The notes under the pieces: model-generated
What the model saw: only the letters and a program-made list of their open reading frames with translations
Told to the model about the DNA's origin: nothing
Databases searched by the model: none
Source: Patescibacteria group bacterium
GTDB lineage: Bacteria > Patescibacteriota > Minisyncoccia > Phycocordibacterales > PALSA-1337
Reading direction: 5' to 3'
Assembly (NCBI GenBank): GCA_018970245.1
Contig: JAGWWT010000002.1
Location: 24,067 to 88,066 of the forward strand
DNA: 64,000 bases
In this document: positions 1 to 64,000 of the stretch, one piece after another
Numbering within the stretch: the first letter of the stretch is position 1
How the letters are laid out: each line of letters starts with the position of its first letter
Made by a program: the position numbers and the translations under genes

Positions 1-135
1 TATTATTGAACAGGAAGTGCGAGAGCGGATTCTCTTCGATGCGATAGTGTTTCATTTGATATATAGCGGTCTAGAGAATTGATAATATTCAGAAAATGAT
101 ATCACACCATATCCCCAAGCTATCCACAGGGTTAT

Positions 136-594
136 CTACATATTTGGACGGCTGTCTTTCTTGAGCTCTTCCCTCAATTCCATCCATATCTTCCCCATCT
201 GATTCTCGCCTTCGCCATTCTTGCCGTCATCCCAGAATCCGTCGCCTGGCGGATACGTATCTATATGCTTGACGATCTCCTTGTCGCCAGAATCTAGAAG
301 CGCTTTCCTGACCTCTGCATGCTGCTCCATCTTCATGCGCATAAGCTTCTTCATCATCTCGCGCTTGTTAGGCCTGAATGACGGATCAGATTCGTCCTTG
401 TGCCTAGTCGATATCTCCCATGCTTCGACCGGGCTCTTGGCAGCCGATATCTCTGCGCGGATCTTCGGATCCGAATACCGCAGGCATTGGTAAGCATGCT
501 CAACGGTCGGATAGCGGATGCCATCCAGGTCTATCGCATGAGCGGTATATGGGGAGAAATATATGTAGAAGATGTGGAGCGGAAGGCGATTCAT
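136..594 (-). CDS. NADAR-domain protein (YbiA/DUF1768-like)
   Basis: 152-aa ORF; motif IRYPTVEHAYQ plus acidic C-terminal half, typical of the NADAR fold. Confidence 0.65.
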   Translation of the reverse strand: MNRLPLHIFYIYFSPYTAHAIDLDGIRYPTVEHAYQCLRYSDPKIRAEISAAKSPVEAWEISTRHKDESDPSFRPNKREMMKKLMRMKMEQHAEVRKALLDSGDKEIVKHIDTYPPGDGFWDDGKNGEGENQMGKIWMELREELKKDSRPNM

Positions 595-599
595 ATCGT

Positions 600-1121
600 T
601 TATTTCGGCGGTTGGTATCCGAGCTCGTTCAGGTGATCGCTGATGTCTTGATATGACTTTCCGCAGAGCATGCCTCCGGCGAATGTCTCGTCATCGGTGA
701 CGTCAGCCAGACAGAAATCTGGCATGCCGAACGCTTTCATGTCCCTCACCGATTTGAATTCGACGTCCACAAGGACCAAGCCTTTTAACCCATCCTGGAA
801 TACGGCTACTTCCGCATTGGCTTCCTTATATGGATAATCGTACCTGATCTTCCTGACCTTTTTCCCTGCCGTCTTTGCCAATGAATCGAATTCTTCTTTG
901 GTAAGCCTTATCGTGTGCTCTGTCTGGATCGAAGCATCGCCCGACTGGTCAGGCTCCTTCTTCGTCATCTCGTATCTATCTCCATTCTTGCGGAGGCGCA
1001 AGACCGGATGAGCCGCAGAAGGCGGATAATAGGTATCGAAGACTTCCCTGTGCTGGCATTTTTCCAGGCCCTCCGGCAGGCGCCTTGCTAGGTATGTTTT
1101 TTCCAGCTCGAGTTCAATCAT
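600..1121 (-). CDS. CYTH-domain protein (triphosphate tunnel metalloenzyme / class IV adenylate cyclase-like)
   Basis: 173-aa ORF; N-terminal ELEKTYL (ExExK) motif and size match the CYTH family; 8-nt overlap with upstream amidase gene. Confidence 0.6.
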   Translation of the reverse strand: MIELELEKTYLARRLPEGLEKCQHREVFDTYYPPSAAHPVLRLRKNGDRYEMTKKEPDQSGDASIQTEHTIRLTKEEFDSLAKTAGKKVRKIRYDYPYKEANAEVAVFQDGLKGLVLVDVEFKSVRDMKAFGMPDFCLADVTDDETFAGGMLCGKSYQDISDHLNELGYQPPK

Positions 1122-1854
1122 CGCGCTTCATTCTAGCGTCTAAGAGCTTCTGTTTCCACACCGAAAGGAACAGCTTGCCTGGACAGGTCCTTTTCTCATT
1201 TACCTCGCAATGCCCAAATATATGCTCTGGCTTTATCTGGGGATAATGCTCGCGCAAGATCCTGGCAGCTGCCTCGATCTCAACAGCCGTCGGTTCCGAA
1301 TCTTCATAGTCGTCATCGAACGCTATCGCCACGCTCCGGCGATTGATTTCCCAATCGCCTGCGTGCCAACCGATCTCATCATCGTTCAAAAGCCGCTCGA
1401 CTTCCCCATTCTTGCGCACGAACCAATGATACGGCCAGAAGACTTGGCGCCTTTTGCCACCTTCTTCGCGGAAATGGCCGGAATATATAGGCGCGCCTTT
1501 GACTTCTCTGTCAGCGTCATACGTGGGTTTCGCATACTGCGGTGCATAAAGCCTGACAAGCTCGATGGCCGATAAGCGATCTTTGCTCATCCCAGGAGGA
1601 TTGCTCGTGTGATGGATCACCGCCATATCGATCGGCAAACGCTCCGCATCGAAATCCTTTCCATCAGCGCCGAGAGCGACCTCGCCAGCGGCCAGCTTCT
1701 CCTCGAAGAAAGCATAGATCCTATCTTTCGTCTCTTCATATGCGGCTCTATCGATGTCATGCAGCTTCGAGAGATCCGCCATGACAGCCGGCACTGCCAT
1801 ATACCAATGAGGGTCTCTTATCTTTTCGGACCATGTTTCAGGGTCGAAAATCAT
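1114..1854 (-). CDS. N-acetylmuramoyl-L-alanine amidase (amidase_2/PGRP fold)
   Basis: 246-aa ORF with HHTSN..., GWHAGD and IFGHCEV motifs (zinc ligands of the amidase_2 family). Confidence 0.7.
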   Translation of the reverse strand: MIFDPETWSEKIRDPHWYMAVPAVMADLSKLHDIDRAAYEETKDRIYAFFEEKLAAGEVALGADGKDFDAERLPIDMAVIHHTSNPPGMSKDRLSAIELVRLYAPQYAKPTYDADREVKGAPIYSGHFREEGGKRRQVFWPYHWFVRKNGEVERLLNDDEIGWHAGDWEINRRSVAIAFDDDYEDSEPTAVEIEAAARILREHYPQIKPEHIFGHCEVNEKRTCPGKLFLSVWKQKLLDARMKRDD

Positions 1855-1902
1855 ATATGGCTATCATATCAAAAATCGGAAACAAAAAACCCGCTCCCTC
1901 TT

Positions 1903-2526
1903 TCAGGGCTTGCGGGCGATGAGCCTAGCCGAGACGTTCTGCATCTGCGTGCCGTCAGGATGGCACTTCCTGGCACTAGTCGTCCCTTCGAAATACCATT
2001 CGATCTCCCATCCGCTGTAGAGCTGATCGAGCTCGCCTAGCTTCGGGTAGAAGAGCTCGGCGCTTGCGACCGGGTCTTTCCTGAAGAAGTCGCCTTCTGT
2101 CGTGAATGCAGCGATCACATTGAGCCCTCGCCTTTCAGTGGACCGCTTCATCTTCTCGATGAGCTCCAGACCCTGCGCCCGTCCTATGTGATGCATGACG
2201 TAAGCGCAGACGATGAGCCGGAATGGACGATCCCATTCGAACCCGAGGACGTCTGACTTCTTGATCCTTACGCTCACTCGCGCCGCTTTGGCTTCTTTCT
2301 GGAGCTTGCGGAGGCCGACCTCTGAGAAGTCGACGGCCGTCACATCGAATCCAGCTCTGGCCAGATAGATGGCATTCCTCCCTTCCCCGGCTCCGAGGTC
2401 GAGCGTCGAGCATGGGGCGATGAGCTCTGCGGCTCTGATCACAGCATCGCTTGGGCCTCCCTTGAATGTCGGGCCGGGCTGAGAATACAGTCTGTCGTAA
2501 TAGTCGATAAGAGCATTGTCTTTCAT
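1903..2526 (-). CDS. SAM-dependent methyltransferase (TehB-like)
   Basis: LDLGAGEGRNAIYLARAGFDVTAVDFS motif I; start placed at internal ATG (MKDNALIDYY), since the upstream 60 codons of the ORF look non-coding. Confidence 0.65.
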   Translation of the reverse strand: MKDNALIDYYDRLYSQPGPTFKGGPSDAVIRAAELIAPCSTLDLGAGEGRNAIYLARAGFDVTAVDFSEVGLRKLQKEAKAARVSVRIKKSDVLGFEWDRPFRLIVCAYVMHHIGRAQGLELIEKMKRSTERRGLNVIAAFTTEGDFFRKDPVASAELFYPKLGELDQLYSGWEIEWYFEGTTSARKCHPDGTQMQNVSARLIARKP

Positions 2527-2785
2527 GGTAACCACCTTCCGCGAGGATAGCACAATCGTGCGGGCGGTCAATCGCAGGCATATCCTGCCCTGCCTTGCTT
2601 CGCACATGGCAGTAGCCATGTCTCTCGCATATGCTCCATTTCGAAATCTTACCCTGACAAGATTTCGAAATAGGGGTATATTTACCGACACGTGATCCGG
2701 CTGACGATTCATGGCTATAGATCGTGGTCAGATCGAATTTTCGTTCTGTTTATTGCGAATCATTGCGAACTTAATCTCAACAAAA

Positions 2786-3079
2786 ATGCACGAAATCATG
2801 TCACAGCAAGATTCCGACAAAGCCGAATTCAAGAAGCATTCAAGTCCTCTGAAAAGAGGCCTTCTAGAATTCATCATTCTCAAAGCTATAGACGCCGAGT
2901 CGATGTACGCTGACCAACTTTGCAGATTCCTCGCCAAGACCGCTTTTTCATGCCCTCCTGGCACGCTTTATCCCCTTCTTCGGAAGCTCACGAAATCCGG
3001 CTATATAGTGCATCATTCCGACGACGCTCGCAAGATCAGCCATGCTCACATCCAAGCCATGAGAGACAGATATCAGTGA
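2786..3079 (+). CDS. PadR-family transcriptional regulator
   Basis: LLEFIILKAI...YPLLRKLTKSGYI winged-helix signature; start at internal ATG (MHEIMSQ); convergent with ABC-2 pair. Confidence 0.7.
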   Translation: MHEIMSQQDSDKAEFKKHSSPLKRGLLEFIILKAIDAESMYADQLCRFLAKTAFSCPPGTLYPLLRKLTKSGYIVHHSDDARKISHAHIQAMRDRYQ

Positions 3080-3081
3080 GC

Positions 3082-3846
3082 CTACGCCTTGATCCTCGAG
3101 AATAGCCATCCGCCAACGACCACGAATAGCGCCGCGATGCAGTAGACGACTACGAAATCGGTCCAGAGCGAATATGTAGACAAAAGAGCGAGAGCGCCGC
3201 GCAATCCGTCGACTCCGTATGACAGAGGATTGACATCCGCGATGTACTGGATCCAGATAGGCGCAGTCGTTAGCGGAAATAGCGCCCCAGAAAGGAAGAA
3301 CAACGGCATGTTGACTAGGTTGACTATGAGCCCGAAGCCCTGCATATCTTCCATCGTCGAGGCGATCGCCGTGCCGAAGGCTGTGAAGACCAGAGCGATC
3401 CCGAACATGAAGACCAGAGCCGGCAGGACGAGCGCGATATCCGGCCTGAAGCCGATCACGAACGTGATGATGAGGACGATCACGCCCTGCATGAATGCCG
3501 TTGTGGCGCCGCCAAGCGTGCGCCCGAACATGATGGCCACCCTCGACACCGGCGCGACGAGAGTCTCTTTTAAGAACCCGAACTGCCTGTCCCAGATGAG
3601 CTCTATGCCCGAGAAGACGGCCGTGAACATGATCGACATGGCGATGATGCCAGGCGCCAGGAATTGGATGTAGTTGCCGCCGCCGGCCTTTGAGAAGATC
3701 GGCCCGAAGCCGAAACCGAGCGCCACTAGGAATACGACCGGCTGCCCCAAGGACCCGATCATGCGCGATTTCGAACGGAAATAGCGCTTGATCTGGCGGA
3801 GCCAGAGGATGTACATGGCGTAGAATGTGTTGGATGTCTGGTTCAT
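3082..3846 (-). CDS. ABC-2 type exporter permease
   Basis: 254 aa, about 6 TM segments, ABC-2 permease topology; 14 nt downstream of the ATPase gene. Confidence 0.75.
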   Translation of the reverse strand: MNQTSNTFYAMYILWLRQIKRYFRSKSRMIGSLGQPVVFLVALGFGFGPIFSKAGGGNYIQFLAPGIIAMSIMFTAVFSGIELIWDRQFGFLKETLVAPVSRVAIMFGRTLGGATTAFMQGVIVLIITFVIGFRPDIALVLPALVFMFGIALVFTAFGTAIASTMEDMQGFGLIVNLVNMPLFFLSGALFPLTTAPIWIQYIADVNPLSYGVDGLRGALALLSTYSLWTDFVVVYCIAALFVVVGGWLFSRIKA

Positions 3847-3862
3847 GCGATTATCAGGATGA

Positions 3863-4669
3863 TCAGCGGCGCCTCCCTCTCCAAGCGTTCCTCATCGAGC
3901 GCAGATGATCTATCGCTCCCGCTTCCTGCTCTCGGATGCTGCGTCCAGTGAGCTTGATGAAAGCATCCTCCAGAGTCGGCGTGCCTGTATCGGCCATGAT
4001 CGACTGCGGAGTGCCTGTCTTCATGATCTTGCCATGGTCTATGATGGCCACGCTGTCAGCGGTCCGCTCGGCCTCCTCCATATAATGCGTCGTGAAGAAG
4101 ACGGTGAGCCCGCGCTCCTTGTTGAGCTTCTTTATGTATTCCCAGATATGGTTGCGCGTCTGGGGATCGAGGCCGGTCGTCGGCTCGTCCAGGAACAATA
4201 TGGCCGGCGTATGCAAGAGCCCTCGGGCGATCTCGAGGCGCCTCTTCATGCCGCCGGAAAAGGTCTTGACCAGGTGGTCCTTGCGATCGGAAAGGTCAAC
4301 GAAATCGAGCATCTCGGCTATCCTTCCTGGCGTCTCGGCGCGAGGCACTCCGTACAATCCGGCGTGGAAATAGAGATTTTCATACGCTGTGAGCTCATCA
4401 TCGAGCGAAGGGTCCTGAAAGACGATGCCGAAAGAGTGCCTGACCTTGTGCGGATCGCGCGTCGGGTCGAAGCCGTTCACGACTATGCGCCCGGAAGTCG
4501 GCCGTTCCAGAGTCGTAAGCATCTTTATGCTGGTCGTCTTCCCGGCGCCGTTAGGGCCCAAGAATGCGAAGACCGATCCGGCAGGGACATCGAAAGATAT
4601 ATCGGAAACGGCCTTTATGGGGCCGTATTCTTTTACTAGGTTTTTGACGGATATCCGCGATTCCGACAT
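3863..4669 (-). CDS. ABC transporter ATP-binding protein (DrrA-like)
   Basis: Walker A GPNGAGKTT, signature SGGMKRRL, Walker B ILFLDEPT. Confidence 0.9.
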   Translation of the reverse strand: MSESRISVKNLVKEYGPIKAVSDISFDVPAGSVFAFLGPNGAGKTTSIKMLTTLERPTSGRIVVNGFDPTRDPHKVRHSFGIVFQDPSLDDELTAYENLYFHAGLYGVPRAETPGRIAEMLDFVDLSDRKDHLVKTFSGGMKRRLEIARGLLHTPAILFLDEPTTGLDPQTRNHIWEYIKKLNKERGLTVFFTTHYMEEAERTADSVAIIDHGKIMKTGTPQSIMADTGTPTLEDAFIKLTGRSIREQEAGAIDHLRSMRNAWRGRRR

Positions 4670-4714
4670 TAGGTTGCTTAATATACTATCACAGCGAGCC
4701 GAATGGTGCGGCGC

Positions 4715-5098
4715 TTAGATCGAGAATGGCCAGGGCATCGAGATAGCGAACATCATGGCCACAGCTCCGATCAGGCCGATATTCTTCCAGAAATTTATCG
4801 ATTGGGCCATCTTCATGTTCGGATCAGCCACATTCCAGTAATCATGCATCTTGAAGGTGACGGGGATGAGGAATACGAGAAGGCAGACCAAACCGACGGC
4901 CGGCCACAGACCGAGGACCATAGACAAGCCTCCGGCGAGGAGGAGCAGCCCTGTAACGATTATGGCGAGCTTGGCCGCTGGGACGCCCTTAGAAGAGGCG
5001 TATGCGACCGTGCCCTGAAAGCCGCTGAAGTGCCTATAACCGTTCCGGAGCCAGTAGAACCCGAATATGAGACGGCCGATGAAGAATATCGTAGTCAT
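4715..5098 (-). CDS. DoxX-family membrane protein
   Basis: 127 aa, 4 TM helices, DoxX-like hydrophobic pattern. Confidence 0.6.
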   Translation of the reverse strand: MTTIFFIGRLIFGFYWLRNGYRHFSGFQGTVAYASSKGVPAAKLAIIVTGLLLLAGGLSMVLGLWPAVGLVCLLVFLIPVTFKMHDYWNVADPNMKMAQSINFWKNIGLIGAVAMMFAISMPWPFSI

Positions 5099-5193
5099 GA
5101 TGAAACGTTTTTATATGAACGCTCGTAATAATTACACTGTGCCCATATATTGTGCCTTTTAATAGATACGAAATCAACTAATCATTCACAAAT

Positions 5194-5646
5194 ATGCCAA
5201 ATAACATACACAGGTTCAGCCCCCATATCCGCTTCCCCAACGGAAAATGCCGCGAAGGGATGGAATTCTATAAGAGCGTGTTCGGCGGAAAGCTAGACTT
5301 CATGACGGTCGGGCAAGCGCCGCAGGATGTGATCAAGAACATGCCTAATATCCCGAAAGATAACGTCATGCACGCCTCCCTCGACAGCGAAGGATTCAGC
5401 ATCCTGGGAGCAGACCAGATGCGCGATCCGGTAGTCAAAGGCGACCAGGTCACGATCATGGTCGAGCTCTCGAACCAGAAGGAGGTCGACGACAAGTTCG
5501 CCAAGCTATCTGTCGGCGGACAGGTCTTCATGAAGCCTGAGAAGATGTTCTGGGGCGGATACTACGGCTCCCTCACCGACAAGTACAGCGTCGAATGGGC
5601 GCTGCATTGCAGAAGCAAGGAGGAAGGAGTAAGGAGGAAGGAGTAA
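5194..5646 (+). CDS. VOC/glyoxalase-fold protein (PhnB-like)
   Basis: NGKCREGMEFYKSVFGG motif typical of PhnB-like VOC proteins; C-terminal tail created by a 14-nt tandem duplication. Confidence 0.55.
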   Translation: MPNNIHRFSPHIRFPNGKCREGMEFYKSVFGGKLDFMTVGQAPQDVIKNMPNIPKDNVMHASLDSEGFSILGADQMRDPVVKGDQVTIMVELSNQKEVDDKFAKLSVGGQVFMKPEKMFWGGYYGSLTDKYSVEWALHCRSKEEGVRRKE

Positions 5647-5658
5647 GGAGGAAGCGAC

Positions 5659-5688
5659 AAAAAAGCCGCGGGATCGAAATCCTGCGGC
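5659..5688 (-). terminator. rho-independent terminator after pyrE-like/pyrF operon (coordinates approximate)
   Basis: hairpin GCCGCGGGA-N6-TCCTGCGGC followed on the minus strand by TTTTTTGTCGC. Confidence 0.55.
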
Positions 5689-5707
5689 ACTTACTCCCAA
5701 AAGAATA

Positions 5708-6397
5708 TCAAGCTTTTCCTGTCAGTTGTGCCCAATTCGTTTTTGGCCGAACTCGTACCGAACCGCTCTTGCAAAACGGACATTCTGCCGGATCCCAAAC
5801 CTTGATGTCGTAATGCGCGTATGGCACGATCCTCGTCTGTTCGATCTCGGTCACATCTGACCGATGGACGAGGACACCGGCCACTGGCGCGAATTTGATC
5901 GGGTACTCATGGAAGGCTCGGATGCCCTTGCGGACTTCTTGGAATGTGAGGGCCGTTGTCATGAGCTCTTCGACTTGGAGAACGACCTCGTTCTCCTCGA
6001 TCTTGAACCTCTTCCAAAGCTGACTCTTCCCTTCTCCTTTTTCAGTGAAGTCGTGATTGGCACCAAGCCAAACCGCCACGTTCTGCGAAAGGGTCGCGCC
6101 GGCGTGGTCGGAGCCGACGACCCAGTCTATCGGACCATCGTACGCACTGCGGATCGCGAGTGTCAATTCCCGCGCCAAGAGAAAACCGATGCGCGAGAAT
6201 CGAAGCAACCGCAATACGTCGGCAAAGCCGTCGCTGCACTTGCCCGATGTCAGCTCGGCATGCGGTGCTTGGGGCTGGCCCGAATGCAGCCAAAGCGCCT
6301 CTGCAGATTCGAGCATCTCTCGAAACTTATCGAGAGTGACAGAATCGACATGATAGAAGGCTGGCTCAAGACTACGCTGGAATTCCAAGAGGTTCAT
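5708..6397 (-). CDS. pyrE: type I phosphoribosyltransferase, orotate phosphoribosyltransferase-like
   Basis: PRPP-binding-like motif VVLQVEELMTTALT; 4-nt overlap (ATGA) with the upstream OMP decarboxylase gene. Confidence 0.5.
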   Translation of the reverse strand: MNLLEFQRSLEPAFYHVDSVTLDKFREMLESAEALWLHSGQPQAPHAELTSGKCSDGFADVLRLLRFSRIGFLLARELTLAIRSAYDGPIDWVVGSDHAGATLSQNVAVWLGANHDFTEKGEGKSQLWKRFKIEENEVVLQVEELMTTALTFQEVRKGIRAFHEYPIKFAPVAGVLVHRSDVTEIEQTRIVPYAHYDIKVWDPAECPFCKSGSVRVRPKTNWAQLTGKA

Positions 6398-7293
6398 ACT
6401 GTCACCTCCTCTAAGCAGGATTTAATGGCCTTATGTAACTTTAGTGTCTCTCTCCGCGCCGCTTCAGCGTAGTCTTCGCCAGAAGACGCGTACAGGATCG
6501 ACCGCGACGAGTTGATGATCATACCGCGGCCGCGGCTGTCCTTACCGGCTGCGACCGTCTTCTCGAGATCGCCGCCCTGAACGCCTATTCCCGGGATCAG
6601 GATCGGCAATTCGCCGACGATCTGTCGCACCCGAGCCAATTCGGCCGGATACGTAGCGCCAACTACCAATGCGCAGTTGCCATTCGCATTCCATTCATGT
6701 GCCACTTGAGCCGCGACTATTTCGTATAGCTTCGCGCTGACGATGCTGCCTGGTTCAGAGCCGACCGTTTGGACTCTGATGTCCTGGAACTCACCAGCGC
6801 CTTTGTTAGAGGTCCGGCAAAGGACGATGATGCCTTTTTCTTTGCGAGCCAGGAAAGGCTGGAGCGCTTGCTTTCCGAGATACGGATGGACAGTGATCGC
6901 GTCGGCGCCCAAGAGGTCGAAGGCCGATTTGATATAGCCCTTGTTGGTGTTGTCGATATCAGCGCGCTTGGCGTCCAGGATCACAGGTACATGCGGAGCT
7001 AGCTGATGCGCTGTGCCGATGACCTCTAAGAGCGCTTCTATGCCGCTATGACCTAATCCTTCAAAGAATGCGGAGTTCGGCTTATAGGCACAGACGAGGT
7101 CCTTGGTCGCCGCTATTATCGATTCGCAGAACTCGACTACTGTCGAAGGATCGGGTCTGTGGACAGGGAGCTCTGCTGATCTGCAGCGCTCCTTCAGGTG
7201 TTCGGGCATCCTGTCCATGTCCGGATCCAAACCGACGCAGACGAATTTGCCTTCGGCCCATCGGGCCTTGATCAGATCGTGGAAGTTTCTCAT
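6394..7293 (-). CDS. pyrF: orotidine 5'-phosphate decarboxylase (type 2)
   Basis: 299 aa; FVCVGLDPD, ILDAKRADIDNT and catalytic Lys region match long-form PyrF. Confidence 0.75.
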   Translation of the reverse strand: MRNFHDLIKARWAEGKFVCVGLDPDMDRMPEHLKERCRSAELPVHRPDPSTVVEFCESIIAATKDLVCAYKPNSAFFEGLGHSGIEALLEVIGTAHQLAPHVPVILDAKRADIDNTNKGYIKSAFDLLGADAITVHPYLGKQALQPFLARKEKGIIVLCRTSNKGAGEFQDIRVQTVGSEPGSIVSAKLYEIVAAQVAHEWNANGNCALVVGATYPAELARVRQIVGELPILIPGIGVQGGDLEKTVAAGKDSRGRGMIINSSRSILYASSGEDYAEAARRETLKLHKAIKSCLEEVTV

Positions 7294-7396
7294 ATTTCAA
7301 TCCAGAAGTGCGTTGTTGTGAATGTCCTCTTCCTGGCACGCGCCAGACTGACATCTGGGGCTGATACTACTCGCAGGGGCAAGCCTGTCAATCAGA

Positions 7397-9763
7397 TCAT
7401 CTACCGTTATACAACCTCTTCGCGCCCTCCCCTACCTGCATCCACGCGAACGACCAGCCCCAAACGAGCGCGGCATAGCCGATCGAGATCGGCGCCGTGA
7501 ATAGCCCGAAGACCGACATCGCCGTGGCGATGAGCTGCGTCAGGCTGGTCGCCAGGATGACCTGCTTCGAGGGCAGGAACTTGTACCATGGCTTCTCTGT
7601 GTGCGCTATATATATGAGCATATGCCCCGAGACCGTCAGCTTGAGGAAGAACAGCGTCTGGACTGCCGCCCAAGGCGCATGCAGGACCGCTACGGCGAAC
7701 CAGAGCAGGAACATGCTATTCGCGATCCCTACGAAACCGAAGATCGTCGAGAGCGTGAAGCGCCGCCTCGCGTCGATCGAAGCCGGCGCCTGCGGCACGG
7801 TGACGCGATCGTACGCGAGAGTGATGATCGGGATGTCGTTCAAAAGGGCTATGAGGATGATCTGCACCGGCGACAGCGGATATGTATGGAAAATGAAGCC
7901 GATGACGGCGATCGTGACGATCAAACGGAAGCTCTCCGAGATCCTGTAGACCGAGTAGTTGTACAGGCGCACGAATATCTTGCGAGCCTCGATTATCGCG
8001 TCCTTGATCACCGCGATGCCTGATGACGACAAGACTATGTCAGCCGCGCCTTTCAGAGCATCGACTGCGTTCGATACAGCGATCCCGACAGTAGCCGCTT
8101 TGACTGGCGGTACATCGTTCACGCCGTCGCCAGTCACAGCCGTGACGAAATCGCGCTTGGCCAGCGTGACTATGTCGTACTTATCCTTCGGCATGACTTC
8201 AGCGAATCCAGCGACGCCGCTGAAGCCGCTCCTCACCCCTTCCGGGTCGCGATCGAGCTCGGACCGTTTGACGATCCGGCCGGAAAGGCCCAGCTCGGAG
8301 GCCACCTGGACGGCGACGTCATACCCGTCTCCCGTGACCATCTTGACCGACACGCCATGATCGGTCATGAAACCTATAGTCTCCTTGGCTTCAGGCCTGA
8401 TCTCGTCTGCCAGGAAGAACACCGCCAACGGCAGCATCTTAGCTTCGCTGCCATCCGGCGAAACGGCCAGCGCCAGAGCGCGGTAGCCCTTCTTGGCCGC
8501 TTCTGATACGAGCGAGTCGTATCTCACGGCCGCCTGCGCCTCCATGGCCGACAGCTCCCGGATGGTCTGCGGCGCCCCGAGCGAGGCGGCCACTCGGCGG
8601 CCATCATGATCGAAAAAGACGGTCGCCCTCTTCCTTTCGGAATCGCCTGGGATGAAATCAGCGACCGTCATCGCAGATGCCCCATGCTTCTCGGCTTCAT
8701 CGGCCACGGCCGCCGCCAGCGGATTGATATCGGTGCGAGGAGCGGCTGCGGCGGCGATAGACCATATGGTCTTCTCATCCCAGCCTGTGCCAAGCGGCGA
8801 TGCGAGGAGCGATACGCCAGCCACGGTGATGCGGTTCTCGGTGAGCGTGCCCGTCTTGTCCGACAATAGCAGGTTCACGTTCGCCAGATCCTCGAGCGAA
8901 GAGAGCCTCCGGACTATGACGGACTTCTTTGCCAGCTCCATCACCCCCACCGATATGATGAGCGTCATGACCGTAGGCAGAGCGACCGGTATGCCGGCTA
9001 TAAGGAGAGAGATGTCCAGCGTGCCTATCTCCGAGATCGGCAGCCGCGCCGCCAAGAGCACGCCAGTGAGCGCTATCATGACGATGATGCTGATCACAGA
9101 CAGGAATCGCGACACAGAAAGGATGTCCTTCTCGAGGTTGCTGCGCCCGCGCGACGGATCGACCATCGTGAGCGTCTTGCCGAAATAGGTCCGGCTTCCG
9201 GTGGCCGTCACCTGCGCCAATGACAACCCTGTGGAGATGAAGGAGCCTGAATAGGCCGACTCCCCCACCGCCTTGCTCTTGGGAAGCGACTCTCCGGTCA
9301 CCACCGAATCGTTCACTGTCAGGTTCCTGGCCTGAAGGAAGGACACATCGGCCGGCACGAGGTCGCCGACGCCGAGCCTGATGACGTCGCCCAAGACTAA
9401 GTCGGCCGAGCGGATCTCCTTCCACTCTCCGTCGCGCATGGCTTTGACGATGACCGCGAGCTTAGCCTTGAGCTTCTCGATGGCGGTGTCGGCCTTGGCT
9501 TCGTGCCAGGCGCCGACGCCGACGTTCATGACGAAGAGCGCGCCGATGATCCAGGCGTCTTCTTCATGTCCGCCGAAGACGGAAAGGCCGCCAGCGGCGA
9601 TGAACATGACTGACATCGGCGACGCCACCCAGTGCCATATGCGCATCAGGATGGATTGCTTCTTCTCCTCTATGAGGTTCGGTCCGTATTCCTGCAGGCG
9701 CTTGGCCGCTTCTGCAGAGGTCAGGCCTATGTTTTTTTCGATTGGCGGCATTTGTCGCGTCAC
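7397..9763 (-). CDS. P-type ATPase, type III (H+/Mg2+ transporting-like)
   Basis: 788 aa; DKTGTLT phosphorylation site, GDGVNDVPPVK hinge, 10 TM layout, N-terminal GLTSAEAAKRL typical of PMA1/MgtA-like pumps. Confidence 0.85.
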   Translation of the reverse strand: MTRQMPPIEKNIGLTSAEAAKRLQEYGPNLIEEKKQSILMRIWHWVASPMSVMFIAAGGLSVFGGHEEDAWIIGALFVMNVGVGAWHEAKADTAIEKLKAKLAVIVKAMRDGEWKEIRSADLVLGDVIRLGVGDLVPADVSFLQARNLTVNDSVVTGESLPKSKAVGESAYSGSFISTGLSLAQVTATGSRTYFGKTLTMVDPSRGRSNLEKDILSVSRFLSVISIIVMIALTGVLLAARLPISEIGTLDISLLIAGIPVALPTVMTLIISVGVMELAKKSVIVRRLSSLEDLANVNLLLSDKTGTLTENRITVAGVSLLASPLGTGWDEKTIWSIAAAAAPRTDINPLAAAVADEAEKHGASAMTVADFIPGDSERKRATVFFDHDGRRVAASLGAPQTIRELSAMEAQAAVRYDSLVSEAAKKGYRALALAVSPDGSEAKMLPLAVFFLADEIRPEAKETIGFMTDHGVSVKMVTGDGYDVAVQVASELGLSGRIVKRSELDRDPEGVRSGFSGVAGFAEVMPKDKYDIVTLAKRDFVTAVTGDGVNDVPPVKAATVGIAVSNAVDALKGAADIVLSSSGIAVIKDAIIEARKIFVRLYNYSVYRISESFRLIVTIAVIGFIFHTYPLSPVQIILIALLNDIPIITLAYDRVTVPQAPASIDARRRFTLSTIFGFVGIANSMFLLWFAVAVLHAPWAAVQTLFFLKLTVSGHMLIYIAHTEKPWYKFLPSKQVILATSLTQLIATAMSVFGLFTAPISIGYAALVWGWSFAWMQVGEGAKRLYNGR

Positions 9764-11400
9764 GAGCTCTTCACCAGATGGGCGAACGCATAATCGAGCG
9801 TCCCGCCGACTTTCTTCCCCGGATTGAAGATGCCCTTCGGATCCCAGATCTTCTTGACCTCTTCGAACAAGCGGTAGACCTCTTCACCGTACTGCATCTT
9901 TATGAAAGGCGTCCTGATGATGCCGTCATTGTGCTCGCCTGTTATGGAGCCGTGGAACTCGTGGACGAGCTCGTAGACTTTCACCGACAGATCCTTGATG
10001 ATCTGGTGCGCGCGCTCGTGGTCGTTCAGATTCATGAGCGGTATGATATGGAAATTGCCGTCCCCGACGTGGCCGGCGATCGTGTATGTGAGCTCTTTTT
10101 TGTAAGGATCTAAGACCTCATAGAGCCTCGGCAAGAATCGGGGCAGGCTCATCGGCGGCACGACGAAGTCGTCTATGAACGGCGCTGTGCGCACGCCATG
10201 GACATGCTTCCGGAGCATATTGAAGCTCTCGCGGCGGATGACCCAGTACTTGTGCTCGTCTGATTCCGTCTTGGTGACTCGCGTCTTTTCGTGGAAAGCC
10301 TTTAGAGACATCTGCGCATCCATGGCTGCCTTCAATGCTTCCTCGTCAGTGTCGGCAGTGAACTCCGCCATGAGGACCAGCTTCGGCAGCCTGGCCGATT
10401 CGAGGACAGCCAGCATCTCCGGCACGAATTCCAATCCTAAAGTGATGACATTGCCGCCCATCTGCTTCATGAGCTGCGGCAGGAATTTGATCGCCACCTT
10501 CAAGGTCTGATCGTCATACGACTCGAAGCTCTCCGGCTTGTACTCGAGGATGTGCGTCGCCGTCTCTCCGAGCTGGTCCAGGCTGTTCAGGAAGACGACG
10601 AGAAGATGCGAATGCGTCTTCGGTTTCACGAGCCCGAACTCGATCTCCGTCACCATGCCGAGCGTCCCTTGAGAGCCCACGATCATTCTGCACAAATCGA
10701 ACAACCCGTCGTGCTCGACGTTCCACAGATAATAGCCGCAGGAATTCTTGGAGACGATCGGCTTGGCTTTGGCGAGGAGGTCGCGATTGCTGTCGATCAG
10801 CGCGCGCATCTTCCCATAGACCTCCGCCTCGAATCCCGCTCCTTCCTCCTTCCTCCTTGCTTCCTGCTCCCCCAACGGCTTGAACTCATGCTCCTCACCA
10901 TCCGCGCATACCATCTTCAGCCGCCGAATGTATCTTTCCGTCTTGCCATAGGTCAAGGTCTTCTCTCCGCCGGAATTGTTGGCGACCATGCCGCCGACCG
11001 TGCAGAGCTCGCGCGAAGCTGGATATGACGGCAAGATCTGCCCGCCCTTCTCGAGCGTGGCCTTGTCGAAGTCGCGATAGTAGACGCCCGGTTCCGTGAC
11101 CGCGAAGCCGTCGCTGACTTCCTTGATATGGTTGAAATATTTCGTGAACGAGACGACGACTGACTCAGTGAGCGGGCCGCCGCCCATATCGGTGCCAGCC
11201 GAACGCGCCGTGAGCGATACGCCCGGATGGGCGTCTGCGTACTTCACCAGCGCCTTCACGTCGTCGGCATCTTTCGGCGAGACTACCGCCTGGGGCCGGA
11301 CCTCGAACAGGCTGGCGTCATGGCTGGCCGCAGCCAATGCCTCGTCGCTCGCATCGACGTCGCCTTTGACCAGCTTCGAGAGATCGTCTTGAATGGACAT
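9760..11400 (-). CDS. FAD-linked oxidase (GlcD / D-lactate dehydrogenase-like)
   Basis: 546 aa; FAD_binding_4 N-terminal region (ARSAGTDMGGGPL) and FAD-oxidase C-terminal domain; 4-nt overlap with the ATPase gene. Confidence 0.8.
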   Translation of the reverse strand: MSIQDDLSKLVKGDVDASDEALAAASHDASLFEVRPQAVVSPKDADDVKALVKYADAHPGVSLTARSAGTDMGGGPLTESVVVSFTKYFNHIKEVSDGFAVTEPGVYYRDFDKATLEKGGQILPSYPASRELCTVGGMVANNSGGEKTLTYGKTERYIRRLKMVCADGEEHEFKPLGEQEARRKEEGAGFEAEVYGKMRALIDSNRDLLAKAKPIVSKNSCGYYLWNVEHDGLFDLCRMIVGSQGTLGMVTEIEFGLVKPKTHSHLLVVFLNSLDQLGETATHILEYKPESFESYDDQTLKVAIKFLPQLMKQMGGNVITLGLEFVPEMLAVLESARLPKLVLMAEFTADTDEEALKAAMDAQMSLKAFHEKTRVTKTESDEHKYWVIRRESFNMLRKHVHGVRTAPFIDDFVVPPMSLPRFLPRLYEVLDPYKKELTYTIAGHVGDGNFHIIPLMNLNDHERAHQIIKDLSVKVYELVHEFHGSITGEHNDGIIRTPFIKMQYGEEVYRLFEEVKKIWDPKGIFNPGKKVGGTLDYAFAHLVKSS

Positions 11401-11524
11401 GCGCTAATTATACCGTGAATGGGCCTTGAGATAACAGGATTTTAGCTCTTGATTTCTGTCCCGATTTGTGATATAATACAGTCAGGCATAAACGGAACGA
11501 TCTTGTCAAAGAAAGGAAAGAAAA

Positions 11525-12130
11525 TTGAAAACTATAGAGATCTACCTCGGCATCCTGTTGCCGCTCGTTTCCATCCCGCTGGCTCTATTCGAGATCTGGT
11601 TGGAGGAAAATAGGAAGACAGGACCTTGGGGTAAGACCTACTTCAAGGACGCCTGGTGGGGCAAGAAATTCTGCGGAAACAATCCGATCAGCAGATTCCT
11701 TATCAGGACAGTGTCCGGGCATGATTACATCGAGAGGTACCATATAGTGATGTTCTTCATCGTGATCCCGGCCTGGTTCGCCGCCATCTACTTCGCTTTC
11801 TGGTTCTGCTCAAATCAGACTGGCTGGAGCCTGACGATCTTCCCGATTTTCGGGACAAAGACCTTCGCGCCGCTCTTCTTCCTGGCCATCGGGGTCGGGA
11901 ATATGGTAGCCGAGGATTTCCTATACTTCGCCATCCAATCTGTGACCGGCCGGCTGTTCGGCTGGGGCAAAGCGGATGCGCTGTGGAGATTCTTGCATGG
12001 CGACCATGCTTGGACGACCGATTGGCTGCCGAAAGTCTGCGGCTATACGATTCCCCGATCATACCTGATCGGCTCGGCGGTAGTCGCCATCATGCTCTTC
12101 ATCGAGCACGGCCTCGCAAATCGGTTCTGA
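11525..12130 (+). CDS. hypothetical integral membrane protein
   Basis: 201 aa, 5-6 TM, Trp-rich loops; no family recognised. Confidence 0.45.
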   Translation: MKTIEIYLGILLPLVSIPLALFEIWLEENRKTGPWGKTYFKDAWWGKKFCGNNPISRFLIRTVSGHDYIERYHIVMFFIVIPAWFAAIYFAFWFCSNQTGWSLTIFPIFGTKTFAPLFFLAIGVGNMVAEDFLYFAIQSVTGRLFGWGKADALWRFLHGDHAWTTDWLPKVCGYTIPRSYLIGSAVVAIMLFIEHGLANRF

Positions 12131-12363
12131 CATCTAGGCATCGTCAACAAAAAACCCATAAAAGCCCGTTTCAGAGAAGCGCGTCAATCGCCTCTCCGAG
12201 ACGGGCTTCTTCTTTGTCTGCTTTCCATTTGGAAAGCAGCTGCAACCAGAACGTCCGACCCCGCCTCCATTCCGCGGCCAAGAATCGCCCCGCCTTCATC
12301 GGCCCGCTCCACCTTTACTGCACCCACCTCTCCTGCCAGACCGATTCGTAGTAATATATACCC

Positions 12364-13155
12364 ATGGATCACCACATAAGGACAATCGTCATTGCGGCCG
12401 CGATCGGCGCGATCGCCTTCATCGCAGGCCTGGCCACCGCTCCTCGCCAAGCCGCCGCGCCTGGGACCGAAGCCCTGCCTTCCGGAGCTGGCCTGCCTGC
12501 CGGCGCTTTCGTCATACCGATGGACATCGTGAGCATCCATGAGCAGGCCTCCACCTCGCCGACTGTCATGATCGAGTATCCGCGATTCCCGACTCTCTCA
12601 GCCGACCTGAACAGCCAGATAGCCTCGACGACCCTGAACGGCCTCGCCGACTTCAGGCGAATGGTCGCCGAGAACGATGCGGCGCGCAGAGCCACCGGCA
12701 GAGGATATCCCCCGGCCCCCCTCTCATCCATGAGCGACTATTCATTCTTGGCTTCGTGGCAGCCAGTGCAAGCGAACAGCAGATACGTGAGCTTCATCGA
12801 GCGATACGACTCGTTCAGCGGCGGAGCCAATGAGAATCAGACCCTCCAGACTTTCAATTACGATGTCCAGGCCAAAAAGGTCATCGGCCTCGACGATCTT
12901 CTAAAAAGCTACCTTGATTATTTGTCCAAGATATCGTCGATAGCCCGAGAGCGCCTGGACGCTTCACTTTCCGTAGCATCCGATGGTCATGTCCCGACAC
13001 AAATGATCGCCGCCGGCACCGCTCCCGATCCTGCCAACTTCCAGTACTTCACCTTCACCGATTCGGCCATAACCTTCTATTTCCCGAAATACGCCGTAGC
13101 CCCGGGCGTCTTCGGTGAACAGCATGTCACTATCCCATTCAGCGACATCAAATGA
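12364..13155 (+). CDS. DUF3298/DUF4163-domain protein (RsiV/PdaC-like extracytoplasmic domain)
   Basis: N-terminal TM anchor; C-terminal QYFTFTDSAITFYFPKYAVAPGVFGEQHVTIPFSDI matches the DUF3298 signature. Confidence 0.55.
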   Translation: MDHHIRTIVIAAAIGAIAFIAGLATAPRQAAAPGTEALPSGAGLPAGAFVIPMDIVSIHEQASTSPTVMIEYPRFPTLSADLNSQIASTTLNGLADFRRMVAENDAARRATGRGYPPAPLSSMSDYSFLASWQPVQANSRYVSFIERYDSFSGGANENQTLQTFNYDVQAKKVIGLDDLLKSYLDYLSKISSIARERLDASLSVASDGHVPTQMIAAGTAPDPANFQYFTFTDSAITFYFPKYAVAPGVFGEQHVTIPFSDIK

Positions 13156-13669
13156 CCGCGGATCAGCAGATGATGCGGGCCGCCTGAACCACCGCCTCTT
13201 TTTGATATCGGTCATCACGAAGGGATTCGATTCCCTGCTCGAGATCGTCGGCGGGATCGCCTTCTTCTTCGCCGGCCCGCTTTCTAAGGTCATAAGCTAT
13301 CTGGTCGATTCCGAGCTCGTCGAGGATCCGAATGACCTCGTCGCCCACACAGTCAGGCACTACTTGCCTCTCGTGCTCAACCAATCTACCTTCGCGGCGT
13401 TCTACCTCCTGGCGCACGGCATCGTCAAAGTCGGCCTGGTGATCGCCCTCCTATACAGGAAGCTATGGGCATATCCGACTTCGTTGATCGTCCTCGGTCT
13501 GTTCATCGTCTACCAGGTCTACCGATGGACGCAGTCGCACTCTATATATATGATCGCTCTGTCGTTCTTCGATGCGGTCGTGATGATCCTCATATTCAAA
13601 GAATGGCGCCGCCTGAAGTCGGAGGCCAGAAGAACGGAGATCGGAAATGCGGGCGCTATTTCTGGATGA
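13124..13669 (+). CDS. DUF2127-family membrane protein
   Basis: LVEDPNDLV...YLLAHGIVKVGLVIALLYRKLWAYP pattern; start uncertain (GTG 13115 or ATG 13124); overlaps the end of the previous gene. Confidence 0.5.
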   Translation: MSLSHSATSNDRGSADDAGRLNHRLFLISVITKGFDSLLEIVGGIAFFFAGPLSKVISYLVDSELVEDPNDLVAHTVRHYLPLVLNQSTFAAFYLLAHGIVKVGLVIALLYRKLWAYPTSLIVLGLFIVYQVYRWTQSHSIYMIALSFFDAVVMILIFKEWRRLKSEARRTEIGNAGAISG

Positions 13670-13994
13670 ACGGCTCCAGCTCGGACAATAGCGCCTCCTT
13701 CGGCCTCAAGCCTATGAATTCGTGGACGACCTGGCCGCCCTTGAATAGCTTCATATTGGGGATGCTCCGGATCTCGTATTGCATGGCGAGCGCTCCGTTA
13801 GCACGGTCTTCGACGTCGACTTTGGCGATCTTGGCCTTGCCGGCAAGCTCTCCTGATATCTCATCGAGGATAGGAGCCATCATCTGGCACGGACGGCACC
13901 ACGGAGCCCAGAAGTCCACGAGGACGGGCAGATCGGACTTCAAGACTTCTTTCTCGAACTCTGGCGCGGATATCTCCTTGGCTTTTGATGGCAT
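13656..13994 (-). CDS. trxA: thioredoxin
   Basis: 112 aa, thioredoxin fold with active site WAPWCRPCQ (CRPC instead of CGPC). Confidence 0.85.
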   Translation of the reverse strand: MPSKAKEISAPEFEKEVLKSDLPVLVDFWAPWCRPCQMMAPILDEISGELAGKAKIAKVDVEDRANGALAMQYEIRSIPNMKLFKGGQVVHEFIGLRPKEALLSELEPFIQK

Positions 13995-14086
13995 TTGGGT
14001 TGGCGTTAGATGTTAATGCCCTGCCATCATACAGACATCGCTTTACTTTGTAAAGTATTGACTGCAGCCGCCCGACGTGAGACGAT

Positions 14087-14422
14087 GTGGCCATGTTCAG
14101 GACCAGGAGCCAGCGCCGCAAGAATTGCTGGGAATGCCCGGTAGCCCGCACCGCCGACTTGGTGGGCGACACTTGGTCTATCCTCATAGTCCGCGACCTG
14201 CTTCGCGGCCCCAAGCGCTTCACGGACCTCCAAGATTCCCTTTCCGGCGTCTCTTCTAGGACGTTGGCCAAGAAGCTCCAGTTCCTGGAGAGCCAGTCTC
14301 TTCTCGCACGGCGCGCGTTCGCCGAAAAGCCTCCTCGCGTCGAGTACCGCCTGACCGCCAAAGGCCGGGAATTCAGCGGCATCATCTCGGCCATGCGCCG
14401 CTACGGCGAGAGATACCTCTAG
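14087..14422 (+). CDS. HxlR-family (DUF24) transcriptional regulator
   Basis: CPVARTADLVGDTWSILIVRDLLRGPKRFTDL...VEYRLTAKG matches the HxlR HTH; divergent from thioredoxin. Confidence 0.8.
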   Translation: MAMFRTRSQRRKNCWECPVARTADLVGDTWSILIVRDLLRGPKRFTDLQDSLSGVSSRTLAKKLQFLESQSLLARRAFAEKPPRVEYRLTAKGREFSGIISAMRRYGERYL

Positions 14423-14489
14423 CTTGCGCTTTTCCGGTCTGCGAATATACTTCGTGCAGACAAAAACAGCAGAAAGCAAAAGGAAAATT

Positions 14490-15473
14490 ATGATCTTACG
14501 CGGCATAGATTTCGGCCCCGTCTGGGGCGCTTCAGGCGTGCAAGGCTTCTTTGGCGAGGGCTACCCGATACATCGGGCTTTGCGGCTGATGTTCCCCGGC
14601 CTGTTCACGTTCAAAGGCATGACATTCGTGGCCAAGACTATCACGCTCCTCAAGAACGAGGGCAATATGCCTTTGAAAGCTGACGGCATCACGCCCGTGG
14701 AGCTGGCACCGCGCTGCATATACGCGGACTTCCGCAACTGCCTGATGCTGAACGCGGTAAGCCTCTCTAATTTCGGCGCGCGCTTCAGCTTCGACCAAGG
14801 CCTGTGGCAAGAAAGGACCGAGCCGTTCTTCCTGTCATTCATGGTCCTAGGCAGCGACAGGAGCGACGGCATGCGGCAGCGCCGGGATTTCGTCAGGCTC
14901 TTCAACCAGTATAAGAGCGGGTTCAGAGCGCCTGTGGCCCTGCAAGAGAACTGGTCTTGTCCGAACGTCGGCCACGACCTGAGGCACTTCCTGGACCAAT
15001 TCGAAGAAGGCGCTGAGATCATGTCAGAGCTCGGCATTCCATACGTGCCGAAGTTCAACGCTCTCATCGATCCACGCTGGGTCCGGGACATGGCTTCGCG
15101 GGCCAGGTGCGATGCGATCTGCGTATCGAACACCATCCCGTTCGGCGAGATACCGGACAGGATCGCCTGGAAGAGGTTCTTCCCGAACGGATCGCCTCTC
15201 CTCAAAAGAGGCTTCAAGCAGCCCGGCGGGCTCTCGGGAGGGCCGCTCTTCGACATCCTCCGAAGCTGGGTGCATGAGTATGCGAATTCCTACCCCGATG
15301 CGCCCCTGAATGCCGGAGGCGGGCTGACGCGGCCTGGCGACATCGACCAGCTCATGCTCAACTACCCTTCGGTCAAGTCTGTCTCCCTCGGCTCGGTCGC
15401 GACGCTCAGGCCGTGGCGGATGCGCTCTATGATCGGGGCGGCGCACCGCATGCGCTTGATCCGCAACTTCTGA
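14490..15473 (+). CDS. pyrD: dihydroorotate dehydrogenase-like flavoprotein (class 1-like)
   Basis: NWSCPNV (NxSCPN active-site motif with Cys base) and GGLSGGPL motifs; start at internal ATG preceded by AAAGGAAAA. Confidence 0.55.
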   Translation: MILRGIDFGPVWGASGVQGFFGEGYPIHRALRLMFPGLFTFKGMTFVAKTITLLKNEGNMPLKADGITPVELAPRCIYADFRNCLMLNAVSLSNFGARFSFDQGLWQERTEPFFLSFMVLGSDRSDGMRQRRDFVRLFNQYKSGFRAPVALQENWSCPNVGHDLRHFLDQFEEGAEIMSELGIPYVPKFNALIDPRWVRDMASRARCDAICVSNTIPFGEIPDRIAWKRFFPNGSPLLKRGFKQPGGLSGGPLFDILRSWVHEYANSYPDAPLNAGGGLTRPGDIDQLMLNYPSVKSVSLGSVATLRPWRMRSMIGAAHRMRLIRNF

Positions 15474-15487
15474 ACGATCGTGCGTCG

Positions 15488-15513
15488 GCAACCCGCTAAC
15501 GGGTTGCTTTTTT
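15488..15513 (+). terminator. rho-independent terminator
   Basis: perfect 8-bp stem GCAACCCG/CGGGTTGC, loop CTAA, then TTTTTTGTCGCCG. Confidence 0.75.
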
Positions 15514-15566
15514 GTCGCCGCTCGGCTAGTCTCACCGGCAGAAAGCAGTCAACAAAAAGGAAAAAA

Positions 15567-16679
15567 ATGCTAGACAAGATAGCCATTCCGTACCTCTACA
15601 ATATGCACGGCCATTTGCGCCAGGGACGTACCCTTGCCCTCACCGTAAAGATAGCCTCCATGTGGTGTTGGTTCTATGCGGCCATGGGAAATACGCGGCC
15701 GCCGATACGCACGCTCGACGATGCCATCAAGTACGATGAGGAGATCACCAGCCATGTACCATCTGAATTTCGCAAGAGATTCAAGGCTCTCGTCGTCGTC
15801 AAGGTCAGCGTGTACAGCGACCCGGAAGCGATCCAGGCTCTGCTCGACCGCGGATACATGCTCTTCAAATTCTATCCCTTCGCCCGCACCACCAACGCGG
15901 ACGATGGCATTACGAATTACATGATCCCGAATCTCCGCGCAATCTATGAATTGATCGCCAGTGCTGGCGGCTACGCCATGTTCCACGCCGAGCACCCGAA
16001 TAAGCGCTGGGACGACATGGAGTGCGAATATGCCTTCTTCGGCATCTTCGAGCAGATATACAATCTGGTGCCTGGCCTCAATATGACTTGGGAACATCTC
16101 TCCGACTCGCGCGTCCTGCCATTCCTGTTGGACATGGATGATCGAGTCGCCTGCACGATATGCCCCCATCATTTGGTCCTTCGCTTGAACGACGTGCTCG
16201 GCCAGAACCACAATCTTTGCCGCCCGCCGGCCAAGACGCTCCTCGACCGTGAGACTCTGCGCGACGCCGTCACTTCAGGTAAGAGCCACAAGATCCTGCT
16301 CGGGCTGGACGATGCGCCCTGGAAGCGATCCGACAAGGAAGGCGCTCACGGCCACTGCGGATGCTGGACTATGCCGGCCGCACCCCAAAGGATCGTTCAG
16401 ATCTTTGACGAAGACCGCAGGCTGGAAAGTGCCCAGGATATGGCCGCCCTGAACGATTATGTCGCCTGGAATGCGGCGGCGTATTACAAGCTTCATCGGA
16501 CCGATCAGTCGATCGAACTGGTCCGTAAGCCATTCACGATCCCATTCGCTTATCGTCTCTCGAAAGACGACGAGGTGGTAGAGGTCACGGTCGCATCAGA
16601 TCAGCGCCCTGATGACTACGTTCCCTTCATGGCCGGAGCGACGCTCAATTGGTCCGCCGGGGCGTCTGACCAAGATTGA
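15567..16679 (+). CDS. pyrC: dihydroorotase, type II
   Basis: Alignable by eye to E. coli PyrC: HGHLRQG (HxH), KFYPFARTTNADDGIT (carboxylated Lys region), CTICPHHL, LGLDDAPW...HGHCGCW, VPFMAGATLNWS; start at internal ATG. Confidence 0.8.
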   Translation: MLDKIAIPYLYNMHGHLRQGRTLALTVKIASMWCWFYAAMGNTRPPIRTLDDAIKYDEEITSHVPSEFRKRFKALVVVKVSVYSDPEAIQALLDRGYMLFKFYPFARTTNADDGITNYMIPNLRAIYELIASAGGYAMFHAEHPNKRWDDMECEYAFFGIFEQIYNLVPGLNMTWEHLSDSRVLPFLLDMDDRVACTICPHHLVLRLNDVLGQNHNLCRPPAKTLLDRETLRDAVTSGKSHKILLGLDDAPWKRSDKEGAHGHCGCWTMPAAPQRIVQIFDEDRRLESAQDMAALNDYVAWNAAAYYKLHRTDQSIELVRKPFTIPFAYRLSKDDEVVEVTVASDQRPDDYVPFMAGATLNWSAGASDQD

Positions 16680-16701
16680 ATCGTCACCGCCTACAGATCA
16701 C

Positions 16702-16730
16702 GCCGACGGACCCGTTCCGCCGGCTTTTTT
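16702..16730 (+). terminator. rho-independent terminator (copy A of a 30-nt exact repeat)
   Basis: GCCGACGG-ACCCGTT-CCGCCGGC hairpin plus TTTTTTGTCGCCG. Confidence 0.7.
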
Positions 16731-16803
16731 GTCGCCGAGATTTTGACATCGAGGCTCGAGCAGGATAATCTGCTCCAAAAGGCTCTTTGATCATAAACGA
16801 TAT

Positions 16804-17220
16804 ATGAGTGATATGAGCGGACCGTTCGTGCTTTTCATCGTGCTCACCGTCATCCTGACCAGCATCCTCTATCGACGCGGGCCCATGAAGCCGCGCGTCT
16901 CCGTCGGGCTATCCGCATACGAGTATGTAAAAGCCCTCCGGTCTCACGAGTGGAGGTCCGAGAGGCAGGTCAAGGACGAGATGCAGCTCTTATTCAAGCG
17001 CCGGATCAGGCGCGACGAGATGATCCATGCGCTCAGCATCCTTGAATCGGCCGGATTGGTCCAAGAGCGGATCGGCCCCGGCACGCGCCTCTTCCTGGTC
17101 ATACTCAATCGGCACATAGTCCTTCCTTGCCGACAATTCAAGCTCTCAGGCGAATGGAATGACCGGCAACAAGAGGTCCCGCAAGCCTCGCAGCCGATCT
17201 TTCCTGCCAGATCGGGCTGA
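16804..17220 (+). CDS. hypothetical small protein (N-terminal TM, basic)
   Basis: 138-aa ORF flanked on both sides by identical terminators; no family recognised. Confidence 0.35.
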   Translation: MSDMSGPFVLFIVLTVILTSILYRRGPMKPRVSVGLSAYEYVKALRSHEWRSERQVKDEMQLLFKRRIRRDEMIHALSILESAGLVQERIGPGTRLFLVILNRHIVLPCRQFKLSGEWNDRQQEVPQASQPIFPARSG

Positions 17221-17238
17221 GATATCAACGCGACCCTC

Positions 17239-17267
17239 GCCGACGGACCCGTTCCGCCGGCTTTTTT
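17239..17267 (+). terminator. rho-independent terminator (copy B of the 30-nt exact repeat)
   Basis: identical 30 nt CGCCGACGGACCCGTTCCGCCGGCTTTTTT as at 16701-16730. Confidence 0.7.
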
Positions 17268-17534
17268 ATGAACAGATAGCCATATCACTCGACTAGAAGG
17301 TCGGCCGACAACTAGCTTCGGCTGGGGGTACGGCTACTCTCTTTACTGGATTTTTTGCAATTGAGAAAATTCCTCTATTTTTCAACGAAGTTAAGCCGCC
17401 ATTTTCCGATATTTTCTCATTTGCAAAAAATCAGATTTCGAATATGCCAACGCCCGCCGGCTTCTCGCCAACCACATCTAGCCGCCAGCTTCTCGCCGCC
17501 CGTTTCTCAGTCGCCCGACCTTCCAATTCCATCT

Positions 17535-18326
17535 TCACTGATCGAGCTTCAATAATAATCCCCTCTCCTTGACCTTTCTGAACATCGAGTAGAAGAACCA
17601 GAAGACGAGCGCCATATAGGCGGCATTCAAGGCGAACGAGATGAGCAGCGCCATTCCCGACACGGCGCCCGACGAGACTATGGCTCGCATGCCTTCGAAT
17701 ACATATGTCGACGGAAGCATATAAGACAGCCACTGGATCCACTGAGGCAGGGCTGAAACCGGATAGAAGACGGCCGAGAACGGCTGAATGAGGAAGATCA
17801 CCCCGAAAGCGAGGACTTGAGCTGTCGTGCCGAAGCGCAGGATGATCGCCACGACGAAAAGCCCCATTATCCAGCCGAACCAAAGGAGCGAGATCACGAA
17901 TGGGATCGTGTATAGCCCGTACTGGAATATATTGAATCCGTATAGTATGAGCGCCACGACTCCCAGGATGACCCCTTGCATGACGATGCGGATCAAGCCG
18001 AGCGCCGCGCCCGAGAGCAGGAATTCGATCACCCGCACCGGCGTGACGAACAGGTTGAGAAGGTTCTTCTCCCAGACGTCCTCGAGGAAGCCGATGGTCA
18101 CGGCGCTCTGCGAGCGATTCAGCAATTCCCAAAAGATCATCGCGCCGAGGAGGAGCGCCAGAATGTTCACCGTATTCAGATTGAGCCTCTCAAGATATAC
18201 CGACAGGAATCCCCAGACCAAGAGCTCTAGGATCGGCCACAGGAAGACGTCCATGAGGCGCGGAAAGCTCCTCGGATAGAGGTAGAGCTGGCGGATGATG
18301 AGAGCTTTGATGCGATGCCACTTCAT
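17535..18326 (-). CDS. ABC-2 type exporter permease
   Basis: 263 aa, 6 TM, ABC-2 family layout; downstream of its ATPase. Confidence 0.7.
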   Translation of the reverse strand: MKWHRIKALIIRQLYLYPRSFPRLMDVFLWPILELLVWGFLSVYLERLNLNTVNILALLLGAMIFWELLNRSQSAVTIGFLEDVWEKNLLNLFVTPVRVIEFLLSGAALGLIRIVMQGVILGVVALILYGFNIFQYGLYTIPFVISLLWFGWIMGLFVVAIILRFGTTAQVLAFGVIFLIQPFSAVFYPVSALPQWIQWLSYMLPSTYVFEGMRAIVSSGAVSGMALLISFALNAAYMALVFWFFYSMFRKVKERGLLLKLDQ

Positions 18327-18369
18327 TGCGATGCGATTATACTAAATACTAGATACCAAATACTAAATA

Positions 18370-19128
18370 CTAAATACTCTCTCTAGCGATCGCCAAGAAC
18401 ACTTCATTCAGATCCTTGCGCCCATGCTTCGCGACTAGCTCCTTCGGCGTGCCGTCGTCGCGGATCTTGCCTTTGTTGATGAATATCACGCGATCGCAGA
18501 TCTCCTCTATCTCCTCCATATTGTGAGACGTGTAGAGCATGGTTATGCCGCGCTCTTCCTTTATCTTGACCAGGAGCTTCCTGGTGCGGTCGGCGATATC
18601 CGGATCGAGCGAGGCAGTCGGCTCGTCCAATAAGAGGAGCTTCGGATCATTCAAGAGCGCCTTCGTCAGGTTCAAGCGCGTGAGCTGGCCGGTCGAGAGC
18701 GAGCTGGTCATTCTCGGCAACAGATCGCGGATCGCGAAGAAGTCCGCCAGCTCATCGACCTTCGCCCTGACATCGCGGACGCCATAGAGGCGCCCGAACG
18801 TGTAGAGATTCTCCCAGACTTTGAGATTGGACGGCAGCGATACGTATGGCGAAGAGAAATTGACCTTGTGCAGGATCTCTTCCCGGTGACGCTTCATGTC
18901 CAATCCGAAGACTTCGATCTTCCCTGAAGTCGGCGTGATCAGATCCAATATCATCTGGATGGTCGTAGTCTTGCCGGCGCCATTCGGGCCGAGGAGGCCG
19001 GTTATGGTCCCCTCCGCGATATCGAACGATATGCCATCGACAGCGGTCACTTCCTTGGAGTTCCGCCCGAACTTCTTGACCAGGTTTTGTACGGATATGA
19101 TCGATGCCATGAATGGTATGACGGCCAA
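18370..19128 (-). CDS. ABC transporter ATP-binding protein
   Basis: Walker A GPNGAGKTT, signature LSTGQLTRL, Walker B LLLLDEPT. Confidence 0.9.
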   Translation of the reverse strand: MAVIPFMASIISVQNLVKKFGRNSKEVTAVDGISFDIAEGTITGLLGPNGAGKTTTIQMILDLITPTSGKIEVFGLDMKRHREEILHKVNFSSPYVSLPSNLKVWENLYTFGRLYGVRDVRAKVDELADFFAIRDLLPRMTSSLSTGQLTRLNLTKALLNDPKLLLLDEPTASLDPDIADRTRKLLVKIKEERGITMLYTSHNMEEIEEICDRVIFINKGKIRDDGTPKELVAKHGRKDLNEVFLAIARESI

Positions 19129-19211
19129 AATGCCGCCGCCTCACATCATACAAGAAAAATCCCGCCTCACGAAGAGACGGGATGCATTAGACAACGGACT
19201 TTGCCTGCTCG

Positions 19212-21011
19212 CTATATGCCGACCAGGGCTTCCTGCCTTTCTTGCCTTTCAGCCTGGGCCTGGCATTTTTGCCAGAAAGCCTGGAAAGCCGGGCAGCTGC
19301 GTATGAGCTCATCGAGCGATCCCTCGCCGACTATCCTTCCCTTCTCGAACATATAGATCCGATGGAAGAGAGGCAAGAGGTGCAGCTTGTGCACGGACGA
19401 TATGATGGCCGCATCCTTGAAGCGGTCGAGGATGCGATCATAGATCATGCGCTCGTTCGAGACGTCGACGTTCGACGTCGGCTCATCGAGAAGGATGATC
19501 TGCTTGTCCCTGCAGGCCAGCAAGCCTCGGGCCAGAGCCAATCTCTGCTTCTCACCGCCGGACAGATTGACTCCCTTTTCGTTGATGGCGGAATCGAGGC
19601 CTTTCGGGAGCTTCTCGATGACGTCGCCGAAGCGGGCCACCTCTGCGAATTCGGCTATCGCCTCATCCGGGTAGTCTGCGCCGAGCGTTATGTTGTCGCG
19701 GATCGTCGAAGCGAATATCTCCGGGTCCTGCGGCACCAGAGCGATGCTGCGGCTTATCTCCACGAACCCTTCCGGGACAAGCCGCCCATCTACTGTGAGG
19801 GTCGGCTTGGCTTGGGGATATAGATTCCTGGTGACCTTCAGACAGGTCGATTTTCCGCTCCCGCTCTCGCCGACGAAGGCGATGCGTTCGCCGCGCCTGA
19901 TCGTGAAGGAGATGTCGGACAGATGGCGCTTGGTGCCGTCATCGCCGTCATACGAGAAGTCCAGCCCCGAGACCGATATCTCCTGCCAATCGGCAGGCAG
20001 CACGCGGTCGTCCAGGCTTTTCTCTCTGAACTCCTTCGAAAGGACTTCGGCGTTCTGGATCTTGGTCTTCCAGATCACGAGCTCGTTGTACATGCTGCAG
20101 AATTGGAACCCCAAGTCCCTGATCCTGTCCAAGTACCTCATGAGCAGATAGACCGTGCCGATCTCGACCGTGAGGCCGGACATGGCGGTCCTATAGAAGT
20201 AGATGCCCATGATCGAGCTCGTGGTGATAGTGCCCACTAGCGAGACCAGAGACCATTTGATCTCGTTAAGGATCGCCGTCCTCTTGAAGAGGCCGTATGG
20301 CTCGTCTATGCGCTTGGATATCGCCTGGAATACCAGGCGTTCGGCCCGTAGGATAACGATGGTCGTTATGTTCCCGATCGAATCGTAGACGCTCTCCGAT
20401 ATCCGGTTCTCGGCTCGGTTGAGGTCCCGGTACATAGGTATCAGGTCTCGATCGAAGCGCATCACTATCCAGGCGACGATCGACAGCATAGCCAGAGTGA
20501 TCGCGCCATATAGCGCGCCCACGCAGCTCAGCATGACGATGCAGACGACTAGCTGGACGAGGGAGGAGATCGGCAAGAATGAGCTCTCCGAGAATCCCAT
20601 GAGAGCCTGCGAGCCCTTCTCGACCTTGTCTATCGTATCGCCGGAATGATGCTCTGCGTGCCATTCGAGATCTAGGCCCATGACGCCGCTCACGAGAGCC
20701 TTGCGATAATCGGCCTTGGCCCTGAATGCGTTCAGGCATTCCTTGATCCTTGCCGGGCCATGGAACCCCCAGAAGAGGAGGTCGATGGCGATAAGGACGG
20801 CCATCTGCAGATATAGCAGAGGGGCGCTCTTAGGCGTCACTCCGCGCTTTTGGATGGTATCGATCGTCCAAGCCAAAGCGAGCGGATGGCAGACTAGGCT
20901 GATCGAGTTCGCGAAGATGAACATGATCCAGTAACGGACTATGTCCTTGCGGTTGCCCGCCGAATACTTCCAGGTCTTTCCGAATAGGAAAGGAAGCGGA
21001 TTTTCATTCAT
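19212..21011 (-). CDS. ABC exporter, fused permease/ATP-binding protein (MsbA-like)
   Basis: 599 aa; 6-TM N-terminal domain, then GESGSGKST, LSGGEKQRLALAR, ILLDEPTS. Confidence 0.85.
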   Translation of the reverse strand: MNENPLPFLFGKTWKYSAGNRKDIVRYWIMFIFANSISLVCHPLALAWTIDTIQKRGVTPKSAPLLYLQMAVLIAIDLLFWGFHGPARIKECLNAFRAKADYRKALVSGVMGLDLEWHAEHHSGDTIDKVEKGSQALMGFSESSFLPISSLVQLVVCIVMLSCVGALYGAITLAMLSIVAWIVMRFDRDLIPMYRDLNRAENRISESVYDSIGNITTIVILRAERLVFQAISKRIDEPYGLFKRTAILNEIKWSLVSLVGTITTSSIMGIYFYRTAMSGLTVEIGTVYLLMRYLDRIRDLGFQFCSMYNELVIWKTKIQNAEVLSKEFREKSLDDRVLPADWQEISVSGLDFSYDGDDGTKRHLSDISFTIRRGERIAFVGESGSGKSTCLKVTRNLYPQAKPTLTVDGRLVPEGFVEISRSIALVPQDPEIFASTIRDNITLGADYPDEAIAEFAEVARFGDVIEKLPKGLDSAINEKGVNLSGGEKQRLALARGLLACRDKQIILLDEPTSNVDVSNERMIYDRILDRFKDAAIISSVHKLHLLPLFHRIYMFEKGRIVGEGSLDELIRSCPAFQAFWQKCQAQAERQERQEALVGI

Positions 21012-21072
21012 TCTCTATCCTTTGTCGTTGGTTGTTGTCTAAGTCAAAGAGCTGGCTGAAAAGAACTAAAAA

Positions 21073-21092
21073 CATCGTGCTTTGGCACGATG
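21073..21092 (-). terminator. terminator-like hairpin downstream of the giant protease gene
   Basis: perfect inverted repeat CATCGTGC-TTTG-GCACGATG flanked by A5 on plus (T5 on minus). Confidence 0.45.
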
Positions 21093-21297
21093 TTTTGAGG
21101 ATTCGATCCCTCGTATAGCATGAAGGGATTCAAATGCTCACAACATCATGCCGCGACGCGGCAATGCCTGAAGCCGGCGCGGACAGTCGCGCCATGCGAT
21201 CGTTATGCGGCTCGTACATGAATTCGATCATGACAAGGCAATGATATCACAGATTTTTGATATCAGCAAGTCCTTAGAGGCCTATGGGCAGCTGCGA

Positions 21298-24200
21298 TCA
21301 CCTGCCGAGATCGAAGATCGTGCCGACTAGACCGATCCATGACTGGAAGGCAGCGCCGAGATACTGTCCGCCATTGAAAGCCGAAGGGCTCGGCGATGCG
21401 GACGGTGATGTCGAAGGCGCGGCATAAGTAGACTGGACCGGCGACGGCGTCGGCGATGCCGATGGGCTGGACACCGGAGACGACGAAGGCGAAGCTGCAG
21501 GTGCTGGCGAAGATACAGCCGTCGGCGAAGACGCTGGGGTCGCGACAGGCGTAGGCGAAGAATAGACGGGAGAATATGTCGGCGAATAGGTATAGGTCGG
21601 GACCGGAGAATAGATAGGATTATAAGTATATGACGGCGAAGGCGTAGGCGATGCGACTGGCGTGGCAGAGTAGGCCGGCGCACTCGTCTGTTGCGGGGAC
21701 GAAGTGTCGCTCGGCAGCGGCGTAGGCGATGCGGCTACGAGCGGCGCTGTCACCTGCAGCGGCACCATATTGCTGTTGCCGGTCTTTTGGTTGACCACCT
21801 GAACATTATAGTATCCCGGATCCGCGTTCGGCACGAATCTCATGCTCTTTCCGTCTGAGCTTTGGGCATAGCGAGTCGCGCTTGCTTGCGACCTGGGATC
21901 GGTCAGGGTTATTTGGTTCATGCCTGATGTGACGAACCTGACGCCAGTGACCGTTACCGGCTGATCGGCAGGCACCGGATTCGGAGCGATCGAAAAGATA
22001 TAAGGGGAAAGCTCGCCGATGATGGTGACCGGATCGGTAGAATTCGGCGTCGGCACGGAGATGTAATTGTATCGGCCAAGCGGATCTATCGTCCACATCC
22101 TGTCCAATATGGCCTTATACGACCCCGGGAACATGATCTTAGGGTTCATCTTCATGGTCACTGTGAATTCGGCGGTCGAACCGGCAGGAATGGTGTCTCT
22201 AAGGTTGTCGCTGGTCACTCCTGGCGGCAGAGCGAATTGCTCCTGATCGGACATTATGTCCCTACCATCGGTGGCGTAGAGATTGAATGGGAAATAAGCC
22301 GGTATGATGAGATCGGCGGAGCCCGCGCTCACATCGACTTTGAATGTGGCAACCAGCGTTGCTTCATGGCCGGATGGGTCATACTGCAGCGCGAGAGAAG
22401 ATGAGGCGACTGTCACCGAGGCAGCTGACGATGTCGTTGCTGTAGTAGTAGCTATAGATTGGCCGAATGAGGTCCACGCCGCGCAATGATAGCAACCTGT
22501 ATTATGGTAATCGCTGAGCAATGACGGCCAATCGAATCCCGCCCAAGCTGCCGTCGGCGTCGGCGACGGAGAAGGCGCCTTCGGAGACTCAGCTTTTGGC
22601 ATACGGCCGACGTCGAGAGCGTACAGATTCATGTTATATGTGTTTCCGAAACCAAAGTGGAAGTTTTCCGGTATTTCCAGCGAAGCGGCGAAAACATCGG
22701 CATCTCCGTTCAAGGAATCGACCAGAGGAGCAGTGAGCTGATCTTGAGCACCCATCGTTGGTATGACGATATTCCTCGTGACAGAGCCTGACCCATTCAA
22801 TATTTCGATCCCCGATGGAGAGCCGTCCATATTGATATTGTTATAGCTGGCGATTATCTGAGAGCTCCCCGTCCCTTCTACATCAGCCAGGGATATCCCC
22901 TCGATCCGATCATTCTCTGTATGTGTGAAGATGCTATTCAGCGAGCTGTCGAAACCGGCGATCTGATCATTCATAGACGCCCAGGAATCGCCGAGTACCG
23001 CGACTATATCAGGCGCACCATTGCCTATATCGCCAACAGCTAGCTGGTTCATGATGTACCCTCGTATCGGTTTGGAAAGCGCAAGGACATTGCCGCTGCT
23101 ATCCAGTTCGGTCATATACGTCGTATAGGCATCAGGATCATACATATTCGCGTTAAATAGGCCGGCGTCGACAGCGGTGAAACCGAAGATCATCTCGGTC
23201 TTGCCATCGCCATGCAAATCGGCCGCTATAGGATACGATCCCATTAGTCTATATGATTTGCCAGTGCCATCGAAAAGCTTTTCAGTCTTTATGAGCTGGT
23301 TCTCTGCCGAAAAGACGTCCACATACAGCTTGAGATCATTAAAGAATTGGCCACTTCCAGTGTATGTGCCGGTCACGACAGCCAGGTTCTGCTGCTTTCC
23401 GCCTGAGATGAAGACGGGATGCAAAAAGGCGATCTGGTGGAGAGGCACATCAGTAGGTTGAGGAGACGGAGATAGCTTTGTGCCGGCGATATCGTATGGC
23501 ATCGGTACATTGATCGGAAATCCTTTGAGAGCATTCCCATTTAAGTCATACCCGTTGATCTGCACAGCTCCAGTATTCATATCTTGTGACACGGCATAGA
23601 GTCCGAGACCGCTACCATCCCTATTGAAGACCGTGAAATCTGAATTGATCACCGGTTTCCCAGCACCCCAAGACGAGATGACCTGCCCATCTGGCTTGAA
23701 GATCGCCTTCCTGTTATCGCCAAATGCTTCAGCAGCGGCGATCGCATTTCCTTGCTGCATATGCACCTGCGCCGCCATCCAATCATAAGGCATCCGGTCG
23801 CCGTTCGACAGCGACGAAACCAGTGTGTGTGCGCCGTCAGCGGAGTAGTACAAGATCGTTGGCGGACCGCCGCACATGCCTGGAATGCTGCAATCTGAAT
23901 AATACGGGACTGCGAGCTTCGAAGCGCTCCCCGGTTGATGGATCACCTCCGGCATGCCTCTCGCCCAGCCAGGCATCGTCTGCGGCCAACCGCTCATGAG
24001 CTCCTGGACATAGGCGAACTTGAATGGGACCGAGACCCTCCAGGAACCGTTGTACTGGGCCTCCAGATATAGGCTGTGGATCCCATCCTGAAGCCCTTTG
24101 AAGCTCGGCGAGCAGATCACTGATGCTTGCACAGCGGCGACATTGCAGACCGTTTTGCCATTGTTGGGATCGTCGACCACCACCCGGTATGATGTTACGC

Positions 24201-26367
24201 CCTGTAAGACCGAGAATCCGAAGATCGGTACTGGATCGCCGTTGGCATAGTTCTGGTTGCGGCCGACTGCGGTGATGCCGATATTGTCGACGTTGAGCAG
24301 CTGATAGGCGTCGGTTTCGTCGCCGTTCAGATCGAAAACCGCCAGCTTCATCATGTTGACGCCCTCGTTCATCATGGTCGTATCCAATCCTGAATAAAGC
24401 ACTCCGTCGGTAACAGGCTTCGAAGAAGAGTAGATGGGCACGAATTGATGCGTCGGATTAAGCCCTTCGGCATACGAGATCGTATAGCGGGAGAAGCTAG
24501 ACGGGGTCAGCCCAGCAGCGCTGCCCGTGATCGAGATCTTATTTTGCCCTATCGGCAAAGCATCGAGCCTAGCTATCGACGGATGCCAGACACCGGATGT
24601 GGCCGCCATAGCGTCTATGCGTCCGGAGCCAAAAGCTTCCCACCGACCAGTTCCCGTGTATCCCAGCATGTTCGAGCTATGCATGATCACATCTTTGACC
24701 AGAGCAGGGCTCCAATCTGGATGGAGCTGGAGGATGAGAGCCGCCTCGCCAGCCACGTGTGGAGTGGCCATGGACGTCCCGGAGAGAGCGATATGCAAGT
24801 TGTCATGGTAGCAATTCGCATCGCCTTCCCCTTCGAAGGCGTGATCGAAGCGGGCGGCGCAGATATTGACGCCCGGGGCGGCGACATCCGGCTTCATGAG
24901 ATATCTTTCGGACCCATTCTGATCAGTCCACTCGACTGGACCGGCTGAGCTGAACCATGCCAGATAATCGGATTTATCTGTTGCCGCTACTGTGATCGCA
25001 TCCGCAGCAGTACCCGGAGAATCTATCGTATTCGGATTCGGACCATCGTTGCCGGCAGCTACCGTGACGACCACGCCTGCGGCTACGGCATTGTCCACCG
25101 CTTCTGCTACCGGATCATCTGGCGTGCCAGGACCGCCAAGGCTCAAGCTCGCAATGTCCAAGTGATCGGACACATCGCCGTCATTGTTCGGATCGGTCGC
25201 GCGCTCTATGCCGGCTATGACCGTCGTCCAGTCGCCTGATCCTCTCGAGTCTAGAACCTTGTAGGCGTATATCGATGCGCCCGGCGCGACTCCTTTGGGC
25301 ATGCCGTTGCCTGCGGCGATATCCGCCACATGCGTGCCGTGGCCCTGGTCATCCATCGGATCAGGCGTATTGTTCACGAAGTTATATCCGCCCACGACCT
25401 TGCAAGGGGTCGTCGTGCCATTGACGACATGCGTTCCGAAGCAGCCGCCCAGATCAGGATGCAGATAATCCACGCCGGTATCAATGATGGCTATGCTCAC
25501 CCCTTTTCCAGTGCTGCCATCCGGATTGCCGAGATAATTGCCAGCCCAGACTTGGGGCGCATTGATGAGCGGGACCGAATCCATGAGTGTGGCACGGACT
25601 TTGCCCACTGGCACCACCCGCTTCACATCCCGCATGCCTTTGACGGCTGCCGCTTCGGAGCCATTCATGTTCAAGACGACCGCATTTATGACGTCTTTGA
25701 ATCGCTTGGTCGTGCCAGCCTTCGGGCCCATCACCGATCTGCCGACGCTCTTATTCTTGGCCTGGATCGCGCCAGGCAGAGAAGCCAGGAATGAATCCTG
25801 CTCGCTCTGGACGGCCTGGCTCTGGGCGGCCAGCTGGCTCTTCACGTCCAGGCGGGCTTTCGTGCCTGCACCCGCTTGTGCCTTGAGCCTGGCATAAGTG
25901 ACAGCCACAGGCTCGGCTCGGAGCTCTACTATATATTCGTCCGGCACGACACTCGCATCCTTGGCTGATCCTGAATACACCGAACCTCCCGACTGTGACG
26001 GCTTCTGGCCAGGATATGAGACGATGTTATTCGCAGGCGCGATGGCGCTCTGGTATGGAGAGAGCTTCAGAGCTCCCGCTCCGCCAGACGCTTGATCGTA
26101 GAACACCGGATAATATGGATGTTTTTGAGAGGCCTGGCTAGAACCATCCGATGCCGGCTGACCCGAAGATCCGTTGGAAGATCCGCTCGAGGATCCGCCG
26201 AAAACGGACGAGAACATGTCGCCTATGGACGTGAAGATGTTAGCCATCTGATCCTGCGGCGGCGCCGCCCTCGCGACGAAGATGGAGGATCTTATGCTCG
26301 CAGCCAGACAGACTATCGAGAAGACGACGAGAGCGGCCGTCAATACAGCCTTGGGCTGTTTTTTCAT
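21298..26367 (-). CDS. secreted subtilisin-like serine protease (S8), 1689 aa, with Pro/Ser/Thr-rich C-terminal tail
   Basis: N-terminal signal/TM; catalytic triad motifs IIDTGVDYLHPD, HGTHVADIAAG, GTSMATPHVAG; long beta-rich middle; C-terminal about 170 aa of P/S/T/Y low complexity. Confidence 0.85.
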   Translation of the reverse strand: MKKQPKAVLTAALVVFSIVCLAASIRSSIFVARAAPPQDQMANIFTSIGDMFSSVFGGSSSGSSNGSSGQPASDGSSQASQKHPYYPVFYDQASGGAGALKLSPYQSAIAPANNIVSYPGQKPSQSGGSVYSGSAKDASVVPDEYIVELRAEPVAVTYARLKAQAGAGTKARLDVKSQLAAQSQAVQSEQDSFLASLPGAIQAKNKSVGRSVMGPKAGTTKRFKDVINAVVLNMNGSEAAAVKGMRDVKRVVPVGKVRATLMDSVPLINAPQVWAGNYLGNPDGSTGKGVSIAIIDTGVDYLHPDLGGCFGTHVVNGTTTPCKVVGGYNFVNNTPDPMDDQGHGTHVADIAAGNGMPKGVAPGASIYAYKVLDSRGSGDWTTVIAGIERATDPNNDGDVSDHLDIASLSLGGPGTPDDPVAEAVDNAVAAGVVVTVAAGNDGPNPNTIDSPGTAADAITVAATDKSDYLAWFSSAGPVEWTDQNGSERYLMKPDVAAPGVNICAARFDHAFEGEGDANCYHDNLHIALSGTSMATPHVAGEAALILQLHPDWSPALVKDVIMHSSNMLGYTGTGRWEAFGSGRIDAMAATSGVWHPSIARLDALPIGQNKISITGSAAGLTPSSFSRYTISYAEGLNPTHQFVPIYSSSKPVTDGVLYSGLDTTMMNEGVNMMKLAVFDLNGDETDAYQLLNVDNIGITAVGRNQNYANGDPVPIFGFSVLQGVTSYRVVVDDPNNGKTVCNVAAVQASVICSPSFKGLQDGIHSLYLEAQYNGSWRVSVPFKFAYVQELMSGWPQTMPGWARGMPEVIHQPGSASKLAVPYYSDCSIPGMCGGPPTILYYSADGAHTLVSSLSNGDRMPYDWMAAQVHMQQGNAIAAAEAFGDNRKAIFKPDGQVISSWGAGKPVINSDFTVFNRDGSGLGLYAVSQDMNTGAVQINGYDLNGNALKGFPINVPMPYDIAGTKLSPSPQPTDVPLHQIAFLHPVFISGGKQQNLAVVTGTYTGSGQFFNDLKLYVDVFSAENQLIKTEKLFDGTGKSYRLMGSYPIAADLHGDGKTEMIFGFTAVDAGLFNANMYDPDAYTTYMTELDSSGNVLALSKPIRGYIMNQLAVGDIGNGAPDIVAVLGDSWASMNDQIAGFDSSLNSIFTHTENDRIEGISLADVEGTGSSQIIASYNNINMDGSPSGIEILNGSGSVTRNIVIPTMGAQDQLTAPLVDSLNGDADVFAASLEIPENFHFGFGNTYNMNLYALDVGRMPKAESPKAPSPSPTPTAAWAGFDWPSLLSDYHNTGCYHCAAWTSFGQSIATTTATTSSAASVTVASSSLALQYDPSGHEATLVATFKVDVSAGSADLIIPAYFPFNLYATDGRDIMSDQEQFALPPGVTSDNLRDTIPAGSTAEFTVTMKMNPKIMFPGSYKAILDRMWTIDPLGRYNYISVPTPNSTDPVTIIGELSPYIFSIAPNPVPADQPVTVTGVRFVTSGMNQITLTDPRSQASATRYAQSSDGKSMRFVPNADPGYYNVQVVNQKTGNSNMVPLQVTAPLVAASPTPLPSDTSSPQQTSAPAYSATPVASPTPSPSYTYNPIYSPVPTYTYSPTYSPVYSSPTPVATPASSPTAVSSPAPAASPSSSPVSSPSASPTPSPVQSTYAAPSTSPSASPSPSAFNGGQYLGAAFQSWIGLVGTIFDLGR

Positions 26368-26444
26368 GGCGTAATGATAGCGCGTCCCAGCCTCGCTTTC
26401 TAATGCTCGAAGTGGATAACGGCTCCGCGTGATAGAATCGAGCG

Positions 26445-27269
26445 ATGAGATACCGGCTACAGATAACGAAAGCGGTGCGGATCGCTCTCATCTCGGCCGT
26501 TTCCGTCTTCGCGGCCATCGGCCTGGCCGCCCTGGGCGCCTATGTCGCCATATCGCTCCACTGGACCGACGTGCAGGGCGTCGTCGATGCCCAGAGGCAG
26601 AGCTTTTCGAGCGACATAGCTGGAAGCCGCGCGTGGATCGACAGCCCGGAATGGCAAGCCCTTAAGATCGCCATGCTCAAGGACCAGAGCGATATCGACA
26701 AGGCTGCCAAAGAAGCCGGCGTCTCTCCCCGCTTCATCATCGGCCCGCTCATGGCCGAGCAGCTCCGTCTTTTCAGCGACGATCGCGAGCTATTTAAGGC
26801 CGTATTCGCTCCGCTCAAGATCCTCGGCGTGCAAAGCCAATACTCTTGGGGCGTGCTGGGCATGAAGGAAGGCACCGCCAAAGAGATCGAAGCCGGCCTC
26901 GCGGATCCGTCGTCCCCATTCTATCCTGGGCCTTCATATGCCCATCTGCTCGATTACTCCGCCACGACCGCGACCGATACGGCCAGGTTCGAGCGGCTGA
27001 CAGATCCGAACAGCCGGTATTATTCGTACCTCTATGCCGCGCTATATGAGAAAGAGATCCTCAGCCAATGGAAGCGCGCAGGCTTCGACATATCCGACAG
27101 GCCTGAGATCGTGTTCACGCTGTACAATATCGGCTTCGATCATTCCGTGCCCAATGCGGACCCGCATTCTGGCGGCTCCGAGATAGATGTGGGCGGTCAT
27201 GCCTATAGCTTCGGAGAGCTGGCTGCGGATTTCTACTATTCCGACGAGCTGCCGGGATTCGCCCGCTAA
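26445..27269 (+). CDS. hypothetical membrane-anchored protein
   Basis: 274 aa, one N-terminal TM, no recognised domain. Confidence 0.4.
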   Translation: MRYRLQITKAVRIALISAVSVFAAIGLAALGAYVAISLHWTDVQGVVDAQRQSFSSDIAGSRAWIDSPEWQALKIAMLKDQSDIDKAAKEAGVSPRFIIGPLMAEQLRLFSDDRELFKAVFAPLKILGVQSQYSWGVLGMKEGTAKEIEAGLADPSSPFYPGPSYAHLLDYSATTATDTARFERLTDPNSRYYSYLYAALYEKEILSQWKRAGFDISDRPEIVFTLYNIGFDHSVPNADPHSGGSEIDVGGHAYSFGELAADFYYSDELPGFAR

Positions 27270-27368
27270 TTACGTGCGAAATGCGTGTGAATCTTGACAA
27301 AAGACTGACATTCTGTTAGGAAGAGTCTAGTGAACCCGACCGAATAACGGTCAAAAAGAGAGGAGATA

Positions 27369-28358
27369 TTGAAAATGAAGATGAATCTAGTGGCCGCGCT
27401 CGCAAGCTCGGTCCTATGCCTAGCGCATCCATCGTTCGCCGCTCCGCCAATTGCGCCGATGACCGCTGATAGCGGGGACGGCACAGTGTCTGCGGACAAG
27501 CCAAGCTCGCAACCAGCGAGACCGATCGTGCAGTTCCGCCATCGTCTGGCCACATCGACTGAAGGGCCAGTGCGGATCAGGATCGTGGCCCTGCTCGGTC
27601 CCGACATCAGCAATCCTGGCTACCAAAGCTGGGGGAGCAACGCGGTGTGGGCTATCCGAAACCACACGTTCTCGAGTGCGCTTAACTACCGGCTTAAGGA
27701 CACATATATCGTCCAGCCGTCGGACCTTTCGGGGACGAGCCTCTGGTTCGCCGTAGACGTGCAGTCCGTGAACCCGGGGTACACGTTCTATCCGGGCCAG
27801 CTCACGTTCGTCGAACGATCGAGCGATACTGGCAGCAGCGCCGATTCGCTCGGAAAGACGAACCCGTTCGACAGCCCGCTCTATGTGTATGCGGATTGGT
27901 CGTCGATCGGCAGCACCGGCGGGACCGTCGCGAGCGGCTACTGGTCGGACACGCCCATCGACCACTTCACGTTCATCGGGTCGATGAGCAAGTACTTCGT
28001 CATAGGCAGCGGATTCAGTATGATCGACGTCGACCGCTACATCAGCTACTTCCCGGACTTCCATGTCACGGGAACGTGGGATCTGGCCGATACGAACCTG
28101 AATGTAGTGGCTCACGCATCCAAGACGCTGTATCTGTCGAGCACGCCGACGCAACCGACATTGGCTGTCATCCCTCAATCGCCTACGAGCGTCGCCTTGT
28201 CGATCATAGGGGCGACTGCCGATGATACGTGGATGCTCCAATTCACGCCTAGCTTGGTCCAGCCCTCGTGGTCGGACGCAGCTTCCATGAATTCCGGCGA
28301 CACCGTCATCCGCGCCACGCCAGGTTCGCAAGGCATGTGGCGCCTGATGCTCGAATGA
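27369..28358 (+). CDS. hypothetical secreted protein
   Basis: Signal peptide MKMKMNLVAALASSVLCLAHPSFA; 329 aa, beta-rich; terminator follows. Confidence 0.5.
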   Translation: MKMKMNLVAALASSVLCLAHPSFAAPPIAPMTADSGDGTVSADKPSSQPARPIVQFRHRLATSTEGPVRIRIVALLGPDISNPGYQSWGSNAVWAIRNHTFSSALNYRLKDTYIVQPSDLSGTSLWFAVDVQSVNPGYTFYPGQLTFVERSSDTGSSADSLGKTNPFDSPLYVYADWSSIGSTGGTVASGYWSDTPIDHFTFIGSMSKYFVIGSGFSMIDVDRYISYFPDFHVTGTWDLADTNLNVVAHASKTLYLSSTPTQPTLAVIPQSPTSVALSIIGATADDTWMLQFTPSLVQPSWSDAASMNSGDTVIRATPGSQGMWRLMLE

Positions 28359-28390
28359 TCCTGTACCTTGCGACCTGCCCTGCCCCCTGC

Positions 28391-28420
28391 GCACCGCCAT
28401 CCTATGCGGTGCGCTTTTTT
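28391..28420 (+). terminator. rho-independent terminator
   Basis: GCACCGC-N8-GCGGTGC hairpin followed by GCTTTTTTGTC. Confidence 0.7.
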
Positions 28421-28538
28421 GTCATTCCAGGCTCGGATCGCCGCAGACGGCGACAAGCCTTGACATCCACTCAAGAAAGTAGTAGGGTCCAAATGCAACG
28501 TCAACCACGGCGCTTAGCAAGATAAACATCACACATAT

Positions 28539-29597
28539 ATGAATACCCTTAATGATTTCCGCAAGATCTCGTTCGTGATCGCTTTCATGGCGGCCTCCGT
28601 GCCTGTCGCGGCTTTTGCCATGGTCTCTGAAGCGACGGCCAGCCCCGTCCCGACCGCTGCCCCGACCGCTCCGGCTACATCTGGCTCTTCAGCTACCGGT
28701 TCCGTCTCGCCTAGCGCTACAAGCGGCACAGCCTCTTCCGGCACAGTCACCAGTTCAGCCGCGGCTCCGACCGTCCCTACCGGCGGCGCTGACACCACAG
28801 GCGCTGTCATAGGCTCCCCGACGACCGGCGGCTCGGCTACGACCGGCGCAGTGACGAGCTCCCCGACGACCGGCGGCTCGAGCACCAATGGCGCTGTGAC
28901 TAGCTCTCCTACCACCGGCGGTTCGAGCACCAATGGCGCAGTCACCGGCTCGGCTCCTGCCCCTGCTCCCGCTCCGTCTCCTGCTCAGACCAGCAGCTCC
29001 GGCAGCAGCGTTTACGGCATGTCGGGAGGCTACTCGTCATTCCTGCTCGCCCCAGCGTCGACCGGCTATTCCACCACTTCCTGCCCGCTCATCACATCGT
29101 TCATGAAGAAGGGCGCCGCCAACGACCGCAGCCAGGTCGTCAAGCTCCAAGCTTTCCTCAAGGATGCCGAGCATCTGAATGTGCAGGTGACAGGAATCTT
29201 CGACCAGCAGACTGAGAACGCTGTCAAAGCTTTCCAGCGCGCCAATCTCACGGCCGTCATGGGCCCATGGAGCGCAACGCGGCCTTCAGGCATCGTCTAT
29301 ATCACTACCGCCAAGAAGATCAACCAGATCGCTTGCGCAGCGCCTCTCACGCTGAATCCCTCCGAGCTGGCCATCATCAATGCATACGTCGCCGGCCAGA
29401 ATACGGCTTCCATCGCGGCCGGCCAGTCTGGATCATCCGTCGGTTCCGAGGCTTCTATCGGCTCCGCCTCGAGCACGGAGACGGCGGTCGCCACCGGCAC
29501 TATCGAGACGAGCGCATCGCAGACGGCCAGCGCCGCTAACGCTAACCCTTCCATCTTCCAGCGCATCTGGAACTTCATCGTAGGCCTCTTCCGCTAA
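28539..29597 (+). CDS. secreted Thr/Ser/Gly-repeat protein with C-terminal peptidoglycan-binding domain (PG_binding_1-like)
   Basis: Signal peptide; three protein-level tandem repeats SPTTGGSxTxGAVT encoded by about 48-nt DNA repeats (28.80-28.95 kb); C-terminal VKLQAFLK...VTGIFDQQTENAVKAFQ. Confidence 0.6.
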   Translation: MNTLNDFRKISFVIAFMAASVPVAAFAMVSEATASPVPTAAPTAPATSGSSATGSVSPSATSGTASSGTVTSSAAAPTVPTGGADTTGAVIGSPTTGGSATTGAVTSSPTTGGSSTNGAVTSSPTTGGSSTNGAVTGSAPAPAPAPSPAQTSSSGSSVYGMSGGYSSFLLAPASTGYSTTSCPLITSFMKKGAANDRSQVVKLQAFLKDAEHLNVQVTGIFDQQTENAVKAFQRANLTAVMGPWSATRPSGIVYITTAKKINQIACAAPLTLNPSELAIINAYVAGQNTASIAAGQSGSSVGSEASIGSASSTETAVATGTIETSASQTASAANANPSIFQRIWNFIVGLFR

Positions 29598-29709
29598 TCT
29601 TGACATCTGGCTCCGATTCATATATAATATAAAGAGTCAGATTGCCCCGGAAAAACAGACTAGGCTCGTAAAAATCAGAGACTGAACCCCACAAAGAGAA
29701 AGGACTAGG

Positions 29710-30213
29710 ATGAGAGCTCGAATGCACATCCTTCTTTTCTTGGCCGCAGCGCTCCATGCGCAGTGCGCCGAGGATCGAGGACCGAGCGATCGTTTGATCG
29801 CAGCCCTAATCCAAGTGGAGTCAGTAGGCAAGGACGACGCCGTCGGAGACTTGAATCTGGAGAACCATGCCTATGGCCCTCTCCAGATCCGCCAACCCGT
29901 CTGCGACGACGTCAATGAGCATTTCGGCACGAGCTTCCGTGCCGATCAATGCCTCGGGAACAGGAGCCTCTCCATCCAGATCTTCCGCCGCTATGTATCA
30001 TTGCACGCGACGAGGAGATCGCTCGGACACGCGCCTCGAGACGAGGACTACGCCCGAATATGGAATGGCGGGCCGAGCGGATGGCATAGAGAGTGCACGA
30101 AGAAGTACTGGGAAAAAGTGCTCTCCGTGGGGAGGCCTGAACATAGACCGAAGATCAGACGGGCGCATAGAGGGCGCAGCCGTCACCGAAGCATACGAGG
30201 AACTAGGAGGTAG
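29710..30213 (+). CDS. lytic transglycosylase (SLT/lysozyme-like domain)
   Basis: LIQVESVGKDDAVGD...AYGPLQIRQPV (E-S...GLMQ-type SLT motif), signal peptide, basic C-terminal tail. Confidence 0.6.
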   Translation: MRARMHILLFLAAALHAQCAEDRGPSDRLIAALIQVESVGKDDAVGDLNLENHAYGPLQIRQPVCDDVNEHFGTSFRADQCLGNRSLSIQIFRRYVSLHATRRSLGHAPRDEDYARIWNGGPSGWHRECTKKYWEKVLSVGRPEHRPKIRRAHRGRSRHRSIRGTRR

Positions 30214-30352
30214 ATCTATCCCGCCCATGGCCAGCGCCATCGGGCGGGATTTCTCATTGTGAGCGTTGAGAGCCGTTGTAAACAGTGAGACGCTGTAAGC
30301 GCCGTCCGGCTCGGCCGTCAGACCAATAGCACAAGGTACTTACCAGAATCCC

Positions 30353-32158
30353 ATGAAAAAAACTCTCATCATCCTCGCTATCGCCGCCGCTGCCAGCTCC
30401 GCCCCTGCCGTCTTCTCGCCTGGGATCGCCAGCGCGTCGGTCTCCGACTGGCAAAAAGGAGTCTCGCTGTATCCCCAGAACCCTGGGGATTTTTCGTCCA
30501 GCGCCTTCGACCAGTCCCTCTCGAATGCCCACGCTGCTGGCGCGGATACCGCCGTCCTCATCATCCCCCTCTATCAGACCGATGACAATTCTTCGAGCAT
30601 ATTCACCGGCTACAACACGCCATCGGATGCAGACATCGTGAGCGCCGGGAATTACGCCAAGTCTATCGGCATGAAGGTCGTCCTCAAGCCGCATGTCGAT
30701 CCGCTGAACGGGGATTGGCGAGCCAACATCAATCCCTCGAATCGCGACCAGTGGTACGGCAGCTACGGCTACTGGCTGAACCATATCGGCGACCTCGGGA
30801 CGCAAGTGGGCGCCGCCGGCATCGTCGTCGGCACAGAGCTCATCTCGACAGCGGACTACACGGTCAATCCGGACAACACGGAGCGCTGGCAGAAGCTCAT
30901 CTCCGATCTGCGCCAGCATTTCTCCGGCTTCCTGACTTACAGCGCCAATTGGGGCTCGGGCTCTTATGCCGAAGAGCCGCCTCACATCGGCTTCTGGCCG
31001 TCGCTCGACTATATCGGCATATCGGCATATTACCCTCTCGCTTCCGGCGTATCGAACCCGTCTGTGAACGACCTCACGGGCTCCTGGAGCTACTGGGACA
31101 CAGCCAAGCTCCAATCCCTTCATACGCAATACGGCAAGAATATCATCTTCACCGAGATCGGATATCGGAGCGTCGATAACGCTCACAACTTGCCTTGGTA
31201 TTCCAATCCTGGCGGCAACTACAATCCGACGGAGCAAGTCAACGACTATACCGCCCTCTTCCAGTATTGGAACAACCAGCCTTACATGAGCGGCATATAT
31301 GCCTGGAATTGGGGCACGAACCCGAATGACGGCGGGTCCGGCAACACCGACTACACGCCGCAGAACAAGCCGGCACAGGCCACTCTGACGTCGTGGTTCG
31401 GCGGGAGCGGCTCGGCTTCGAATCCGCCGCCGAACAATCCGCCCCCGAACAATCCGCCGCCAGGCCCGGGTCCATCTTCCGCGAGCGGCAACTGGACGGT
31501 GAGCGGCCAAGCGCCTTCCCTATCGGCAGGCCAAAGCGCGAGCATCTCGGCGGATGTCGGGATCTCCGGATCAGCTTCGAACGCGACAGTAGACATGGAG
31601 ATATACGACTCATCAGGACATCAGGTCATGCAGCAATTCTTCTCCGGCAAAGATATCGGGCCGACACCGAGCCAGTTCACGATCTCTTGGACGCCGCCGG
31701 CGAACGACGCCTACGAATTGAAGGTCGGCATCTTCAGCTCCGACTGGTCAAAGCTCTACTATTGGGATGATTCGGCTCTCGCCTTGGATGTGGGCGGGGC
31801 GAGCTCCGGCGGCGGCGCAGGTAGCACAGGCGGTTCGCCATCAGGCCCAGCTATCCTCGACGTCTGGTGGCCGTCAGACGGTTCGACAATCTCCGGCGTG
31901 CAGCCATTCAAGGCCATAATAGAGGACCAGCCGCTCTCCGCTTACACGATGTATTGGCAAGTCGACGGCGGGGCGCTGAACCAGATGTCTGACAGCCAGA
32001 CGGATTATCCGCACAAGGAAGCCGATGTGGACGTAGGCCCGTGGTCTTGGAGGGGCGCGAATGGCAGCGGGCCGTATACGGTCACATTCGTGGCCAAGGA
32101 CCAGAATGGGAACGTCATCGCGCAAAAGACTGCCAGCATATCGGTCGCGCACTGGTGA
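30353..32158 (+). CDS. secreted glycoside hydrolase (TIM-barrel, clan GH-A-like) with C-terminal beta-sandwich domains
   Basis: Signal peptide; candidate catalytic glutamates in GTELIS and IFTEIGYRS; PPNNPPPNNPPPGPGP linker then two Ig/CBM-like domains. Confidence 0.55.
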   Translation: MKKTLIILAIAAAASSAPAVFSPGIASASVSDWQKGVSLYPQNPGDFSSSAFDQSLSNAHAAGADTAVLIIPLYQTDDNSSSIFTGYNTPSDADIVSAGNYAKSIGMKVVLKPHVDPLNGDWRANINPSNRDQWYGSYGYWLNHIGDLGTQVGAAGIVVGTELISTADYTVNPDNTERWQKLISDLRQHFSGFLTYSANWGSGSYAEEPPHIGFWPSLDYIGISAYYPLASGVSNPSVNDLTGSWSYWDTAKLQSLHTQYGKNIIFTEIGYRSVDNAHNLPWYSNPGGNYNPTEQVNDYTALFQYWNNQPYMSGIYAWNWGTNPNDGGSGNTDYTPQNKPAQATLTSWFGGSGSASNPPPNNPPPNNPPPGPGPSSASGNWTVSGQAPSLSAGQSASISADVGISGSASNATVDMEIYDSSGHQVMQQFFSGKDIGPTPSQFTISWTPPANDAYELKVGIFSSDWSKLYYWDDSALALDVGGASSGGGAGSTGGSPSGPAILDVWWPSDGSTISGVQPFKAIIEDQPLSAYTMYWQVDGGALNQMSDSQTDYPHKEADVDVGPWSWRGANGSGPYTVTFVAKDQNGNVIAQKTASISVAHW

Positions 32159-32230
32159 TGAGGCAGCGAGGAACAAGAAGGAGACAAAAAATCGCCCTCC
32201 GAAGAAGGCGTGGTGGGCGACGAAAGGCAT

Positions 32231-32884
32231 TCAGATCCCGACTTTGAGCTCAGAGAGCTGGTCGATGACGATGTGAGCGCCGGCGTCGAGAAGGACTTGG
32301 CGCGTGGGGCGGCCGCGCGTTATGCCGACGGCATTCACCCCGGCAAGGCGCGCTCTGACCATGTCGTCGGCGAAGTCGCCGAGGTACGTGGCTTGATCCA
32401 GATCGACGCCATAAGCCCTGCAGAGCTTCTTCATCGGGTCGGTCTTGTCTAGGGAATCGCCGATGAATTGGCTGATATTCCTGGCGAGGCCATGGATCTC
32501 GCAGCGCGACCGTACCAACGATTCCTTGTTTGCGCTCAAGATGCAGACTATGGCCTCTTCCGAGAGCCTCTTCAATTCTTGGCGCACATCCGGGAAGAAT
32601 GAGGAGATCTGATGCGACTTGAACATATCGTACCAAGCTCTTATCTCTTCCTTGGGCATGAAGACTCCCCTGGCCTCGTAGAAAAGCTTGTATGGCGGAT
32701 GGAAATCCCTGGCGAATTCCATGTAGCTCGGCATTGGGCGGCCGCTCATCATGAAGATGCTGGTCATAGCCAGGTAGGTGATCCTCATCTGCACGAGCGT
32801 GCCGTCGAAATCCAAGATGACCATCTTCTGCCTTTTCGGCGGCCATCCGTTTAGATCGTTTTTCATTTTGAACTCCGTGGGCAC
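32231..32884 (-). CDS. HAD-family hydrolase
   Basis: ILDFDGTL motif I (DxDGT), downstream S/T and K/D motifs. Confidence 0.7.
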   Translation of the reverse strand: MPTEFKMKNDLNGWPPKRQKMVILDFDGTLVQMRITYLAMTSIFMMSGRPMPSYMEFARDFHPPYKLFYEARGVFMPKEEIRAWYDMFKSHQISSFFPDVRQELKRLSEEAIVCILSANKESLVRSRCEIHGLARNISQFIGDSLDKTDPMKKLCRAYGVDLDQATYLGDFADDMVRARLAGVNAVGITRGRPTRQVLLDAGAHIVIDQLSELKVGI

Positions 32885-32977
32885 GTTATCACGCCTTCGA
32901 TTAACAAATCAAGCGCGCGTTCTTGTATAAAAAACCAGCCGACATGATCGACTGGCGTGTAAGTAGATTTCAGGCGA

Positions 32978-34171
32978 TTATCCCTCAGGTCTGATCTCGA
33001 AGACCTTGCCGCTGAACTTCGATATGACTTGGACATAAGGCTCGCCGCCGCACTTGATGATTTGGCCGGCATTCTTGGAGGGCAAGCCATACTCGTCAGC
33101 GCTTTTCACGAATGCCTGCTCGTCCTCCTGTTCTATGACGACCAAGGCGCCTTGGCCGCCATTGAAGGTGCGGTAAGCCTTCTCGTCGCTCATTTTGGCA
33201 TGGACGACGCAATGCTTGACGACTTCCGGCGGCTCATGCAGATTGTCGAGGACAGCGCCAAGCCCTCTCGGAAATAGGAGCGGTTCGGCGAACTTATCCT
33301 TCAATCCGCCGCCGCTCAAGTGAGCGATAGCGTAAGCCTTGATCTTCGGACGCCATTCGGGGTCATGCCAACCGTTCAGCTCGGTCAGGAATCTGTCGTA
33401 AAGGACAGCCGGCTTGGCCGCCTCCTTCATGTACTTCTGCGCAAGATCTGAACGCGTCAGCCACCATTCCTTGCCGAAGAGATCCCTAAAGAACTTCCTG
33501 ATGGCGCTCGCTCCGTTAGAACGCAGAGCGTCCCAGAGAGCCATGACGACGAGACCCGGTCGGAGAGATGAGCCGTCGATGAGCTTTTCGGGATGATTGA
33601 CTCCGATCATCGTGCCAGTCCAGTTGAAGGCCAGACAGGCATCCCTTATTTCGGAAGAAACGCAATCGCTCATTTCAGCCGTCTCGCCGCTATAGATGAC
33701 ATAGCCTTGCTCTTTGGCGCAGTCTCCGAGGCCATCCATAGCCGCTTTATAGGCCATGAATGAAAAGCTGTCGAGATCGCCGAGCTTATTCACCTCGAGA
33801 CTATCCATGAACAGAAGCGGCAGGCCGCCCCATCTGGTGATATCTCCGGCGCACATAGCCAAAAGATTCCTGGCGACTCTTCGCATCTCCCGAGGCTCGC
33901 AGTCGATCATGTCCGCGGCGGTCACCAGGATCGTCTTCGTGCCGATTCCGTCGGCTCCACCTACGTTCTTCCGTCCCGCGGGCAGGCCGGTGAATTCCCA
34001 GCCGCGCGGCCCGCGAAAATGACCCTTCGACCAATCGGTGATGAGGACATGCGGCGAGTTCTTGTATGAAGCCCGGCAGATATCCCCTGAATACTTGCTG
34101 AATGCGTCGCCGGCTTCGAGGTCGACTCCAGAGGCCTTGTAAAAGTCAGCCCCGCTGCTTTGATTGTTCAT
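32978..34171 (-). CDS. PurM-like protein (AIR synthase-related)
   Basis: YKASGVDLEAGD N-terminus and VGGADGIGTK match the PurM N-domain; longer than canonical PurM; start at internal ATG. Confidence 0.6.
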   Translation of the reverse strand: MNNQSSGADFYKASGVDLEAGDAFSKYSGDICRASYKNSPHVLITDWSKGHFRGPRGWEFTGLPAGRKNVGGADGIGTKTILVTAADMIDCEPREMRRVARNLLAMCAGDITRWGGLPLLFMDSLEVNKLGDLDSFSFMAYKAAMDGLGDCAKEQGYVIYSGETAEMSDCVSSEIRDACLAFNWTGTMIGVNHPEKLIDGSSLRPGLVVMALWDALRSNGASAIRKFFRDLFGKEWWLTRSDLAQKYMKEAAKPAVLYDRFLTELNGWHDPEWRPKIKAYAIAHLSGGGLKDKFAEPLLFPRGLGAVLDNLHEPPEVVKHCVVHAKMSDEKAYRTFNGGQGALVVIEQEDEQAFVKSADEYGLPSKNAGQIIKCGGEPYVQVISKFSGKVFEIRPEG

Positions 34172-34390
34172 TAGCTGTCTTTCTTTTGATTTGTTTGCTG
34201 CAGTTCTGGTGCAAAGACTACCGGTGCGCCGCACAAAGTCAAGCGCAAAAAATCCCCGGCCGATGTCGTCGGGCGCGGAGATCGGGTGACAGTGTCACGA
34301 GAAAAGGAATTTAGGTCTAGGAGAGCATATCACTTTTGCGGCCATTCTGGTACAATGCCTTCAACTTATTCTGATCAGAATCTCTCGATC

Positions 34391-34807
34391 ATGTCCAATG
34401 TCGTAGTCCAAGTCGGTCCGATCGAAGACCTAGACGCAGGCAAAGCCGGCGGCAGGAAGCTCCTCCGCGCTGTGATCGGCGGCACGCTAGGCAATAGCGA
34501 CGTGCCGGTGCTTTCAGCTTGGGCAGAGGGCTTGAACAGCTCCGTGAATTCCGTGGCTGGCGGCAAGAAGCAATCCGTCTGCGTCCTCATCGATATCCGC
34601 CGTATGGAAACGTACAGCGATCCCCAGGTGATCACCATCCTCGCTGAGCTCATGAAAAAAGACGACCCGTTCGTCTACAAGACCGCCACATACGGCGGGA
34701 CCGCCCTTCACCAGATGATCGAAGGCGTCATCCGCGGCATGGCCGGACGCAGCAACCTGATGAATTTCCCTACGGAATCAGAAGCTTTGAGATGGCTCCG
34801 GGAGTGA
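34391..34807 (+). CDS. hypothetical protein (possibly STAS-like)
   Basis: about 138 aa; start uncertain; convergent overlap with putative anti-sigma gene. Confidence 0.3.
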   Translation: MSNVVVQVGPIEDLDAGKAGGRKLLRAVIGGTLGNSDVPVLSAWAEGLNSSVNSVAGGKKQSVCVLIDIRRMETYSDPQVITILAELMKKDDPFVYKTATYGGTALHQMIEGVIRGMAGRSNLMNFPTESEALRWLRE

Positions 34808-35147
34808 AGCCGTAGCGCCTGACCGTCTTTACGGAATTTACGAGAACTGCGCCCGCAACCAGCACGAGGAGCGATCCCAGGACCTGCACGATCGTGCGCG
34901 CATGCAGGAATGAAGAGAAGAAGTATGAAAGATCCGCACGGACATCCGAATGGGCCAACGTGTTGGAAACGACGCTGCCCAAAGAGACCATCGAGCCGAT
35001 GGCGAAGACTATGGCTAGAGCTCCGAGCATGGCCGCCGACGGCGATCCAAGCCAGGCGCGCACGCCATGCACCGCGCGCACGCGCTGCATTATCTCTTCC
35101 TGCGAATTCGAAATCCGGTCATTGGTCATATTCTGGTCATTAGTCAT
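34770..35147 (-). CDS. putative anti-sigma factor (small membrane protein)
   Basis: 125 aa, one TM, immediately downstream of and overlapping the ECF sigma gene. Confidence 0.4.
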   Translation of the reverse strand: MTNDQNMTNDRISNSQEEIMQRVRAVHGVRAWLGSPSAAMLGALAIVFAIGSMVSLGSVVSNTLAHSDVRADLSYFFSSFLHARTIVQVLGSLLVLVAGAVLVNSVKTVRRYGFTPGAISKLLIP

Positions 35148-35739
35148 ATTTGAATAGGGCGGCGTTGGCCACGTCCAGTTGCCGCAGCTTCGAGCGTGCC
35201 CTTGACAGGCGCGTCCTCACAACGCCATAAGAGACGTTCTCTATCTTCGCGATCTCCTTTTCGGTCTTGTGGTCGAAGACGTACAGCTCGACCGTGCGGC
35301 GCAAAAGGACTGGCAGCTTCGAGATGAGGGACAAAAGATAGCTGGCATCGAAGCCGTACTCGCGCAGCTCCCTGGCCGAGAAGTCCTCGATCTCCCCGAC
35401 GACTTCCGGATCCAGGGTGAAAGTATACTTGCGCTTGTTGCGAGAATATATGGTGAAGCAGACGCGCGTCAGTATGGAATATGCCCATGAGGAGAACTTG
35501 GCGCCGTCTTTCTTCGTATATTTCCTCGCATGGATGTATATGCGTACGAATGATTCTTGGACTGCGTCTTCGGCGTCATCCGTCCCTAATATGCGCCTGG
35601 CGGCCTGGCGGAAAGACGCCTGATACCTATCTACAAGCACTGAAAAGAGCTCCGGCTCTATGAGAGACCGCTCAAGGATCTGCTCATCAGGCATTCCTGC
35701 GTACATTCCGAGATTGGAACCCAAATTGGCCTTATTCAT
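35140..35739 (-). CDS. RNA polymerase ECF-type sigma-70 factor
   Basis: sigma-70 region 2 (ESFVRIYIHARKY) and region 4 HTH (EIAKIENVSYGVVRTRLSRARSKL). Confidence 0.8.
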   Translation of the reverse strand: MNKANLGSNLGMYAGMPDEQILERSLIEPELFSVLVDRYQASFRQAARRILGTDDAEDAVQESFVRIYIHARKYTKKDGAKFSSWAYSILTRVCFTIYSRNKRKYTFTLDPEVVGEIEDFSARELREYGFDASYLLSLISKLPVLLRRTVELYVFDHKTEKEIAKIENVSYGVVRTRLSRARSKLRQLDVANAALFKYD

Positions 35740-35804
35740 AGTATGTTTGCTCCGTTCACATCAGGTATAACTTCCAATACGACCCGAATGTTACATCTGG
35801 CGCA

Positions 35805-37703
35805 TCATTTCCTGAGATCGTCCTTGCGCAGCCTTCCCGCCCGCAGAGCATTGCCTATCGGGATGAAATCAGTCAGGAAATTGAAGGCCGCTGCGCCGGA
35901 AGGGCCGAGAACGCCCAGGAATGGCAGCCCCGCCGTGGCCCAGACCAGGCCGACCGCATTGGTGACTGCCCAGATGACGAAGCACTCCCACATGATATTG
36001 CGGAGCGTCTTGGCCGTCCTCATGGTCTGGGGCAGCCTATATAGGCGGTCCTTCATTATCGTGATATCGGCGGCTTCTATGGCCGCATCAGAGCCGATAC
36101 CGCCCATGGCGATCGATACGTCCACTAGAGCCAATGAAGCTGCATCGTTCACGCCGTCTCCTATATAGGCGACGACTTCAGGCTCCTTCTCCCTCTCGAA
36201 TCTCGTGGCGAACTCGACCTTGGACTGCGGAGTCATATTGGCGTGGAAATGCCTGATGCCGAGCTCTCCAGCAACGGCCGCCGCCGCATGCTCGTTGTCT
36301 CCGGTGAGCATATGCCACTCTTTGACGCCCATAGCCTTCGTCTCGGCGATGATCTCTTTGACCCGAGGCCGGAGCTGATCGATATATGAGAGCAGCCCGG
36401 CGACATGGCCGTCCACTGCCAGGACCACGATACCGCGTCCGGCGTCCTTCTCCAGTTCGATGTCCCTTTCGACGCTCTCCGGCACATGGATCTTCTCGCC
36501 CTTGATGAATGACAAGCGGCCGAGGAACATCTTCTCGGTCCCATGCCTGAATGACAGGCCTTGGCCCGACACTTCTTCGAGCTCGTGCGGGACATGGACC
36601 TTGGCGCCCTTCTCGCGGAGATAGTCGAGGATGGCCCTGGACACGGCATGCTTGGACTCGCTCGCGCCCATTCCGGCCAGCTCTATTATCTTGGATGCCG
36701 TATAAGGCTTGTATGCCTTCACGTCTATTATCTTGGGCTTCCCCTTGGTCAAAGTCCCGGTCTTGTCAGTGAGGACGTACTTCACCCGCGAGAGCTGCTC
36801 GTAGGCGGCCGAGCCTTTCACGATCACTCCCCTTTTGGCCGTCCTGGCTATCGCCGCCGTGAATGCGAGCGGTACGGCAACGGCGATGTCGTCAGCGCAC
36901 ACGACGAGGAGGATGGAAAGTATCTCGATAGACGATAGGCCATATAGATAGAGCGCGACCGAACCGATCAGCATGATGGCTATGTACCATTGCGTGAAGG
37001 TATCGGCCACGCGCTCGGCCTTGGACTTGTGGCGGCTGGCTTCCTCGACGAGGGCGATGATCCTGGCCAGCGTCGTATCGTCGCCGACCTTCTCGGTCCT
37101 GACTATGAGCGAGCCTGAATCGTTGACCGTCGCAGTGAAGACCTTATCGCCGGGCTTCTTGGCGATGAGCTCGCTCTCGCCAGTGAGAGACGACTCGTCG
37201 ATGTCAGCTGTGCCGCTCACGATCACGCCATCGACCGGCATGCGGTCGCCGGCCTCGACGATGACCAAGTCGCCCGGCTTCACAGACTTGATCGGCGCTT
37301 CCCGGACCGTCTCCCCGTCGCGGATGCGGACGCGCTCGACATGGTACTTCATGAGGCTCTGGATTATCTTTTTCGCCCTTACATCGGTGGCATGATCGAA
37401 GACGCGGGCGAAGGCCAGCATCAAGGTGATGAAGGCTGCCGAGGCCCACTGCGCAGATAAGAGCGAGAATACGAGCGCGATCGAGGCCAGGAGGTCGACG
37501 GAGACGCGCTTCTTCATGAGAGACCTCGCGGCGCTATATAGGACGGGCAGGAGCCCGAGGAACGAGAGCACGGCCAGAGCGGCCTGGGTCCATGCGTTGC
37601 CGGACACGGTTCCAGCGATCAAAAAGACGGCGGTAGCGCCGATGAGGAAATAGTCGAAGATCGGAAGGATCTTGCTCTCAAGGCCCTTCAAGCGTCCTGT
37701 CAT
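35805..37703 (-). CDS. P-type ATPase, P1B-like but lacking CPx motif and N-terminal metal-binding domain
   Basis: 632 aa; DKTGTLT, GDGVNDAASLALVDVSIAMG, TGES motif; TM6 reads VVCADDIAVAVP where CPC/CPH is expected. Confidence 0.8.
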   Translation of the reverse strand: MTGRLKGLESKILPIFDYFLIGATAVFLIAGTVSGNAWTQAALAVLSFLGLLPVLYSAARSLMKKRVSVDLLASIALVFSLLSAQWASAAFITLMLAFARVFDHATDVRAKKIIQSLMKYHVERVRIRDGETVREAPIKSVKPGDLVIVEAGDRMPVDGVIVSGTADIDESSLTGESELIAKKPGDKVFTATVNDSGSLIVRTEKVGDDTTLARIIALVEEASRHKSKAERVADTFTQWYIAIMLIGSVALYLYGLSSIEILSILLVVCADDIAVAVPLAFTAAIARTAKRGVIVKGSAAYEQLSRVKYVLTDKTGTLTKGKPKIIDVKAYKPYTASKIIELAGMGASESKHAVSRAILDYLREKGAKVHVPHELEEVSGQGLSFRHGTEKMFLGRLSFIKGEKIHVPESVERDIELEKDAGRGIVVLAVDGHVAGLLSYIDQLRPRVKEIIAETKAMGVKEWHMLTGDNEHAAAAVAGELGIRHFHANMTPQSKVEFATRFEREKEPEVVAYIGDGVNDAASLALVDVSIAMGGIGSDAAIEAADITIMKDRLYRLPQTMRTAKTLRNIMWECFVIWAVTNAVGLVWATAGLPFLGVLGPSGAAAFNFLTDFIPIGNALRAGRLRKDDLRK

Positions 37704-37727
37704 CCCGATATTATACCTTATGCGAGC

Positions 37728-39017
37728 TTATGTGAGCTTGGTTATGTCCCTGGGATAGAAGGAGTTGATGGTCCAGTCTATGGCGATCCTTATGCGCTTC
37801 TGCCATGAGGCGAACTTGAACAGATACACTGTGCGCCATATCCACCAAGCCAGCGATCCAGCTATATGCAGAGAATATATCTCCCCTATGGCGAACCACT
37901 GGCCCACTGAGACCATGCTGCCTTTTGATTCGAAATGGAAATTGCGCAAAGGCCGCCGGCGGATCGAGGCGATGACGTTGTGCGCCACGGCCCTAGACTG
38001 GGCCACAGCCGCCTGGGCGAGCATGGGGACAGGCCTGGTCTTGGCTGAATCCTTCTGGAATTCATGGGCATCCACATAGGCGGCGGCGTCGCCGAGCACG
38101 AATATCCGATCGCTCATCTGCAGCCTGAAATACTGGTCGACGACCAGGCGGCCTCCCGAAAGCGCCGGCGTCGTCCCGACGAAAGCAGGCGCTGTCGCCT
38201 TGACTCCGGCCGCCCAGATGACCGTCCCTGCTTCGACCGTCGTGCCATCCGACATCTTCAATCCTGACGGCGAGGCCTCGACCACCGTCCGCCCCAAGAG
38301 GAGGTCGACCTTATTCTTGCGCAAGCGCTTCTCCGCGGCCAGGCGTAGCTTTGGAGCGAACATCTCCAATAGCTCCTTGCCTGTGTGGATCAGGCTGACG
38401 CGCGTCTGCAGGCCCGCCTTGCGGAAATATTTCTTCTTCATCTCGCGCACGAATTCAGCGAGCTCCGAGGCCGCCTCTACCCCGGTCGCGCCGCCGCCGA
38501 CCACGATGAACGAGAGGTCGCGAGCGAGCTCGTCCGGCGACTTTGCCAGGACGCCGAGCTCGAAAGCGTCGATGATCCGCGACCGTATGGCTATAGCATC
38601 CCAAAGGGTCTTGAGAGGAAGCGTGTTCTCCTTGGCTCCAGGTATGCCGTAATAATTGGTTTCTGCCCCGCTCGCGAGGACGAGATAGTCATAAGGGATG
38701 ATGCAGTCCTCCTGCTCTCCGCTGACCGTCACCAGGCGCTTCTCCGGATCTATGGATCTTATCTCTGCTTGGACGATCTTCGTCCCCGAATCGCGGAATA
38801 TCTGGCGGAGCGGCTCAGCCACGTTCCTGGGACCGAGGCCTCCGGTGGCAACTTCATGCAGGAGCGGCGTGAACAGGAAATAGTTCGTGCGATTGACGAT
38901 GGTGAGGTCGATCAAGCCCTTCTTGGCCAGGCGCTTCAGCCGCCGGCCGACATAGACTCCTCCGAATCCGGCCCCGAGTATGACAATGCGCGGTTTCATT
39001 TGCGTATAGTATAACAC
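37728..39017 (-). CDS. ndh: type II NADH dehydrogenase (NDH-2) / FAD-dependent pyridine nucleotide-disulfide oxidoreductase
   Basis: IVILGAGFGGVY and VVGGGATGVEAASEL dinucleotide-binding motifs; 429 aa. Confidence 0.8.
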   Translation of the reverse strand: MLYYTQMKPRIVILGAGFGGVYVGRRLKRLAKKGLIDLTIVNRTNYFLFTPLLHEVATGGLGPRNVAEPLRQIFRDSGTKIVQAEIRSIDPEKRLVTVSGEQEDCIIPYDYLVLASGAETNYYGIPGAKENTLPLKTLWDAIAIRSRIIDAFELGVLAKSPDELARDLSFIVVGGGATGVEAASELAEFVREMKKKYFRKAGLQTRVSLIHTGKELLEMFAPKLRLAAEKRLRKNKVDLLLGRTVVEASPSGLKMSDGTTVEAGTVIWAAGVKATAPAFVGTTPALSGGRLVVDQYFRLQMSDRIFVLGDAAAYVDAHEFQKDSAKTRPVPMLAQAAVAQSRAVAHNVIASIRRRPLRNFHFESKGSMVSVGQWFAIGEIYSLHIAGSLAWWIWRTVYLFKFASWQKRIRIAIDWTINSFYPRDITKLT

Positions 39018-39045
39018 TACGACGGGAACGCCCTCATCGGTCCGC

Positions 39046-39774
39046 TCACAGGTTAGCGAGCTTTATGGCTGCGAAGAGGACGGCAGCGCCGACGAGCGTC
39101 ATGGCTGTCGTCAGGAATTTCGGATGGGCATGATGGCTCTCTGGCACGAGATCGCTGGCGCCGATGTACATGAAGAATCCGGCGAATAGCGAGAGGATGA
39201 TAGCGAGAGACTGCTCTGGCAGCCTGAAGAAAAGGGTCGAGGCAGCGCCAAGGACCGGAGCCATGGCGTCGACGATCAGCCATCTGAAGGCGAAACGGCT
39301 CTGGCCTTGGTTCTTTAGTATGAGATTGACAGTATTGATCCCGTCAGAGAAGTCATGGACGAGTACGGCGACCGCGACGACCGCGCCGACAGCGGCAGAT
39401 AGCTGGAAAGCCAATCCGATAGCCAAGCCGTCGAGGAAGCTGTGGAATGAGAGGCTCCCTGCTCCAAGGACGCCCCGCTCGATGTGCGCTGCTTCATGCT
39501 CGCCGTCTTCATGGGCATGGGAATGGAGGAATATCACTCTGTCGAGGATGAGATAGAAGAGGAATCCGGCGGCGGTTATCGCGGTCACAGTGGACAGGCT
39601 GTAGAAATTCGAGCCGAGCCCGATAGATTCCGGCAAGAGATCGAAGAAAGCCACCCCGATCACTGCCCCAGCCGAGAATCCGAGGATGAGGTGCAGCTTG
39701 TCCTTGAATCGCAGCGCCAAAAGGCCGCCGGCGAAGGTGGAGACGAATGTTGCTAGAGCGATGATTATGACCAT
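39046..39774 (-). CDS. ZIP-family metal transporter (ZupT-like)
   Basis: HSFLDGLAIGLAF and HDFSDGI motifs, His-rich loop HSHAHEDGEHE; start at internal ATG. Confidence 0.8.
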   Translation of the reverse strand: MVIIIALATFVSTFAGGLLALRFKDKLHLILGFSAGAVIGVAFFDLLPESIGLGSNFYSLSTVTAITAAGFLFYLILDRVIFLHSHAHEDGEHEAAHIERGVLGAGSLSFHSFLDGLAIGLAFQLSAAVGAVVAVAVLVHDFSDGINTVNLILKNQGQSRFAFRWLIVDAMAPVLGAASTLFFRLPEQSLAIILSLFAGFFMYIGASDLVPESHHAHPKFLTTAMTLVGAAVLFAAIKLANL

Positions 39775-40079
39775 GTGTCTATTCTGATCTTGTGAGCTAT
39801 CTGGTAAGCCGGCTTTTTTCGGCCTAAGTTCAGCTGCCGTACCAGACCGCATTCTACCAATTTATCTACCGATCGGTAAATCATAGCCCGACTGCACTTT
39901 TCTTTGAGCTTCTCCGTGATCTCTGCGAGCGAATATGGACTAGCATCGTCATTCAATGCTTTGAGGAGTTCTATCCGCCTGCTCGATGCTTTTAGGTGGC
40001 AAGACCACAATTCTACGCGGAACTCTGCATCGGGACCTTCTAGGAGGTGATCCTCGAAATCATCGTTAATTTTGGGCAT
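39765..40079 (-). CDS. Fur-family-like transcriptional regulator, DNA-binding domain only
   Basis: LKASSRRIELLKAL...PYSLAEITEKL...AMIYRSVDKLVECGLV matches the Fur N-terminal wHTH; no C-terminal metal-binding domain; start at internal ATG (MPKINDD), because upstream codons are encoded by the repeat array. Confidence 0.55.
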   Translation of the reverse strand: MPKINDDFEDHLLEGPDAEFRVELWSCHLKASSRRIELLKALNDDASPYSLAEITEKLKEKCSRAMIYRSVDKLVECGLVRQLNLGRKKPAYQIAHKIRIDTWS

Positions 40080-40083
40080 GGCA

Positions 40084-40169
40084 GATAATGGATCGGATTG
40101 ATGGCTGATAATTGGGCGATTATGAACGATAATTGGACGATTATGGACGATATTTAGGCGCTTATGAAC
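40084..40169. repeat. about 4 tandem copies of a 21-nt palindrome-containing unit (GATAATTGGNCGATTATGRAC), Fur-box-like
   Basis: GATAATTGGGCGATTATGAAC / GATAATTGGACGATTATGGAC / GATATTTAGGCGCTTATGAAC plus one degenerate copy, immediately upstream of the Fur-like gene. Confidence 0.7.
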
Positions 40170-40216
40170 GGTCACTGAACGGTCACAGTGTCCCCTCTCG
40201 ATATATGCCCTTTCTA

Positions 40217-40300
40217 CAGATGAGACGAATTCTCATTTGATCCCCAAAATACGGCTTATATTCGTCGAGTAAATGAGAAAAAGTCTCATCTGCGGTTTTT
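40217..40300 (+). terminator. nested inverted repeat (CAGATGAGAC...TCTCATTT...AAATGAGA...GTCTCATCTG) followed by a T-tract
   Basis: 10-bp outer and 8-bp inner complementary arms with about 30-nt internal loop, then GCGGTTTTTCGTGTTTTCG. Confidence 0.4.
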
Positions 40301-40418
40301 CGTGTTTTCGAATGTATCTACCGCCAGCACTAACAACCGAGCAGACCACCGGCACGAACGACGATTTCGCGGCTGAATGATATCAAGATCGGCTCACAAA
40401 ACCGGCTCGCAAGACCGC

Positions 40419-41486
40419 TCACAAAACCGGCTCGCCTTCCCTCTGCCTCTGCACGACCGCCATCTCCAGCGTGTACTTGTCATAGCCGTGGAAGAAGAGG
40501 GTCAGATTGACGCCGAATAGGATGATGTGCGGCCAGACCGCCTCTCCGAAGAATAGGATCGAAAGCGTCAGGAAGAAAGTGAAGAAGATGGCCGCGAACC
40601 GTATCTCGAACCCGAAGGCGAAGCACAGACCCAGAAGGGATTCGATGATGAACGCGCCCAAGACCAAGAATAGCGGCGTGAAGTGGAAATAGTTCGTCAG
40701 ATGATAGTCATTGACCGTCGCCAGCGCCAGATCGCTGTGCAGGAACTTGGCGTAGAACGAGGCGAAGAACAGAGCCAGACCGAAGAGGACGCGCAAGATC
40801 AAGAAGCTGTACTTTTCGAGCCGTTCAGCCACGGATGCGAACAAGCCCTCGATCTTGGCCAAAGCCGGAATGGCTTTGTCGAACGACCACATACCGCCTC
40901 CGAGTATGAGGAATAGAATGAGCTCGCCTAGATAATTGACGTAAGTGAGCATATACAGATGGTATTGGTATATGAGGACCGCGAACAGGCATATCCCAAG
41001 GAATGAGATGAGCCTGGTCAGGAATCCCAGACAGACCAATGCCCCGGCTACGAGCAGGATCAGGCCGAGAGCGTGCGCCGCGGCCGGCGGGAATGAGGCG
41101 TCCATCGGCAGTTCCGGCCCAAAGAAGGAGCTGAAATAGCCGGATGCCATGATAGACAGGCCTAAAGTCGCGCGGCCAATGAGCGGCGCGTACTTCTTCA
41201 GCTTCATAAGGAATGGGTCGCAAAGCCGCTCGAAGAACGGCGAGACTGATGCGGTCATCACGAGGAGCATGGCCACGGCCGTGATCGTTCCCCATATGAG
41301 GAACAGCTTCTCGTGGGCAGGCACTGCTGTGAATGGATCGGGCGATGACGCGGCCAAGCCCTGAGATATCTGCTGAGGCGTGAGGACATAGACCTCGTGA
41401 GCCGAAGCCGCCATGGGGGCCGCGAGAGCCCCGATATAGAGACCGATCGTTAGGAAGGCGGCTATCGTTGCGAGCCTTTTTGACAT
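40419..41486 (-). CDS. DoxX-like polytopic membrane protein
   Basis: 355 aa, 8 or more TM, DoxX-like hydrophobic repeats. Confidence 0.5.
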   Translation of the reverse strand: MSKRLATIAAFLTIGLYIGALAAPMAASAHEVYVLTPQQISQGLAASSPDPFTAVPAHEKLFLIWGTITAVAMLLVMTASVSPFFERLCDPFLMKLKKYAPLIGRATLGLSIMASGYFSSFFGPELPMDASFPPAAAHALGLILLVAGALVCLGFLTRLISFLGICLFAVLIYQYHLYMLTYVNYLGELILFLILGGGMWSFDKAIPALAKIEGLFASVAERLEKYSFLILRVLFGLALFFASFYAKFLHSDLALATVNDYHLTNYFHFTPLFLVLGAFIIESLLGLCFAFGFEIRFAAIFFTFFLTLSILFFGEAVWPHIILFGVNLTLFFHGYDKYTLEMAVVQRQREGEPVL

Positions 41487-41513
41487 GCATCCAGTATACC
41501 AGCTAATCCCCAG

Positions 41514-41966
41514 TTATTCGATCTGCCCAGGGTCATCCAGGATCATCTCGGCCGACCCTTCGTAAGAGCGGATGACGCCAGTGAGAGTGACAGGCCGGAC
41601 ATATGACTGCATATCGCCGAAAGCTGCGGCATTATCCTTGAAGATTACGGCCGAGAATGGGCACTTGCTCGTCTTGCAGAAATCTAGGAAGGTCACGCCG
41701 CTCTGAGACGTGAAGGCTTTGAGGACGACGCCGCTCACGGCAGCCTTTTCTCCGATATGATCGGGCGCTTCCGTGAAATCATATTCTGGAATGCCGCTCT
41801 CCCCCAGCCTGGACGGAGCGCCTGCTATCGCCGGCGGCCGGTCCACCGTATCCGCGCCCCTGCTTCCCCGTGCCGCGAGCGCGCCTATCCCGAGCGCTGA
41901 CAGGATGACAGCTCCTGCAGCGGCGCCTATCGCCAGACGCCTGTTATCTTTGATGAATCTTTTCAT
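41514..41966 (-). CDS. membrane-anchored hypothetical protein (possible OB-fold / BOF-like)
   Basis: 150 aa, N-terminal TM, beta-rich C-terminal domain. Confidence 0.35.
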   Translation of the reverse strand: MKRFIKDNRRLAIGAAAGAVILSALGIGALAARGSRGADTVDRPPAIAGAPSRLGESGIPEYDFTEAPDHIGEKAAVSGVVLKAFTSQSGVTFLDFCKTSKCPFSAVIFKDNAAAFGDMQSYVRPVTLTGVIRSYEGSAEMILDDPGQIE

Positions 41967-41972
41967 GGCTGG

Positions 41973-42515
41973 TCAGAGGTTATTCGTAAGCAGTCTCTTT
42001 ATTATCTCCAGGTACTGGTCGTGGACATTCCTGTCGGTGCCGATCTCGAGCACCTCATCGTTGGCTTCGGTGGCCTGATCCGTCCAGTTATAGCTCCCCG
42101 AAGCGTAGGCTTTGTCGGTCACCAGGGCCTTTATGTGCATGATGCCATCCTGGTGCTTTTGAGTCTCGACTGGGATGCCCGCGGCCCGGAGCTTCTGGAC
42201 GACGGCCTTGTTGCTATCGAGGCTGGCAGCCGCATCGGTGATGCCGCGTACATCTATGCCGCGCTCCTTCGCCCTGACGAGAGCGTCAGCGATATCGCCG
42301 CGAGTAAAATAGTAGATAGCGAAATATGCGTACTTGTCGGCCTCATTCAATAGCCTGATGATCTCTCTGTCGTTCTGCCTCAGATCGAGGGAGTAGACGA
42401 CCTTCGTATCGGAGACGCTGGCATGAGCGGCATATATGGCCGCGGATGCGAGGAGCAGGACGAAGATGGCATACGTCCAAACAGCCCGGCTGCGCCGGAT
42501 GATATGCGTGAGCAT
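41973..42515 (-). CDS. secreted PLD-family nuclease/phospholipase D-like protein (Nuc-like)
   Basis: HKD motif MHIKALVTD plus GSYNWT; signal/TM N-terminus; 180 aa single-HKD as in the Nuc endonuclease. Confidence 0.7.
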   Translation of the reverse strand: MLTHIIRRSRAVWTYAIFVLLLASAAIYAAHASVSDTKVVYSLDLRQNDREIIRLLNEADKYAYFAIYYFTRGDIADALVRAKERGIDVRGITDAAASLDSNKAVVQKLRAAGIPVETQKHQDGIMHIKALVTDKAYASGSYNWTDQATEANDEVLEIGTDRNVHDQYLEIIKRLLTNNL

Positions 42516-42783
42516 TTCGGATTATGTTAGCTCTTAATGCGCGCTGTCCCGCAACATCGCGCCTTTATAGATCACAGGAATATATGAATTCTACCTCTGC
42601 CCAGCCCGGCCGCAAGCTCACATGAGCAAAAAAGTATTTCGTAATGAGATCGGCCAGCCTTGGAAGCCGCCCTGTAATGATGCACCAGCATCGTCCGTCA
42701 AACCGTATTATTCGCCAGGCATGGTGCGGATCGCAGATGATGCTTATCCTGCGCCATGCTCATTATTTCCTAAATGACACAGC

Positions 42784-43671
42784 ATGAAAAATAAGATGAT
42801 CGCCGGCGTCGCAGGGGCAGCCCTCCTAGCCGGGATTTGCGTGCCCGTCTTCGCCCAAGTGGGCGTGAGCGGCCAGGCAGATATAGATGTCCAAGGTCCG
42901 GGAATGAGAGCCGGGTCGCAGGCAAGCGTAGACGTCCAGATGAGCCGTCCTGCGCCCGCAACACAAGGCCAGAATGGCTGGGCTAGGGGCGGGTTCGGCG
43001 GTTCGATCGGCGTACGGCCGGCCATAGTCGGCATCGTCACCGCCGTGAACGGCACGACTATCACAGTCGCTTCGCGCGGATTCGCCTATCGGGGCGGCCA
43101 GGGCGCAGCTGACCAAGCGACGACGACCTTCACTGTCGACGCTTCGGGCGCCGTAGTCATCAAGGACAATGCGACCAGCACGCTGTCGAGCGTGTCGGTC
43201 GGAGACCACGTATTCGTCATCGGCACGCTTTCGGGCACGAGTGTAACAGCCACGCTCATCCGCGACGGCATGATACCCAATCCTCGCCGTGGCGGTCCCG
43301 GCGGGAACGGCGCTTGGGCTTATGGCTCGAGCACAGCTCCATTCAAGGGCAACGGCCAGCCGATCGTGGCAGGCACAGTCCAATCGATCTCAGGCAGCAC
43401 GATCACGATCACGACGTCGAGCGATACTAGCTACACTATCGACGCTTCTTCGGCCGCAGTGGCCAAAGGCGGAGCTACGAGCACGATATCGTCGATCTCG
43501 ACCGGAGACTACATCGTCGTCCAAGGCGCAGTGAACGGCTCGAACGTCACGGCTTCCTCTGTCATCGACCAGAGCGCGAGCCTCGGCGGTCCGGGCATGA
43601 ATGGGAACGCGCCGCATCAAGGCTTCTTCCAGGCCATCGGCAATTTCTTCCGGCACCTGTTCGGCTTCTGA
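42784..43671 (+). CDS. secreted DUF5666-repeat protein
   Basis: signal peptide; three repeats of the V..V....ITV.....T.T.D.....K pattern. Confidence 0.55.
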   Translation: MKNKMIAGVAGAALLAGICVPVFAQVGVSGQADIDVQGPGMRAGSQASVDVQMSRPAPATQGQNGWARGGFGGSIGVRPAIVGIVTAVNGTTITVASRGFAYRGGQGAADQATTTFTVDASGAVVIKDNATSTLSSVSVGDHVFVIGTLSGTSVTATLIRDGMIPNPRRGGPGGNGAWAYGSSTAPFKGNGQPIVAGTVQSISGSTITITTSSDTSYTIDASSAAVAKGGATSTISSISTGDYIVVQGAVNGSNVTASSVIDQSASLGGPGMNGNAPHQGFFQAIGNFFRHLFGF

Positions 43672-43761
43672 CGGCCTGGGCAGCATCGCATCAGCGGATA
43701 TGCACAGGGATCCCCGCCATCGCGCGGGGATTTTCCGTACTTATGATAAAATCCAGGGACC

Positions 43762-44871
43762 ATGAGCAAGGAATCGCCGAGGTCAGGGATAATAGCCTCG
43801 ATCGTTTTTGCTTGCATCCTGCTCGCATTGACCGCATTCATCATGTACGAGTCGATCGTATACAAGCCGCTCACAGTCTCATACTCCCCCGCTCTCGTCA
43901 TAAAAGCGCCGCGAGTGCCGCCTCTGGATATCAGGGCATATAACAAGAAGATGATAGAGCTGGCCAACTTCGGGACGACTACGCTCGAGACTGGGATAGC
44001 GGCCACATCGAGCGCCTGGCTGTCCACGTCTTCCTCCATATCTTCGCCGTATCATCGGTGGCCGGCGCCTGCGCCATATCCTCTTCCGGGCGCCATCCTC
44101 CCGTTCAACCGCATCGTCGCCTATTATGGCAATTTCTATTCGGCTCAGATGGGCATCCTCGGAGAGCTGCCGGAGAACGAGCTCATCGACCGGCTGCTCA
44201 CGACCGCCGCAGATTGGCAGATCGCCGATCCGTCGACGCCGGTCATACCGGCCATAGACTATATAGCCGTAGTGGCCCAGGGATCTGCCGGGACGGATCG
44301 CGCCTACCGCCTGCGCATGCCAGACAGCCAGATCGAGAAGGCTATAGCCATGGCCGATCAGATCCACGGCCTGGTCTTCCTGGACGTGCAGGTCGGGCTG
44401 AGCAGCTTGCAGTCCGAGCTGCCGCTCCTGGAGAGCTATCTTGAGAAATCTAATGTCGAGCTGGCTATCGACCCGGAATTCTCCATGAAGTCGAGCACTC
44501 CTGGAAAAGTCATCGGCACGTTCAACGCCGATGACGTCAATTACGCCGCCTCATTCCTGGCCGACATCGTCCGCAAGCATGGCCTAGCCCCCAAGATCCT
44601 GCTCGTCCACCGCTTCACCCGTGATATGGTCACCGGATCCGCCGAGATCAGGCCTCTGCCGGAGGTCGAGATCGTCATGAATATGGACGGCTGGGGCGCT
44701 CAGGACAAGAAGATCGGCACATACGGATCCGTGATCACGCCGTACCCGATCCAATTCGCCGGCATAAAGCTCTTCTACAAGAATGACGCCAGACCCCCTT
44801 CGACGGGCCTCCTCACGCCGTCGGAAGTCTTGTCTCTCAAGCCGCAGCCTATCTTCATCGAGTACCAGTAG
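43762..44871 (+). CDS. hypothetical membrane-anchored protein
   Basis: 369 aa, one N-terminal TM, extracytoplasmic alpha/beta domain, no family recognised. Confidence 0.45.
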   Translation: MSKESPRSGIIASIVFACILLALTAFIMYESIVYKPLTVSYSPALVIKAPRVPPLDIRAYNKKMIELANFGTTTLETGIAATSSAWLSTSSSISSPYHRWPAPAPYPLPGAILPFNRIVAYYGNFYSAQMGILGELPENELIDRLLTTAADWQIADPSTPVIPAIDYIAVVAQGSAGTDRAYRLRMPDSQIEKAIAMADQIHGLVFLDVQVGLSSLQSELPLLESYLEKSNVELAIDPEFSMKSSTPGKVIGTFNADDVNYAASFLADIVRKHGLAPKILLVHRFTRDMVTGSAEIRPLPEVEIVMNMDGWGAQDKKIGTYGSVITPYPIQFAGIKLFYKNDARPPSTGLLTPSEVLSLKPQPIFIEYQ

Positions 44872-44964
44872 CGCGGGCTGGATGTAATTTTACTCGTGCG
44901 GAGCGTCTCATCTCGTGTGAGACGCGCTTCGAGTCTCGAACATTTATCAATAAAGAATAAACGC

Positions 44965-45357
44965 ATGAGCAAACATCTGGCTTTTGGGGCAATGGCTGCA
45001 GGTTTCATCGCCCTTGTGATAAGCATCGGAATAGCTGAACGAGCCTCTGCCGCAACACCGGTCGGTTCCTGTTCCTATCCTGCAGCAGCAATGGTCAGCC
45101 CGTCATGGGCCGCGACCACCACCTCTGTAGCCATCCTCGGAAATGGCTTCAACTGGAACGATTACGTCGAATTCCGGCGCGATGGGATCATCAGCGGCCT
45201 GGGCGGGAAGAGCTTGTCCTCGGTCACTCCGAACGTCATCCGCTTCAACATCAATGGCTTCTTCATGAAGCACATGAAGCCCGGCGCATATGACATAGGC
45301 GTCGCCCCGTACTACGGCGGACCAGTCACGGATTGGCAGCCATTCACTGTGCGGTGA
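44965..45357 (+). CDS. hypothetical secreted protein
   Basis: start at internal ATG (MSKHLAFG), signal peptide, about 130 aa. Confidence 0.4.
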   Translation: MSKHLAFGAMAAGFIALVISIGIAERASAATPVGSCSYPAAAMVSPSWAATTTSVAILGNGFNWNDYVEFRRDGIISGLGGKSLSSVTPNVIRFNINGFFMKHMKPGAYDIGVAPYYGGPVTDWQPFTVR

Positions 45358-45456
45358 TCATAGGAAGGATACGTCCGTTCAAAAACAGCTTGCGGGCTGT
45401 TTTTCGGATCATCACTATGATCGTCAGATCACAGGCATATCGAAGACCCGTTCTCA

Positions 45457-45861
45457 TCAAAGACCCGTTCTCATGTCGTCGAACAGCTTTTGCTGATCTT
45501 GCATCATCTGATCCATCTGCCGATTAAGATAAGCCTGCTCCTGTGCGGCTTGCGCCTGCATCTTATCGAAATCCGCCCGGCTGATAGCCGTCGTCGTCGC
45601 ATAGGTCTTTCCATTCTCGCTCACAATACGGCTCTCCACGCCGTAAGGAGCATCCATAGTCAGCGCTGTAGTCGTGGCGCCGCCGTCTTTTATTATGACC
45701 TCGGTCGATCCAGTCGATGATGCTGACGGCATCGATCGGCTCTCGATGCTGACATCGCTTGAGATCCCGGTCGGTATAGAGAAGCTGGACGGCTGCTGGA
45801 TCCTGCTAGGCATGCTGCAGAATACGAACGGCAGAAGGCTGCAAAGTAATGTGTTGAACAT
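45457..45861 (-). CDS. hypothetical secreted protein
   Basis: 134 aa, signal peptide, Gln/Met-rich C-terminus. Confidence 0.4.
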   Translation of the reverse strand: MFNTLLCSLLPFVFCSMPSRIQQPSSFSIPTGISSDVSIESRSMPSASSTGSTEVIIKDGGATTTALTMDAPYGVESRIVSENGKTYATTTAISRADFDKMQAQAAQEQAYLNRQMDQMMQDQQKLFDDMRTGL

Positions 45862-45966
45862 GGCTTTGTTTTATTCTGTTCTTATGGCTTGATAATGGCC
45901 TGATCATATGAATCTACGATCGAAACGGACAAGTGGTTCAAATCAAACGGTTCAAAAACAGAGGCA

Positions 45967-48111
45967 TCAGCTGAGCTTCGCTCTCCGCAGGAGGAGCGCA
46001 TTCAGCACCACTATGACCGAAGAGGCGCTCATGAGCAGTGCCGCCCATTCTGGACGGAGCAGGATACCGAACGACGGATAGAGGATGCCGGCAGCTATCG
46101 GGATGGCGAACACGTTGTATCCGGCAGCCCAAGCGAGATTCTGAACCGTCTTTCGGTTGGTCTTCTTGGACAAAGAGATGGCCTTGACGACGTCGAGCGG
46201 GTCGCTCCTCATGAGGACGATCTCCGCCGACTGGACCGCCACGTCGGTCCCGGCGCCTATGGCAATGCCCACGTGCGACTGGGCCAGAGCGGCCGCATCG
46301 TTCACGCCGTCGCCCACCATGGCGACCACATGGCCTTCGTCTTGAAGCTGCTTGACCTTGTCCACTTTGTCCTCCGGCAGGACGCGCGCGAACACAGTAT
46401 CGATCCCCAAGCCTTCGCCCACTTCATCGGCCACATCCTCCGTATCGCCAGTGAGCATGGCCGTCCGGATGCCCATGCCGTGGAGCTTCTCTATAGCCGC
46501 CTTCGATTCTTCTCGCACGACGTCTTCCAGGAATATAACGCCGGCGAATGCACCGTCTATCGCGACATATGCAGGAGTGCCGGTCTCGTCGCTCTCTGAA
46601 GCGGATACCGCGATCTCCTGCTCATCTAATAGGCGCTTATTGCCGACCAGGACTCTCTTGCCATCGACCGTCGCCGAAGCGCCCTTGCCAGAGAATGACC
46701 TGAAATCCTTGGCTTCGGGGACAGACAATCCCCTCTTCTTGGCTTCGTCGACTATGCCCGCTGCTATCGAATGCTGGGAATGCACTTCGACTGCCGCAGC
46801 CAGCATCAGCAATTCATCCTGACTTTCGACTTTATGGACTTTGTGACTTTCGACTTCATTATCCCGGCTTTCGATTATTTTTTTGACTCCGAATTCCCCT
46901 TTCGTGAGCGTCCCTGTCTTGTCGAAGACTACATAATCCAGCTTGCGAGCGGCTTCCAGACCCTTCATGTCTTTGATGAGGATGCCATTCCTCGCGCCTA
47001 AAGCCGAGGTTATCGATGTGACGGTCGGGATGGCAAGGCCAAGAGCATGAGGACATGCGACGACGATAGCGGCCACCGCCACGGTCGCGGCGAATATCGC
47101 TCCATGCGGCGAGGCGAAGCACCAGAATATGAAAGAGCCGATGCCCGCGGCTACAGCTACATAGAAAAGGACCGCTGCCAATCTGTCTGCGACCAGTTGG
47201 ACTCGGGGCTTGGAAGCCTGGGCACCGCGCACGAGGTCCATGATCTGCGAAATGGCCGTGTCCGAGCCGACCTTCGATACTTCGACGGTGAGCGAGCCAT
47301 CCTCGTTGAGCGTGCCGCCTATGACGGCGTCTCCGGGCTTCTTCGCGACGGGCTTGGACTCTCCTGTGATCATGGCCTCGTTCACCGAGCTCTCCCCCGC
47401 CATGGCCTTCCCGTCGATCGGGATCTTCTCGCCAGGCTTCACCAATATACGGTCGCCTATCTTGAGCTCGCCCGTTCCGACATCGACGGCGTCCCCGTCC
47501 CTCAACAGATGCGCCGACGGCGGGATCAATCTCGCCAATTCGGTGAGAGCTCCAGTCGCTCCTCGCACCGCCCTCATCTCCAGCCAGTGGCCGAGAAGGA
47601 AAACAGAGATCAGGGTGGACATCTCCCAATAGAGCGATTCGCCTGGGAAGAGGAACGTCGTCGCCACAGAGAAGGCATAAGCCACGGCTATGCCGAATGC
47701 CACCAAGGTCATCATGGCTGGAAGCTTCCTGGAGAGCTCGCCTCTGGCGCTCTTGAAGAAAGGCCAGCCTCCATACAAGAAGACGACTGTGCCGAGCGCG
47801 AAGGTGACGATCTCTTTGCCAGCGAACGGCACGCCAAACCCTAGCCACTTCTCGATATTCGGCGACAATGCCATGACGAGGAGCACGAAAGGCAGCGTCA
47901 GCCAGAATCTCTGTTTGAAATCCTGCTCTGCGCCTTTGCCATGCCCGGCATGGCCTTCTTGGCTTTCCTGTCCGCCATGCATCCCGCCTCCCATATCCAT
48001 CAGCACGAGATCCATGCCGCATTTCCGGCATTCGCCTGGAGCATCGGATATCACATCCGGGTCCATCGGACAAGAATACAATCGCTTATGGCCAAGATGC
48101 CCGCGCTCCAT
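45967..48111 (-). CDS. copB: copper-translocating P1B-type ATPase (CopB-like, CPH motif)
   Basis: N-terminal YSCPMDPDV...PGECRKCGMDL metal-binding motif, His-rich stretch, TM6 ACPHALGLA, DKTGTLT, GDGVNDAAAL. Confidence 0.85.
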   Translation of the reverse strand: MERGHLGHKRLYSCPMDPDVISDAPGECRKCGMDLVLMDMGGGMHGGQESQEGHAGHGKGAEQDFKQRFWLTLPFVLLVMALSPNIEKWLGFGVPFAGKEIVTFALGTVVFLYGGWPFFKSARGELSRKLPAMMTLVAFGIAVAYAFSVATTFLFPGESLYWEMSTLISVFLLGHWLEMRAVRGATGALTELARLIPPSAHLLRDGDAVDVGTGELKIGDRILVKPGEKIPIDGKAMAGESSVNEAMITGESKPVAKKPGDAVIGGTLNEDGSLTVEVSKVGSDTAISQIMDLVRGAQASKPRVQLVADRLAAVLFYVAVAAGIGSFIFWCFASPHGAIFAATVAVAAIVVACPHALGLAIPTVTSITSALGARNGILIKDMKGLEAARKLDYVVFDKTGTLTKGEFGVKKIIESRDNEVESHKVHKVESQDELLMLAAAVEVHSQHSIAAGIVDEAKKRGLSVPEAKDFRSFSGKGASATVDGKRVLVGNKRLLDEQEIAVSASESDETGTPAYVAIDGAFAGVIFLEDVVREESKAAIEKLHGMGIRTAMLTGDTEDVADEVGEGLGIDTVFARVLPEDKVDKVKQLQDEGHVVAMVGDGVNDAAALAQSHVGIAIGAGTDVAVQSAEIVLMRSDPLDVVKAISLSKKTNRKTVQNLAWAAGYNVFAIPIAAGILYPSFGILLRPEWAALLMSASSVIVVLNALLLRRAKLS

Positions 48112-48124
48112 ATGATTATTGCGA

Positions 48125-48817
48125 TCATTTCTTCGCGCGCTTCAGAGCCCATCCGACGATGACGACAGCTCCCACCAAAGCCAGCGCCCACAGGACCGCC
48201 ATGAATATCGTGCCGCCCCAGCCCCAGCCGTATCCGAATCCTGGCATACCGAACGACGATCCCCAACCCATCATGCCATAGCCTCTGCCGAAGCCATTCC
48301 AGCCCATCATGCCGTATCCGCCATCGCTTCCAAATCCGCCCATCATCGGCCCGAAGCCCATCATCCCGGCCGGGAATGAGACATTCTCGTCGCAGCCGGA
48401 GAAGCGCTCCCCCATGGCGATGTGCATCTGGTCGTCGTAAGACTGCCCGTAGCGGCTGACGATATAGGCGTCCATGGCGTCGTGGCCTGATCCCATCATC
48501 AAGCTCATATAATATTCTCCGAGCGAGCTGTAGTCGCTCTGTGAAAGGCTGCTGCATGAGACGGACTTGGCTTGGAGCTTCTCGGCGAGAGCCTGGCCTG
48601 CGAGCTCTTCTGCATCCATAGCCGTGCTGGTCCCGGAAGAGGCGGCGGTCGATGTGGCTGAACCATAGTATCCGCCCATCATGCCTTGGCCGTAGCCATA
48701 TCCAGAGTCTCCGTCATAGAACCCGCCCATCATCTGAGCGTGAACCGCCTGCGTGGAAAGGAGCCCGACCATGGCCGCGAACGAAATCGATAATGCGTAC
48801 GCTGTGATCTTCTTCAT
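48125..48817 (-). CDS. secreted Gly/Met-rich protein with C-terminal TM anchor (putative Cu-binding)
   Basis: signal peptide; repeated MMGG/YGMMGW motifs; 4 nt before the copB start. Confidence 0.5.
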   Translation of the reverse strand: MKKITAYALSISFAAMVGLLSTQAVHAQMMGGFYDGDSGYGYGQGMMGGYYGSATSTAASSGTSTAMDAEELAGQALAEKLQAKSVSCSSLSQSDYSSLGEYYMSLMMGSGHDAMDAYIVSRYGQSYDDQMHIAMGERFSGCDENVSFPAGMMGFGPMMGGFGSDGGYGMMGWNGFGRGYGMMGWGSSFGMPGFGYGWGWGGTIFMAVLWALALVGAVVIVGWALKRAKK

Positions 48818-48866
48818 GTGATCTTTGCGATAAAAATGGATTATTAAAAGCGATCTATATTCGGCG

Positions 48867-49133
48867 CTATTTCTGCGCCAATCTATAGACCTTCAGGATC
48901 TCTTCGGTCGCTCTCTTCTCGTGCCCGTGCCTGATGTCATGGGCGACATGGGTCTCTAGATGGTTCCTCAGGATCAGGCTGCCGACGCCGGCCAAGGCCT
49001 CGCGGACCGCTTCGATCTGCGTGATTATATCGACGCAGTATTTTTCCTGATCGACCATCTCTTCTATGCCCCTTATCTGGCCGCCTGCTATAGACAGGCG
49101 CCTCTTCGCGCTCTTTTTTATATCCTTCTTCAT
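48867..49133 (-). CDS. csoR: CsoR/RcnR-family metal-sensing repressor
   Basis: RLSIAGGQIRGIEEMVDQEKYCVDIITQ...H..H pattern of CsoR (DUF156); start at internal ATG. Confidence 0.8.
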   Translation of the reverse strand: MKKDIKKSAKRRLSIAGGQIRGIEEMVDQEKYCVDIITQIEAVREALAGVGSLILRNHLETHVAHDIRHGHEKRATEEILKVYRLAQK

Positions 49134-49431
49134 GTCCTGTATGATACCCCCAGGGGTATCGGCGTCAAGCAGGCCTGTGGATAGGTGCAGGCCGTCGGCG
49201 CACGAACCGAAAAGGCTCGGCTGACCGGGCCTTCCGGTACCTCTGTTCCCGGCCCGCGTAACCTGACGCACCGGGAGCTAGGCTCAATAAATGGCGACAG
49301 ATGGACCTCAAATGTAGGTCGACCTGCCGTATGACACCGCTAACAATCCTTTCAAAAACCGCACCTTGCATTACTGCTTGGCCGTCCCCAGGATTGCGTC
49401 CCCTGGGACCGCGATGCCATATCTAACCTAC

Positions 49432-50046
49432 CTACGTTAACACCTGAGACGACCGGAGGTTTCGGTGCGCCCCGGCCTGCGCCTTGGGCTTGGCTTTGGC
49501 CTTGGTTTGCGGCATAGTCCCGCATTCCTGTCTGATCTTGTTCCTGATCCTGAAGAGGAGCAGCTTGGCGCCAGAGACTGTGCGGTGTATGCGCTGCGCT
49601 ATCTCCTTGTTGTGCATGCCGCGGATGTAGGCCATGCCCAGGACGGACCGCTCGAATGGCGAAAGATGCTCGATGGCCCGGACCAAGTCCTCGCGCTCCA
49701 GATAAGCCTTGATGTCGCTCTTCTCGTCGGCCATTTCCGGCATCTGCTCTTTTTCGATATGGCTCCATGGCACGCTCTTTATGCGCCTGTAGTGATTGAC
49801 GAGCAGGTTGTGCGCGATGGTCATGAGATAGGTTATGTATAGATATCCCTCTTCCCTGAAAGCCGGAAAATGCTTCAAGGCGCGGAGGAACGTATCCTGG
49901 GCGAGATCCTCGGCCAGCTCGTGGTCATAACCGACGCGATTCAGGAAATAGCCGTACACGCGCCCGTAATACGCATCGTACAAAGCCCCGAAATCGCGCG
50001 GGTGCAAGGATGACTTATGAAGGATGGCTGGATCGGCGGCTCTCAT
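49432..50046 (-). CDS. RNA polymerase ECF-type sigma-70 factor
   Basis: region 2 DLAQDTFLRALKHF, region 4 HTH NKEIAQRIHRTVSGAKLLLFRIRNKI; Lys/Ala-rich C-terminal tail. Confidence 0.8.
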   Translation of the reverse strand: MRAADPAILHKSSLHPRDFGALYDAYYGRVYGYFLNRVGYDHELAEDLAQDTFLRALKHFPAFREEGYLYITYLMTIAHNLLVNHYRRIKSVPWSHIEKEQMPEMADEKSDIKAYLEREDLVRAIEHLSPFERSVLGMAYIRGMHNKEIAQRIHRTVSGAKLLLFRIRNKIRQECGTMPQTKAKAKPKAQAGAHRNLRSSQVLT

Positions 50047-50177
50047 GCCACCAATATATGCCGTCTGCGGAGATTGTTAACGATTTTTAAGGCATCGCGC
50101 CGCCCTGCCTATTCCAGCTAGGCAGAGAGCCGGATATCTCTTCTTGAAATACGACGATCGCGTCGTCTATGGCTGTC

Positions 50178-50909
50178 TCAAACCGATGTCTGCCACATGG
50201 ATTCGAACAGCAGCTTCATGGTCCCAGCGATCGCCTGGTCCTTTATGAGTATGCCGAATGGCCGCTTCTCATTCATGGAAATCATGGCGGTCGTGTCGGC
50301 GTATATGAGGTTGGCATTCTCGATGCGCGACCCTTGGGGCAGGAACCTGGTCAGCCGCAGCTCCTTCGGGTCGGCGGATCTGAGCTTCGCGGAAGCCGGC
50401 GTCTTGTCGGTGATGAGCCTCATTCGCAAGAACCGCTTGCGCCGCCGCTCTATGAGATCGGATACGTAGTCTTCCCCGAGGAGATCGATCCAGCTGTCCC
50501 AGGGCAAGAATGCCGATATCTCGTGCTTGGTCTCGATCATGTCGTCGAGTATGAGCTTTATCTCTCCGGCGCCGGTATATGTGATGATCCGCGGCGCAGC
50601 AGCCTCTGCGGTCTGCTTGGTCCTGAGCTTCGGCACTATCCCCTCGAATGCTTTGAGCTTCTCAGCCAAGCCGGCAGCGATCTTCTCTGGATCGACGGCC
50701 ACCCAGTGGAGCCTATGGCGCCTGGTATATGAATTGACGAGGCCGTGCTTGTGCATACGGCGGAGCACTTCCTCGGCTGTGGTAAGAGGTATGTCGGTCC
50801 TATCAGAAAGCTCGGCCGTCGTGCTGTCGCCGGACTCCAACGCCGAAATATAGAGCTGTATCTCCCTAGGATGGAACCCCACATATTCCATTGTGGAGCG
50901 CACATTCAT
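50178..50909 (-). CDS. TrmB-family transcriptional regulator
   Basis: N-terminal HTH LYISALESGDSTTAELSDRTDIPLTTAEEVLRRMHKHGLV plus C-terminal effector-like domain. Confidence 0.6.
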   Translation of the reverse strand: MNVRSTMEYVGFHPREIQLYISALESGDSTTAELSDRTDIPLTTAEEVLRRMHKHGLVNSYTRRHRLHWVAVDPEKIAAGLAEKLKAFEGIVPKLRTKQTAEAAAPRIITYTGAGEIKLILDDMIETKHEISAFLPWDSWIDLLGEDYVSDLIERRRKRFLRMRLITDKTPASAKLRSADPKELRLTRFLPQGSRIENANLIYADTTAMISMNEKRPFGILIKDQAIAGTMKLLFESMWQTSV

Positions 50910-50955
50910 AGCCTAAGCCTATACCCGGACCCAGTAACTTGCAACCTCTAGAGAT

Positions 50956-51420
50956 CTATTGTGGAACGGCCTGTTTCTTGCGCATCAGCCAGAGGACGAT
51001 GATGACGGAAGCTATCGAGATCGCGAAGCTGCCGACGACGTCTGCCGTGTGATGCACGCCTACGTAGACGCGGCTGACAGCGACGAGGATCGCCAGGACC
51101 CAGAGCGCCGCTCCCATCTTCCTGTTCCAGACGGTCCCTATCATCGCTATGGCGGAGACGAGGAGAGCATGATCTGACGGGAATCCGTTGTCTGCCGCGT
51201 GCGGTACGAGGGGCACGAAGTTCCCGACGACGAACGGCCGAGGATCATATATGAGGAGGCTGCCGATCTTGGCGAGAATGAAGGCCAGCACAGCCGAGCA
51301 GACCGCGAATATGATCATGCGCTTCCAGCCGGCCCGAGGCTGCATGAAGAAATAGACGGCCAGAATGAGCGCTGGCAGAACGAACAGGTATTTGGCGCAG
51401 AAGATGAAGAAAGAGTCCAT
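50956..51420 (-). CDS. PAP2-family phosphatase (BcrC/YbjG-like undecaprenyl-diphosphatase candidate)
   Basis: PAP2 motifs PSDHA and SRVYVGVHHTADV; 4 TM. Confidence 0.75.
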   Translation of the reverse strand: MDSFFIFCAKYLFVLPALILAVYFFMQPRAGWKRMIIFAVCSAVLAFILAKIGSLLIYDPRPFVVGNFVPLVPHAADNGFPSDHALLVSAIAMIGTVWNRKMGAALWVLAILVAVSRVYVGVHHTADVVGSFAISIASVIIVLWLMRKKQAVPQ

Positions 51421-51425
51421 ATATA

Positions 51426-52004
51426 TTGTTTGATGTGGGATCGTTTGATGCGGATAGTGGGCCCATTATATCAGGACTGGCTGAAACGCGTTATACTTTG
51501 CAGATGCGCGATTCCCCATTTGCGACCAATACAGCGGCGACGATATTCACGGCGATCGTCTATCAGCTATTCACAGCCCTGGATATCGGCAGCTCGATGA
51601 TGATTCTGAAGGAGAAAATGGCCTCCATGGAACATGCGGGAACTTCTCGGTTCGAACCGGTCATGGATTTCTTCAAAGACTGCAAACAAGCCGCGGTTTT
51701 AGCGAAAAGCGGCAAGCCGAAGGAATTACGCGAATTCTTCCAAAAAGTCGGTTCGAACCCGCTCGTCCTCGACCGCGCCCTGACCGCAACCGCCCGCGCC
51801 CCCTTCGCCCTGGTGAGAGCCCTTCCGGAAAACGCCAAGGGACATGCGGGCGGCGCGGCAGGAGGGGTCTGGGGAGGAATGCCGCGCCGCCCTCAATCAT
51901 GCGATGCGACTGCGTCTTTTTTGGGCGATTCCGAGTTTTTTGCGAAATTGCTGGAATTTTTGAATGATGTTCGAACTTTTTTCGCCGAGAATCCTCGCAC
52001 CTGA
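51426..52004 (+). CDS. hypothetical protein (start uncertain; strong RBS AAGGAG before internal ATG near 51618)
   Basis: only plausible frame in the region; internal repeats EFFQKVGSNP / EFLNDVRTFFAENP. Confidence 0.3.
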   Translation: MFDVGSFDADSGPIISGLAETRYTLQMRDSPFATNTAATIFTAIVYQLFTALDIGSSMMILKEKMASMEHAGTSRFEPVMDFFKDCKQAAVLAKSGKPKELREFFQKVGSNPLVLDRALTATARAPFALVRALPENAKGHAGGAAGGVWGGMPRRPQSCDATASFLGDSEFFAKLLEFLNDVRTFFAENPRT

Positions 52005-52184
52005 ATGGTTGCGCCTCGCATTCGCTCGGCGCTCGGATAGGGCGGACGGCGGCCTGGGGGTGTGGGGGGAGGTCGCCGTCCGCCCTTACTGCATTTTTGA
52101 CGCCTCCCTGGCGTTCGCGGGGGCGGTTCAAGATCAATCATAGCAAATCTCAATCGTCGCAGGAATCGCAAGGTTAAGTGACTC

Positions 52185-52268
52185 GAAGCGGCCCACTTCT
52201 TGAAGAAGTCGGCCGCTTCTCTATGGAGCTTGTGGCTCATTTCATAGATTTGAGCCACAACCGTTTTT
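52185..52268 (+). terminator. about 35-nt near-perfect palindrome followed by a second hairpin plus T5 (terminator)
   Basis: GAAGCGGCCCACTTCTTGAAGAAGTCGGCCGCTTC then TTGTGGCTCA-N11-TGAGCCACAA CCGTTTTTG. Confidence 0.55.
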
Positions 52269-52287
52269 GAGTGATCCACAGAGTTTT

Positions 52288-53055
52288 TCAGCGCACAAAG
52301 CGGTATTTTGCGTGTCTTGGAGATCCTTCGCGGACTAGACGTCCTTGCCTTACGAGATCGACGAGATATCTGGTCGCTGTGGCGTCAGATACCCTCGTGA
52401 GCTTCTGGACTTCATCGTTGGTGACGATTTGGTGTTGTTGGGCATGTTCGATAACTATTTCCAGTTTCTTTTGCCTGTGTTCTTGGATTTTCTGGCGTTC
52501 TTTGGTTCTGATTTCGTTCAGATGTTGCAGATCAGGGTTTGTTGCAGGAGTTTGTGATGTTGGCGCTGGATTGCTCGGCGCAGGCGCAGGCGTTGCCGGT
52601 GTTTGCGGTGATGGTTGGGTCGCTTGTGTCGGTGTTGGCGTCTCCGGTGTTGGAGCCTGTGGAGGTTGCGCCGGCGATTGCGGCTGTGGCGCTAGCGTAG
52701 TCTGTGCCGCCGGCGCAGACGCAGAAGATTCAGGAGCTTGTTGAGGAGATTCGGTCGGAGTTTCTGATTGAGCCGGCTCAGTTGGTGACGCGTCCGTGGT
52801 TTCAGGCGTTTGTGGTTCACCGCTGGTATCGTCGATCGGTTGAGGCTCGGATCCTGGCGCAGGTTCTGGCTCTTTCGGCGGTTCATCAGGAGCCGCCGGA
52901 CTCGGGTTCGGTTCTAGACTTGGCTGCGCAGGCGTTGATGGCTCTGGAGCAGGTCCGGCGGGCACGGCAGATGCCGGAGCTGGCGCGAGCGTAGAGGTAT
53001 CTATATTTTGGTCCTTGTTTTCTTCCATATTTTGCTTGTAATTCCAACGGCTCAT
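52288..53055 (-). CDS. Pro-rich low-complexity protein with C-terminal winged HTH
   Basis: N-terminal about 170 aa P/A/T/E/Q-rich; C-terminal IVTNDEVQKLTRVSDATATRYLVDLVRQGRLVREG wHTH; likely true start is the internal ATG 27 nt downstream (MEENKDQ). Confidence 0.5.
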   Translation of the reverse strand: MSRWNYKQNMEENKDQNIDTSTLAPAPASAVPAGPAPEPSTPAQPSLEPNPSPAAPDEPPKEPEPAPGSEPQPIDDTSGEPQTPETTDASPTEPAQSETPTESPQQAPESSASAPAAQTTLAPQPQSPAQPPQAPTPETPTPTQATQPSPQTPATPAPAPSNPAPTSQTPATNPDLQHLNEIRTKERQKIQEHRQKKLEIVIEHAQQHQIVTNDEVQKLTRVSDATATRYLVDLVRQGRLVREGSPRHAKYRFVR

Positions 53056-53078
53056 CGGCGTTGAGCCGTTAAAACCCT
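53044..53078 (-). promoter_or_regulatory. conserved palindromic element, copy 1 (AACGGCTCA-N7-TGAGCCGTT)
   Basis: about 35-nt block shared with 58874-58908; overlaps the annotated start of 52288..53055. Confidence 0.55.
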
Positions 53079-53296
53079 TGTATTTTTTAGTGGAATGCGA
53101 TTAACTGTCAGCCTCTATTATACTGAACATTATGCCTCTGCAAAATACCTTGATCATTCAATGCCCCTACATTATTCTACGAATATGAACAGGCCGTTTA
53201 ATGCAATCTGCTGAGCCACAGACCATTGACAATTGACTGATTATCATTTATATTATTTTCAGTGCTCGTTAACAACAGAATAGGAGAAATCACAAA

Positions 53297-53842
53297 ATGA
53301 AAACAAAGGACAGACAGGCTTTCAACGCCTTGAATGGGAAAGGCTCGGAGCGCGCTGATCGTTTGCATCGATTTCTCATGGAATCGGGCTTTGATTTCGC
53401 GACGGGTGTGCCGTGCGGAGTGTTGAAACATATCATAGCCAATTTGGTTGGCGATAAACGGGTATGTCATGTGCCCGCCAATCGCGAATCGGAAGCTATA
53501 GGACTTGCTGCCGGAGCATATCTGGCCGGTAAGAAACCGCTGGTGTATATGCAGAATTCGGGATTATTCGCAGCGTCTAACGACATCGCTTCATTGCTAG
53601 TGCCGTATGGAATACCGGCGTTAATGCTGATATCTTACCGCGGTTGCGAAGGAGAAGACGCCGTTCAACATCTGACTACCGGCCATGCGACGGAAAATCT
53701 GATCCGATCATTCAATCTGCCATATGAAGTGTTTGACGGCCGGAAACGCGACATAAACGCCTGCGTTTCCGTCTTGATCGGTCTGATGACCGAAAGAGAG
53801 CTTCCGGCGATACTTCTGCTGAAGAGAGGATGGTATGTATGA
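53297..53842 (+). CDS. TPP-dependent sulfopyruvate/phosphonopyruvate decarboxylase-like, alpha subunit (ComD-like)
   Basis: 181 aa; TPP-enzyme N-terminal (pyrimidine-binding) domain pattern GFDFATGVPCGVL...ANRESEAIGLAAGAYLAGKKP. Confidence 0.7.
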   Translation: MKTKDRQAFNALNGKGSERADRLHRFLMESGFDFATGVPCGVLKHIIANLVGDKRVCHVPANRESEAIGLAAGAYLAGKKPLVYMQNSGLFAASNDIASLLVPYGIPALMLISYRGCEGEDAVQHLTTGHATENLIRSFNLPYEVFDGRKRDINACVSVLIGLMTERELPAILLLKRGWYV

Positions 53843-54411
53843 AAAGAGCCGACGTCATTGAGATCGTAGCGACTTCAACACAATGCGACGACGTCATCGT
53901 TGCGACTACCGGGTTGATATCCAGAGAACTATTCGAAAGATTCGACTCCGAGAGGAACGTGTATATACCGGGTTCAATGGGATTGGTTTCATCCGTGGGA
54001 TTAGGCATAGCCTTGTGTGACACAAATCACAGGGTGGTGATAATAGACGGAGATGCTAGCCTACTCATGAACTTGGGTTCAATGGTAACTATTGGATCAA
54101 GGAGACCGAAAAATCTCCTCCATATAGTGTTGGACAACGGCGCATACGCGTCGTGCAGCGAGGAATCATCCATGTCCGGAACGGCAAACTTCGGATTATT
54201 GGCTAAAGATGTAGGCTACAAATATACCGCTACCGTTGGCGACAGAGAAGCATTAAAACGTGCTATACTGTCGTTCAAGGGCGGCCCGGGATTCTTGTCT
54301 GCCATAACGGAACTTGGAGGACGGCGAGATTTTCGCCGGCCGCAAAAGCTCAAAGAGATCAAAAGACGGTTCATGAGATTCATGAGCCGGCAACCAAAAG
54401 GAAAAATATGA
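53830..54411 (+). CDS. TPP-dependent sulfopyruvate/phosphonopyruvate decarboxylase-like, beta subunit (ComE-like)
   Basis: TPP-binding motif GSMGLVSSVGLGIAL...IDGDASLLMNLGSMVT...LDNGAY; 13-nt overlap with alpha gene. Confidence 0.7.
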   Translation: MVCMKRADVIEIVATSTQCDDVIVATTGLISRELFERFDSERNVYIPGSMGLVSSVGLGIALCDTNHRVVIIDGDASLLMNLGSMVTIGSRRPKNLLHIVLDNGAYASCSEESSMSGTANFGLLAKDVGYKYTATVGDREALKRAILSFKGGPGFLSAITELGGRRDFRRPQKLKEIKRRFMRFMSRQPKGKI

Positions 54412-55250
54412 TGTTTCAAGGAAAAAAAGTATTCAACGCATCGTTCGACGCCTATGCCGACGATTATCACGAAGTCCGGCCGGGATATCCCGACCAGATG
54501 TTCAACGATATCAAGGCTCAATGCGGCATAACCGGTGACTCTAAGCTCCTGGAGATAGGGGCCGGCAGCGGCATAGCCACGAAAAAGCTGGCCGAGTTCG
54601 GTTGCAAGATAACCGCGCTCGAGCCAGGATCGAATCTGGCACGCATCGCCAGAAAACACACCTCCAAACTGCAAAATGTGGAGATAATCGAGGACACATT
54701 CGAATCCTTTCAACCGAAAGGAAAATTCGACACCGTCTTGGCGTTCACGGCGTTTCATTGGGTTCCCGGAAACGACAAATACGGAAGAGCTATGGAACTG
54801 CTCAATGATTCCGGGAGCTTGGTGATAGTATGGAACAGCTTTCTACAGGATCATTCCGCCGTGACCGCCGAAGTCAACGAGGCCTACGACAGATTGTTGC
54901 CGACGGTCTACGGTAAGATCGGGGACTCTTCGGAAATCAACAAGAGGGTCTTGGCCAAGCTGACTTCAAGGGAAAGGGAAATATTTCTCAACGATCGCCT
55001 GTATCCGGTATTCTTGCGGAAATACACCGCCAGATACAACTACGACGACAAGACCTATCCTCAACTGCTCAATACGTTCCCGAAGATAGTCGGAACCGAG
55101 GATTCCGTGCGCAGCTCGTTTCTCCGAGAAGTGTCAGGGATCATCAAGCGCCACGAGATGATCACGGTACCGGTCCTCACGACAGTCGTGATCTGCAGAC
55201 GCAGAGAGTCATTCTTGCGAATGACCGTAAATGAAGACAGAGAGGAGTAA
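54408..55250 (+). CDS. class I SAM-dependent methyltransferase
   Basis: motif I LLEIGAGSGIATKKLAEFGCKITALEP; 4-nt overlap upstream. Confidence 0.7.
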   Translation: MMFQGKKVFNASFDAYADDYHEVRPGYPDQMFNDIKAQCGITGDSKLLEIGAGSGIATKKLAEFGCKITALEPGSNLARIARKHTSKLQNVEIIEDTFESFQPKGKFDTVLAFTAFHWVPGNDKYGRAMELLNDSGSLVIVWNSFLQDHSAVTAEVNEAYDRLLPTVYGKIGDSSEINKRVLAKLTSREREIFLNDRLYPVFLRKYTARYNYDDKTYPQLLNTFPKIVGTEDSVRSSFLREVSGIIKRHEMITVPVLTTVVICRRRESFLRMTVNEDREE

Positions 55251-55252
55251 GT

Positions 55253-56344
55253 ATGATAGACACAGAAAGGCTATTGCAGCTTTCGCGGCAATACAGAACG
55301 CCGCTGGAAGATACGATGTTTATATCGCTCAACATGAGCGGTGTGAGCTTCAAATGCGATTACAACAGGATGCGGACAGCCGTAAGGCTGGAAAATCATG
55401 AGCTGTTCGGATATGCGGAGGAACGAAATGAACTTGAATATTATTTCGCCCTGCCGATAAACGACTCTAGCCCGTTCCGGATATCCGGCGACGTTCTGTC
55501 GTTAGGAGACACGGCGATAGGCTCCACCGTCGGAGCGACGGAAGATATCTGCGATTCGCACTATCCGAGAAGGCGAGGCACTTCGCTGAATCTTAACCCC
55601 AATTCTCGGACATCTTGCCGCGGTTGCGAATTCTGCTACACCGCGTATCAAGTGCCGTGCGACAGGAAAAAACTGAGGGATCGCCGAGATCTCGAGGAAT
55701 TTTTCGAGGGGTGGATGAAAGGACGATGCTTATCGGATCTGTCCGGTCTCATCCAAGTATCAGTCGTGACAGGATGTTACGACGGCGGCAAGGAAGTATG
55801 CCGTTTCATCTTGGAACTAAGGAGCGTATTGAGCCGATACGGATTCAACGGTTCGATATTCTATCTTGGTTCTCAGTTGACGACGGAAGACGAATTGAGC
55901 CGCTTGGAAGCGGCCAAGCCAGTCAGTGTATGTTATTCGCTGGAGACGTTCGAGAGACGCGAGTTGTTGCGAGATAAAAAGCGCTTACTCAGCCTTAATA
56001 GAGCCGTTGAGCTCATGGATTTCTCCAGGGAGTCAGGATACGAGACCAGCTTTTCCTATGTCATTGGCTTGGAGCCTTTGCACATAGTGGGCAAGCACTT
56101 CTCTTATCTGAAAGATCACATCAACAAATTCCCCATCATCAACACTCTGCAGATACACAAATATCACAGAGCCGAATTGGCCGATCCGAGCGTTGACGGA
56201 CCGGAATATTACTTGAGAGCGAGACGGCTTCTTGAGCAGATATTCTCGGATACGCCCATGAGGCCGCTGGTTTGGGAGAATTATCGCAGCTTATGGTTTC
56301 TGACCTTCAACAACGAACCGCTATATGGTTGGAGAACGCCTTAG
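55253..56344 (+). CDS. radical-SAM-like protein with non-canonical CX2CX2C cluster motif
   Basis: SRTSCRGCEFCYTAY (Cys triad with aromatic before the third Cys) about 120 aa from the N-terminus; 363 aa. Confidence 0.4.
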   Translation: MIDTERLLQLSRQYRTPLEDTMFISLNMSGVSFKCDYNRMRTAVRLENHELFGYAEERNELEYYFALPINDSSPFRISGDVLSLGDTAIGSTVGATEDICDSHYPRRRGTSLNLNPNSRTSCRGCEFCYTAYQVPCDRKKLRDRRDLEEFFEGWMKGRCLSDLSGLIQVSVVTGCYDGGKEVCRFILELRSVLSRYGFNGSIFYLGSQLTTEDELSRLEAAKPVSVCYSLETFERRELLRDKKRLLSLNRAVELMDFSRESGYETSFSYVIGLEPLHIVGKHFSYLKDHINKFPIINTLQIHKYHRAELADPSVDGPEYYLRARRLLEQIFSDTPMRPLVWENYRSLWFLTFNNEPLYGWRTP

Positions 56345-56364
56345 ACCTAAGCTTGGACACTAAC

Positions 56365-56397
56365 AGCCATGCGACATCCGTCCGCATGGCTTTTTTA
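56365..56397 (+). terminator. rho-independent terminator between convergent units
   Basis: AGCCATGCG-N9-CGCATGGCT then TTTTTT. Confidence 0.75.
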
Positions 56398-56409
56398 TGT
56401 TCTAATTAT

Positions 56410-56871
56410 CTAAACATCTATCTCCTCGCCATCCGGAAATATTTCTGATATTTTTTCAGACGTTTCGCGCAATTGTCCGTCGAACAGCAGGTAATTCCCC
56501 AATTGCGTAAATGGCACCCATGCGTACGACCTCACTTCGCCTTTCTTCGGTCTGACATCGTATGTACCGACCAAGCGAAACCCGAAAAAGTATCTTTCCG
56601 AACCGTCGTATTTTTTGCCGTCGCGATTCATTGTGATCACCTTGAATCTGAAACGCACGGGTACATGACTCCGTCCGACTAACTCGAGGGAACTTTTTTC
56701 TATGCCGAGTTCCTCGCGCACTTCTCGATACACGGCATCTTCCAATGTTTCTCCCTGCTCGACTCCGCCGCCCGGAACGGCGAAATACTTATTTTCAAAA
56801 GACTCCAGATTGACAAGGAGAAATTCCTTATTACTGTTCATTATGAGAGCTGATACGCCTTTTCTGTACAT
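56410..56871 (-). CDS. NUDIX hydrolase
   Basis: Nudix box GGGVEQGETLEDAVYREVREELGI. Confidence 0.8.
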   Translation of the reverse strand: MYRKGVSALIMNSNKEFLLVNLESFENKYFAVPGGGVEQGETLEDAVYREVREELGIEKSSLELVGRSHVPVRFRFKVITMNRDGKKYDGSERYFFGFRLVGTYDVRPKKGEVRSYAWVPFTQLGNYLLFDGQLRETSEKISEIFPDGEEIDV

Positions 56872-56901
56872 GGCGATAGTATAACAAAGTAGTAATTACA
56901 G

Positions 56902-57654
56902 TTATATTCTCCTCCTCAACACCGTAATGTTCCGCCCGCCTGGATAAGGTTTCTTGGCCGCATCGAAATCGCTGAAGTCGGAGACGTGTTCCCATTTACT
57001 GGTAGCCTCCGCTTTGGCGATAAAATCATTGATTCTATATAATTTCCTTGTCTCGGTATGTTCTATCACTTTTTTCTCGCCGTTCTCCTCTATCTCCAGT
57101 ATTATCCTTGCGTCAGATAACCCATTTCGCTCATCTATCCATTTAGGATCATAAGTGGTGATCACCTTTACACCGTCTCGCTCCATCTCCCATGTCTGGA
57201 TTCCGAAATCTTCCGGAAAGAAAAGTACGGCTCCGTCCAGAAAGTACAGACCTCCGCCCCTTACAGAGTGTGCCACCGAATCCATATGGCTCTGCAATTC
57301 ATGGTCATCAGTCACATAGAACGAGCCCAGGAAAAGCAAAGCGCAGTCGGCTTGTTTATTCGTGCGGAAGTTTCTTAAATCTCCTCGGATGATTTCGGCC
57401 TTGAGTCCCAAATCTTCTATAGTCTTTGTTGAATATTCGATCATCTCCTCATTCTGTTCCAAACCGACATAGTCGTAGCCTCGCCGGCACAACTCGCTCA
57501 TGTGCGGACTATTACCGGACGCTATCTCCAAGACTGTCTTTACCGGTATCAGCGATTCATTCTTTATGATTTGCTCGAGGAAATCTACTTCCTTCGCGAT
57601 ATCTCGGAATGAAAAAGCTATATCGTAATATTTTGGATTATCGTAGACATCCAT
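56902..57654 (-). CDS. class I SAM-dependent methyltransferase (TylM1/small-molecule N- or O-MTase-like)
   Basis: YYDIAF...VLEIASGNSPH motif I, acidic motif II. Confidence 0.7.
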   Translation of the reverse strand: MDVYDNPKYYDIAFSFRDIAKEVDFLEQIIKNESLIPVKTVLEIASGNSPHMSELCRRGYDYVGLEQNEEMIEYSTKTIEDLGLKAEIIRGDLRNFRTNKQADCALLFLGSFYVTDDHELQSHMDSVAHSVRGGGLYFLDGAVLFFPEDFGIQTWEMERDGVKVITTYDPKWIDERNGLSDARIILEIEENGEKKVIEHTETRKLYRINDFIAKAEATSKWEHVSDFSDFDAAKKPYPGGRNITVLRRRI

Positions 57655-57675
57655 AGGGTCGTAATATTTACAGCT

Positions 57676-58203
57676 CTATACTAAATACTCTCTAATTTCC
57701 TCAAAATCCTCGTATGAGTGATCGTCGCCTTTGCACACAATAAGATCCAGTGACCCAAATTTTCCCTCAGCTTGCTCTCTCCTTATATCTTCCGCCGAAG
57801 CCACGGGATCATGATCATTCTGAATGAGCGTCGTCGGCACGGAATAATCAGATGACCAAGCATCAATATCAAAACGGTTCTTCCTAGCCCATTCCGGAGG
57901 CAAACCTAGAAATACGCACCTGCCTATGCGTTCCGCCGCAATCGTTTTCGAATGAATGGAAAGCATGAACAATACGGTACCTATGGACTTGGCAAGAATA
58001 GCAATATCTCCACTGAAAGATCTCGCCGTATTTGTCAATTTCTTCAGTTCAATCTCCATATCTATCAACTCGCCGCCACTTGCCCAGTGGTCATAATATT
58101 GGACGGAAATTGATTTGAAATCGTCGGCAAAATAATCGCGCGCTTTTTCCGCCCATTCCTTATTTGACGCGCCGTTGCCTGGAATGATCATGAGGTTGCT
58201 CAT
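57676..58203 (-). CDS. alpha/beta-hydrolase (YdeN/RBBP9-like serine hydrolase)
   Basis: 175 aa; IIPGNGAS start and AKSIG nucleophile-elbow-like motif. Confidence 0.55.
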   Translation of the reverse strand: MSNLMIIPGNGASNKEWAEKARDYFADDFKSISVQYYDHWASGGELIDMEIELKKLTNTARSFSGDIAILAKSIGTVLFMLSIHSKTIAAERIGRCVFLGLPPEWARKNRFDIDAWSSDYSVPTTLIQNDHDPVASAEDIRREQAEGKFGSLDLIVCKGDDHSYEDFEEIREYLV

Positions 58204-58212
58204 AATTTCGTG

Positions 58213-64000: not shown

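Follow-up and report, generated by a model that had tools for sequence, protein, structure and literature searches.

A single deletion in a Fur-family regulator gene beside a ZIP transporter gene of a Patescibacteria bacterium, with predicted ancestral operator boxes and lineage-specific promoter-proximal repeats

Winged-helix effector domains of the PhoB/OmpR type bind direct repeats spaced 10-11 bp apart in a head-to-tail arrangement, and isolated N-terminal domains of Fur are poor DNA binders. To our knowledge, no metal-regulatory sites have been described for Patescibacteria, and a search of the literature on truncated Fur proteins and on Zur in this group found nothing directly relevant. 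Among the described members of the Fur family, MgFur contacts DNA through Lys15, Tyr56, and Arg57 (PMC4506495), and the classical E. coli Fur box, GATAATGATAATCATTATC, is built of contiguous hexamers of the form NAT(A/T)AT (PMC3037356). Direct repeats are bound by two other family members, since BosR of Borrelia binds the direct repeat TAAATTAAAT and B. japonicum Fur binds three copies of TGCATC in the irr promoter (PMC3037356); both proteins are dimeric, of full length, and equipped with structural zinc sites, and their targets are contiguous pentamers or hexamers. The DNA-binding domain of E. coli Fur is represented by the fragment 1-82 (PDB 2fu4), a laboratory truncation.

The locus described here lies in what we call the window, the whole 64-kb stretch of DNA, from an uncultured Patescibacterium, that was analyzed. 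Its genes, and the site at which one of them has been shortened, are as follows.

37728..39017, minus strand: NDH-2 type oxidoreductase gene, the downstream neighbor (Pfam Pyr_redox_2 and NDH2_C)
39046..39774, minus strand: ZIP/ZupT-type metal transporter gene, 242 aa (Pfam Zip, 73.7 bits)
39765..40079, minus strand: truncated Fur-family regulator gene, 104 aa, ATG start (Pfam, AlphaFold, Foldseek, and alignment to full-length relatives)
39790..39791, minus strand: deletion junction, a single clean gap in the DNA alignment to L007 and L090
40419..41486, minus strand: DoxX-family membrane protein gene, the upstream neighbor (Pfam DoxX; order conserved in L007)

The order DoxX-Fur-ZIP-NDH2 is common to the window and L007, the best syntenic relative, and the NDH-2 gene is placed likewise in L007, L090, and L091. 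ZupT is the top NCBIfam match of the ZIP gene, yet below the cut-off, and homologues of this gene at 60-78% identity were found across Patescibacteria. The same ZIP gene has a full-length Fur-family neighbor (140-165 aa, with HHHH and two CxxC motifs) at about 20 related loci in Patescibacteria; all other ZIP-adjacent Fur genes found were full length (HMM positions 4-145 of 146), L018 excepted, and the fur gene was wholly absent at the related loci L091, L092, and L088. Relative to the full-length loci (L007, L090, L037, L008, and others), the window is alike in gene order, in the fold of the DNA-binding domain, and in having paired boxes of the same type, but its protein lacks HHHH, both CxxC motifs, and the dimerization domain. 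When full-length relatives (P0002 and P0004) were compared with the NCBIfam PerR, Fur, and Zur models, all matches fell far below the cut-off (30 bits versus a cut-off of 167 for Zur). With no NCBIfam equivalog reached, it is only the neighboring ZIP gene that suggests zinc as the metal of this regulator family.

The initial annotation of this DNA had described the regulator as a Fur-type winged helix-turn-helix of about 105 aa devoid of its sensor and dimerization domain, and Pfam, AlphaFold, Foldseek, and the alignments all agreed with this for the 104-aa product, which is also the length in the public annotation. The match to Pfam FUR (PF01475; 27.0 bits, cut-off 23.1) places residues 29-97 on profile positions 4-76 of 121 and is confined to the DNA-binding domain. 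The AlphaFold model (pLDDT 86.7) is a winged helix composed of helices a1-a4 (residues 18-26, 33-44, 51-58, and 64-77) and a beta-hairpin wing (strands 80-83 and 91-94), and the chain stops about 10 residues past the wing, without the C-terminal dimerization domain. In a Foldseek search of the PDB, the best 30 matches of this model were all Fur, PerR, Zur, or Nur, with about 80 residues aligned at an rmsd of 1.5-2.0 A. E. coli Fur 1-82 has the same fold and extent (80 columns, rmsd 1.7 A, target-normalized TM-score 0.81); that fragment was made in the laboratory, whereas the regulator of the window is a natural genomic truncation. K30 (in an LKAS motif), Y68, and R69 are kept, R69 being invariant and Y68 nearly so in an alignment of 23 sequences, and by alignment these residues are the predicted counterparts of Lys15, Tyr56, and Arg57 of MgFur.

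Coverage of the family HMM is reduced to positions 7-90 of 146 in the regulator, compared with 4-145 in full-length relatives. Missing are HHHH, CxxC, and HSLEFFGxCxxC, i.e., the His-rich regulatory site and the Zn(Cys)4 site, all of which the relatives have. In leave-one-out HMM scoring of the DNA-binding domain, the regulator received 68.5 bits, the family minimum, versus 80.7-114.5 bits for the full-length members. No homologue above 38% identity was found by an exhaustive HMMER search, a word-indexed search for close homologues returned the regulator itself only, and no second Fur paralogue was found within the 64-kb window. Low GC3 of the regulator gene was considered as a sign of decay and discarded, as the full-length orthologue in L007 has an equal offset from its ZIP gene.

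DNA alignment to L007 and L090 revealed how the gene had been shortened. About 170 nt are missing from the regulator in a single clean gap, namely, those for HHHH, both CxxC motifs, and the dimerization domain, and past the junction homology resumes with the 3' end of the ancestral fur gene, the spacer, and the ZIP start. These alignments showed that the sensor/dimerization half of the predicted regulator was removed by one deletion of about 170 nt, and the unusual architecture of the locus is the outcome of this one deletion. The final residues of the regulator and its stop codon are now read from the former gene end, the spacer, and the ZIP start. By coordinates, the ZIP ATG (39774-39772) and the regulator stop codon (39767-39765) give a 10-nt overlap, as had been noted from the start. 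This overlap exists because the deletion fused the regulator to what had been its own 3' end, to the spacer, and to the start of ZIP; as a by-product of a single deletion, it does not bear out the translational coupling that had been proposed from it.

Our overall reading, to which we give roughly even credence, is that the locus is a remnant left by a deletion, with repeats near the promoter that are specific to this lineage: a regulator-ZIP module of a Zur-like (Fur-family) type common among Patescibacteria would have been damaged here by one deletion. The intact 104-codon open reading frame was counted against a remnant.

Common to the relatives is a palindromic box of 21 bp, AATTGCAAATnATTTGCAATT, often in two copies 53 bp apart. 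It was present in all Fur-ZIP loci examined, usually centered at -27, and in five Fur-ZIP loci a second box lay 52-53 nt from the first. A box matrix was trained on the relatives only and then run over the 64 kb, with shuffle controls peaking at 15.3 bits, and this revealed the following sites upstream of the regulator.

40218..40238, no strand assigned: proximal Fur-family box, core ATGAGAcgaatTCTCAT at 40220-40236 (matrix 16.5 bits; exact palindrome search)
40271..40291, no strand assigned: distal Fur-family box, core ATGAGAaaaagTCTCAT at 40273-40289 (matrix 19.0 bits)

The distal box is the best matrix match in the 64 kb, and the proximal box is the second best; the two lie 53 nt apart, a spacing also found in L037, L028, L019, and L008. 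The proximal box is centered 149 nt and the distal box 202 nt upstream of the regulator ATG, compared with about 27 bp in relatives, with the 21-nt array (see below) lying in between, and the -10 element, expected 4 nt past the proximal box, reads TAGAAA and is degenerate relative to that of the relatives. Each half-site of both boxes, four in total, carries the lineage-specific ATGAGA. This suggests that a binding protein constrains the boxes now or did so until recently, and it counts against the remnant reading. A full-length Fur paralogue outside the 64-kb window might use them. These data showed that the predicted operator of the clade is retained in the window as two palindromic boxes. 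In placing the operator in the repeats, the initial annotation had overlooked these palindromes, the top two matrix matches in the 64 kb. The clade box (TTGCAAATnATTTGCAA or TTGAGAATnATTCTCAA) differs from the classical E. coli Fur box and resembles the experimentally defined feoAB1 operator of MgFur (PMC4506495).

Of the approximately 13 tandem arrays found across the 64 kb, 3 lie in the spacer between the regulator and DoxX genes, which is 339 nt long. The repeats and the candidate promoter beside them are listed below.

40084..40186, no strand assigned: the whole phased array, some 10 units, each 10-12 nt long and made up of a GATWAT hexamer and a TGRAC spacer (read from the sequence)
40085..40090, minus strand: -10-like CATTAT, with its end 5 nt ahead of the ATG; a candidate leaderless promoter and also the proximal array hexamer
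40107..40170, no strand assigned: 21-nt tandem array, 3.0 copies of GATAATTGGGCGATTATGAAC (TRF score 93, 83% matches)
40165..40186, no strand assigned: 11-nt perfect tandem duplication, 2 copies of TGAACGGTCAC (TRF, 100% identity)
40384..40435, no strand assigned: 25-nt tandem duplication across the DoxX stop codon (TRF, 2.0 copies, 92% matches)

About four tandem copies of the 21-nt repeat, beginning 5 nt upstream of the ATG, had been claimed; the position holds, and the number resolves into three clean copies and a degenerate fourth of 23 nt (GATAATGGATCGGATTGATGGCT, 40084-40106), which starts 5 nt from the ATG. The repeat pattern proposed with that claim had 3 matches at 3 or fewer mismatches, versus 0.00 expected from 100 shuffles. 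A GGTCAC-TGAAC-GGTCAC motif, likewise reported, is present as the 11-nt unit occurring twice at 40165-40186. The full phased array takes in the degenerate proximal units as well as this distal doublet. Its autocorrelation peaks at lags of 11, 21, and 42, its units measure about 10.5 nt, and 0 of 1000 shuffles had a stronger A+T/G+C periodicity at 10.5-11 nt. Counted by eye, changed positions amount to about 4 of 48 in the hexamers versus about 9 of 40 in the spacers, a pattern that fits selection on the hexamers; the phasing and the hexamer conservation were both counted against the remnant reading. In the window, the frequency of TANNNT hexamers is highest at 6 nt before the start codon (8 of 45 genes), and 6 -10-like hexamers fall within the array, where about 1.3 would be expected. 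A structured RNA or riboswitch in the leader was considered and rejected (no credible Rfam match; fold z-score, +1.0).

Could the repeats be coding sequence? Translation from GTG 40175 yields MTVHKRLNIVHNRPIIVHNRPIISHQ..., as the initial annotation had stated, and would add a His-containing N-terminal extension of VHNRPII repeats; in a variant, this GTG is possibly reached by reinitiation after a 4-codon mini-ORF behind the Shine-Dalgarno-like GAGAGGGGA. The 21-nt period preserves the reading frame, the frame is open from 40175, GAGAGGGGA lies 5 nt before GTG 40186, and the TGA of the mini-ORF overlaps GTG 40175. Against this, the N terminus read from ATG 40079, MPKINDDFED, matches the MPRLSxxYxED of L014 and L034; GC3 is 0.375 in the putative extension versus 0.51 in the gene; 16 nt separate the Shine-Dalgarno-like element from GTG 40175; the gene is annotated publicly with 104 aa; and no relative has such an extension. 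CATTAT, moreover, stands 5 nt before the ATG, as at leaderless genes here. A coding role is highly improbable, and the earlier view that the repeats are noncoding was upheld.

In the operator-array model, which elaborates the suggestion of the initial annotation, the phased GATWAT hexamers are the operator array of the sensor-less DNA-binding domain, with monomers bound head to tail on one helix face over the promoter, resulting in metal-independent autoregulation of the regulator-ZIP transcript. The geometry of the PhoB/OmpR type, one winged-helix monomer per helical turn on one face, is what this model needs, although it belongs to a different protein family. At least three helically phased direct repeats, and about 10 units at about 10.5 bp, adjoin and overlap the candidate -10; the strict periodicity, the lower rate of change in hexamers than in spacers, the predicted well-folded state of the regulator, and its retained DNA-contact residues all speak for it. 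A Fur-type domain on tandem direct repeats rather than on a palindrome has precedents in BosR and B. japonicum Fur (PMC3037356), but there the proteins are full-length dimers on contiguous units and here the array is phased over 100 bp. GATAAT and GATTAT of the array fit the classical NAT(A/T)AT hexamer, but they are spaced 10-11 bp apart with conserved G+C-rich spacers; the description of them as Fur/Zur hexamers holds insofar as they are E. coli Fur-like, and they resemble sigma-70 -10 elements equally well.

Scoring of the array with the matrices of the clade did not support a Fur/Zur-type operator, the full-box matrix giving at most -6.7 bits and the half-site matrix at most 0.7 bits, and two good ancestral boxes persist upstream. 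The array was absent from all of the approximately 20 related Fur-ZIP loci examined, an absence that the initial annotation itself had held to speak against its reading, and no second copy was found in the 64 kb. A metagenome scan for GATAATTGGNCGATTATG gave 33 matches, all single and in unrelated surroundings, with no tandem copy among them, i.e., chance level, and local alignments of the array to the leaders of L008, L034, and L014 were no better than shuffles. A regulon search with an 11-nt-unit matrix and with GATWAT-N5-GATWAT found no second cluster in the window, and the site at 45891 was at chance level. The best partial counterpart is in L008, which among the relatives with a full-length Fur is the closest: there, a 15-nt repeat in two copies with CATAAA hexamers ends 5 nt before the ATG (8 6-mers shared with the array, more than in 14 other loci, versus 2.1 expected; uncorrected P of about 0.012, marginal). 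Since the L008 repeats occur with a full-length Fur, pre-ATG repeats are not tied to truncation. The model is further weakened because isolated Fur N-terminal domains bind DNA poorly. Taken as a whole, the operator-array model is unlikely, and the 21-nt repeats, eye-catching as they are, would not be the operator of the Fur family in this clade.

Domain-only Fur proteins are not confined to the window. P0007 and P0147, a domain-only pair from two organisms, share 53% identity, which suggests that such proteins can be maintained; this counts against the remnant reading and in favor of an operator array. The reduction of the palindromic box to lone half-sites at two such loci (L005 and L126) was likewise counted in favor of an operator array. 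On a broader proposal, domain-only derivatives would be working monomeric regulators of Patescibacteria that have arisen repeatedly (the window protein, P0016, the P0007/P0147 pair, and L018), with operators remodeled into lone half-sites (L005 and L126) or, here, into a phased array of about 100 bp over a leaderless promoter, and would autoregulate the ZIP operon in a metal-independent, concentration-dependent manner. A profile of three domain-only proteins found only singletons and P0147, and no large conserved family. We regard this proposal as rather improbable.

The array may instead be bound by another factor, e.g., a response regulator of the OmpR/PhoB type, or act as curved, UP-element-like DNA that activates the promoter. 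AT-rich tracts phased at 10.5-11 bp, an array spanning about -5 to -110 relative to the ATG, and a two-component system near the orthologous locus of L007 would agree with this, but no candidate regulator adjoins the locus in the window and the array has no second counterpart in the 64 kb, and we consider such a role very unlikely.

It may also be that the array is functionally inert, the product of neutral replication slippage in a decaying control region, and that the regulator open reading frame is a young, pseudogene-like remnant; this differs from our preferred reading solely in denying the array a promoter role. Three tandem duplications within one 339-nt spacer, the range of relatives from full-length Fur to none at the locus, the degenerate -10 beside the proximal box, and the lowest family score of the DNA-binding domain point this way. 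The same was said of the identity of the sequence in four assemblies, since the array is then not hypervariable; these assemblies are of the same organism and identical over the 361-nt upstream region, so they are uninformative on repeat variation. With the intact reading frame, the concerted ATGAGA half-sites, and the strict helical phasing standing against it, inertness of the array appears doubtful.

In the preferred reading of a deletion remnant, the 21-nt repeats would be noncoding, lineage-specific tandem duplications from a spacer prone to accumulate duplications, now adjoining the promoter. The AT-rich hexamers in them follow a phase of about 10.5 bp and resemble -10 elements, and CATTAT would lie where the leaderless promoters of this genome place the -10 element. 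The L008 repeat, which likewise ends 5 nt before its ATG, was counted in favor of this promoter reading. If functional, the array most likely supplies or modulates the proximal promoter of the regulator and ZIP genes, and transcription from this promoter would be largely independent of the old boxes. The sensor-less protein would be at best a weak, metal-unresponsive binder of ATGAGA-type half-sites.

For the Patescibacteria Fur-family/ZIP module, a usable product of this analysis is a candidate operator motif, AATTGCAAATnATTTGCAATT, often present twice, at a spacing of 53 bp, over a leaderless promoter. Should the truncated protein be active, it would be a Fur-family regulator working without a metal sensor and a dimer interface, and the locus would offer a natural system for how a winged-helix monomer finds its targets.

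The truncated Fur-family gene (the regulator) lies, like every gene of its region, on the minus strand, in the following order of transcription.

41486-40419, minus strand, DoxX-family gene
339 nt, spacer from the DoxX gene to the regulator
40079-39765, minus strand, regulator (104 aa)
39774-39046, minus strand, ZIP/ZupT-type transporter
39017-37728, minus strand, NDH-2 type oxidoreductase
37703-35805, minus strand, P-type ATPase

The regulator matched Pfam FUR (27.0 bits versus a cut-off of 23.1 bits) over profile positions 4-76 of 121 only, bearing out the initial annotation of a Fur-type domain that lacks the sensor/dimerization part. Its AlphaFold model (pLDDT 86.7) comprised four helices and a wing, and 30 of its top 30 PDB matches were Fur-family DNA-binding domains, the isolated Escherichia coli Fur N-terminal domain 2fu4 among them, while K30, Y68, and R69 aligned with Lys15, Tyr56, and Arg57, the DNA contacts in MgFur (PMC4506495). 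Judged from the model, the remaining domain looks sound, and the ORF is intact. The protein was also found on three public contigs of Patescibacteria MAGs (GCA_028865675.1 and GCA_028866085.1) and in one sequencing run, and the 361 nt 5′ of the gene were identical across all of them.

When 1.84 billion representative proteins were searched exhaustively with HMMER, no relative exceeded 38% identity to the regulator, whereas the ZIP protein is 60 to 78% identical in many Patescibacteria; ZIP therefore served as bait, recovering 80 loci in species-representative genomes and several metagenomic contigs. In roughly 20 of the loci a Fur-family gene adjoined ZIP, either codirectional or divergent, and except for the regulator and locus L018 these genes were full length (140 to 165 aa, with HHHH, CxxC, and HSLEFFGxCxxC). 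The best match was P0002 of L007, where the gene order is DoxX-Fur-ZIP-NDH2. In DNA alignments to L007 and L090, the regulator was collinear until the codons after the wing (…AYQIAHK), followed by a single gap of ~170 nt, and homology resumed within the final bases 5′ of the ZIP start. The alignments showed that the regulator descends from a conserved full-length gene by deletion. The annotated overlap with the ZIP start codon is indeed 10 nt, but this overlap, together with the stop codon and the tail IRIDTWS, arises because the frame now runs through the former gene end and spacer, and an evolved coupling device was rejected.

The Fur gene is absent between DoxX and ZIP in L091 and L092, where those two genes sit 8 nt apart, and from the regulator's position in L088. 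A second, independent truncation occurs directly 5′ of ZIP in a Nomurabacteria genome (L018, 1436-1741), the 102-aa protein terminating right after the first CxxC. No full-length relative reached an NCBIfam equivalog for Fur, Zur, or PerR, and zinc as the metal is suggested by nothing but the ZIP neighbor. In a leave-one-out HMM comparison, the regulator was the most divergent of its kind relative to full-length members (68.5 versus 80.7 to 114.5 bits), and two further domain-only proteins scored 66.8 and 54.7 bits. Its low GC3 (0.51) was rejected as a sign of decay, since the full-length L007 gene has an equal offset from its ZIP gene. The domain-only proteins P0007 (L004, 54-368, 104 aa) and P0147 (L126, 199-531, 110 aa) are 53% identical over 96 residues; the domain-only form is therefore maintained across two diverged organisms. 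The P0007 gene adjoins a ribonucleotide reductase gene, not ZIP.

Tandem Repeats Finder detected the following repeats in the spacer.

40107-40170, 21-nt unit, 3.0 copies, 83% matches
40165-40186, perfect 11-nt doublet
40384-40435, 25-nt duplication of the DoxX 3′ end that includes the stop codon, GCGAGCCGGTTTTGTGA twice

The annotated 21-nt pattern matched three times against 0.00 expected, and hence the tandem repeats are real, though as three clean copies and one degenerate copy, not four. Three of the ~13 tandem arrays of the 64 kb fall in the 339-nt spacer, which is either slippage-prone or tolerant of slippage products; that the array is purely neutral is quite unlikely in our estimate. 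At finer grain, 40084-40186 resolved into ~10 units of 10 to 12 nt, in which a GATWAT hexamer precedes a TGRAC spacer, and the A+T/G+C periodicity at 10.5 to 11 nt was exceeded by none of 1,000 shuffles. The deeper period is thus about one helical turn; another factor or DNA curvature acting at the array is very unlikely. By hand count, the hexamers were better conserved (~4 changes in 48 positions) than the spacers (~9 in 40). On the coding strand they read CATAAT, AATTAT, AAATAT, and CATTAT, and six -10-like hexamers were present versus ~1.3 expected.

A coding extension was almost certainly excluded, as initially annotated: the N-terminus MPKINDDFED from ATG 40079 matches MPRLSxxYxED of L014 and L034, and the frame upstream of this ATG has a GC3 of 0.375. 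At 40172-40200 (minus strand), a Shine-Dalgarno-like GAGAGGGGA stands 5 nt 5′ of GTG 40186, the first codon of a mini-ORF of four codons (GTG ACC GTT CAG TGA) whose stop overlaps GTG 40175, itself in frame with the regulator. A structured RNA was rejected (no credible Rfam match; fold z-score, +1.0). No further copies of the array were found within the window, and across 241 million metagenome records it was matched only singly, at chance level. The 11-nt units ATGATCAGGCC and ATTATCAAGCC (45891-45917, minus strand), upstream of an unannotated 134-aa gene adjoining a heavy-metal P-type ATPase gene, resemble the array units loosely, at chance level. The nearest relative with a Fur gene, L008, carries two copies of a 15-nt tandem repeat, ATATCCrkCCATAAA, ending 5 nt before the ATG, and its short-word overlap with the array exceeds that of each of 14 other loci, an excess that is marginal after multiple-test correction. 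Since the L008 Fur is full length, repeats before the ATG are independent of sensor-domain loss.

The upstream regions of related Fur genes (loci L008-L092) have in common a 21-bp palindrome with the consensus AATTGCAAATnATTTGCAATT and variants including TTGCGAATnATTCGCAA and TTGAGAATnATTCTCAA; to our knowledge, this Patescibacteria Fur-ZIP box is undescribed in the literature. Its center usually lies ~27 nt before the start codon, immediately 5′ of the -10 hexamer, the start codons downstream typically lack a Shine-Dalgarno sequence, and L037, L028, L019, L008, and L034 carry a second box 52 to 53 nt farther upstream. The box resembles TTAATCGCAACTCATTCGCAATTGC, the feoAB1 operator at which Magnetospirillum Fur has been footprinted (PMC4506495). 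A matrix trained on the relatives only and run over the 64-kb window gave its best match at 40271-40291 (19.0 bits; center 202 nt upstream of the ATG) and its second best at 40218-40238 (16.5 bits; 149 nt), the highest maximum in 50 shuffles being 15.3 bits. Both are perfect ATGAGA-N5-TCTCAT palindromes, exactly 53 nt apart; missed by the initial annotation, they are predicted family operators. The lineage-specific ATGAGA is identical in all four half-sites, which argues for a binding protein present now or recently, and a second, full-length Fur paralogue may exist beyond the 64 kb read here and use the two boxes. In L008, L034, and L014, of the regulator's N-terminal subtype, the proximal box lies 97 to 136 nt from the start codon. 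The -10, located 4 nt after the proximal box in relatives, is a degenerate TAGAAA in the window. The truncated L018 gene retains a strong box (25.4 bits).

Elsewhere in the window, a 19-nt inverted repeat, TTTTTGCAATTGAGAAAAT ... ATTTTCTCATTTGCAAAAA (17349-17430), lies between two convergent genes and holds four clade-type Fur half-sites (9.8 to 14.1 bits) in 80 nt, versus a window average of 0.45 per kb. Lacking a downstream T-run, it does not resemble a terminator and might represent either a small mobile element or a further Fur-family target.

The array had been proposed as a Fur/Zur-type operator, here for a regulator devoid of its sensor. The helical phasing is striking, the conserved hexamers, the intact ORF, and the common ATGAGA half-sites are compatible with this role, and direct repeats are used within the family by BosR and Bradyrhizobium japonicum Fur (PMC3037356). 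P0007 and P0147 indicate that domain-only proteins are not always debris. Moreover, while full-length loci keep complete palindromes, the domain-only loci L005 (912-976; P0016) and L126 (16-88; P0147) retain only two isolated, inverted half-sites of the box, spaced 54 and 62 nt apart, respectively. These lie at the promoter in L005, with three rGAAAT words 10 to 11 nt apart between them, and at least ~110 nt upstream of the start codon in L126. However, the array scored ≤-6.7 bits as a full box and 0.7 bits at its best half-site, versus 9 to 15 bits for genuine clade half-sites, and was rejected as a clade-type operator; the repeats are absent from the related loci examined, with no significant alignment to the relatives' leaders. 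We therefore regard the operator reading as unlikely.

A TAnnnT hexamer stands ~6 nt before the start codon in many window genes (exactly 6 nt in 8 of 45), and these genes lack a Shine-Dalgarno sequence; hence many transcripts of the source genome are probably leaderless. CATTAT, the proximal hexamer of the array, ends 5 nt upstream of the regulator ATG. A promoter-like site within the regulator coding sequence (39851-39880, minus strand), TTTACC-18 nt-TAGAAT plus a TG motif 5′ of the -10, lies ~75 nt 5′ of the ZIP start codon and could allow ZIP to be transcribed without the regulator's own promoter. The genes at 53000-64000 have a lower G+C content (0.39 to 0.51 versus 0.51 to 0.63 in the rest of the window) and a lower GC3 (0.33 to 0.66), and this segment may be an island or differ in origin from the rest.

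We give about an even chance to an account in which lineage-specific duplications of promoter-proximal DNA produced the array. If it acts, the -10-like and AT-rich hexamers, with their helical phasing, would be the active part, supplying or tuning a proximal leaderless promoter from which the truncated regulator and ZIP are transcribed; the ancestral boxes now lie stranded far upstream. The initial observation was confirmed and its interpretation partly supported. The array is real and phased, yet lineage specific and unlike the family sites. The unusual architecture of this locus, which presents a natural domain-only Fur derivative, is accounted for by a single deletion within a well-conserved regulator-transporter module.

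Follow-up and report, generated by a model that had tools for sequence, protein, structure and literature searches.

A csoR gene, a gene for a Gly/Met-rich protein and a gene for a CPH-type P1B ATPase lie together in a 64,000 nt stretch of DNA from a Patescibacteria group bacterium (GCA_018970245.1 JAGWWT010000002.1:24067-88066, one strand, 5′ to 3′; here termed the window). The locus is best explained as an operon that answers to copper, or possibly silver, stress. With moderate confidence, we propose that the middle gene is induced via CsoR and encodes an extracytoplasmic copper-binding protein, tethered to the membrane and functionally like CopL of Staphylococcus aureus. Copper binding is suggested by the genomic linkage of the gene, by its apparent regulation by CsoR and by the Cys, His and Met inventory of the protein. 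CsoR-controlled copper efflux operons are textbook systems, but the Gly/Met gene in the middle of this one is not. The source genome is a MAG, and the Gly/Met protein is 100% identical to KGI45_02560 (protein search). Positions are given in Table 1.

Table 1. Positions of genes, protein segments and control elements in the window (segments and control elements are predicted)
Feature	Position	Strand	Remarks
csoR	48867-49133	-	88 aa, CsoR/RcnR-family repressor, PF02583 E 5.4e-24
Gly/Met-rich membrane-anchored protein	48125-48817 (stop codon included)	-	230 aa ORF
CPH-type P1B ATPase, P1B-3-like (CopB-type)	45967-48111	-	714 aa; Pfam and NCBIfam matches
Signal peptide, aa 1-27 (MKK...AVHA/QMMGG)	48737-48817	-	model helix aa 2-21
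N-terminal disordered linker, aa 28-65	48623-48736	-	pLDDT <50 for aa 23-63
Conserved helical domain, ~80 aa, aa 66-145	48383-48622	-	four helices; AF2 domain model pLDDT 93.2, pTM 0.84
Membrane-proximal disordered linker, aa 146-198	48224-48382	-	pLDDT <50 for aa 157-198
C-terminal TM anchor and basic tail KRAKK, aa 199-230	48128-48223	-	helix aa 200-229, pLDDT 85-95
Sigma-70-like operon promoter	49141-49168	-	-35 TTGACG (49168-49163), 16 nt spacer, -10 TATCAT (49146-49141)
CsoR-type operator GATACCCCTGGGGGTATC	49143-49160	.	perfect palindrome, 8 nt arms, 2 nt center

The operon, its repressor and its pump

The three ORFs are co-directional, with gaps of 49 nt between csoR and the Gly/Met gene and 13 nt between the Gly/Met gene and the ATPase gene, and their limits are exactly those of the tight minus-strand operon in the original prediction. 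A scan for terminator-like sites showed none in either gap, nor from csoR to the ATPase start; the three minus-strand sites detected are all within the ATPase ORF. Scans of the window for Rfam families and tRNAs gave none, thus the region appears to be free of RNA elements. Placement of a putative operator inside the promoter and the short intergenic gaps support the view that the three genes act as one CsoR-controlled unit. A 134 aa ORF located 3′ of the ATPase gene (45457–45861) was considered as part of the module and rejected, as it is unrelated to the 134 aa genes of two related loci (L001 and L019) and none of the loci contains a relative of it.

CsoR, which had been predicted as the repressor, is confirmed as a member of the CsoR/RcnR family (PF02583, DUF156; 84.8 bits against a cut-off of 22.8, Pfam). 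C33, H58 and H62 occupy the ligand positions, i.e. x-C-H-H. This differs from the commoner Cu(I)-CsoR fingerprint x-C-H-C (M. tuberculosis Cys36/His61/Cys65), and the alignment to 2HH7 places a His at the position of the M. tuberculosis Cys65. The best PDB matches are 3AAI (T. thermophilus CsoR, E 1e-13), 4M1P and 2HH7, and C-H-H is also found in 3AAI, a validated copper repressor. The linked CsoR proteins of relatives all have NHLxTH[VI]. The NCBIfam RcnR model matches the window CsoR (E 5e-10), and the N-terminal sequence, MKKDIKK, is without the His3 of RcnR. The Thermus C-H-H CsoR reportedly answered to several metals in vitro, thus the window repressor may not be specific for copper. T. 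thermophilus CsoR is the copper repressor of the copZ-csoR-copA operon (PMC10318464).

The promoter displays 10 out of 12 matching positions (promoter scan). The ATG of csoR (49133) starts just 7 nt beyond the -10 hexamer, and the mRNA is therefore probably leaderless or nearly so. Three related loci (L001, L002 and L003) have the identical order of TTGAC, operator, TATNNT and ATG.

A CsoR operator had been suggested for the region 49134–49431, and the palindrome GATACCCCTGGGGGTATC is located there. It reads TAC-N8-GTA with C/G tracts, lies over the promoter spacer and extends into the start of the -10 hexamer. With up to two mismatches, the pattern ATACCCCNNGGGGTAT has a single match in the 64 kb, which is this site, where 0.05 are expected by chance. 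CsoR operators are defined as a G/C-tract pseudo-palindrome with flanking 5′-TAC/GTA-3′ (TAC-X9-GTA) that overlaps the promoter (PMC3902906). The window box fits this definition as a predicted site with a spacing of X8, whereas S. lividans and most relatives have nine. It resembles the CsoR sites of S. lividans, TACCCCCTAGGGGTA (PMC3902906), and the copX site of S. aureus, ATACCctggGTGGGTAT (PMC10233261). Equivalent boxes are found 5′ of csoR, of the Gly/Met gene or of the ATPase gene in about 20 related loci. In one of these (L025) the box is directly upstream of the Gly/Met gene and csoR is 4 kb away; L001 has a second box ahead of the ATPase gene. An initial operator pattern, TACCCNNNNGGGTA, had no match among the related loci. 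This is due to the longer spacing of the real operators, and the boxes were revealed by direct reading of the sequences.

The ATPase matches TIGR01511 (E 3e-172, NCBIfam), and its best score is with the Cu subfamily. A P1B-3-like ATPase with a CPH motif had been predicted; both CPH, at aa positions 353–355 (C353-P-H, window 47047–47055), and GYN-x4-P, within N658-x5-GYN-x4-P (N658LAWAAGYNVFAIP), are present. Other motifs are DKTGT397, GDGVND600 and M694SASS. The sequence supports a fit to the P1B-3 transmembrane signatures, which include CPH in the TM helix that translocates the metal and GYN(X)4P in the next TM helix (defined in PMC5552934), and a CopB-type pump is thereby suggested. In the last-TM motif, MSASS, Ser replaces the final Thr of the P1B-3 motif MSXST; the linked pumps of relatives have both MSxST and MSxSS. 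The best full-length PDB relatives are the Cu(I) CopA structures 7R0G, 3J09 and 3RFU, and the ATPBD of A. fulgidus CopB (3SKX) also matches (E 3e-66).

The N-terminal region of the ATPase differs from the original prediction. The proposed zinc-ribbon-like CxxC...CxxC segment is absent, and the segment concerned is an HMBD (PF19335) at aa positions 12–36 (window 48004–48078; E 1.8e-11, 44.2 bits against a cut-off of 23.6). It is a variant, C14-P-M-D...C28-R-K-C31 (CPMD...CRKC), that has Asp in place of the usual His; relatives display CPMH (L011). A G/M/H-rich stretch is at positions 38–58. The N-terminus is His-rich to a modest degree only, with just 5 His in the first 57 aa, where the P1B-3 criterion is a His-rich N-terminal region of 30–100 aa.

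Architecture, family and genomic linkage of the Gly/Met protein

The Gly/Met protein contains 44 Gly and 23 Met residues, and displays MMGG three times and GYGMMGW twice. It had been described as a signal-peptide protein built from MMGG/YGMMGW repeats and ending in a TM helix. A signal-peptide-like helix, the repeats and a C-terminal hydrophobic helix are all present, however the repeats form two flanking linkers, and the middle 80 aa, which were overlooked, are a non-repetitive conserved helical domain. Near-invariant in the domain are C88, G100, Y102, M104, G109, H112, M115, G124, H132, M135, R138 and C142. Among these, Cys, His and Met are typical ligands of soft metals. Among 307 domain sequences, the first Cys is conserved in 100%, the two His in 98% and 100%, and the last Cys in 77%, with another 21% offset by one position. 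The C88/C142 pair may simply form a disulfide.

The signal peptide has no Cys and thus there is no lipobox. The A-Q-M junction is conserved in the family, where A27 is nearly invariant and QM is kept (family alignment A1). The N-terminal linker has 29% Gly, 11% Met and 16% aromatic residues and is then Ser/Thr/Ala-rich; homologues have a like composition. The membrane-proximal linker has 38% Gly, 17% Met and 23% Tyr/Trp/Phe, with four MMG and both GYGMMGW. In relatives the same linker has a median length of 40 aa with 22% Gly and 17% Met (47 of 56 cluster ORFs, those in which the domain end and the TM were both located). The adjacent MM pairs of the linkers do not follow the MxxM or MxM pattern of classical Cu(I) motifs. 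The model points to a type I topology with an extracytoplasmic body. Since the organism is a Patescibacteria MAG, extracytoplasmic or surface is a safer description of the location than periplasmic, one of the two terms originally used.

Homology searches gave 50 homologues of the Gly/Met protein at E<=1e-3, the best non-self match at 2e-73. The family has about 1200 clusters at 50% identity, and the scan of species-representative genomes gave 53 that carry it. Nearly all genomes with the domain are labelled as CPR bacteria or DPANN archaea. The order of signal peptide, domain, G/M linker and TM is readable in 47 ORFs that cover most of the 53 loci. The SHOCT domain PF09851 is found in 4 of 33 aligned homologues (Pfam) and in about 20 ORFs over the 53 loci (motif search), where it is cytoplasmic after the TM; Pfam does not show it in the window protein.

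The original prediction had seen no characterized homologue, and the searches agree. Pfam and NCBIfam have no match for the Gly/Met protein, and neither a single sequence nor a profile search of PDB sequences gave one. Foldseek searches of the PDB with full-length and domain models gave none at E<1. Pfam searches of 33 homologues at E<=1 showed no informative family beyond SHOCT and ArsR in a few relatives. For CusF, CopC, CopK, PcoE/SilE, CopM (DUF305) and CopG (DUF411) there is no Pfam match at E<=1 and no PDB sequence or fold match. An AhpD/carboxymuconolactone decarboxylase-like fold is not supported, as only about half of the domain aligned, with 9% identity, no CxxC and no Foldseek match at E<1. 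Membership in the CopL (DUF1541 lipoprotein) family was rejected; DUF1541 is absent from the window protein and the 33 homologues (E<=1) and the signal peptide has no Cys. Literature on CsoR in Patescibacteria, on SHOCT and copper and on methionine-rich proteins in CPR contained no earlier description of the family, and 10 diverse representatives bear only the source names "hypothetical" or "putative membrane protein".

Linkage was counted in 53 GTDB species-representative loci, found by a search seeded with a narrower family alignment (A3), with neighbors taken within 8 kb. A P1B ATPase gene is nearby in 29 of the 53, csoR in 20 and DUF302 in 14–17. At least one of the three is present in 37 loci and none in 16. 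The linked pumps that were typed (n = 25) are 20 CPH and 5 CPC, and 17 carry an HMBD. With the gene occurring about once per roughly 1-Mb genome, linkage by chance would be expected at no more than a few per cent. The order csoR, Gly/Met gene, ATPase gene, or a divergent csoR and Gly/Met gene pair, is found in every close relative examined. Over the whole family, linkage spans Parcubacteria, Microgenomates, Saccharibacteria and DPANN archaea, and gene orders and orientations vary. Thus the Gly/Met ORF, whose absence next to copB in relatives would have spoken against the proposal, adjoins csoR and CPH-type ATPase genes in many related genomes. Other neighbors at the family loci are thiol-redox or unknown membrane proteins.

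An anti-sigma role of the Gly/Met protein for the ECF sigma gene at 49432–50046 was considered and rejected. The topology is reversed, i.e. the model shows a signal peptide, an extracytoplasmic body and a C-terminal anchor and not an N-terminal cytoplasmic sigma-binding domain. Sigma adjacency is also not conserved, as an ECF sigma gene is nearby in only 2 of the 53 loci.

Proposed role and alternatives

In the proposed mechanism, apo-CsoR would bind GATACCCCTGGGGGTATC over the spacer and the -10 hexamer and block transcription. Cytoplasmic Cu(I), bound at C33/H58/H62, would release CsoR, and csoR, the Gly/Met gene and the ATPase gene would be co-transcribed. The CPH-type ATPase would then export copper from the cytoplasm, with the HMBD and the G/M/H-rich segment as its putative cytoplasmic metal-binding region. 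The Gly/Met protein would be exported, its signal peptide cut off, and its body tethered to the outward-facing side of the membrane by the C-terminal helix. A defined copper site may be formed in the four-helix domain by C88, H112, H132 and C142 together with the conserved Met104, Met115 and Met135. A second, low-affinity mode may be provided by the Met thioethers of the two flexible Gly/Met/aromatic linkers. The conserved folded domain is a stronger candidate for the metal site than the Met-rich repeats, on which the original idea of a copper chaperone was built. As a sponge or acceptor, the protein would keep exported or incoming copper off the membrane and the surface proteins, and it may take its metal from the pump or act independently of it.

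The Gly/Met protein could instead be an extracytoplasmic metal sensor or regulatory partner, which signals via the TM to a cytoplasmic tail or modulates the ATPase directly. This is unlikely, as CsoR and its operator already explain the regulation and the tail of the window protein is five basic residues with no output domain. About 20 of the 53 relatives do have the cytoplasmic SHOCT after the TM helix, and ArsR or PadR genes adjoin the family gene in several archaeal and Microgenomates loci; however no signalling role has been established for SHOCT (PMC3581485). An ArsR-type HTH is fused to the N-terminus of one homologue (P0039), an arrangement as in membrane-bound one-component regulators, but this is a single sequence from a metagenome and the fusion could be an artifact of gene calling. 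Distinctly unlikely is an Scs-like thiol-disulfide envelope-repair factor, in which the invariant Cys pair, being redox-active, would protect or mend surface proteins with copper-misoxidized cysteines and the G/M linkers would hold unfolded clients.

That the module serves another metal (Ag, Zn, Cd, Ni or Co), bound by the Gly/Met protein, appears very unlikely. The C-H-H repressor departs from the Cu-typical C-H-C, and RcnR (Ni/Co), whose NCBIfam model matches, is likewise C-H-H with an added N-terminal His; however that His3 is lacking in the window CsoR and the closest solved C-H-H relative is the copper repressor TtCsoR (PMC10318464). For a long time Cu(II) was taken as the substrate of CPH pumps, and which metal they transport has been debated (PMC5552934), but the GYN and MSxS signatures of the window ATPase are of the Cu type and its best score is with the Cu subfamily. 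The operator is also of the TAC/G-tract/GTA type of copper-CsoR. The least probable reading is that of a protein unconnected with metals, either a generic envelope protein or a structural one, whose operon position would come from co-inheritance in small syntenic genomes. Gly/Met-rich, low-complexity segments are known in non-metal proteins, e.g. the flexible GGM repeats of the GroEL C-terminus, and 16 of the 53 loci have no recognizable metal gene within 8 kb. Passive synteny is nevertheless unlikely, since linkage is kept in very divergent lineages with differing gene orders and orientations. Such a protein would also leave the CsoR boxes directly upstream of the Gly/Met gene and the invariant Cys, His and Met residues to be explained.

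The copper-binding reading can be extended, tentatively. The central domain may be an undescribed extracytoplasmic metal-binding fold which, together with Gly/Met "fly-casting" linkers, would be the main surface copper defense of ultra-small, host-attached cells. It would be a tethered acceptor of Cu(I) from HMBD/CPH pumps and do the job done elsewhere by unrelated proteins, e.g. CopL and CusF. The family is large and without Pfam, NCBIfam or structural annotation, yet has a confident compact fold and conserved Cys, His and Met, and it occurs mostly in CPR bacteria and DPANN archaea, about whose envelope biology and metal handling very little is known. If the protein binds copper, it would represent a new structural solution for an extracytoplasmic copper partner of P1B pumps, and a "hypothetical protein" of wide occurrence would gain a functional name. 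The ~80 aa domain should be soluble, which makes the idea cheap to test.

Comparison with known systems

The copper operons of B. subtilis, S. lividans and T. thermophilus are similar to the window locus in having an autoregulated CsoR, a TAC/GTA-flanked G-tract operator and a P1B pump, and the C-H-H ligand set is shared with T. thermophilus CsoR. Unlike the csoR-copZ-copA operons, the window operon has no copZ/HMA-domain chaperone, the pump has an HMBD (PF19335) at its N-terminus, and there is an extra Gly/Met gene. CusF, PcoE/SilE, CopK, CopC and CopM are like the proposed role in being extracytoplasmic products of copper-resistance operons that bind Cu(I)/Ag(I) by Met and His, sometimes Cys. 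PcoE and SilE are also largely disordered. These are soluble periplasmic proteins of diderms, whereas the window family is predicted to be membrane-tethered and is found in CPR and DPANN.

CopL of S. aureus (copBL/copXL) is membrane-anchored and surface-exposed, is encoded beside a P1B-3 (CPH, CopB/CopX) pump, and its operon is repressed by CsoR via an ATACC...GGGTAT box (PMC10233261; PMC11672702), all of which resembles the proposed organization of the window locus. CopL binds Cu(I), and its proposed function is to capture copper outside the cell so that less of it (re)enters (PMC10233261; PMC11672702). However CopL is a lipoprotein of DUF1541 domains, and the window protein has no lipobox, DUF1541 or other Pfam match and consists of a C-terminal TM anchor, a helical Cys/His/Met domain and G/M linkers. 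The putative relationship is analogy, not homology.

SHOCT small membrane proteins are a further comparison, as about 20 relatives end with TM and SHOCT; the window protein is without SHOCT and is defined by the undescribed extracytoplasmic helical domain. SHOCT and DUF302 genes are found beside the copper ATPase islands of ARMAN and Cuniculiplasma archaea (PMC5498576), and in Haloferax silver induced a membrane protein with SHOCT (PMC10694973).

The operon and its control

The csoR, Gly/Met-rich protein and P-type ATPase genes are co-directional on the minus strand with intergenic gaps of 49 and 13 nt, and the open reading frame limits are exactly those of the original prediction. A terminator-like scan gave no site in either gap, nor from csoR to the start of the ATPase gene; all three minus-strand terminator-like sites are inside the ATPase open reading frame. 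The window originates from a Patescibacteria (CPR) metagenome-assembled genome and KGI45_02560 is a 100% identical protein on record. Of this module, the csoR-copB frame has been described before; it is the gene in between that represents a new, widespread and unannotated family.

Positions of features in the window, in the Gly/Met protein and in related loci (L numbers)
Feature	Position	Strand	Details
P-type ATPase gene	45967–48111	minus	714 aa
Gly/Met/His-rich stretch of ATPase	47938–47997		aa 39–58
Gly/Met-rich protein gene	48125–48817	minus	230 aa
csoR	48867–49133	minus	88 aa, ATG at 49133
CsoR-type operator	49143–49160		perfect palindrome inside promoter
Sigma-70-like promoter	49168–49141	minus	TTGACG, 16 nt, TATCAT; directly upstream of csoR
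ECF sigma factor	49432–50046	minus	upstream of csoR
TrmB-like regulator	50178–50909	minus	upstream of csoR
PAP2 phosphatase	50956–51420	minus	upstream of csoR
ResIII/SNF2-type helicase	61313–63658	minus	low-GC stretch
Gly/Met protein, signal-peptide helix	aa 2–21		AlphaFold2
Gly/Met protein, disordered linker	aa 23–63		pLDDT below 50
Gly/Met protein, four helices	aa 69–140		pLDDT above 90
Gly/Met protein, disordered linker	aa 157–198		pLDDT below 50
Gly/Met protein, TM helix, then KRAKK	aa 200–229		AlphaFold2
Membrane protein, 486 aa	L047:6345–7805		10 other loci
Membrane protein, ~134 aa	L019:4577–4981; L016 ~10613–11005; L014 ~10800–11189; L001 ~8547–8843		CPF...C motif
Open reading frame, 897 aa	L038:7914–10607		runs beyond SHOCT domain

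The csoR product belongs to the CsoR/RcnR family, as predicted (Pfam PF02583, E 5e-24), and its closest solved relatives are the copper repressors 3AAI (Thermus thermophilus), 4M1P (Geobacillus) and 2HH7 (M. tuberculosis). The ligand positions are C33, H58 and H62, i.e. C-H-H as opposed to the commoner C-H-C. The C-H-H set is shared with T. thermophilus CsoR, a validated repressor of the copZ-csoR-copA operon (PMC10318464). Every CsoR linked to the Gly/Met system among the relatives has the motif NHLxTH[VI] in common with the csoR product of the window.

The original prediction called for a CsoR operator search upstream of csoR, and this located the palindrome GATACCCCTGGGGGTATC within a promoter detected by a promoter scan. 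The pattern has no other match within the 64-kb window, where 0.05 are expected by chance. It belongs to the TAC/G-tract/GTA class of sites, which was established with S. lividans CsoR (PMC3902906), and closely resembles ATACCctggGTGGGTAT, the copX site of S. aureus (PMC10233261). Equivalent boxes are found in about 20 related loci, the spacing being N8 in the window and N9 in most relatives. L001 has one box directly before the ATPase gene, and in L025 a box is located directly before the Gly/Met gene, though csoR is 4 kb away. Judging from the boxes in related loci, these two among them, several lineages are predicted to have the Gly/Met gene in their CsoR regulon. In the window (49133–49146) the start codon of csoR is 7 nt past the -10 hexamer; L001 (~4690), L002 (~4670) and L003 (~135) share this layout, the distance being 6–7 nt over all four. 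So short a distance points to a leaderless operon mRNA.

One genome, GCA_028865095.1, carries two pairs of csoR and Gly/Met genes (L001/L011 and L002/L015), each with its own CsoR box, and one pair has a pump while the other does not. Of the genes upstream of csoR in the window, the ECF sigma factor is near the Gly/Met family in only 2 of 53 loci and thus is not a conserved neighbour; PAP2 and DUF2127 genes recur near the csoR and Gly/Met genes of close relatives.

The ATPase scores best with the copper P1B subfamily TIGR01511 (NCBIfam, E 3e-172). It displays the predicted CPH at 353, together with DKTGT397, GDGVND600, N-x5-GYN-x4-P at 658 and MSASS at 694. P1B-3 pumps are defined by CPH, GYN(X)4P, MSXST and a His-rich N-terminus (PMC5552934). 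Both CPH and GYN(X)4P are present here, and MSASS has Ser in place of the Thr of MSXST. Histidines are present at the N-terminus, as had been noted, but the enrichment is modest (5 His in residues 1–57). The segment originally taken for a CxxC...CxxC zinc ribbon is the Pfam HMBD (PF19335, aa 12–36, E 1.8e-11), with the sequence C14PMD...C28RKC31. The cytoplasmic N-terminus also has its own Gly/Met/His-rich stretch, MDMGGGMHGGQESQEGHAGHGKG, which is similar to the linkers of the surface protein.

The Gly/Met protein and its family

The Gly/Met protein has 44 Gly and 23 Met in 230 residues, with MMGG present three times and GYGMMGW twice, in agreement with the composition first described. However, it is not built from these repeats, which are confined to two linkers flanking a folded domain that had been overlooked. 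The full-length AlphaFold2 model, made with a 33-sequence alignment, places four helices between the linkers; modelled alone, this domain gives a pLDDT of 93.2 and a pTM of 0.84. The signal peptide has a conserved A|QM junction and no lipobox. It is probably cleaved, leaving an extracytoplasmic body held by an anchor at its C-terminus.

Over 307 domain sequences (residue numbers of the window protein), C88 and H132 are 100% conserved, followed by G100 (99%), H112 and G124 (98% each), M104 (97%), G109 (96%), M115 (94%), Y102 (93%), R138 (85%) and M135 (79%). C142 is conserved in 77%, and in an additional 21% it is shifted by one position.

The domain has no match among Pfam or NCBIfam models, none among PDB sequences by single sequence or profile, and none in PDB by Foldseek at E<1. 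Source records name the family members only as "hypothetical" or "putative membrane protein", and literature searches found no account of the family. Searching with a domain profile retrieved 1200 sequences, each representing a cluster at 50% identity, at E<=1e-3; 866 of them reach E<=1e-10. With each GTDB species represented by a single genome, a scan yielded 53 loci. Nearly all carry CPR labels (Parcubacteria, Microgenomates, Saccharibacteria, Peribacteria and WWE3 groups); the others come chiefly from DPANN archaea (Aenigmatarchaeota, Diapherotrites, Burarchaeum), plus a few bins with other, unconfirmed labels. The domain, G/M linker and TM helix are readable in 47 open reading frames that span most of these loci, and the linker has a median length of 40 aa with 22% Gly and 17% Met.

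A cytoplasmic SHOCT domain is added in about 20 members. Among the homologues, P0039 begins with a fused ArsR-type HTH and ends in SHOCT, P0051 contains the conserved domain twice in tandem, and an open reading frame in L038 continues past SHOCT. These three could be genuine fusions or could stem from faulty gene calling.

Genomic linkage to metal genes

In relatives, the Gly/Met open reading frame is conserved beside csoR and CopB-type pumps; its absence there would have counted against the proposed module. Close relatives show csoR, Gly/Met gene and ATPase gene in order, with or without a small membrane protein gene before the ATPase; csoR and Gly/Met gene alone, as a second copy within the same genome; or csoR divergent from a Gly/Met-DUF302-...-ATPase series. 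By tblastn within 8 kb of the 53 loci, a P1B ATPase is present in 29, CsoR in 20, and DUF302 in 14, or 17 when counted by clustering. Of the loci, 37 have one or more of the three and 16 have none, thus the linkage to metal genes is strong but not universal. Of 25 linked pumps typed, 20 are CPH, 17 of these with HMBD, and 5 are CPC. Other recurrent neighbours are DsbA-like, VKOR, DoxX, DUF2127, PAP2, DUF1573, DsrE-like and ArsR/PadR genes.

In archaeal and some CPR loci, such as L008 (Woesearchaeota), L044 and L058, the family gene adjoins PadR or ArsR regulators; in place of csoR and CPH pumps, the surroundings contain CPC-type pumps, DUF302, DUF411 (CopG-like) and YHS-domain proteins. Metal islands that differ in their regulators therefore seem to have recruited the family. 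In 11 of 53 loci, mostly without csoR and pump, e.g. in Daviesbacteria, the family gene is next to that of a multi-pass membrane protein of 486 aa, for which Pfam has no match. Several relatives have another membrane protein (about 134 aa), also without a Pfam match, after the linked ATPase; the window lacks it.

Possible function and the remainder of the window

The following mechanism is given slightly better than even chances. Apo-CsoR would occlude the promoter and Cu(I) would release it, whereupon the ATPase would export copper. The Gly/Met protein, tethered outside the membrane, would bind copper at a site of conserved Cys, His and Met in the helical domain and also in its flexible Met-rich linkers, and so buffer exported or incoming metal. 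This joins the observed genes, operator, fold confidence, conservation and linkage to a probable metal, ligand set and topology; the protein may be a sink or an acceptor. The closest functional analogue is probably CopL of S. aureus. This Cu(I)-binding lipoprotein is anchored in the membrane, exposed at the surface, and under CsoR control together with the P1B-3 pump encoded alongside it (PMC11672702; PMC10233261). CopL has no sequence relation to the Gly/Met protein. The pump-less pairs fit a role that does not strictly need an adjacent ATPase, as reported for CopL.

Several features could be read otherwise. The SHOCT tails and the single ArsR fusion would suit a sensor or regulatory partner, while the Dsb/VKOR neighbours and a weak AhpD-like fold match would suit an Scs-like thiol-redox factor. 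The C-H-H repressor is compatible with a module that handles a different metal. The protein could also be a non-metal envelope protein, and Gly/Met-rich tails without any metal role exist. Two points weigh against the copper reading: neighbouring Met residues (MM) do not form a classical Cu(I) motif, and the two conserved Cys may pair as a disulfide. The copper reading appears reasonable and stands up to the conservation check in relatives, and the gene is best given the provisional label of a partner that handles copper outside the cytoplasm for a copper efflux operon.

The 64-kb window contains no tRNA gene, and no Rfam family matches it at gathering threshold. At positions 56000–64000 the GC content is 0.42–0.48, versus 0.55–0.60 elsewhere in the window. 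Besides the helicase, the open reading frames of this stretch include a histidine phosphatase, two methyltransferases, a NUDIX protein and several with no Pfam match. The stretch could be of horizontal origin or linked to restriction/defence, or it could mark a join introduced during binning or assembly.

Follow-up and report, generated by a model that had tools for sequence, protein, structure and literature searches.

A Patescibacterial hairpin palindrome and the winged-helix genes that it follows

The window analyzed here, a stretch of 64,000 nt (64 kb) from the genome of a member of the Patescibacteria, contains two copies of a palindrome, each lying close to one of two paralogous genes for winged-helix (wHTH) proteins. 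The original prediction read the palindrome as the operator of an autoregulatory dimer, or alternatively as an RNA hairpin in a 5' UTR, and the question is therefore what kind of element it is and whether it belongs with these proteins at all. The Patescibacteria (CPR) form a large and mostly uncultivated share of bacterial diversity and have tiny genomes, and to our knowledge almost nothing is known of their regulatory DNA and gene exchange. The findings below add a cis element, defined by its sequence and easy to search for, whose conservation spans classes of the phylum; a protein family that is a candidate for its partner, comprises more than 1,700 clusters at 50% identity and at present lacks annotation; and an arrangement of cassettes that recurs around restriction-modification and other defence genes, one insertion being documented.

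Palindrome copies in the window

The pattern AACGGCTCA-N7-TGAGCCGTT was found at positions 53046-53070 (E1) and 58876-58900 (E2) and at no other place in the whole 64 kb, which confirms both copies as predicted. By chance, 0.11 matches to AAYGGCTCA-N7-TGAGCCRTT were expected in the window, and the observed number was reached in 0/100 shuffles. Outside E1 and E2 the window holds neither AACGGCTCA nor TGAGCCGTT, and a scan of all 64 kb with the family's covariance model, filters disabled, produced no additional site. Both elements are read on the minus strand: E1 (53044..53078) has the palindrome AACGGCTCA ACGCCGA TGAGCCGTT, and E2 (58874..58908) has AATGGCTCA ACATAGA TGAGCCGTT. The stem of E1 is lengthened by GGGUUUU/GGAAUU, its RNA fold has an energy of -22.4 kcal/mol (z = -3.7), and it scored 41 bits with the covariance model R1 (E = 2e-12); the covariance-model score of E2 was 28.6-31.4 bits.

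Several details of the original prediction had to be revised. The repeat is not 35 but 55 nt long (53045-53099 and 58875-58929, 82% identical). The gap to the following ATG, given as 27-28 nt, is 17 nt for E1 (ATG 53028) when measured from the palindrome; E2 begins 8 nt 3' of the stop codon of one wHTH gene and ends 18 nt ahead of the ATG of the histidine phosphatase gene at 58857. The inverted repeat was described as perfect, but the minus strand of E2 has AAT opposite GTT, giving a G-U pair in RNA of that strand and, in DNA, a mismatch. The similar codons reported downstream of the two copies are a coincidence, as the sequences 3' of E1 (GGAAUUACAAGC) and of E2 (GAUCCGAACAAA) are unrelated and the orthologous site in the sister genome L014 reads ATGGACGAAACC.

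The gene that ends ahead of E2 (KGI50_05740 at NCBI, 58908..59291, minus strand, 100% identical to P0001) encodes a protein of 127 aa as annotated, here called TM-wHTH, and its reading frame is open as far as 59321. The Pro-rich wHTH paralogue downstream of E1 occupies 52288..53028 on the minus strand and has 246 aa from ATG 53028 (family HMM E = 1.7e-9). The proposal that this ATG is its true start was upheld, since the orthologues in the sister genomes L014, L019 and L022 begin MDE(T/E)..., equivalent to MEENKDQ. A promoter-like site, TTTGCA-16-TATAAT, which is a consensus match only, lies at 53117..53144 on the minus strand; if it is used, the Pro-rich wHTH gene would have E1 in its 5' UTR, and for E1 the predicted 5'-UTR hairpin is compatible with this arrangement. 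A third hairpin, E3 (approximately 52230..52260, minus strand), is of this type as well but diverged; it lies 32 nt past the stop of the Pro-rich gene and reads TTGTGGCTCA-N11-TGAGCCACAA, with an 11-nt loop. It keeps the GGCTCA/TGAGCC core and differs in the outer 3 bp, with compensation, and its L014 orthologue shows a compensated C-G to G-C change (GTGGGTCAA…TTGACCCAC). The fold of E3, computed jointly with the next hairpin, gave z = -8.1.

A family of hairpins and its winged-helix genes

The search for further copies, advised in the original prediction, was productive, and the same 9-bp arms were found in many Patescibacteria genomes and metagenome contigs. In 596 Gb of genomes, TTTTAAYGGCTCA-N7-TGAGCCRTT occurred at 18 loci, where about 0.3 were calculated to occur by chance, and 18/18 were from Patescibacteria, including Saccharibacteria, Paceibacterota, Staskawicz- and Spechtbacteria; a metagenome scan yielded at least 120 loci. 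E1 and E2 belong to a family of palindromes that form hairpins and are specific to the Patescibacteria; we named this family E. It was previously undescribed. A literature search on the motif, CPR palindromes, integrons and defence found no description of E, Rfam at gathering score returned no family but tRNAs for the window and 11 loci, and an Rfam E-value search around the elements returned nothing relevant. Six matches in viral contigs were discarded because they look like chance or coding matches, three of them being homologous coding sequences.

Members of the family have 9-bp arms of invariant sequence, AACGGCTCA/TGAGCCGTT, often extended to 11 bp (…AAC/GTT…), an apical part that is variable, and a basal extension that is variable yet base-paired; the total stem length is 25-45 nt, perfectly paired. 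The loops between perfect arms measure 4, 6, 7, 8, 12, 14, 15 or 21 nt. The 9-mer almost never stands singly, as nearly all of its 28 occurrences outside N7 palindromes in 862 kb were pairs with another loop length, and at L159 a doubly compensated variant of the core was found (AACACCTCA…TGAGGTGTT). A Watson-Crick extension of at least 3 bp outside the core was present in 29% of 128 elements, compared with 1.6% expected, and 58% of them had 2 inner pairs. The covariation score was 0.263 against 0.115 +/- 0.007 for shuffles, of which 0/500 reached it, and it was at most 0.108 when the partners were slid. In 24 sequences C-G had changed to T-A at both positions of one pair, whereas unpaired or single changes there numbered 9. 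Given the loop range and the covarying pairs both outside and inside the core, E is a hairpin and not a dimer operator of fixed spacing, and the 9-7-9 arrangement upstream of gene starts that had been proposed for autoregulation was not supported. L145 and L147 seemed to differ in the presence of one E copy, but the difference was traced to an assembly gap of Ns.

The linkage of E to the wHTH genes was assessed in two directions. Starting from the element, all 13 TM-wHTH genes among 4,067 ORFs had E at the stop codon (13/13); in 12 of them E was 3-69 nt past the stop, and in the remaining one (L128) it overlapped the end of the called ORF. Starting from the protein, eight diverse homologues chosen by protein alone (P0064, P0045, P0044, P0091, P0051, P0013, P0093 and P0069) all had E or a compensated variant 8-170 nt past the stop (8/8). 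The predicted tie to the neighboring wHTH gene family is thus borne out, with E after the stop in 21/21 family genes. No E was found in 31 kb of non-redundant control CPR DNA without a wHTH gene, picked via an unrelated gene; the loci L161-L163, where the cargo operon of the window occurs elsewhere, served as this negative control and contain no E. About 85-90% of the E elements found by sequence search adjoin diverse housekeeping genes and have no wHTH gene near them; a Pfam census of 150 ORFs adjoining element-first E revealed no recurrent family and no recombinase. E2, as a AACGGCTCA/TGAGCCGTT stem no more than about 170 nt past the stop of a family wHTH gene, belongs to the E/TM-wHTH module.

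The TM-wHTH protein has hydrophobic helices at its N-terminus, followed by a basic linker and, at the C-terminus, a winged helix that is highly conserved. In the AF2 model, helices span residues 6-22 and 25-45, and the wHTH comprises residues 85-126 with pLDDT above 90. From its hydrophobicity and the modelled helices, the N-terminus is probably a membrane anchor. In the Pro-rich paralogue a long Pro/Glu/Thr-rich N-terminal region precedes a wHTH of the TM-wHTH type. At E <= 1e-10 the family comprises 1,711 cluster representatives (50% identity clusters), the wHTH domain is very conserved across it, and the fold is that of a canonical DNA-binding winged helix. A PDB profile search and Foldseek on the AF2 model gave generic wHTH matches only (Hop2, MarR, ArsR, Fur, eS25), and there is a weak likeness to the wHTH domains of Csa3, CasR and SoFic. 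The recognition helix differs among the wHTH proteins (EATAT, ESTVT, DATAE) while E stays constant, and the search for co-variation of protein and site gave a single variant pair (L159 with P0069), too few to conclude from. An exact-sequence look-up for the histidine phosphatase and the TM-wHTH protein of the window had neither on record.

The position of E could also be explained by a mere function as an RNA hairpin at 3' ends, that is, as a terminator or mRNA stabilizer of the REP kind, the link to wHTH genes being due to hitch-hiking and not to binding. The median distance of E from the upstream stop codon is about 30 nt, and 3-15 nt in most wHTH cases, the stems are long and stable, some copies (including those of L116, L141 and L148) have A-run and T-run flanks like bidirectional terminators, and the G-U pair of E2 is in the sense strand. 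However, E is not built as an intrinsic terminator, a G+C-rich hairpin followed by a U-tract: a T-rich tail on either strand accompanies only 31/126 elements and neither E1 nor E2, at which a terminator scan found none, and many wHTH genes possess a separate, ordinary terminator-like hairpin besides E. As to the 5'-UTR proposal, no strand asymmetry in favor of a function as RNA emerged: G-U pairs showed no significant excess over A-C pairs in the sense strand (17 vs 12, p = 0.46). Moreover, a plain terminator would leave unexplained both the invariant stem of 9-11 bp from Saccharibacteria to Paceibacterota and the linkage to one gene family together with its absence from the control loci, and we consider this explanation rather unlikely. 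The intergenic classes of E (tandem 64, convergent 10, divergent 10) were near background and, resting on crude ORF calls, are not informative.

Cassettes and the 5.8-kb insertion

A wHTH gene closes the cluster of restriction-modification or defence genes at L145, L148, L150, L152, L154, L156 and L159 and in the window, where the upstream unit that ends in the TM-wHTH gene (59469..63658, minus strand) consists of a helicase and three ORFs of unknown function. The helicase (61313..63658, minus strand) is of the type III restriction-enzyme-like kind (ResIII 5e-20; PADLOC REase_III 1.7e-23). E was present at both ends of the cluster at L145, L148, L152, L154 and L159; the ends of L154 are identical 26-nt direct repeats, and those of L159 share one compensated variant. 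The upstream boundary of L156 has no E. Homologous cassettes were found in unrelated contexts, with nucleotide identities of 79-86% between L148 and L154 and 70-75% between L156 and L159. The pair of TM-wHTH and Pro-rich wHTH genes is kept in L014, L019, L022 and L145.

In L014, L019 and L022 the 55-nt site is present in one copy, and the sequences that flank the insert in the window form one contiguous stretch; the window has two copies around a segment of 5,775 nt (53100..58874) that is missing from these sister genomes. The left-hand copy (58875..58929, minus strand) comprises E2 and the last TM-wHTH codons (…HVFYEKI*), and the right-hand copy (53045..53099, minus strand) comprises E1 and 29 non-coding nt, a remnant that looks like a wHTH gene's 3' end. 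E1 is a duplicated copy with a remnant of the 3' end of the TM-wHTH gene; no longer wHTH pseudogene was found upstream of E1 beyond these approximately 29 nt. The single site of L022 has the same palindrome and loop as E1. The insert carries a split phosphono/sulfopyruvate-decarboxylase-like pair, a methyltransferase and a radical SAM gene on the plus strand, and genes for a Nudix protein, a methyltransferase, a 175-aa ORF and the histidine phosphatase on the minus strand. One site in the sisters and two copies here are consistent with one crossover at the palindrome.

The explanation that we prefer, although we see the case for and against it as evenly balanced, is that E is the cis partner of the wHTH family, placed after its stop codon, and that the [genes … wHTH]-E units are cassettes bounded by E. 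These would mostly carry restriction-modification or other defence genes, with E at the boundaries. The 9-bp arm duplex would be read by one winged-helix domain and, as its sequence is identical in linear DNA and in the folded hairpin, it should be readable by the wHTH either way. Binding of the protein to E would mark the 3' boundary of the unit, where E may act as a boundary or insulator, and cassettes would be gained by E x E recombination at the shared hairpin. The 5.8-kb cassette of the window would have entered by a single crossover at the palindrome's left edge, separating the TM-wHTH gene from the Pro-rich paralogue and duplicating the E site. E may promote such recombination actively, beyond offering a mere patch of shared sequence; for the duplication seen here, an old homologous or illegitimate exchange accounts equally well as an active site-specific mechanism. 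The many E elements without a wHTH gene nearby, the variability of the recognition helix, the missing upstream E of L156 and the identity of just 82% between the window copies all count against the cassette model. If the protein does bind the hairpin, the pair could be used to annotate defence islands and the boundaries of cassettes in CPR metagenomes. It would also make a simple biochemical system (a domain of ~70 residues with an oligonucleotide of 30 nt), and it might serve genetic tools as a landing pad in those few Saccharibacteria that can be cultivated.

E could instead serve as attachment site for a dedicated system of site-specific recombination that resembles integrons or Xer/dif modules, with the recombinase encoded elsewhere and the wHTH protein serving as an accessory or directionality factor. 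The bracketing of cassettes by E, with identical or reverse-complement loops at L154, L148, L024, L052 and L048 and one variant at both ends of L159, would agree with this, as would the insertion in the window, which is precise when compared with the empty sites, and AAC…GTT at the outer arm ends recalls the sole conserved bases of attC. On the other hand, no integrase or recombinase recurs near E among the 150 neighboring ORFs and the gene tables of the examined loci, and serine recombinases were seen only at L154 and L162, at a distance of kilobases or where the locus lacks E. A fixed crossover region of 6-8 bp cannot be reconciled with loops of 4-21 nt, the extrahelical bases and unpaired spacer of attC are lacking, and the loops of E1 and E2 differ from each other. 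An attachment site is therefore unlikely.

A classical double-stranded operator, at which a wHTH dimer would repress the downstream gene or its own, is improbable. E is palindromic and adjoins wHTH genes, E1 lies between the promoter-like site and the start of the Pro-rich wHTH gene, and wHTH domains of the MarR, ArsR and Csa3 types commonly bind palindromes as dimers. Yet the half-site spacing is not fixed, and a duplex site would not need covarying flanks. The place of E that stays constant across the family is 3' of the TM-wHTH stop codon and not ahead of a promoter; it is often between convergent genes or before unrelated ones. Nor is the distance to the next start codon constant, as had been supposed, and at L145 the element is even inside the next ORF. 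The Patescibacteria are naturally transformable, and a DNA-uptake-type signal (DUS/USS-like) is brought to mind by the 9-nt core and by inverted pairs downstream of genes, which resemble the DUS pairs of Neisseria, but such a signal is highly improbable for a 9-mer that is practically never single and far too sparse, with 2 in the 64-kb window and 0 in the 31 kb of control DNA.

Relation to known systems

E elements resemble the REP/BIME elements that accompany RAYT (TnpA-REP) in Proteobacteria: each kind is a short extragenic palindrome whose stem is conserved and whose loop varies, is placed directly past stop codons, is dispersed in variable copy number, and flanks the gene of a dedicated small protein. 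Unlike RAYT, the partner of E is a wHTH protein of ~100 aa with a hydrophobic N-terminus and without a HUH/Y1 catalytic domain, and no Y1/HUH transposase was found among the 150 neighboring ORFs or in the examined gene tables. E also differs from REP in having variable flanks without the GTAG or CGTC tag, in its number (2 canonical copies in the 64-kb window, against hundreds per genome) and in a stem that is conserved across a phylum-level radiation and not just within species.

With integrons E shares a folded palindrome at the 3' end of a cassette with conserved outer bases AAC…GTT, varied cassette cargo, and arrays of the form [genes]-site. However, attC has R''-L''/L'-R' boxes, extrahelical bases and an unpaired central spacer and measures 57-141 nt, whereas E is 25-45 nt long and perfectly paired. 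E cassettes are multi-gene, have their own promoters and carry the hallmark wHTH gene last, and no IntI or tyrosine recombinase was found in the window genes examined or near E elsewhere. Xer-dependent dif modules and IMEX likewise have accessory genes between short, partly palindromic sites and no recombinase inside; the Xer site has a fixed centre (11-6/8-11), unlike the centre of 4-21 nt and the stem-forming flanks of E. By analogy, E and TM-wHTH could constitute a cassette-exchange system throughout the Patescibacteria that is integron-like in function and distinct in mechanism, a reading that we put forward as a doubtful extension of the cassette model. Multi-gene defence or metabolic cassettes would end in a hallmark DNA-binding gene and a sequence-invariant hairpin, and the protein would recognize the hairpin, folded or duplex, perhaps while single-stranded DNA is arriving at the membrane of these naturally competent cells. 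It would then steer the capture of cassettes to any chromosomal E without a cassette-encoded recombinase.

The regulators of defence islands, such as the BrxR/CapW wHTH-WYL proteins, the C proteins of restriction-modification systems and Csa3, resemble TM-wHTH in that a small HTH or wHTH gene and a palindromic site accompany diverse defence operons. Their genes, however, are at the 5' end and they bind operators in their own promoters, whereas the TM-wHTH gene comes last, with the site past its stop codon, and its product has a hydrophobic N-terminus and no sensor domain. In ParB-parS, Noc-NBS and RacA-ram, systems with tethering to the membrane or the pole, the gene of a binding protein likewise adjoins one copy of a palindrome and more copies are scattered. 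The fold of TM-wHTH is unrelated to theirs and no partition ATPase is linked to it, and their sites are contiguous palindromes without the variable loop and covarying stem of E. Noc is furthermore a membrane-associated DNA-binding protein, as TM-wHTH would be with its predicted anchor.

Copies of the palindrome and their taxonomic range

The palindrome E, which belongs to a hairpin-forming family of the Patescibacteria (CPR), has two canonical copies in the window, both read on the minus strand: E1 (53078-53045), GGGTTTTAACGGCTCAACGCCGATGAGCCGTTG, and E2 (58908-58875), GGGGTTTTAATGGCTCAACATAGATGAGCCGTTG. The original prediction of two copies was borne out window-wide, as E1 and E2 were the sole matches in 64 kb to the degenerate pattern AAYGGCTCA-N7-TGAGCCRTT (chance expectation 0.11; none of 100 shuffles equalled the observed count) and the only ones to the family covariance model, run with filters off. 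The predicted repeat length of about 35 nt was too short, the true span being 55 nt (53045-53099 versus 58875-58929, 82% identity). The extra 29 nt are the final codons of a winged-helix (wHTH) gene (58908..59291) at E2 and a non-coding remnant of a wHTH gene end at E1. The distance from the palindrome end to the next ATG is 17 nt at E1 and 18 nt at E2 rather than the predicted 27-28 nt, and the similar codons after both copies are a coincidental resemblance.

A third hairpin, E3, is diverged; it maps to about 52230-52260 (minus strand), 32 nt past the stop codon of the Pro-rich wHTH paralogue (52288..53028, minus strand). It retains the GGCTCA/TGAGCC core, with compensated changes in the outer 3 bp. 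Together with a second hairpin, GAAGCGGCCGACUUCUUCAAGAAGUGGGCCGCUUC, which is conserved in the sister genome L014 and lacks a U-tract, E3 makes up two adjacent and very stable structures behind this gene (52170-52290, minus strand; -53.6 kcal/mol, z = -8.1). About 850 nt at 51426-52280 hold no convincing gene, only overlapping ORFs on both strands with low-complexity translations, and contain 17-nt inverted repeats at 52039-52086; an Rfam search of this region gave no match. Positions 51957-52200 are 73-80% conserved in the sister genomes L014, L019 and L022. From about 52 kb to the window end (52000-64000) the G+C content drops from about 56-58% to 42-52%; this stretch, where the wHTH/E units and a type III REase-like cluster lie, is consistent with horizontal acquisition.

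A search for further copies, the check proposed with the original prediction, showed that E recurs across Patescibacteria. The pattern TTTTAAYGGCTCA-N7-TGAGCCRTT was found at 18 loci in a one-genome-per-species set of 596 Gb (calculated chance expectation about 0.3), all 18 in MAGs of Patescibacteria (Saccharibacteria, Parcubacteria/Paceibacterota, Minisyncoccia, Staskawicz- and Spechtbacteria); the window itself comes from a 'Patescibacteria group bacterium' MAG (locus tags KGI50_*). A metagenome scan with a shorter pattern gave at least 120 loci, some of which are chance hits within genes from other organisms. Each scan used one exact pattern.

In a Paceibacterota genome (L020, 1098-1122) a canonical E with the loop ACGACGT apparently sits about 200 nt inside an SMC-like ORF (900..3167), which is either a mis-called gene start or another in-ORF copy. 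Such a copy occurs at locus L145 (5458-5481), within the Pro/Glu-rich coding region of a wHTH paralogue, where it is translated as TAQPVEPL and two wHTH genes overlap (ATGA). Downstream of this pair, 1.1 kb without a called gene (5981-7085) is G+C-rich and highly structured; it has a tRNA-like sequence close to its end and an E at 6272-6301. Possibly the stretch encodes a large non-coding RNA, or it is what is left of a decayed gene.

Hairpin structure of E

Comparison of the copies shows E to be a hairpin and not a duplex site of fixed spacing. Its 9-mer is almost never solitary, and copies outside N7 palindromes are nearly all inverted pairs with other loop lengths; loops of 6, 8, 14, 15 and 21 nt were found at loci chosen by the wHTH protein alone (protein-first loci). 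The bases directly outside the fixed arms are variable yet complementary, with a paired extension of at least 3 bp in 29% of 128 distinct elements versus 1.6% expected; pairing also covers the two positions inside the arms in 58% of them. In a 142-sequence alignment the covariation score was 0.263, compared with 0.115 +/- 0.007 for shuffles (none of 500 attained the observed value) and at most 0.108 for a slid-partner control. Only one core pair is degenerate, with C-G in 109 of these sequences, U-A in 24 and another combination in 9. Locus L159 has a doubly compensated core (AACACCTCA…TGAGGTGTT), and E3 differs from its L014 orthologue by a compensated C-G to G-C change. Since the stem has the same sequence on either strand and no sense-strand G-U excess was found among the elements (17 versus 12), RNA, single-stranded DNA and cruciform forms are all possible.

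Cassettes, wHTH genes and a 5.8-kb insertion

The predicted association of the palindrome with neighbouring wHTH genes was borne out for the family genes, whether loci were chosen by element or by protein. Among loci found via the E sequence (element-first; 4,067 crudely called ORFs, searched with the family HMM) there were 13 small TM-wHTH genes, encoding a winged helix with a hydrophobic N-terminus, and all 13 have an E past the stop codon, at 3-69 nt in 12 cases and overlapping the called ORF end in L128. Pro-rich paralogues in these loci lie directly behind E. Seven of eight diverse protein-first homologues have a perfect-arm E 8-170 nt past the stop, and the eighth a compensated variant at 21 nt. 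No E was present in 31 kb of control CPR DNA, retrieved via an unrelated gene (the radical SAM gene of the insert described below), with up to 3 mismatches permitted, or in the remaining ~58 kb of the window. The relation is one-sided, as most element-first copies adjoin varied housekeeping genes: the family gene always comes with E, not vice versa.

In protein-first loci the wHTH gene is the final gene of a restriction-modification or defence-like cluster: AAA_15/AAA_21 (L145), type ISP/MmeI-like (L148, L154), Dam methylase with ResIII/RE_endonuc (L150), Tsp45I, methylase and SMC-like ATPase (L152), EcoRI-type methylase with GmrSD/HNH (L156, L159) and, in the window, a type III REase-like helicase (61313..63658). 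Upstream, the cluster is bordered by a second E, 21-77 nt past the stop of the preceding gene, in L145, L148, L152, L154 and L159; none was found at that edge in L156. The two copies are identical 26-nt direct repeats in L154, share the compensated core variant in L159 and have 15-nt loops in L148 that are reverse complements with one mismatch. Neighbouring copies also share loops in L024, L048, L052 and L093. The genomic surroundings of homologous cassettes are unrelated: between L148 and L154 nucleotide identity is 79-86% inside the cassette, with no relation between the flanks, and the L156 and L159 cassettes are 70-75% identical. In the Saccharibacteria contig L024, a composite of two E (N7 and N4 loops, 19 nt apart) forms a direct repeat 4.5 kb apart (1931-1996 and 6438-6503), bracketing six small genes, none of the wHTH family.

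In L014, L019 and L022, whose wHTH is 82-91% identical to that of the window, the TM-wHTH gene is followed without interruption by a single E and then by the Pro-rich wHTH gene. By BLAST, window positions 52934-53099 and 58875-59306 map to one L022 stretch and overlap there by exactly the 55-nt site; thus, between the two copies of the site, the window has an insert of 5,775 nt (53100-58874), which parts the Pro-rich wHTH gene from its partner. E1 has the ancestral palindrome and loop with a foreign, diverged gene-side flank; in E2 the gene end is ancestral, and the loop and the downstream flank are foreign. One reciprocal crossover at the palindrome's left edge, joining the chromosomal site to incoming DNA with its own wHTH 3' end followed by E, would be expected to leave such a pattern. 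A promoter-like site at 53144-53117 (minus strand) would put E1 in the 5' UTR of the Pro-rich wHTH gene.

The cargo is metabolic, not defensive: on the plus strand (53297-56344) a split phosphono/sulfopyruvate-decarboxylase-like pair (TPP alpha, beta), a methyltransferase and a radical SAM protein, and on the minus strand (56410-58857) a Nudix protein, a methyltransferase, a 175-aa ORF and a histidine phosphatase. The split TPP enzyme is most similar to phosphonopyruvate/sulfopyruvate decarboxylase, below curated cut-offs; the radical SAM protein, for which 199 homologues were found, received no family assignment. The insert resembles a small biosynthetic or modification cluster. Its core of four genes, for TPP alpha and TPP beta, a methyltransferase and the radical SAM protein, is also present in other Patescibacteria (L162/L163).

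Possible roles of E and its proposed protein partner

It is about an even chance, in our estimate, that E acts in cis as the partner of the wHTH family, marking the 3' limit of units of the form [genes … wHTH]-E. A single winged-helix domain would recognise the arms as a 9-bp duplex, whose sequence is identical in linear DNA and in the folded strand; this would account for conserved arms and pairing with free loop length. Cassettes would be joined at the shared hairpin. The analysis demonstrates the E family and its structure, the gene linkage, the positions at boundaries and the insertion; binding of the wHTH protein to E, an insulating or termination role, membrane anchoring and active promotion of recombination may all belong to such a partnership. 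That E and the wHTH gene form a distinct cassette-capture system is a tentative and rather doubtful extension.

E is not a canonical terminator. Of 126 metagenome copies, only 31 are accompanied by a T-rich tail on either strand; E1 and E2 lack one, a terminator scan called no terminator at either, and many wHTH genes have an extra, ordinary-looking terminator hairpin before or after E. The stop codon lies 3-15 nt from the hairpin in most cases, so a terminating ribosome would extend into the 5' arm, and an effect on expression of the wHTH or the next gene is possible. E could also be a plain 3'-end RNA hairpin hitch-hiking with the wHTH gene, which the position past the stop would suit; we consider this unlikely. 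Somewhat less probable is that E serves a dedicated but unseen recombinase as its attachment site: the bracketed insert would fit, but no recurrent neighbour or recombinase was found near element-first copies. Large serine recombinase genes occur in L154 (12247-13962, a few kb from the wHTH cassette) and L162 (1311-2933, a locus without E), which is not a consistent association. The classical dimer operator is improbable: the arms and wHTH neighbours recall one, but the N7 geometry originally proposed fails, as loop length varies and flanking bases pair. An uptake signal is very improbable for an element with two canonical copies in 64 kb.

E is similar to REP elements with RAYT genes, integron attC cassettes and Xer/dif modules, yet fails a defining feature tested in each; the same applies, where testable, to defence-island regulators (BrxR, C proteins, Csa3) and ParB-parS or Noc-NBS arrangements. 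An Rfam search with E gave no match, E and the wHTH family are absent from Rfam, Pfam and NCBIfam, and no description was found in the searchable literature. We rate E as a palindromic repeat that is dispersed, has a dedicated partner gene and behaves as a cassette boundary, and that is new to these sources.

The TM-wHTH protein encoded upstream of E2 (58908..59291, 127 aa) has hydrophobic N-terminal helices, a basic linker and a highly conserved winged helix (LTNxxVExMLGISxATATRYFDELEKEGKxRQVGKTGxxVxYEK). It matched no Pfam or NCBIfam model at cut-off, and PDB and Foldseek searches returned only the generic DNA-binding wHTH fold. The family comprises 3,046 representatives of 50%-identity clusters at E <= 1e-3 (1,711 at E <= 1e-10), and all named members are from Patescibacteria. 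P0095 (818 aa), P0101 (581 aa) and P0152 (537 aa) are among the few proteins with 7-11 tandem copies of the domain, and such proteins could bind arrays of E, for example the triple copy in L141 (3951-4058).

Follow-up and report, generated by a model that had tools for sequence, protein, structure and literature searches.

Layout of the operon

The locus belongs to a MAG of Patescibacteria (CPR) and lies within a 64-kb stretch of DNA that was analyzed as a whole and is referred to below as the window. As described in an earlier note on this DNA, four ORFs are present on the plus strand at 53297–56344. They encode the two halves of a ThDP-dependent enzyme (TPPa and TPPb), a class I SAM methyltransferase (MT1), and a 363-aa radical-SAM-barrel protein (rSAM*; Table 1). 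The identities proposed in that note for the TPP halves and the methyltransferase are borne out by Pfam and NCBIfam matches and by an intact ThDP motif.

Table 1. Features of the four-gene operon and its immediate surroundings (positions in the window)
Feature	Position	Strand	Remarks
Promoter-like site TTGACA-17-TATATT	53226..53254	+	Consensus match only, 11/12 positions; best of the region
TPPa, ThDP enzyme alpha subunit, PYR domain, 181 aa	53297..53842	+	ComD/RhiE/Ppd-N type
TPPb, ThDP enzyme beta subunit, PP domain, 190 aa	53839..54411	+	Alternative start at 53830
DNGAYASCSEE codons	54133..54165	+	Segment after the ThDP-binding Asn; aligned with DNGMHESTGGQ of RhiF
MT1, class I SAM-dependent methyltransferase, 280 aa	54408..55250	+	Pfam matches above cut-off
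rSAM*, divergent radical-SAM protein, 363 aa	55253..56344	+	Fold and motif
C122-R-G-C125-E-F-C128 codons	55616..55636	+	Presumed [4Fe-4S] cluster loop, CX2CX2C
Hairpin AGCCATGCG...CGCATGGCT, then TTTTTT	56366..56397	.	Sequence reading; missed by the consensus scan
Convergent genes	56410..57654	-	Pfam: NUDIX hydrolase (56410-56871), second class I methyltransferase (56902-57654)

The promoter-like site is situated ~43 nt 5' of the first ATG, with a GGAG ribosome-binding site between them. The genes for the TPP halves do overlap, as had been observed before, and the length of the overlap is most likely 4 nt (ATGA) rather than 13 nt: since all of the homologues begin with MKR and NCBI annotates a 190-aa product, the ATG at 53839 is, judging by sequence, the most likely start of TPPb. 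Another ATGA overlap is read at the TPPb/MT1 junction, and MT1 is separated from rSAM* by a 2-nt gap with GAGGAG just 5', in agreement with the translational coupling suggested earlier. The hairpin (RNAfold dG of −20.7 kcal/mol for 56345–56409) separates rSAM* from the NUDIX gene that converges on it, and probably terminates transcription in both directions. The coupled junctions, the promoter-like site, and the terminator hairpin suggest that the four genes form a single self-contained operon.

The convergent NUDIX and second methyltransferase genes constitute a separate transcription unit, which possibly belongs to the same system, its membership being uncertain. A 33%-identical homologue of this second methyltransferase is found ~4 kb from the cassette in loci L003/L004, and NUDIX genes are present near the cassette in L001/L007, L025, L039, and L048. 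The operon occupies an island of low GC content (0.50 and 0.45 vs. 0.57) and is adjoined by a ResIII helicase gene.

Proteins encoded by the operon

Profile searches revealed that TPPa matches TPP_enzyme_N as well as the N-halves of ComD and Ppd, and it carries the catalytic Glu motif RE(S)EA (RESEA). TPPb matches TPP_enzyme_C (E-value, 4e-12) and retains the ThDP/Mg motif GD(A)-x26-N (DGDAS...LDNG), followed by the family-specific AYASCSEE. The closest solved relative of the enzyme is the split phosphonopyruvate decarboxylase RhiEF, with E-values of 1.6e-23 for TPPa against RhiE (9IZ3_A) and 3e-24 for TPPb against RhiF. The ThDP enzyme is indeed split, as in ComDE, and this arrangement, which had been linked to ComDE in the earlier note, is not specific to it.

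The profile comparison proposed in the same note showed that neither half reaches the curated cut-offs. TPPa scores 113.5 bits with the ComD model TIGR03845 (cut-off, 147.95) and TPPb 137.3 bits with the ComE model TIGR03846 (cut-off, 221.5). The Ppd model TIGR03297, which is among the top NCBIfam matches, gives 109.6 bits for TPPa and 156.2 for TPPb, and even their sum (~266) is below the cut-off of 312.5. In the active-site comparison, the segment ESTGGQ, which follows the ThDP-binding Asn generally in the Ppd family, was found replaced by ASC[SN]EE: the form SC[SN]EE (A/G-S-C-S/N-E-E) is conserved across the CPR cassette family, and RhiF, like the homologue L029 from DPANN, retains ESTGGQ. 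Genes for Ppd are normally clustered with pepM. The PEP-mutase signature EDKx5NS is absent from all six frames of the 64-kb window, where no PEP mutase had been seen before either, and from the six frames of 39 related loci with flanks of up to 10 kb, the sole match (L035) being antisense to an ABC ATPase gene. Based on the sub-cut-off scores, the replaced ESTGGQ, and the absent PepM motif, the ThDP enzyme would be neither Ppd nor ComDE, despite the annotation of homologues as phosphonopyruvate decarboxylase in some sources.

MT1 carries a Rossmann domain at its N-terminus and is capped by ~130 aa at its C-terminus. It scores 41.8 bits with Methyltransf_11 (cut-off, 21.2) and 40.9 bits with Methyltransf_25 (cut-off, 27), and its motif I, LEIGAGSG, is of the GxGxG type. 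The weak PDB matches of MT1 are to uncharacterised and small-molecule/carboxyl methyltransferases; it also weakly matches KsgA/Erm and the tRNA methyltransferase CmoM, over the generic SAM-binding region only.

According to the structure model and its fold matches, rSAM* consists of a family-specific N-terminal domain of ~115 aa and a partial (beta/alpha)6 TIM barrel. No known fold was matched by the N-terminal domain in structure comparison, and no cobalamin-binding-domain match was obtained for rSAM* in Pfam. The cysteine triad reported earlier (C122-x2-C125-x2-C128) proved invariant in the family, but it is not the canonical CX3CX2C: the motif is shorter by one residue, and an aromatic residue precedes the last Cys. 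More distant sister clades carry CX3CX2C in the corresponding loop. In the structure model, this loop of rSAM* is flanked by strand 111–114, which directly precedes the barrel, and by helix 144–157, the first of the barrel. With PF04055, rSAM* scores 19.6 bits (gathering cut-off, 29.5), and the sister-clade proteins P0398 and P0393 score 34.2 (above the cut-off) and 28.9 bits (just below). Its fold neighbours include LipA, MqnE, PylB, HydG, viperin, Elp3, RlmN, and MiaB. The rSAM* family comprises 327 representatives at E ≤ 1e-3 among 1.84 billion proteins; no NCBIfam match, no PDB sequence match, no literature, and no curated model were found for it. It therefore appears, from sequence and model, that rSAM* truly belongs to the radical-SAM proteins but represents a novel, small, and isolated family among them, and its reaction is likely new to radical-SAM enzymology. 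The pI of rSAM* falls in the acidic to neutral range (median, 6.2; N-terminal domain, 4.9) and that of MT1 is 7.0, which argues weakly against nucleic-acid substrates.

Conservation and relatives

None of the four genes is a spurious ORF, each having hundreds of homologues at 50–70% identity. The order TPPa-TPPb-MT1-rSAM* is shared by the window and all 22 related CPR loci, giving 23 distinct loci, the flanks of which are unrelated; TPPa was seen in each of the 21 loci whose contig reaches that far. Identities of the CPR loci to the window are ~46–70%, with 45% for the methyltransferase of L012. MT1 lies directly 5' of rSAM* in 22 of these loci (a GGDEF gene is found in between in L014), and the same holds for loci of Clostridia and Bacteroidetes. 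In a census of 107 flanking ORFs, nothing recurred apart from an additional radical-SAM, methyltransferase, or NUDIX gene now and then. This co-conservation amid unrelated flanks supports the small-molecule pathway, compact and possibly novel, that the earlier note put forward. Because the halves remain below the ComD/ComE and Ppd cut-offs and the four genes are conserved together, neither a firm grouping with a characterised primary-metabolism enzyme nor a lack of relation of the downstream genes, which that note had named as counter-evidence, was found.

Exceptions concern the ThDP enzyme. In the nearest relative of the cassette, recovered from three datasets (L001/L002/L007), an internal deletion takes half of each ThDP subunit, and MT1 and rSAM* are intact despite it; the DPANN loci L030 and L032 have rSAM* and a methyltransferase without an adjacent ThDP gene. 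The ThDP enzyme is thus not strictly required.

rSAM* nearly always adjoins a class I methyltransferase and a ThDP-dependent enzyme, and the latter is interchangeable: it is split and Ppd/ComDE-like in CPR and in one DPANN locus, and phosphoketolase-like elsewhere (L021, L023, L028, L035, L037, L038, L041, and L044–L048). The three phosphoketolase-like proteins that were scored (L037, L035, and L023) reach 419–521 bits, as compared with phosphoketolase cut-offs of at least 777. The non-CPR clusters are larger, with additional HAD phosphatase, enolase-like, GGDEF, NUDIX, exporter, and NRPS-like genes, as exemplified by Clostridium perfringens plasmids of the pCPF5603 type and by plasmids of Streptomyces, Nocardia, and Mycobacterium. 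The C. perfringens plasmids, including NC_007773.1 (pCPF5603), encode an ABC-2 exporter, BtrH-N, an adenylate-forming enzyme, an ACP, and an A-domain along with HAD, rSAM*, phosphoketolase-family, PHP, and MT genes. The actinobacterial plasmids add enolase-superfamily, HAD, GGDEF, creatininase, Sua5/YciO, PhyH, MFS, APH, and NUDIX genes, with a pyrF paralogue and a nucleoside hydrolase gene nearby. The HAD proteins of the clusters are nearest to YjjG-type pyrimidine nucleotidases, fusions of GrpB (nucleotidyltransferase fold) with rSAM* exist, and PHP, HD, and LigT phosphoesterases neighbour rSAM* in relatives. The pathway is thus possibly nucleotide-linked, a reading based on neighbours in distant relatives (28–37% identity) and not on the CPR cassette itself.

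Proposed pathway and known systems

We consider it fairly probable that the operon is a minimal, CPR-specific form of a widespread family of biosynthetic clusters with rSAM* as the signature enzyme, providing a ThDP/radical/methylation route to a small molecule. The ThDP enzyme would cleave a C–C bond next to a carbonyl, which in the window may be the decarboxylation of a 3-substituted pyruvate other than phosphono- or sulfopyruvate, and in the relatives the cleavage of a ketose phosphate or a 2-oxo acid. This step would yield an aldehyde or a ThDP-bound C2 unit, on or with which the 5'-deoxyadenosyl radical of rSAM* may drive C–C bond formation or rearrangement, and the class I methyltransferase would then methylate the product. 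The product is probably phosphorylated or nucleotide-derived, and most likely neither a phosphonate nor coenzyme M. In larger genomes the product would be exported or accompanied by self-resistance-like genes, which suggests an antimetabolite or a signal. A more specific version, in which rSAM* and the ThDP enzyme catalyze an unprecedented coupled reaction joining a radical (generated by the 5'-deoxyadenosyl radical, or that of the substrate) to the ThDP-derived C2/aldehyde unit and giving a new class of methylated nucleotide-derived antimetabolites or signals, is put forward only tentatively and is rather unlikely as it stands. If true, ultra-small CPR and DPANN symbionts would carry a minimal version, and the plasmids of C. 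perfringens (pCPF5603), Streptomyces, Nocardia, and Mycobacterium elaborated ones, for interference or host interaction.

The earlier note had related the ThDP halves to phosphonate and sulfonate enzymes, and both substrates now seem unlikely. Phosphonate biosynthesis, with a RhiEF-like Ppd, pepM elsewhere in the genome, and fosfomycin-style tailoring by the methyltransferase and the radical-SAM protein, would account for the RhiE and RhiF matches, the prominence of TIGR03297, and the existing annotations. It is highly improbable in view of the summed Ppd score, the replaced ESTGGQ, the absence of the PepM signature from the window and the 39 related loci, the phosphoketolase-like substitute in relatives, and an rSAM* with no detectable cobalamin-binding domain. 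Scarcely credible is a sulfonate or coenzyme M-type metabolism, in which the halves act as sulfopyruvate decarboxylase (ComDE) and sulfoacetaldehyde is the substrate of the downstream gene products: the split arrangement and the TIGR03845 and TIGR03846 matches fit, but the scores are well below the equivalog cut-offs, the acidic segment in place of ESTGGQ would suit an anionic sulfonate poorly, and the same phosphoketolase-like replacement occurs. The host is also against it, neither methanogenesis nor alkene metabolism being expected in Patescibacteria. The 25 commonest families of the flank census include none of the comA/comB/comC type. If rSAM* served to mature or activate the ThDP enzyme, installing a radical or a cofactor modification instead of acting on a free metabolite, this would explain why it tightly adjoins two unrelated kinds of ThDP enzyme. 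Such a role is very improbable, as loci that have lost or lack the ThDP genes still carry rSAM* and the obligatory methyltransferase partner is left unexplained; no precedent is known to us.

Two other explanations are unlikely as well, though less so than these, and to the same degree as each other. In one, rSAM* and MT1 would place a group on tRNA, rRNA, DNA, or protein and methylate it, much as Elp3/Trm9 or TYW1/Taw3 do, with the ThDP enzyme supplying a carbon unit. The KsgA/Erm and CmoM matches of MT1, the Elp3, RlmN, and MiaB neighbours of rSAM*, the persistence of rSAM* and a methyltransferase alone in DPANN loci and L001, and the restriction-modification genes adjoining some loci are consistent with this, but the MT1 matches cover only the generic SAM-binding region, and rSAM* and its N-terminal domain are acidic, the latter lacking a known RNA- or DNA-binding fold. 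Moreover, the distribution is patchy, plasmid-borne, and accessory, and the exporters, NRPS-like adenylation/ACP, MFS, and APH genes of relatives are typical of small-molecule pathways. The other narrows the small-molecule reading to anti-phage defence or interference by a toxic or chain-terminating nucleotide analogue, with a viperin-like logic. Viperins are among the fold neighbours of rSAM*; nucleotidase-like HAD, NUDIX, GGDEF, and GrpB genes are associated with it; and the low-GC island and the ResIII helicase in the window, the restriction-modification system next to L001, the McrBC, type I R subunit, and pAgo genes next to L037, and Cas3 next to L046 are compatible with such a role, as is the position of some loci in defence or mobile regions. 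However, PADLOC v2 has no match for rSAM*, TPPa, or TPPb, and the methyltransferases hit mad2 solely over its generic methyltransferase region; the flank census contains no consistent defence genes, and L005 lies among housekeeping genes. No relatives were found in phage/viral collections, which is neutral for a defence role.

For the preferred reading of a small-molecule pathway, the two unrelated ThDP architectures beside rSAM* constrain the substrate in a testable way, to a carbonyl compound cleaved at the adjacent C–C bond. The non-canonical CX2CX2C loop, the N-terminal domain without a structural match, and the lack of a curated model set rSAM* apart as new. CPR bacteria are credited with very little biosynthetic capacity, and therefore a conserved self-contained radical-SAM operon provides a defined target for symbiont products. 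The C. perfringens enterotoxin plasmid pCPF5603, with its NRPS-like/exporter cluster, and the actinobacterial plasmids are culturable systems for product identification.

Among known systems, RhiE/RhiF of rhizocticin (PDB 9IZ3/9IZ4) resemble the cassette in having separate PYR and PP genes (181/186 aa vs. 181/190 aa) and share the motifs GVPC, RE..A.G, MQNSGL, GSMG, DGD(G/A)S.LMN, and LDNG with it. They differ in the ESTGGQ segment (ASC[SN]EE in the cassette, which is below the Ppd equivalog cut-off and has no pepM neighbour) and in their partners, which are rhizocticin enzymes instead of a methyltransferase and a radical-SAM enzyme. ComD/ComE of coenzyme M likewise have split alpha/beta genes and detectable homology (TIGR03845/TIGR03846), whereas the host, the gene context, and the active-site-proximal segment are different and the cassette scores are well below the cut-offs. 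Radical-SAM and methylation functions also occur together with a Ppd-like decarboxylase in fosfomycin biosynthesis (Ppd and Fom3). Enzymes of the Fom3 type are radical-SAM methylases that depend on cobalamin; the analogy drawn in the earlier note is superficial, because rSAM* has no detectable cobalamin-binding domain and an N-terminal domain without a known fold, methylation in the cassette is attributed to a class I enzyme distinct from rSAM*, and the window shows no PEP mutase. LipA, MqnE, PylB, HydG, and viperin share 12–17% identity with rSAM* and have CX3CX2C instead of CX2CX2C, and no subfamily stands out. In tunicamycin biosynthesis, the radical-SAM enzyme TunB is paired with TunM, a class I methyltransferase-like protein; the cluster makes a nucleoside natural product and contains NUDIX, phosphatase, and ABC-transporter genes, with no ThDP enzyme. 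The likeness of TunB/TunM to the cassette would be one of logic only.

Operon layout and genomic setting

All four genes claimed for this place by the earlier note were found as ORFs on the plus strand, and the identities proposed for the first three, the N- and C-terminal halves of a ThDP enzyme (TPPa and TPPb) and a SAM methyltransferase (MT1), agree with the Pfam and NCBIfam matches. The fourth gene codes for a divergent 363-aa radical-SAM protein, designated rSAM*. Genes 1 and 2 share an ATGA overlap if gene 2 starts at 53839, a start backed by all homologues and by the NCBI annotation. Genes 2 and 3 also meet in an ATGA overlap, while a 2-nt gap, closely preceded by GAGGAG, lies between genes 3 and 4. 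These junctions, together with the promoter-like site and the 3' hairpin, mark TPPa-TPPb-MT1-rSAM* as a discrete operon. The 65-nt intergenic region containing the hairpin (56345-56409) has a folding energy of -20.7 kcal/mol, and the NUDIX gene 3' of the operon is convergent. At E<=1, Rfam gave no match in the operon or its leader, and seven relatives' loci scanned at the gathering threshold yielded tRNAs and a group II intron only, with no riboswitch.

Positions of the cassette genes, signals and features of related loci (window coordinates, unless a locus, L, or accession is given)
Feature	Position	Strand	Basis or remark
Gene 1, ThDP PYR half (TPPa)	53297-53842	+	Pfam, NCBIfam
Gene 2, ThDP PP half (TPPb)	53830-54411	+	Pfam, NCBIfam
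Gene 3, class I SAM methyltransferase (MT1)	54408-55250	+	Pfam, NCBIfam
Gene 4, rSAM*	55253-56344	+	Sub-threshold Pfam Radical_SAM match
Near-consensus promoter-like site	53226-53254		Consensus match
Hairpin (a T-run follows it), 3' of last stop codon	56366-56391		Sequence
C. perfringens cluster, L044	NZ_CP075954.1 49508-68569		Same gene on NC_007773.1 (pCPF5603)
GrpB-rSAM* loci	L040 8001-9572; L041 3240-4835
Separate GrpB gene, Micrarchaeota locus	L032 13285-13854		Two genes downstream of rSAM*
~150-aa family	L028 4892-5347; L029 84-614; L030 262-708; L038 7283-7741
GGDEF genes	L014 2489-3109; L037 15465-16349; L045 8282-8998; L047 11831-12457; L048 11932-13095

The operon has a G+C content of 50%, compared with 57% over the window's first 52 kb and 45% in the downstream region, and sits in a low-GC island. 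The stretch at 56345-64000 (minus strand, G+C 0.45) carries genes for a NUDIX hydrolase, a second class I methyltransferase and a histidine-phosphatase-family protein, several ORFs without Pfam, NCBIfam or PADLOC match, and a 781-aa ResIII/SWI2-SNF2 helicase, for which a PDB sequence search gave no match. This stretch looks like a horizontally acquired island and is possibly defence-related. Elsewhere in the window, 45967-49271 may be a copper-resistance module, as it has a heavy-metal P-type ATPase (with an HMBD domain) close to a metal-sensing repressor of CsoR type; next come an ECF sigma factor, a TrmB-family regulator and a PAP2 phosphatase (49432-51420). A very large ORF (1689 aa) occupies 21298-26367 on the minus strand.

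Conservation of the cassette and the rSAM* family

A hypothetical protein from a 'Patescibacteria group bacterium' MAG matches the window's rSAM* at 100% identity; an exact-sequence look-up gave no record. The relatives of rSAM* at 50-66% identity comprise ~200 cluster representatives, nearly all of 363-365 aa and mostly from Patescibacteria/Paceibacterota metagenomes. Neighbourhoods were taken from exact-protein look-ups and a scan of GTDB species genomes. Based on tblastn, the TPPa-TPPb-MT-rSAM order and spacing are kept in all 23 distinct CPR loci (the window included); the downstream genes thus do not prove unrelated, which the earlier note had named as grounds against its reading. TPPa was found in 21 of the 21 loci with a contig extending far enough. 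All flanking ORFs were clustered (107 in a Pfam census), and nothing else was recurrent except, now and then, additional genes of radical-SAM, methyltransferase, glycosyltransferase or NUDIX type. The conserved order and non-recurrent flanks show the CPR cassette to be a self-contained module inherited together.

The cassette's closest relative (66% identity) carries an internal deletion across both ThDP genes (L001 6567-7162, also L002 and L007), of which two short ORFs remain, coding for TPPa residues 1-84 and TPPb residues 77-192. This deletion, present in three independent assemblies, leaves the methyltransferase and radical-SAM genes intact. At L010 8577-10001, TPPb and the methyltransferase form one unbroken 474-aa ORF, possibly a natural fusion or a 1-nt assembly error; it is weak evidence only, because a 1-nt frame shift separates it from the near-identical L011 and L031, in which the two genes are separate and overlapping.

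Protein rSAM* gave only a sub-threshold Pfam Radical_SAM match (E 1e-3), no NCBIfam match and no result in a PDB sequence search; its family has no NCBIfam model, no specific Pfam family and no solved relative. The AlphaFold model, built with 32 homologues, is confident (pLDDT 90, pTM 0.89) and places C122-x2-C125-x2-C128 in the predicted cluster loop between strand 111-114 and helix 144-157. The CX2CX2C motif is invariant down to 28-35% identity, in Treponema, Clostridia, DPANN archaea and Actinobacteria, whereas in sister clades further removed the equivalent loop carries the canonical CX3CX2C, which suggests that the rSAM* motif is a derivative of the classical one shortened by one residue. 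A profile search of 1.84 billion representatives recovered no more than 327 proteins at E<=1e-3, of which 95 reached E<=1e-30; the family is small and well set apart from the remaining superfamily. No relatives were found in the viral contigs or phage genomes searched. Three representative clusters (P0287, P0289 and P0306) are fusions with GrpB (PF04229, nucleotidyltransferase fold) at the rSAM* N-terminus.

Related loci outside CPR

The split enzyme is absent from the loci in gut 'Clostridia' MAGs, a 'Rickettsiales'-labelled MAG, a Bacteroidetes MAG and Treponema lecithinolyticum; there, rSAM* adjoins a phosphoketolase-like ThDP enzyme of 640-751 aa. Three such phosphoketolase-like proteins scored 419-521 bits when tested, short of cut-offs that start at 777. 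Usually, a HAD phosphatase and a class I methyltransferase are present as well, and the HADs of rSAM* loci are nearest to YjjG-type pyrimidine nucleotidases, under the cut-off. In DPANN archaea, rSAM* is accompanied by a different class I methyltransferase and an unknown ~150-aa protein family; a split ThDP enzyme occurs at one locus, and no adjacent ThDP gene was found at two others. The ~150-aa family also accompanies rSAM* in phosphoketolase-type loci, has no Pfam match recorded for any of its four copies and was not detected in the CPR cassette. Stand-alone GGDEF-domain proteins adjoin rSAM* in five unrelated loci; on the plasmid from Mycobacterium, the start of rSAM* lies within an overlap with the GGDEF gene. 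Two sets of candidates were rejected: the 178- and 181-aa ORFs of L030 (DPANN), considered as hidden ThDP halves, look like housekeeping proteins in our reading, and rSAM315/unk416 of L037 and rSAM328/unk418 of L038, considered as further conserved components, have no mutual similarity.

By tblastn, 39 plasmids in PLSDB carry a member of the rSAM* family (30 from C. perfringens, five from Streptomyces, three from Nocardia farcinica and one from M. intracellulare), and by their RefSeq annotation the loci are typical secondary-metabolite clusters. The C. perfringens plasmids are about 75 kb and include NC_007773.1 (pCPF5603). Their cluster combines an ABC-2 exporter, a BtrH-N-domain protein, an adenylate-forming enzyme, an ACP and an adenylation-domain protein with HAD, rSAM*, a phosphoketolase-family protein, PHP and a methyltransferase. 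This enterotoxin-plasmid family bears an NRPS-like cluster, apparently one without prior characterisation. The actinobacterial set consists of rSAM*, an enolase-superfamily protein, HAD, GGDEF, a phosphoketolase-like protein and a methyltransferase, with creatininase-family, Sua5/YciO, PhyH dioxygenase, NUDIX, MFS or aminoglycoside-phosphotransferase-family genes added locus by locus; the Nocardia clusters have a pyrF paralogue and a nucleoside hydrolase in their vicinity. The M. intracellulare plasmid harbors an array of 17 tRNA genes (L045 260-1975) ~7 kb upstream of the cluster.

Proposed pathway and comparison with known systems

Thus, rSAM*, a class I methyltransferase and a ThDP enzyme form a conserved triad, in which the ThDP component comes from two architecturally unrelated enzymes. 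Common to both, we infer, is cleavage of a C-C bond beside a carbonyl. In the proposed pathway, this cleavage would yield a ThDP-bound carbanion/enamine or an aldehyde, rSAM* would carry out the pathway-defining radical step on or with the ThDP-derived unit, and the methyltransferase would finish the product in the last step. The ThDP enzyme is dispensable in some lineages: given the deletion in L001, L002 and L007 and the two DPANN loci without an adjacent gene for it, the carbonyl substrate may also come from general metabolism or from a host. Recurring HAD, PHP, HD, NUDIX and LigT phosphoesterases suggest a phosphorylated or nucleotide-derived scaffold, as do the GrpB, GGDEF, Sua5-like and pyrF neighbours, and the exporters and kinase in relatives' loci suggest a bioactive product.

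Nucleic-acid substrates are made slightly less likely by the acidic-to-neutral pI of MT1, of rSAM* and of the rSAM* N-domain. A defence or interference role, with a toxic nucleotide analogue as product, is kept as a live sub-hypothesis, since several related loci are situated in defence or mobile regions; however, a PADLOC scan of the four cassette proteins and six neighbours gave generic methyltransferase and NUDIX matches only. The earlier note had also drawn a Ppd- or fosfomycin-like link to phosphonates and named split genes as the arrangement of sulfopyruvate decarboxylase (ComDE). The nearest solved structure to TPPa/TPPb is that of RhiEF (E about 1e-23), a phosphonopyruvate decarboxylase that is also split, so the split is not diagnostic. 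Both halves match the ComD/ComE and Ppd models under every curated cut-off. The catalytic Glu and ThDP/Mg motifs are intact. Directly after the ThDP-binding Asn, in a segment near the active site by analogy with pyruvate decarboxylase, the cassette family conserves AY[AG]SC[SN]EE, whereas RhiF, and likewise the DPANN homologue adjoining the same radical-SAM gene, has (H/Y)ESTGGQ. With acidic residues in place of GGQ, a substituent that is an anionic phosphonate or sulfonate would fit poorly. A six-frame search for the PEP-mutase signature EDKx5NS found none in the window, in line with the earlier note, and none in 39 of the related loci. With sub-cut-off scores and a replaced segment, this makes a phosphonate or coenzyme-M role unlikely.

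Literature searches on sulfopyruvate decarboxylase, Patescibacteria, phosphoketolase, radical SAM, GrpB, pCPF5603 and nucleoside topics gave background on RhiEF and ThDP decarboxylases only, and no relevant work on the cassette or rSAM*. Uncharacterised so far are the radical-SAM subfamily, its motif, its N-domain, the ThDP partnership and the product. We rate the cassette as a radical-SAM-centred biosynthetic operon; since all its component superfamilies are known, it does not open an entirely new category of element.
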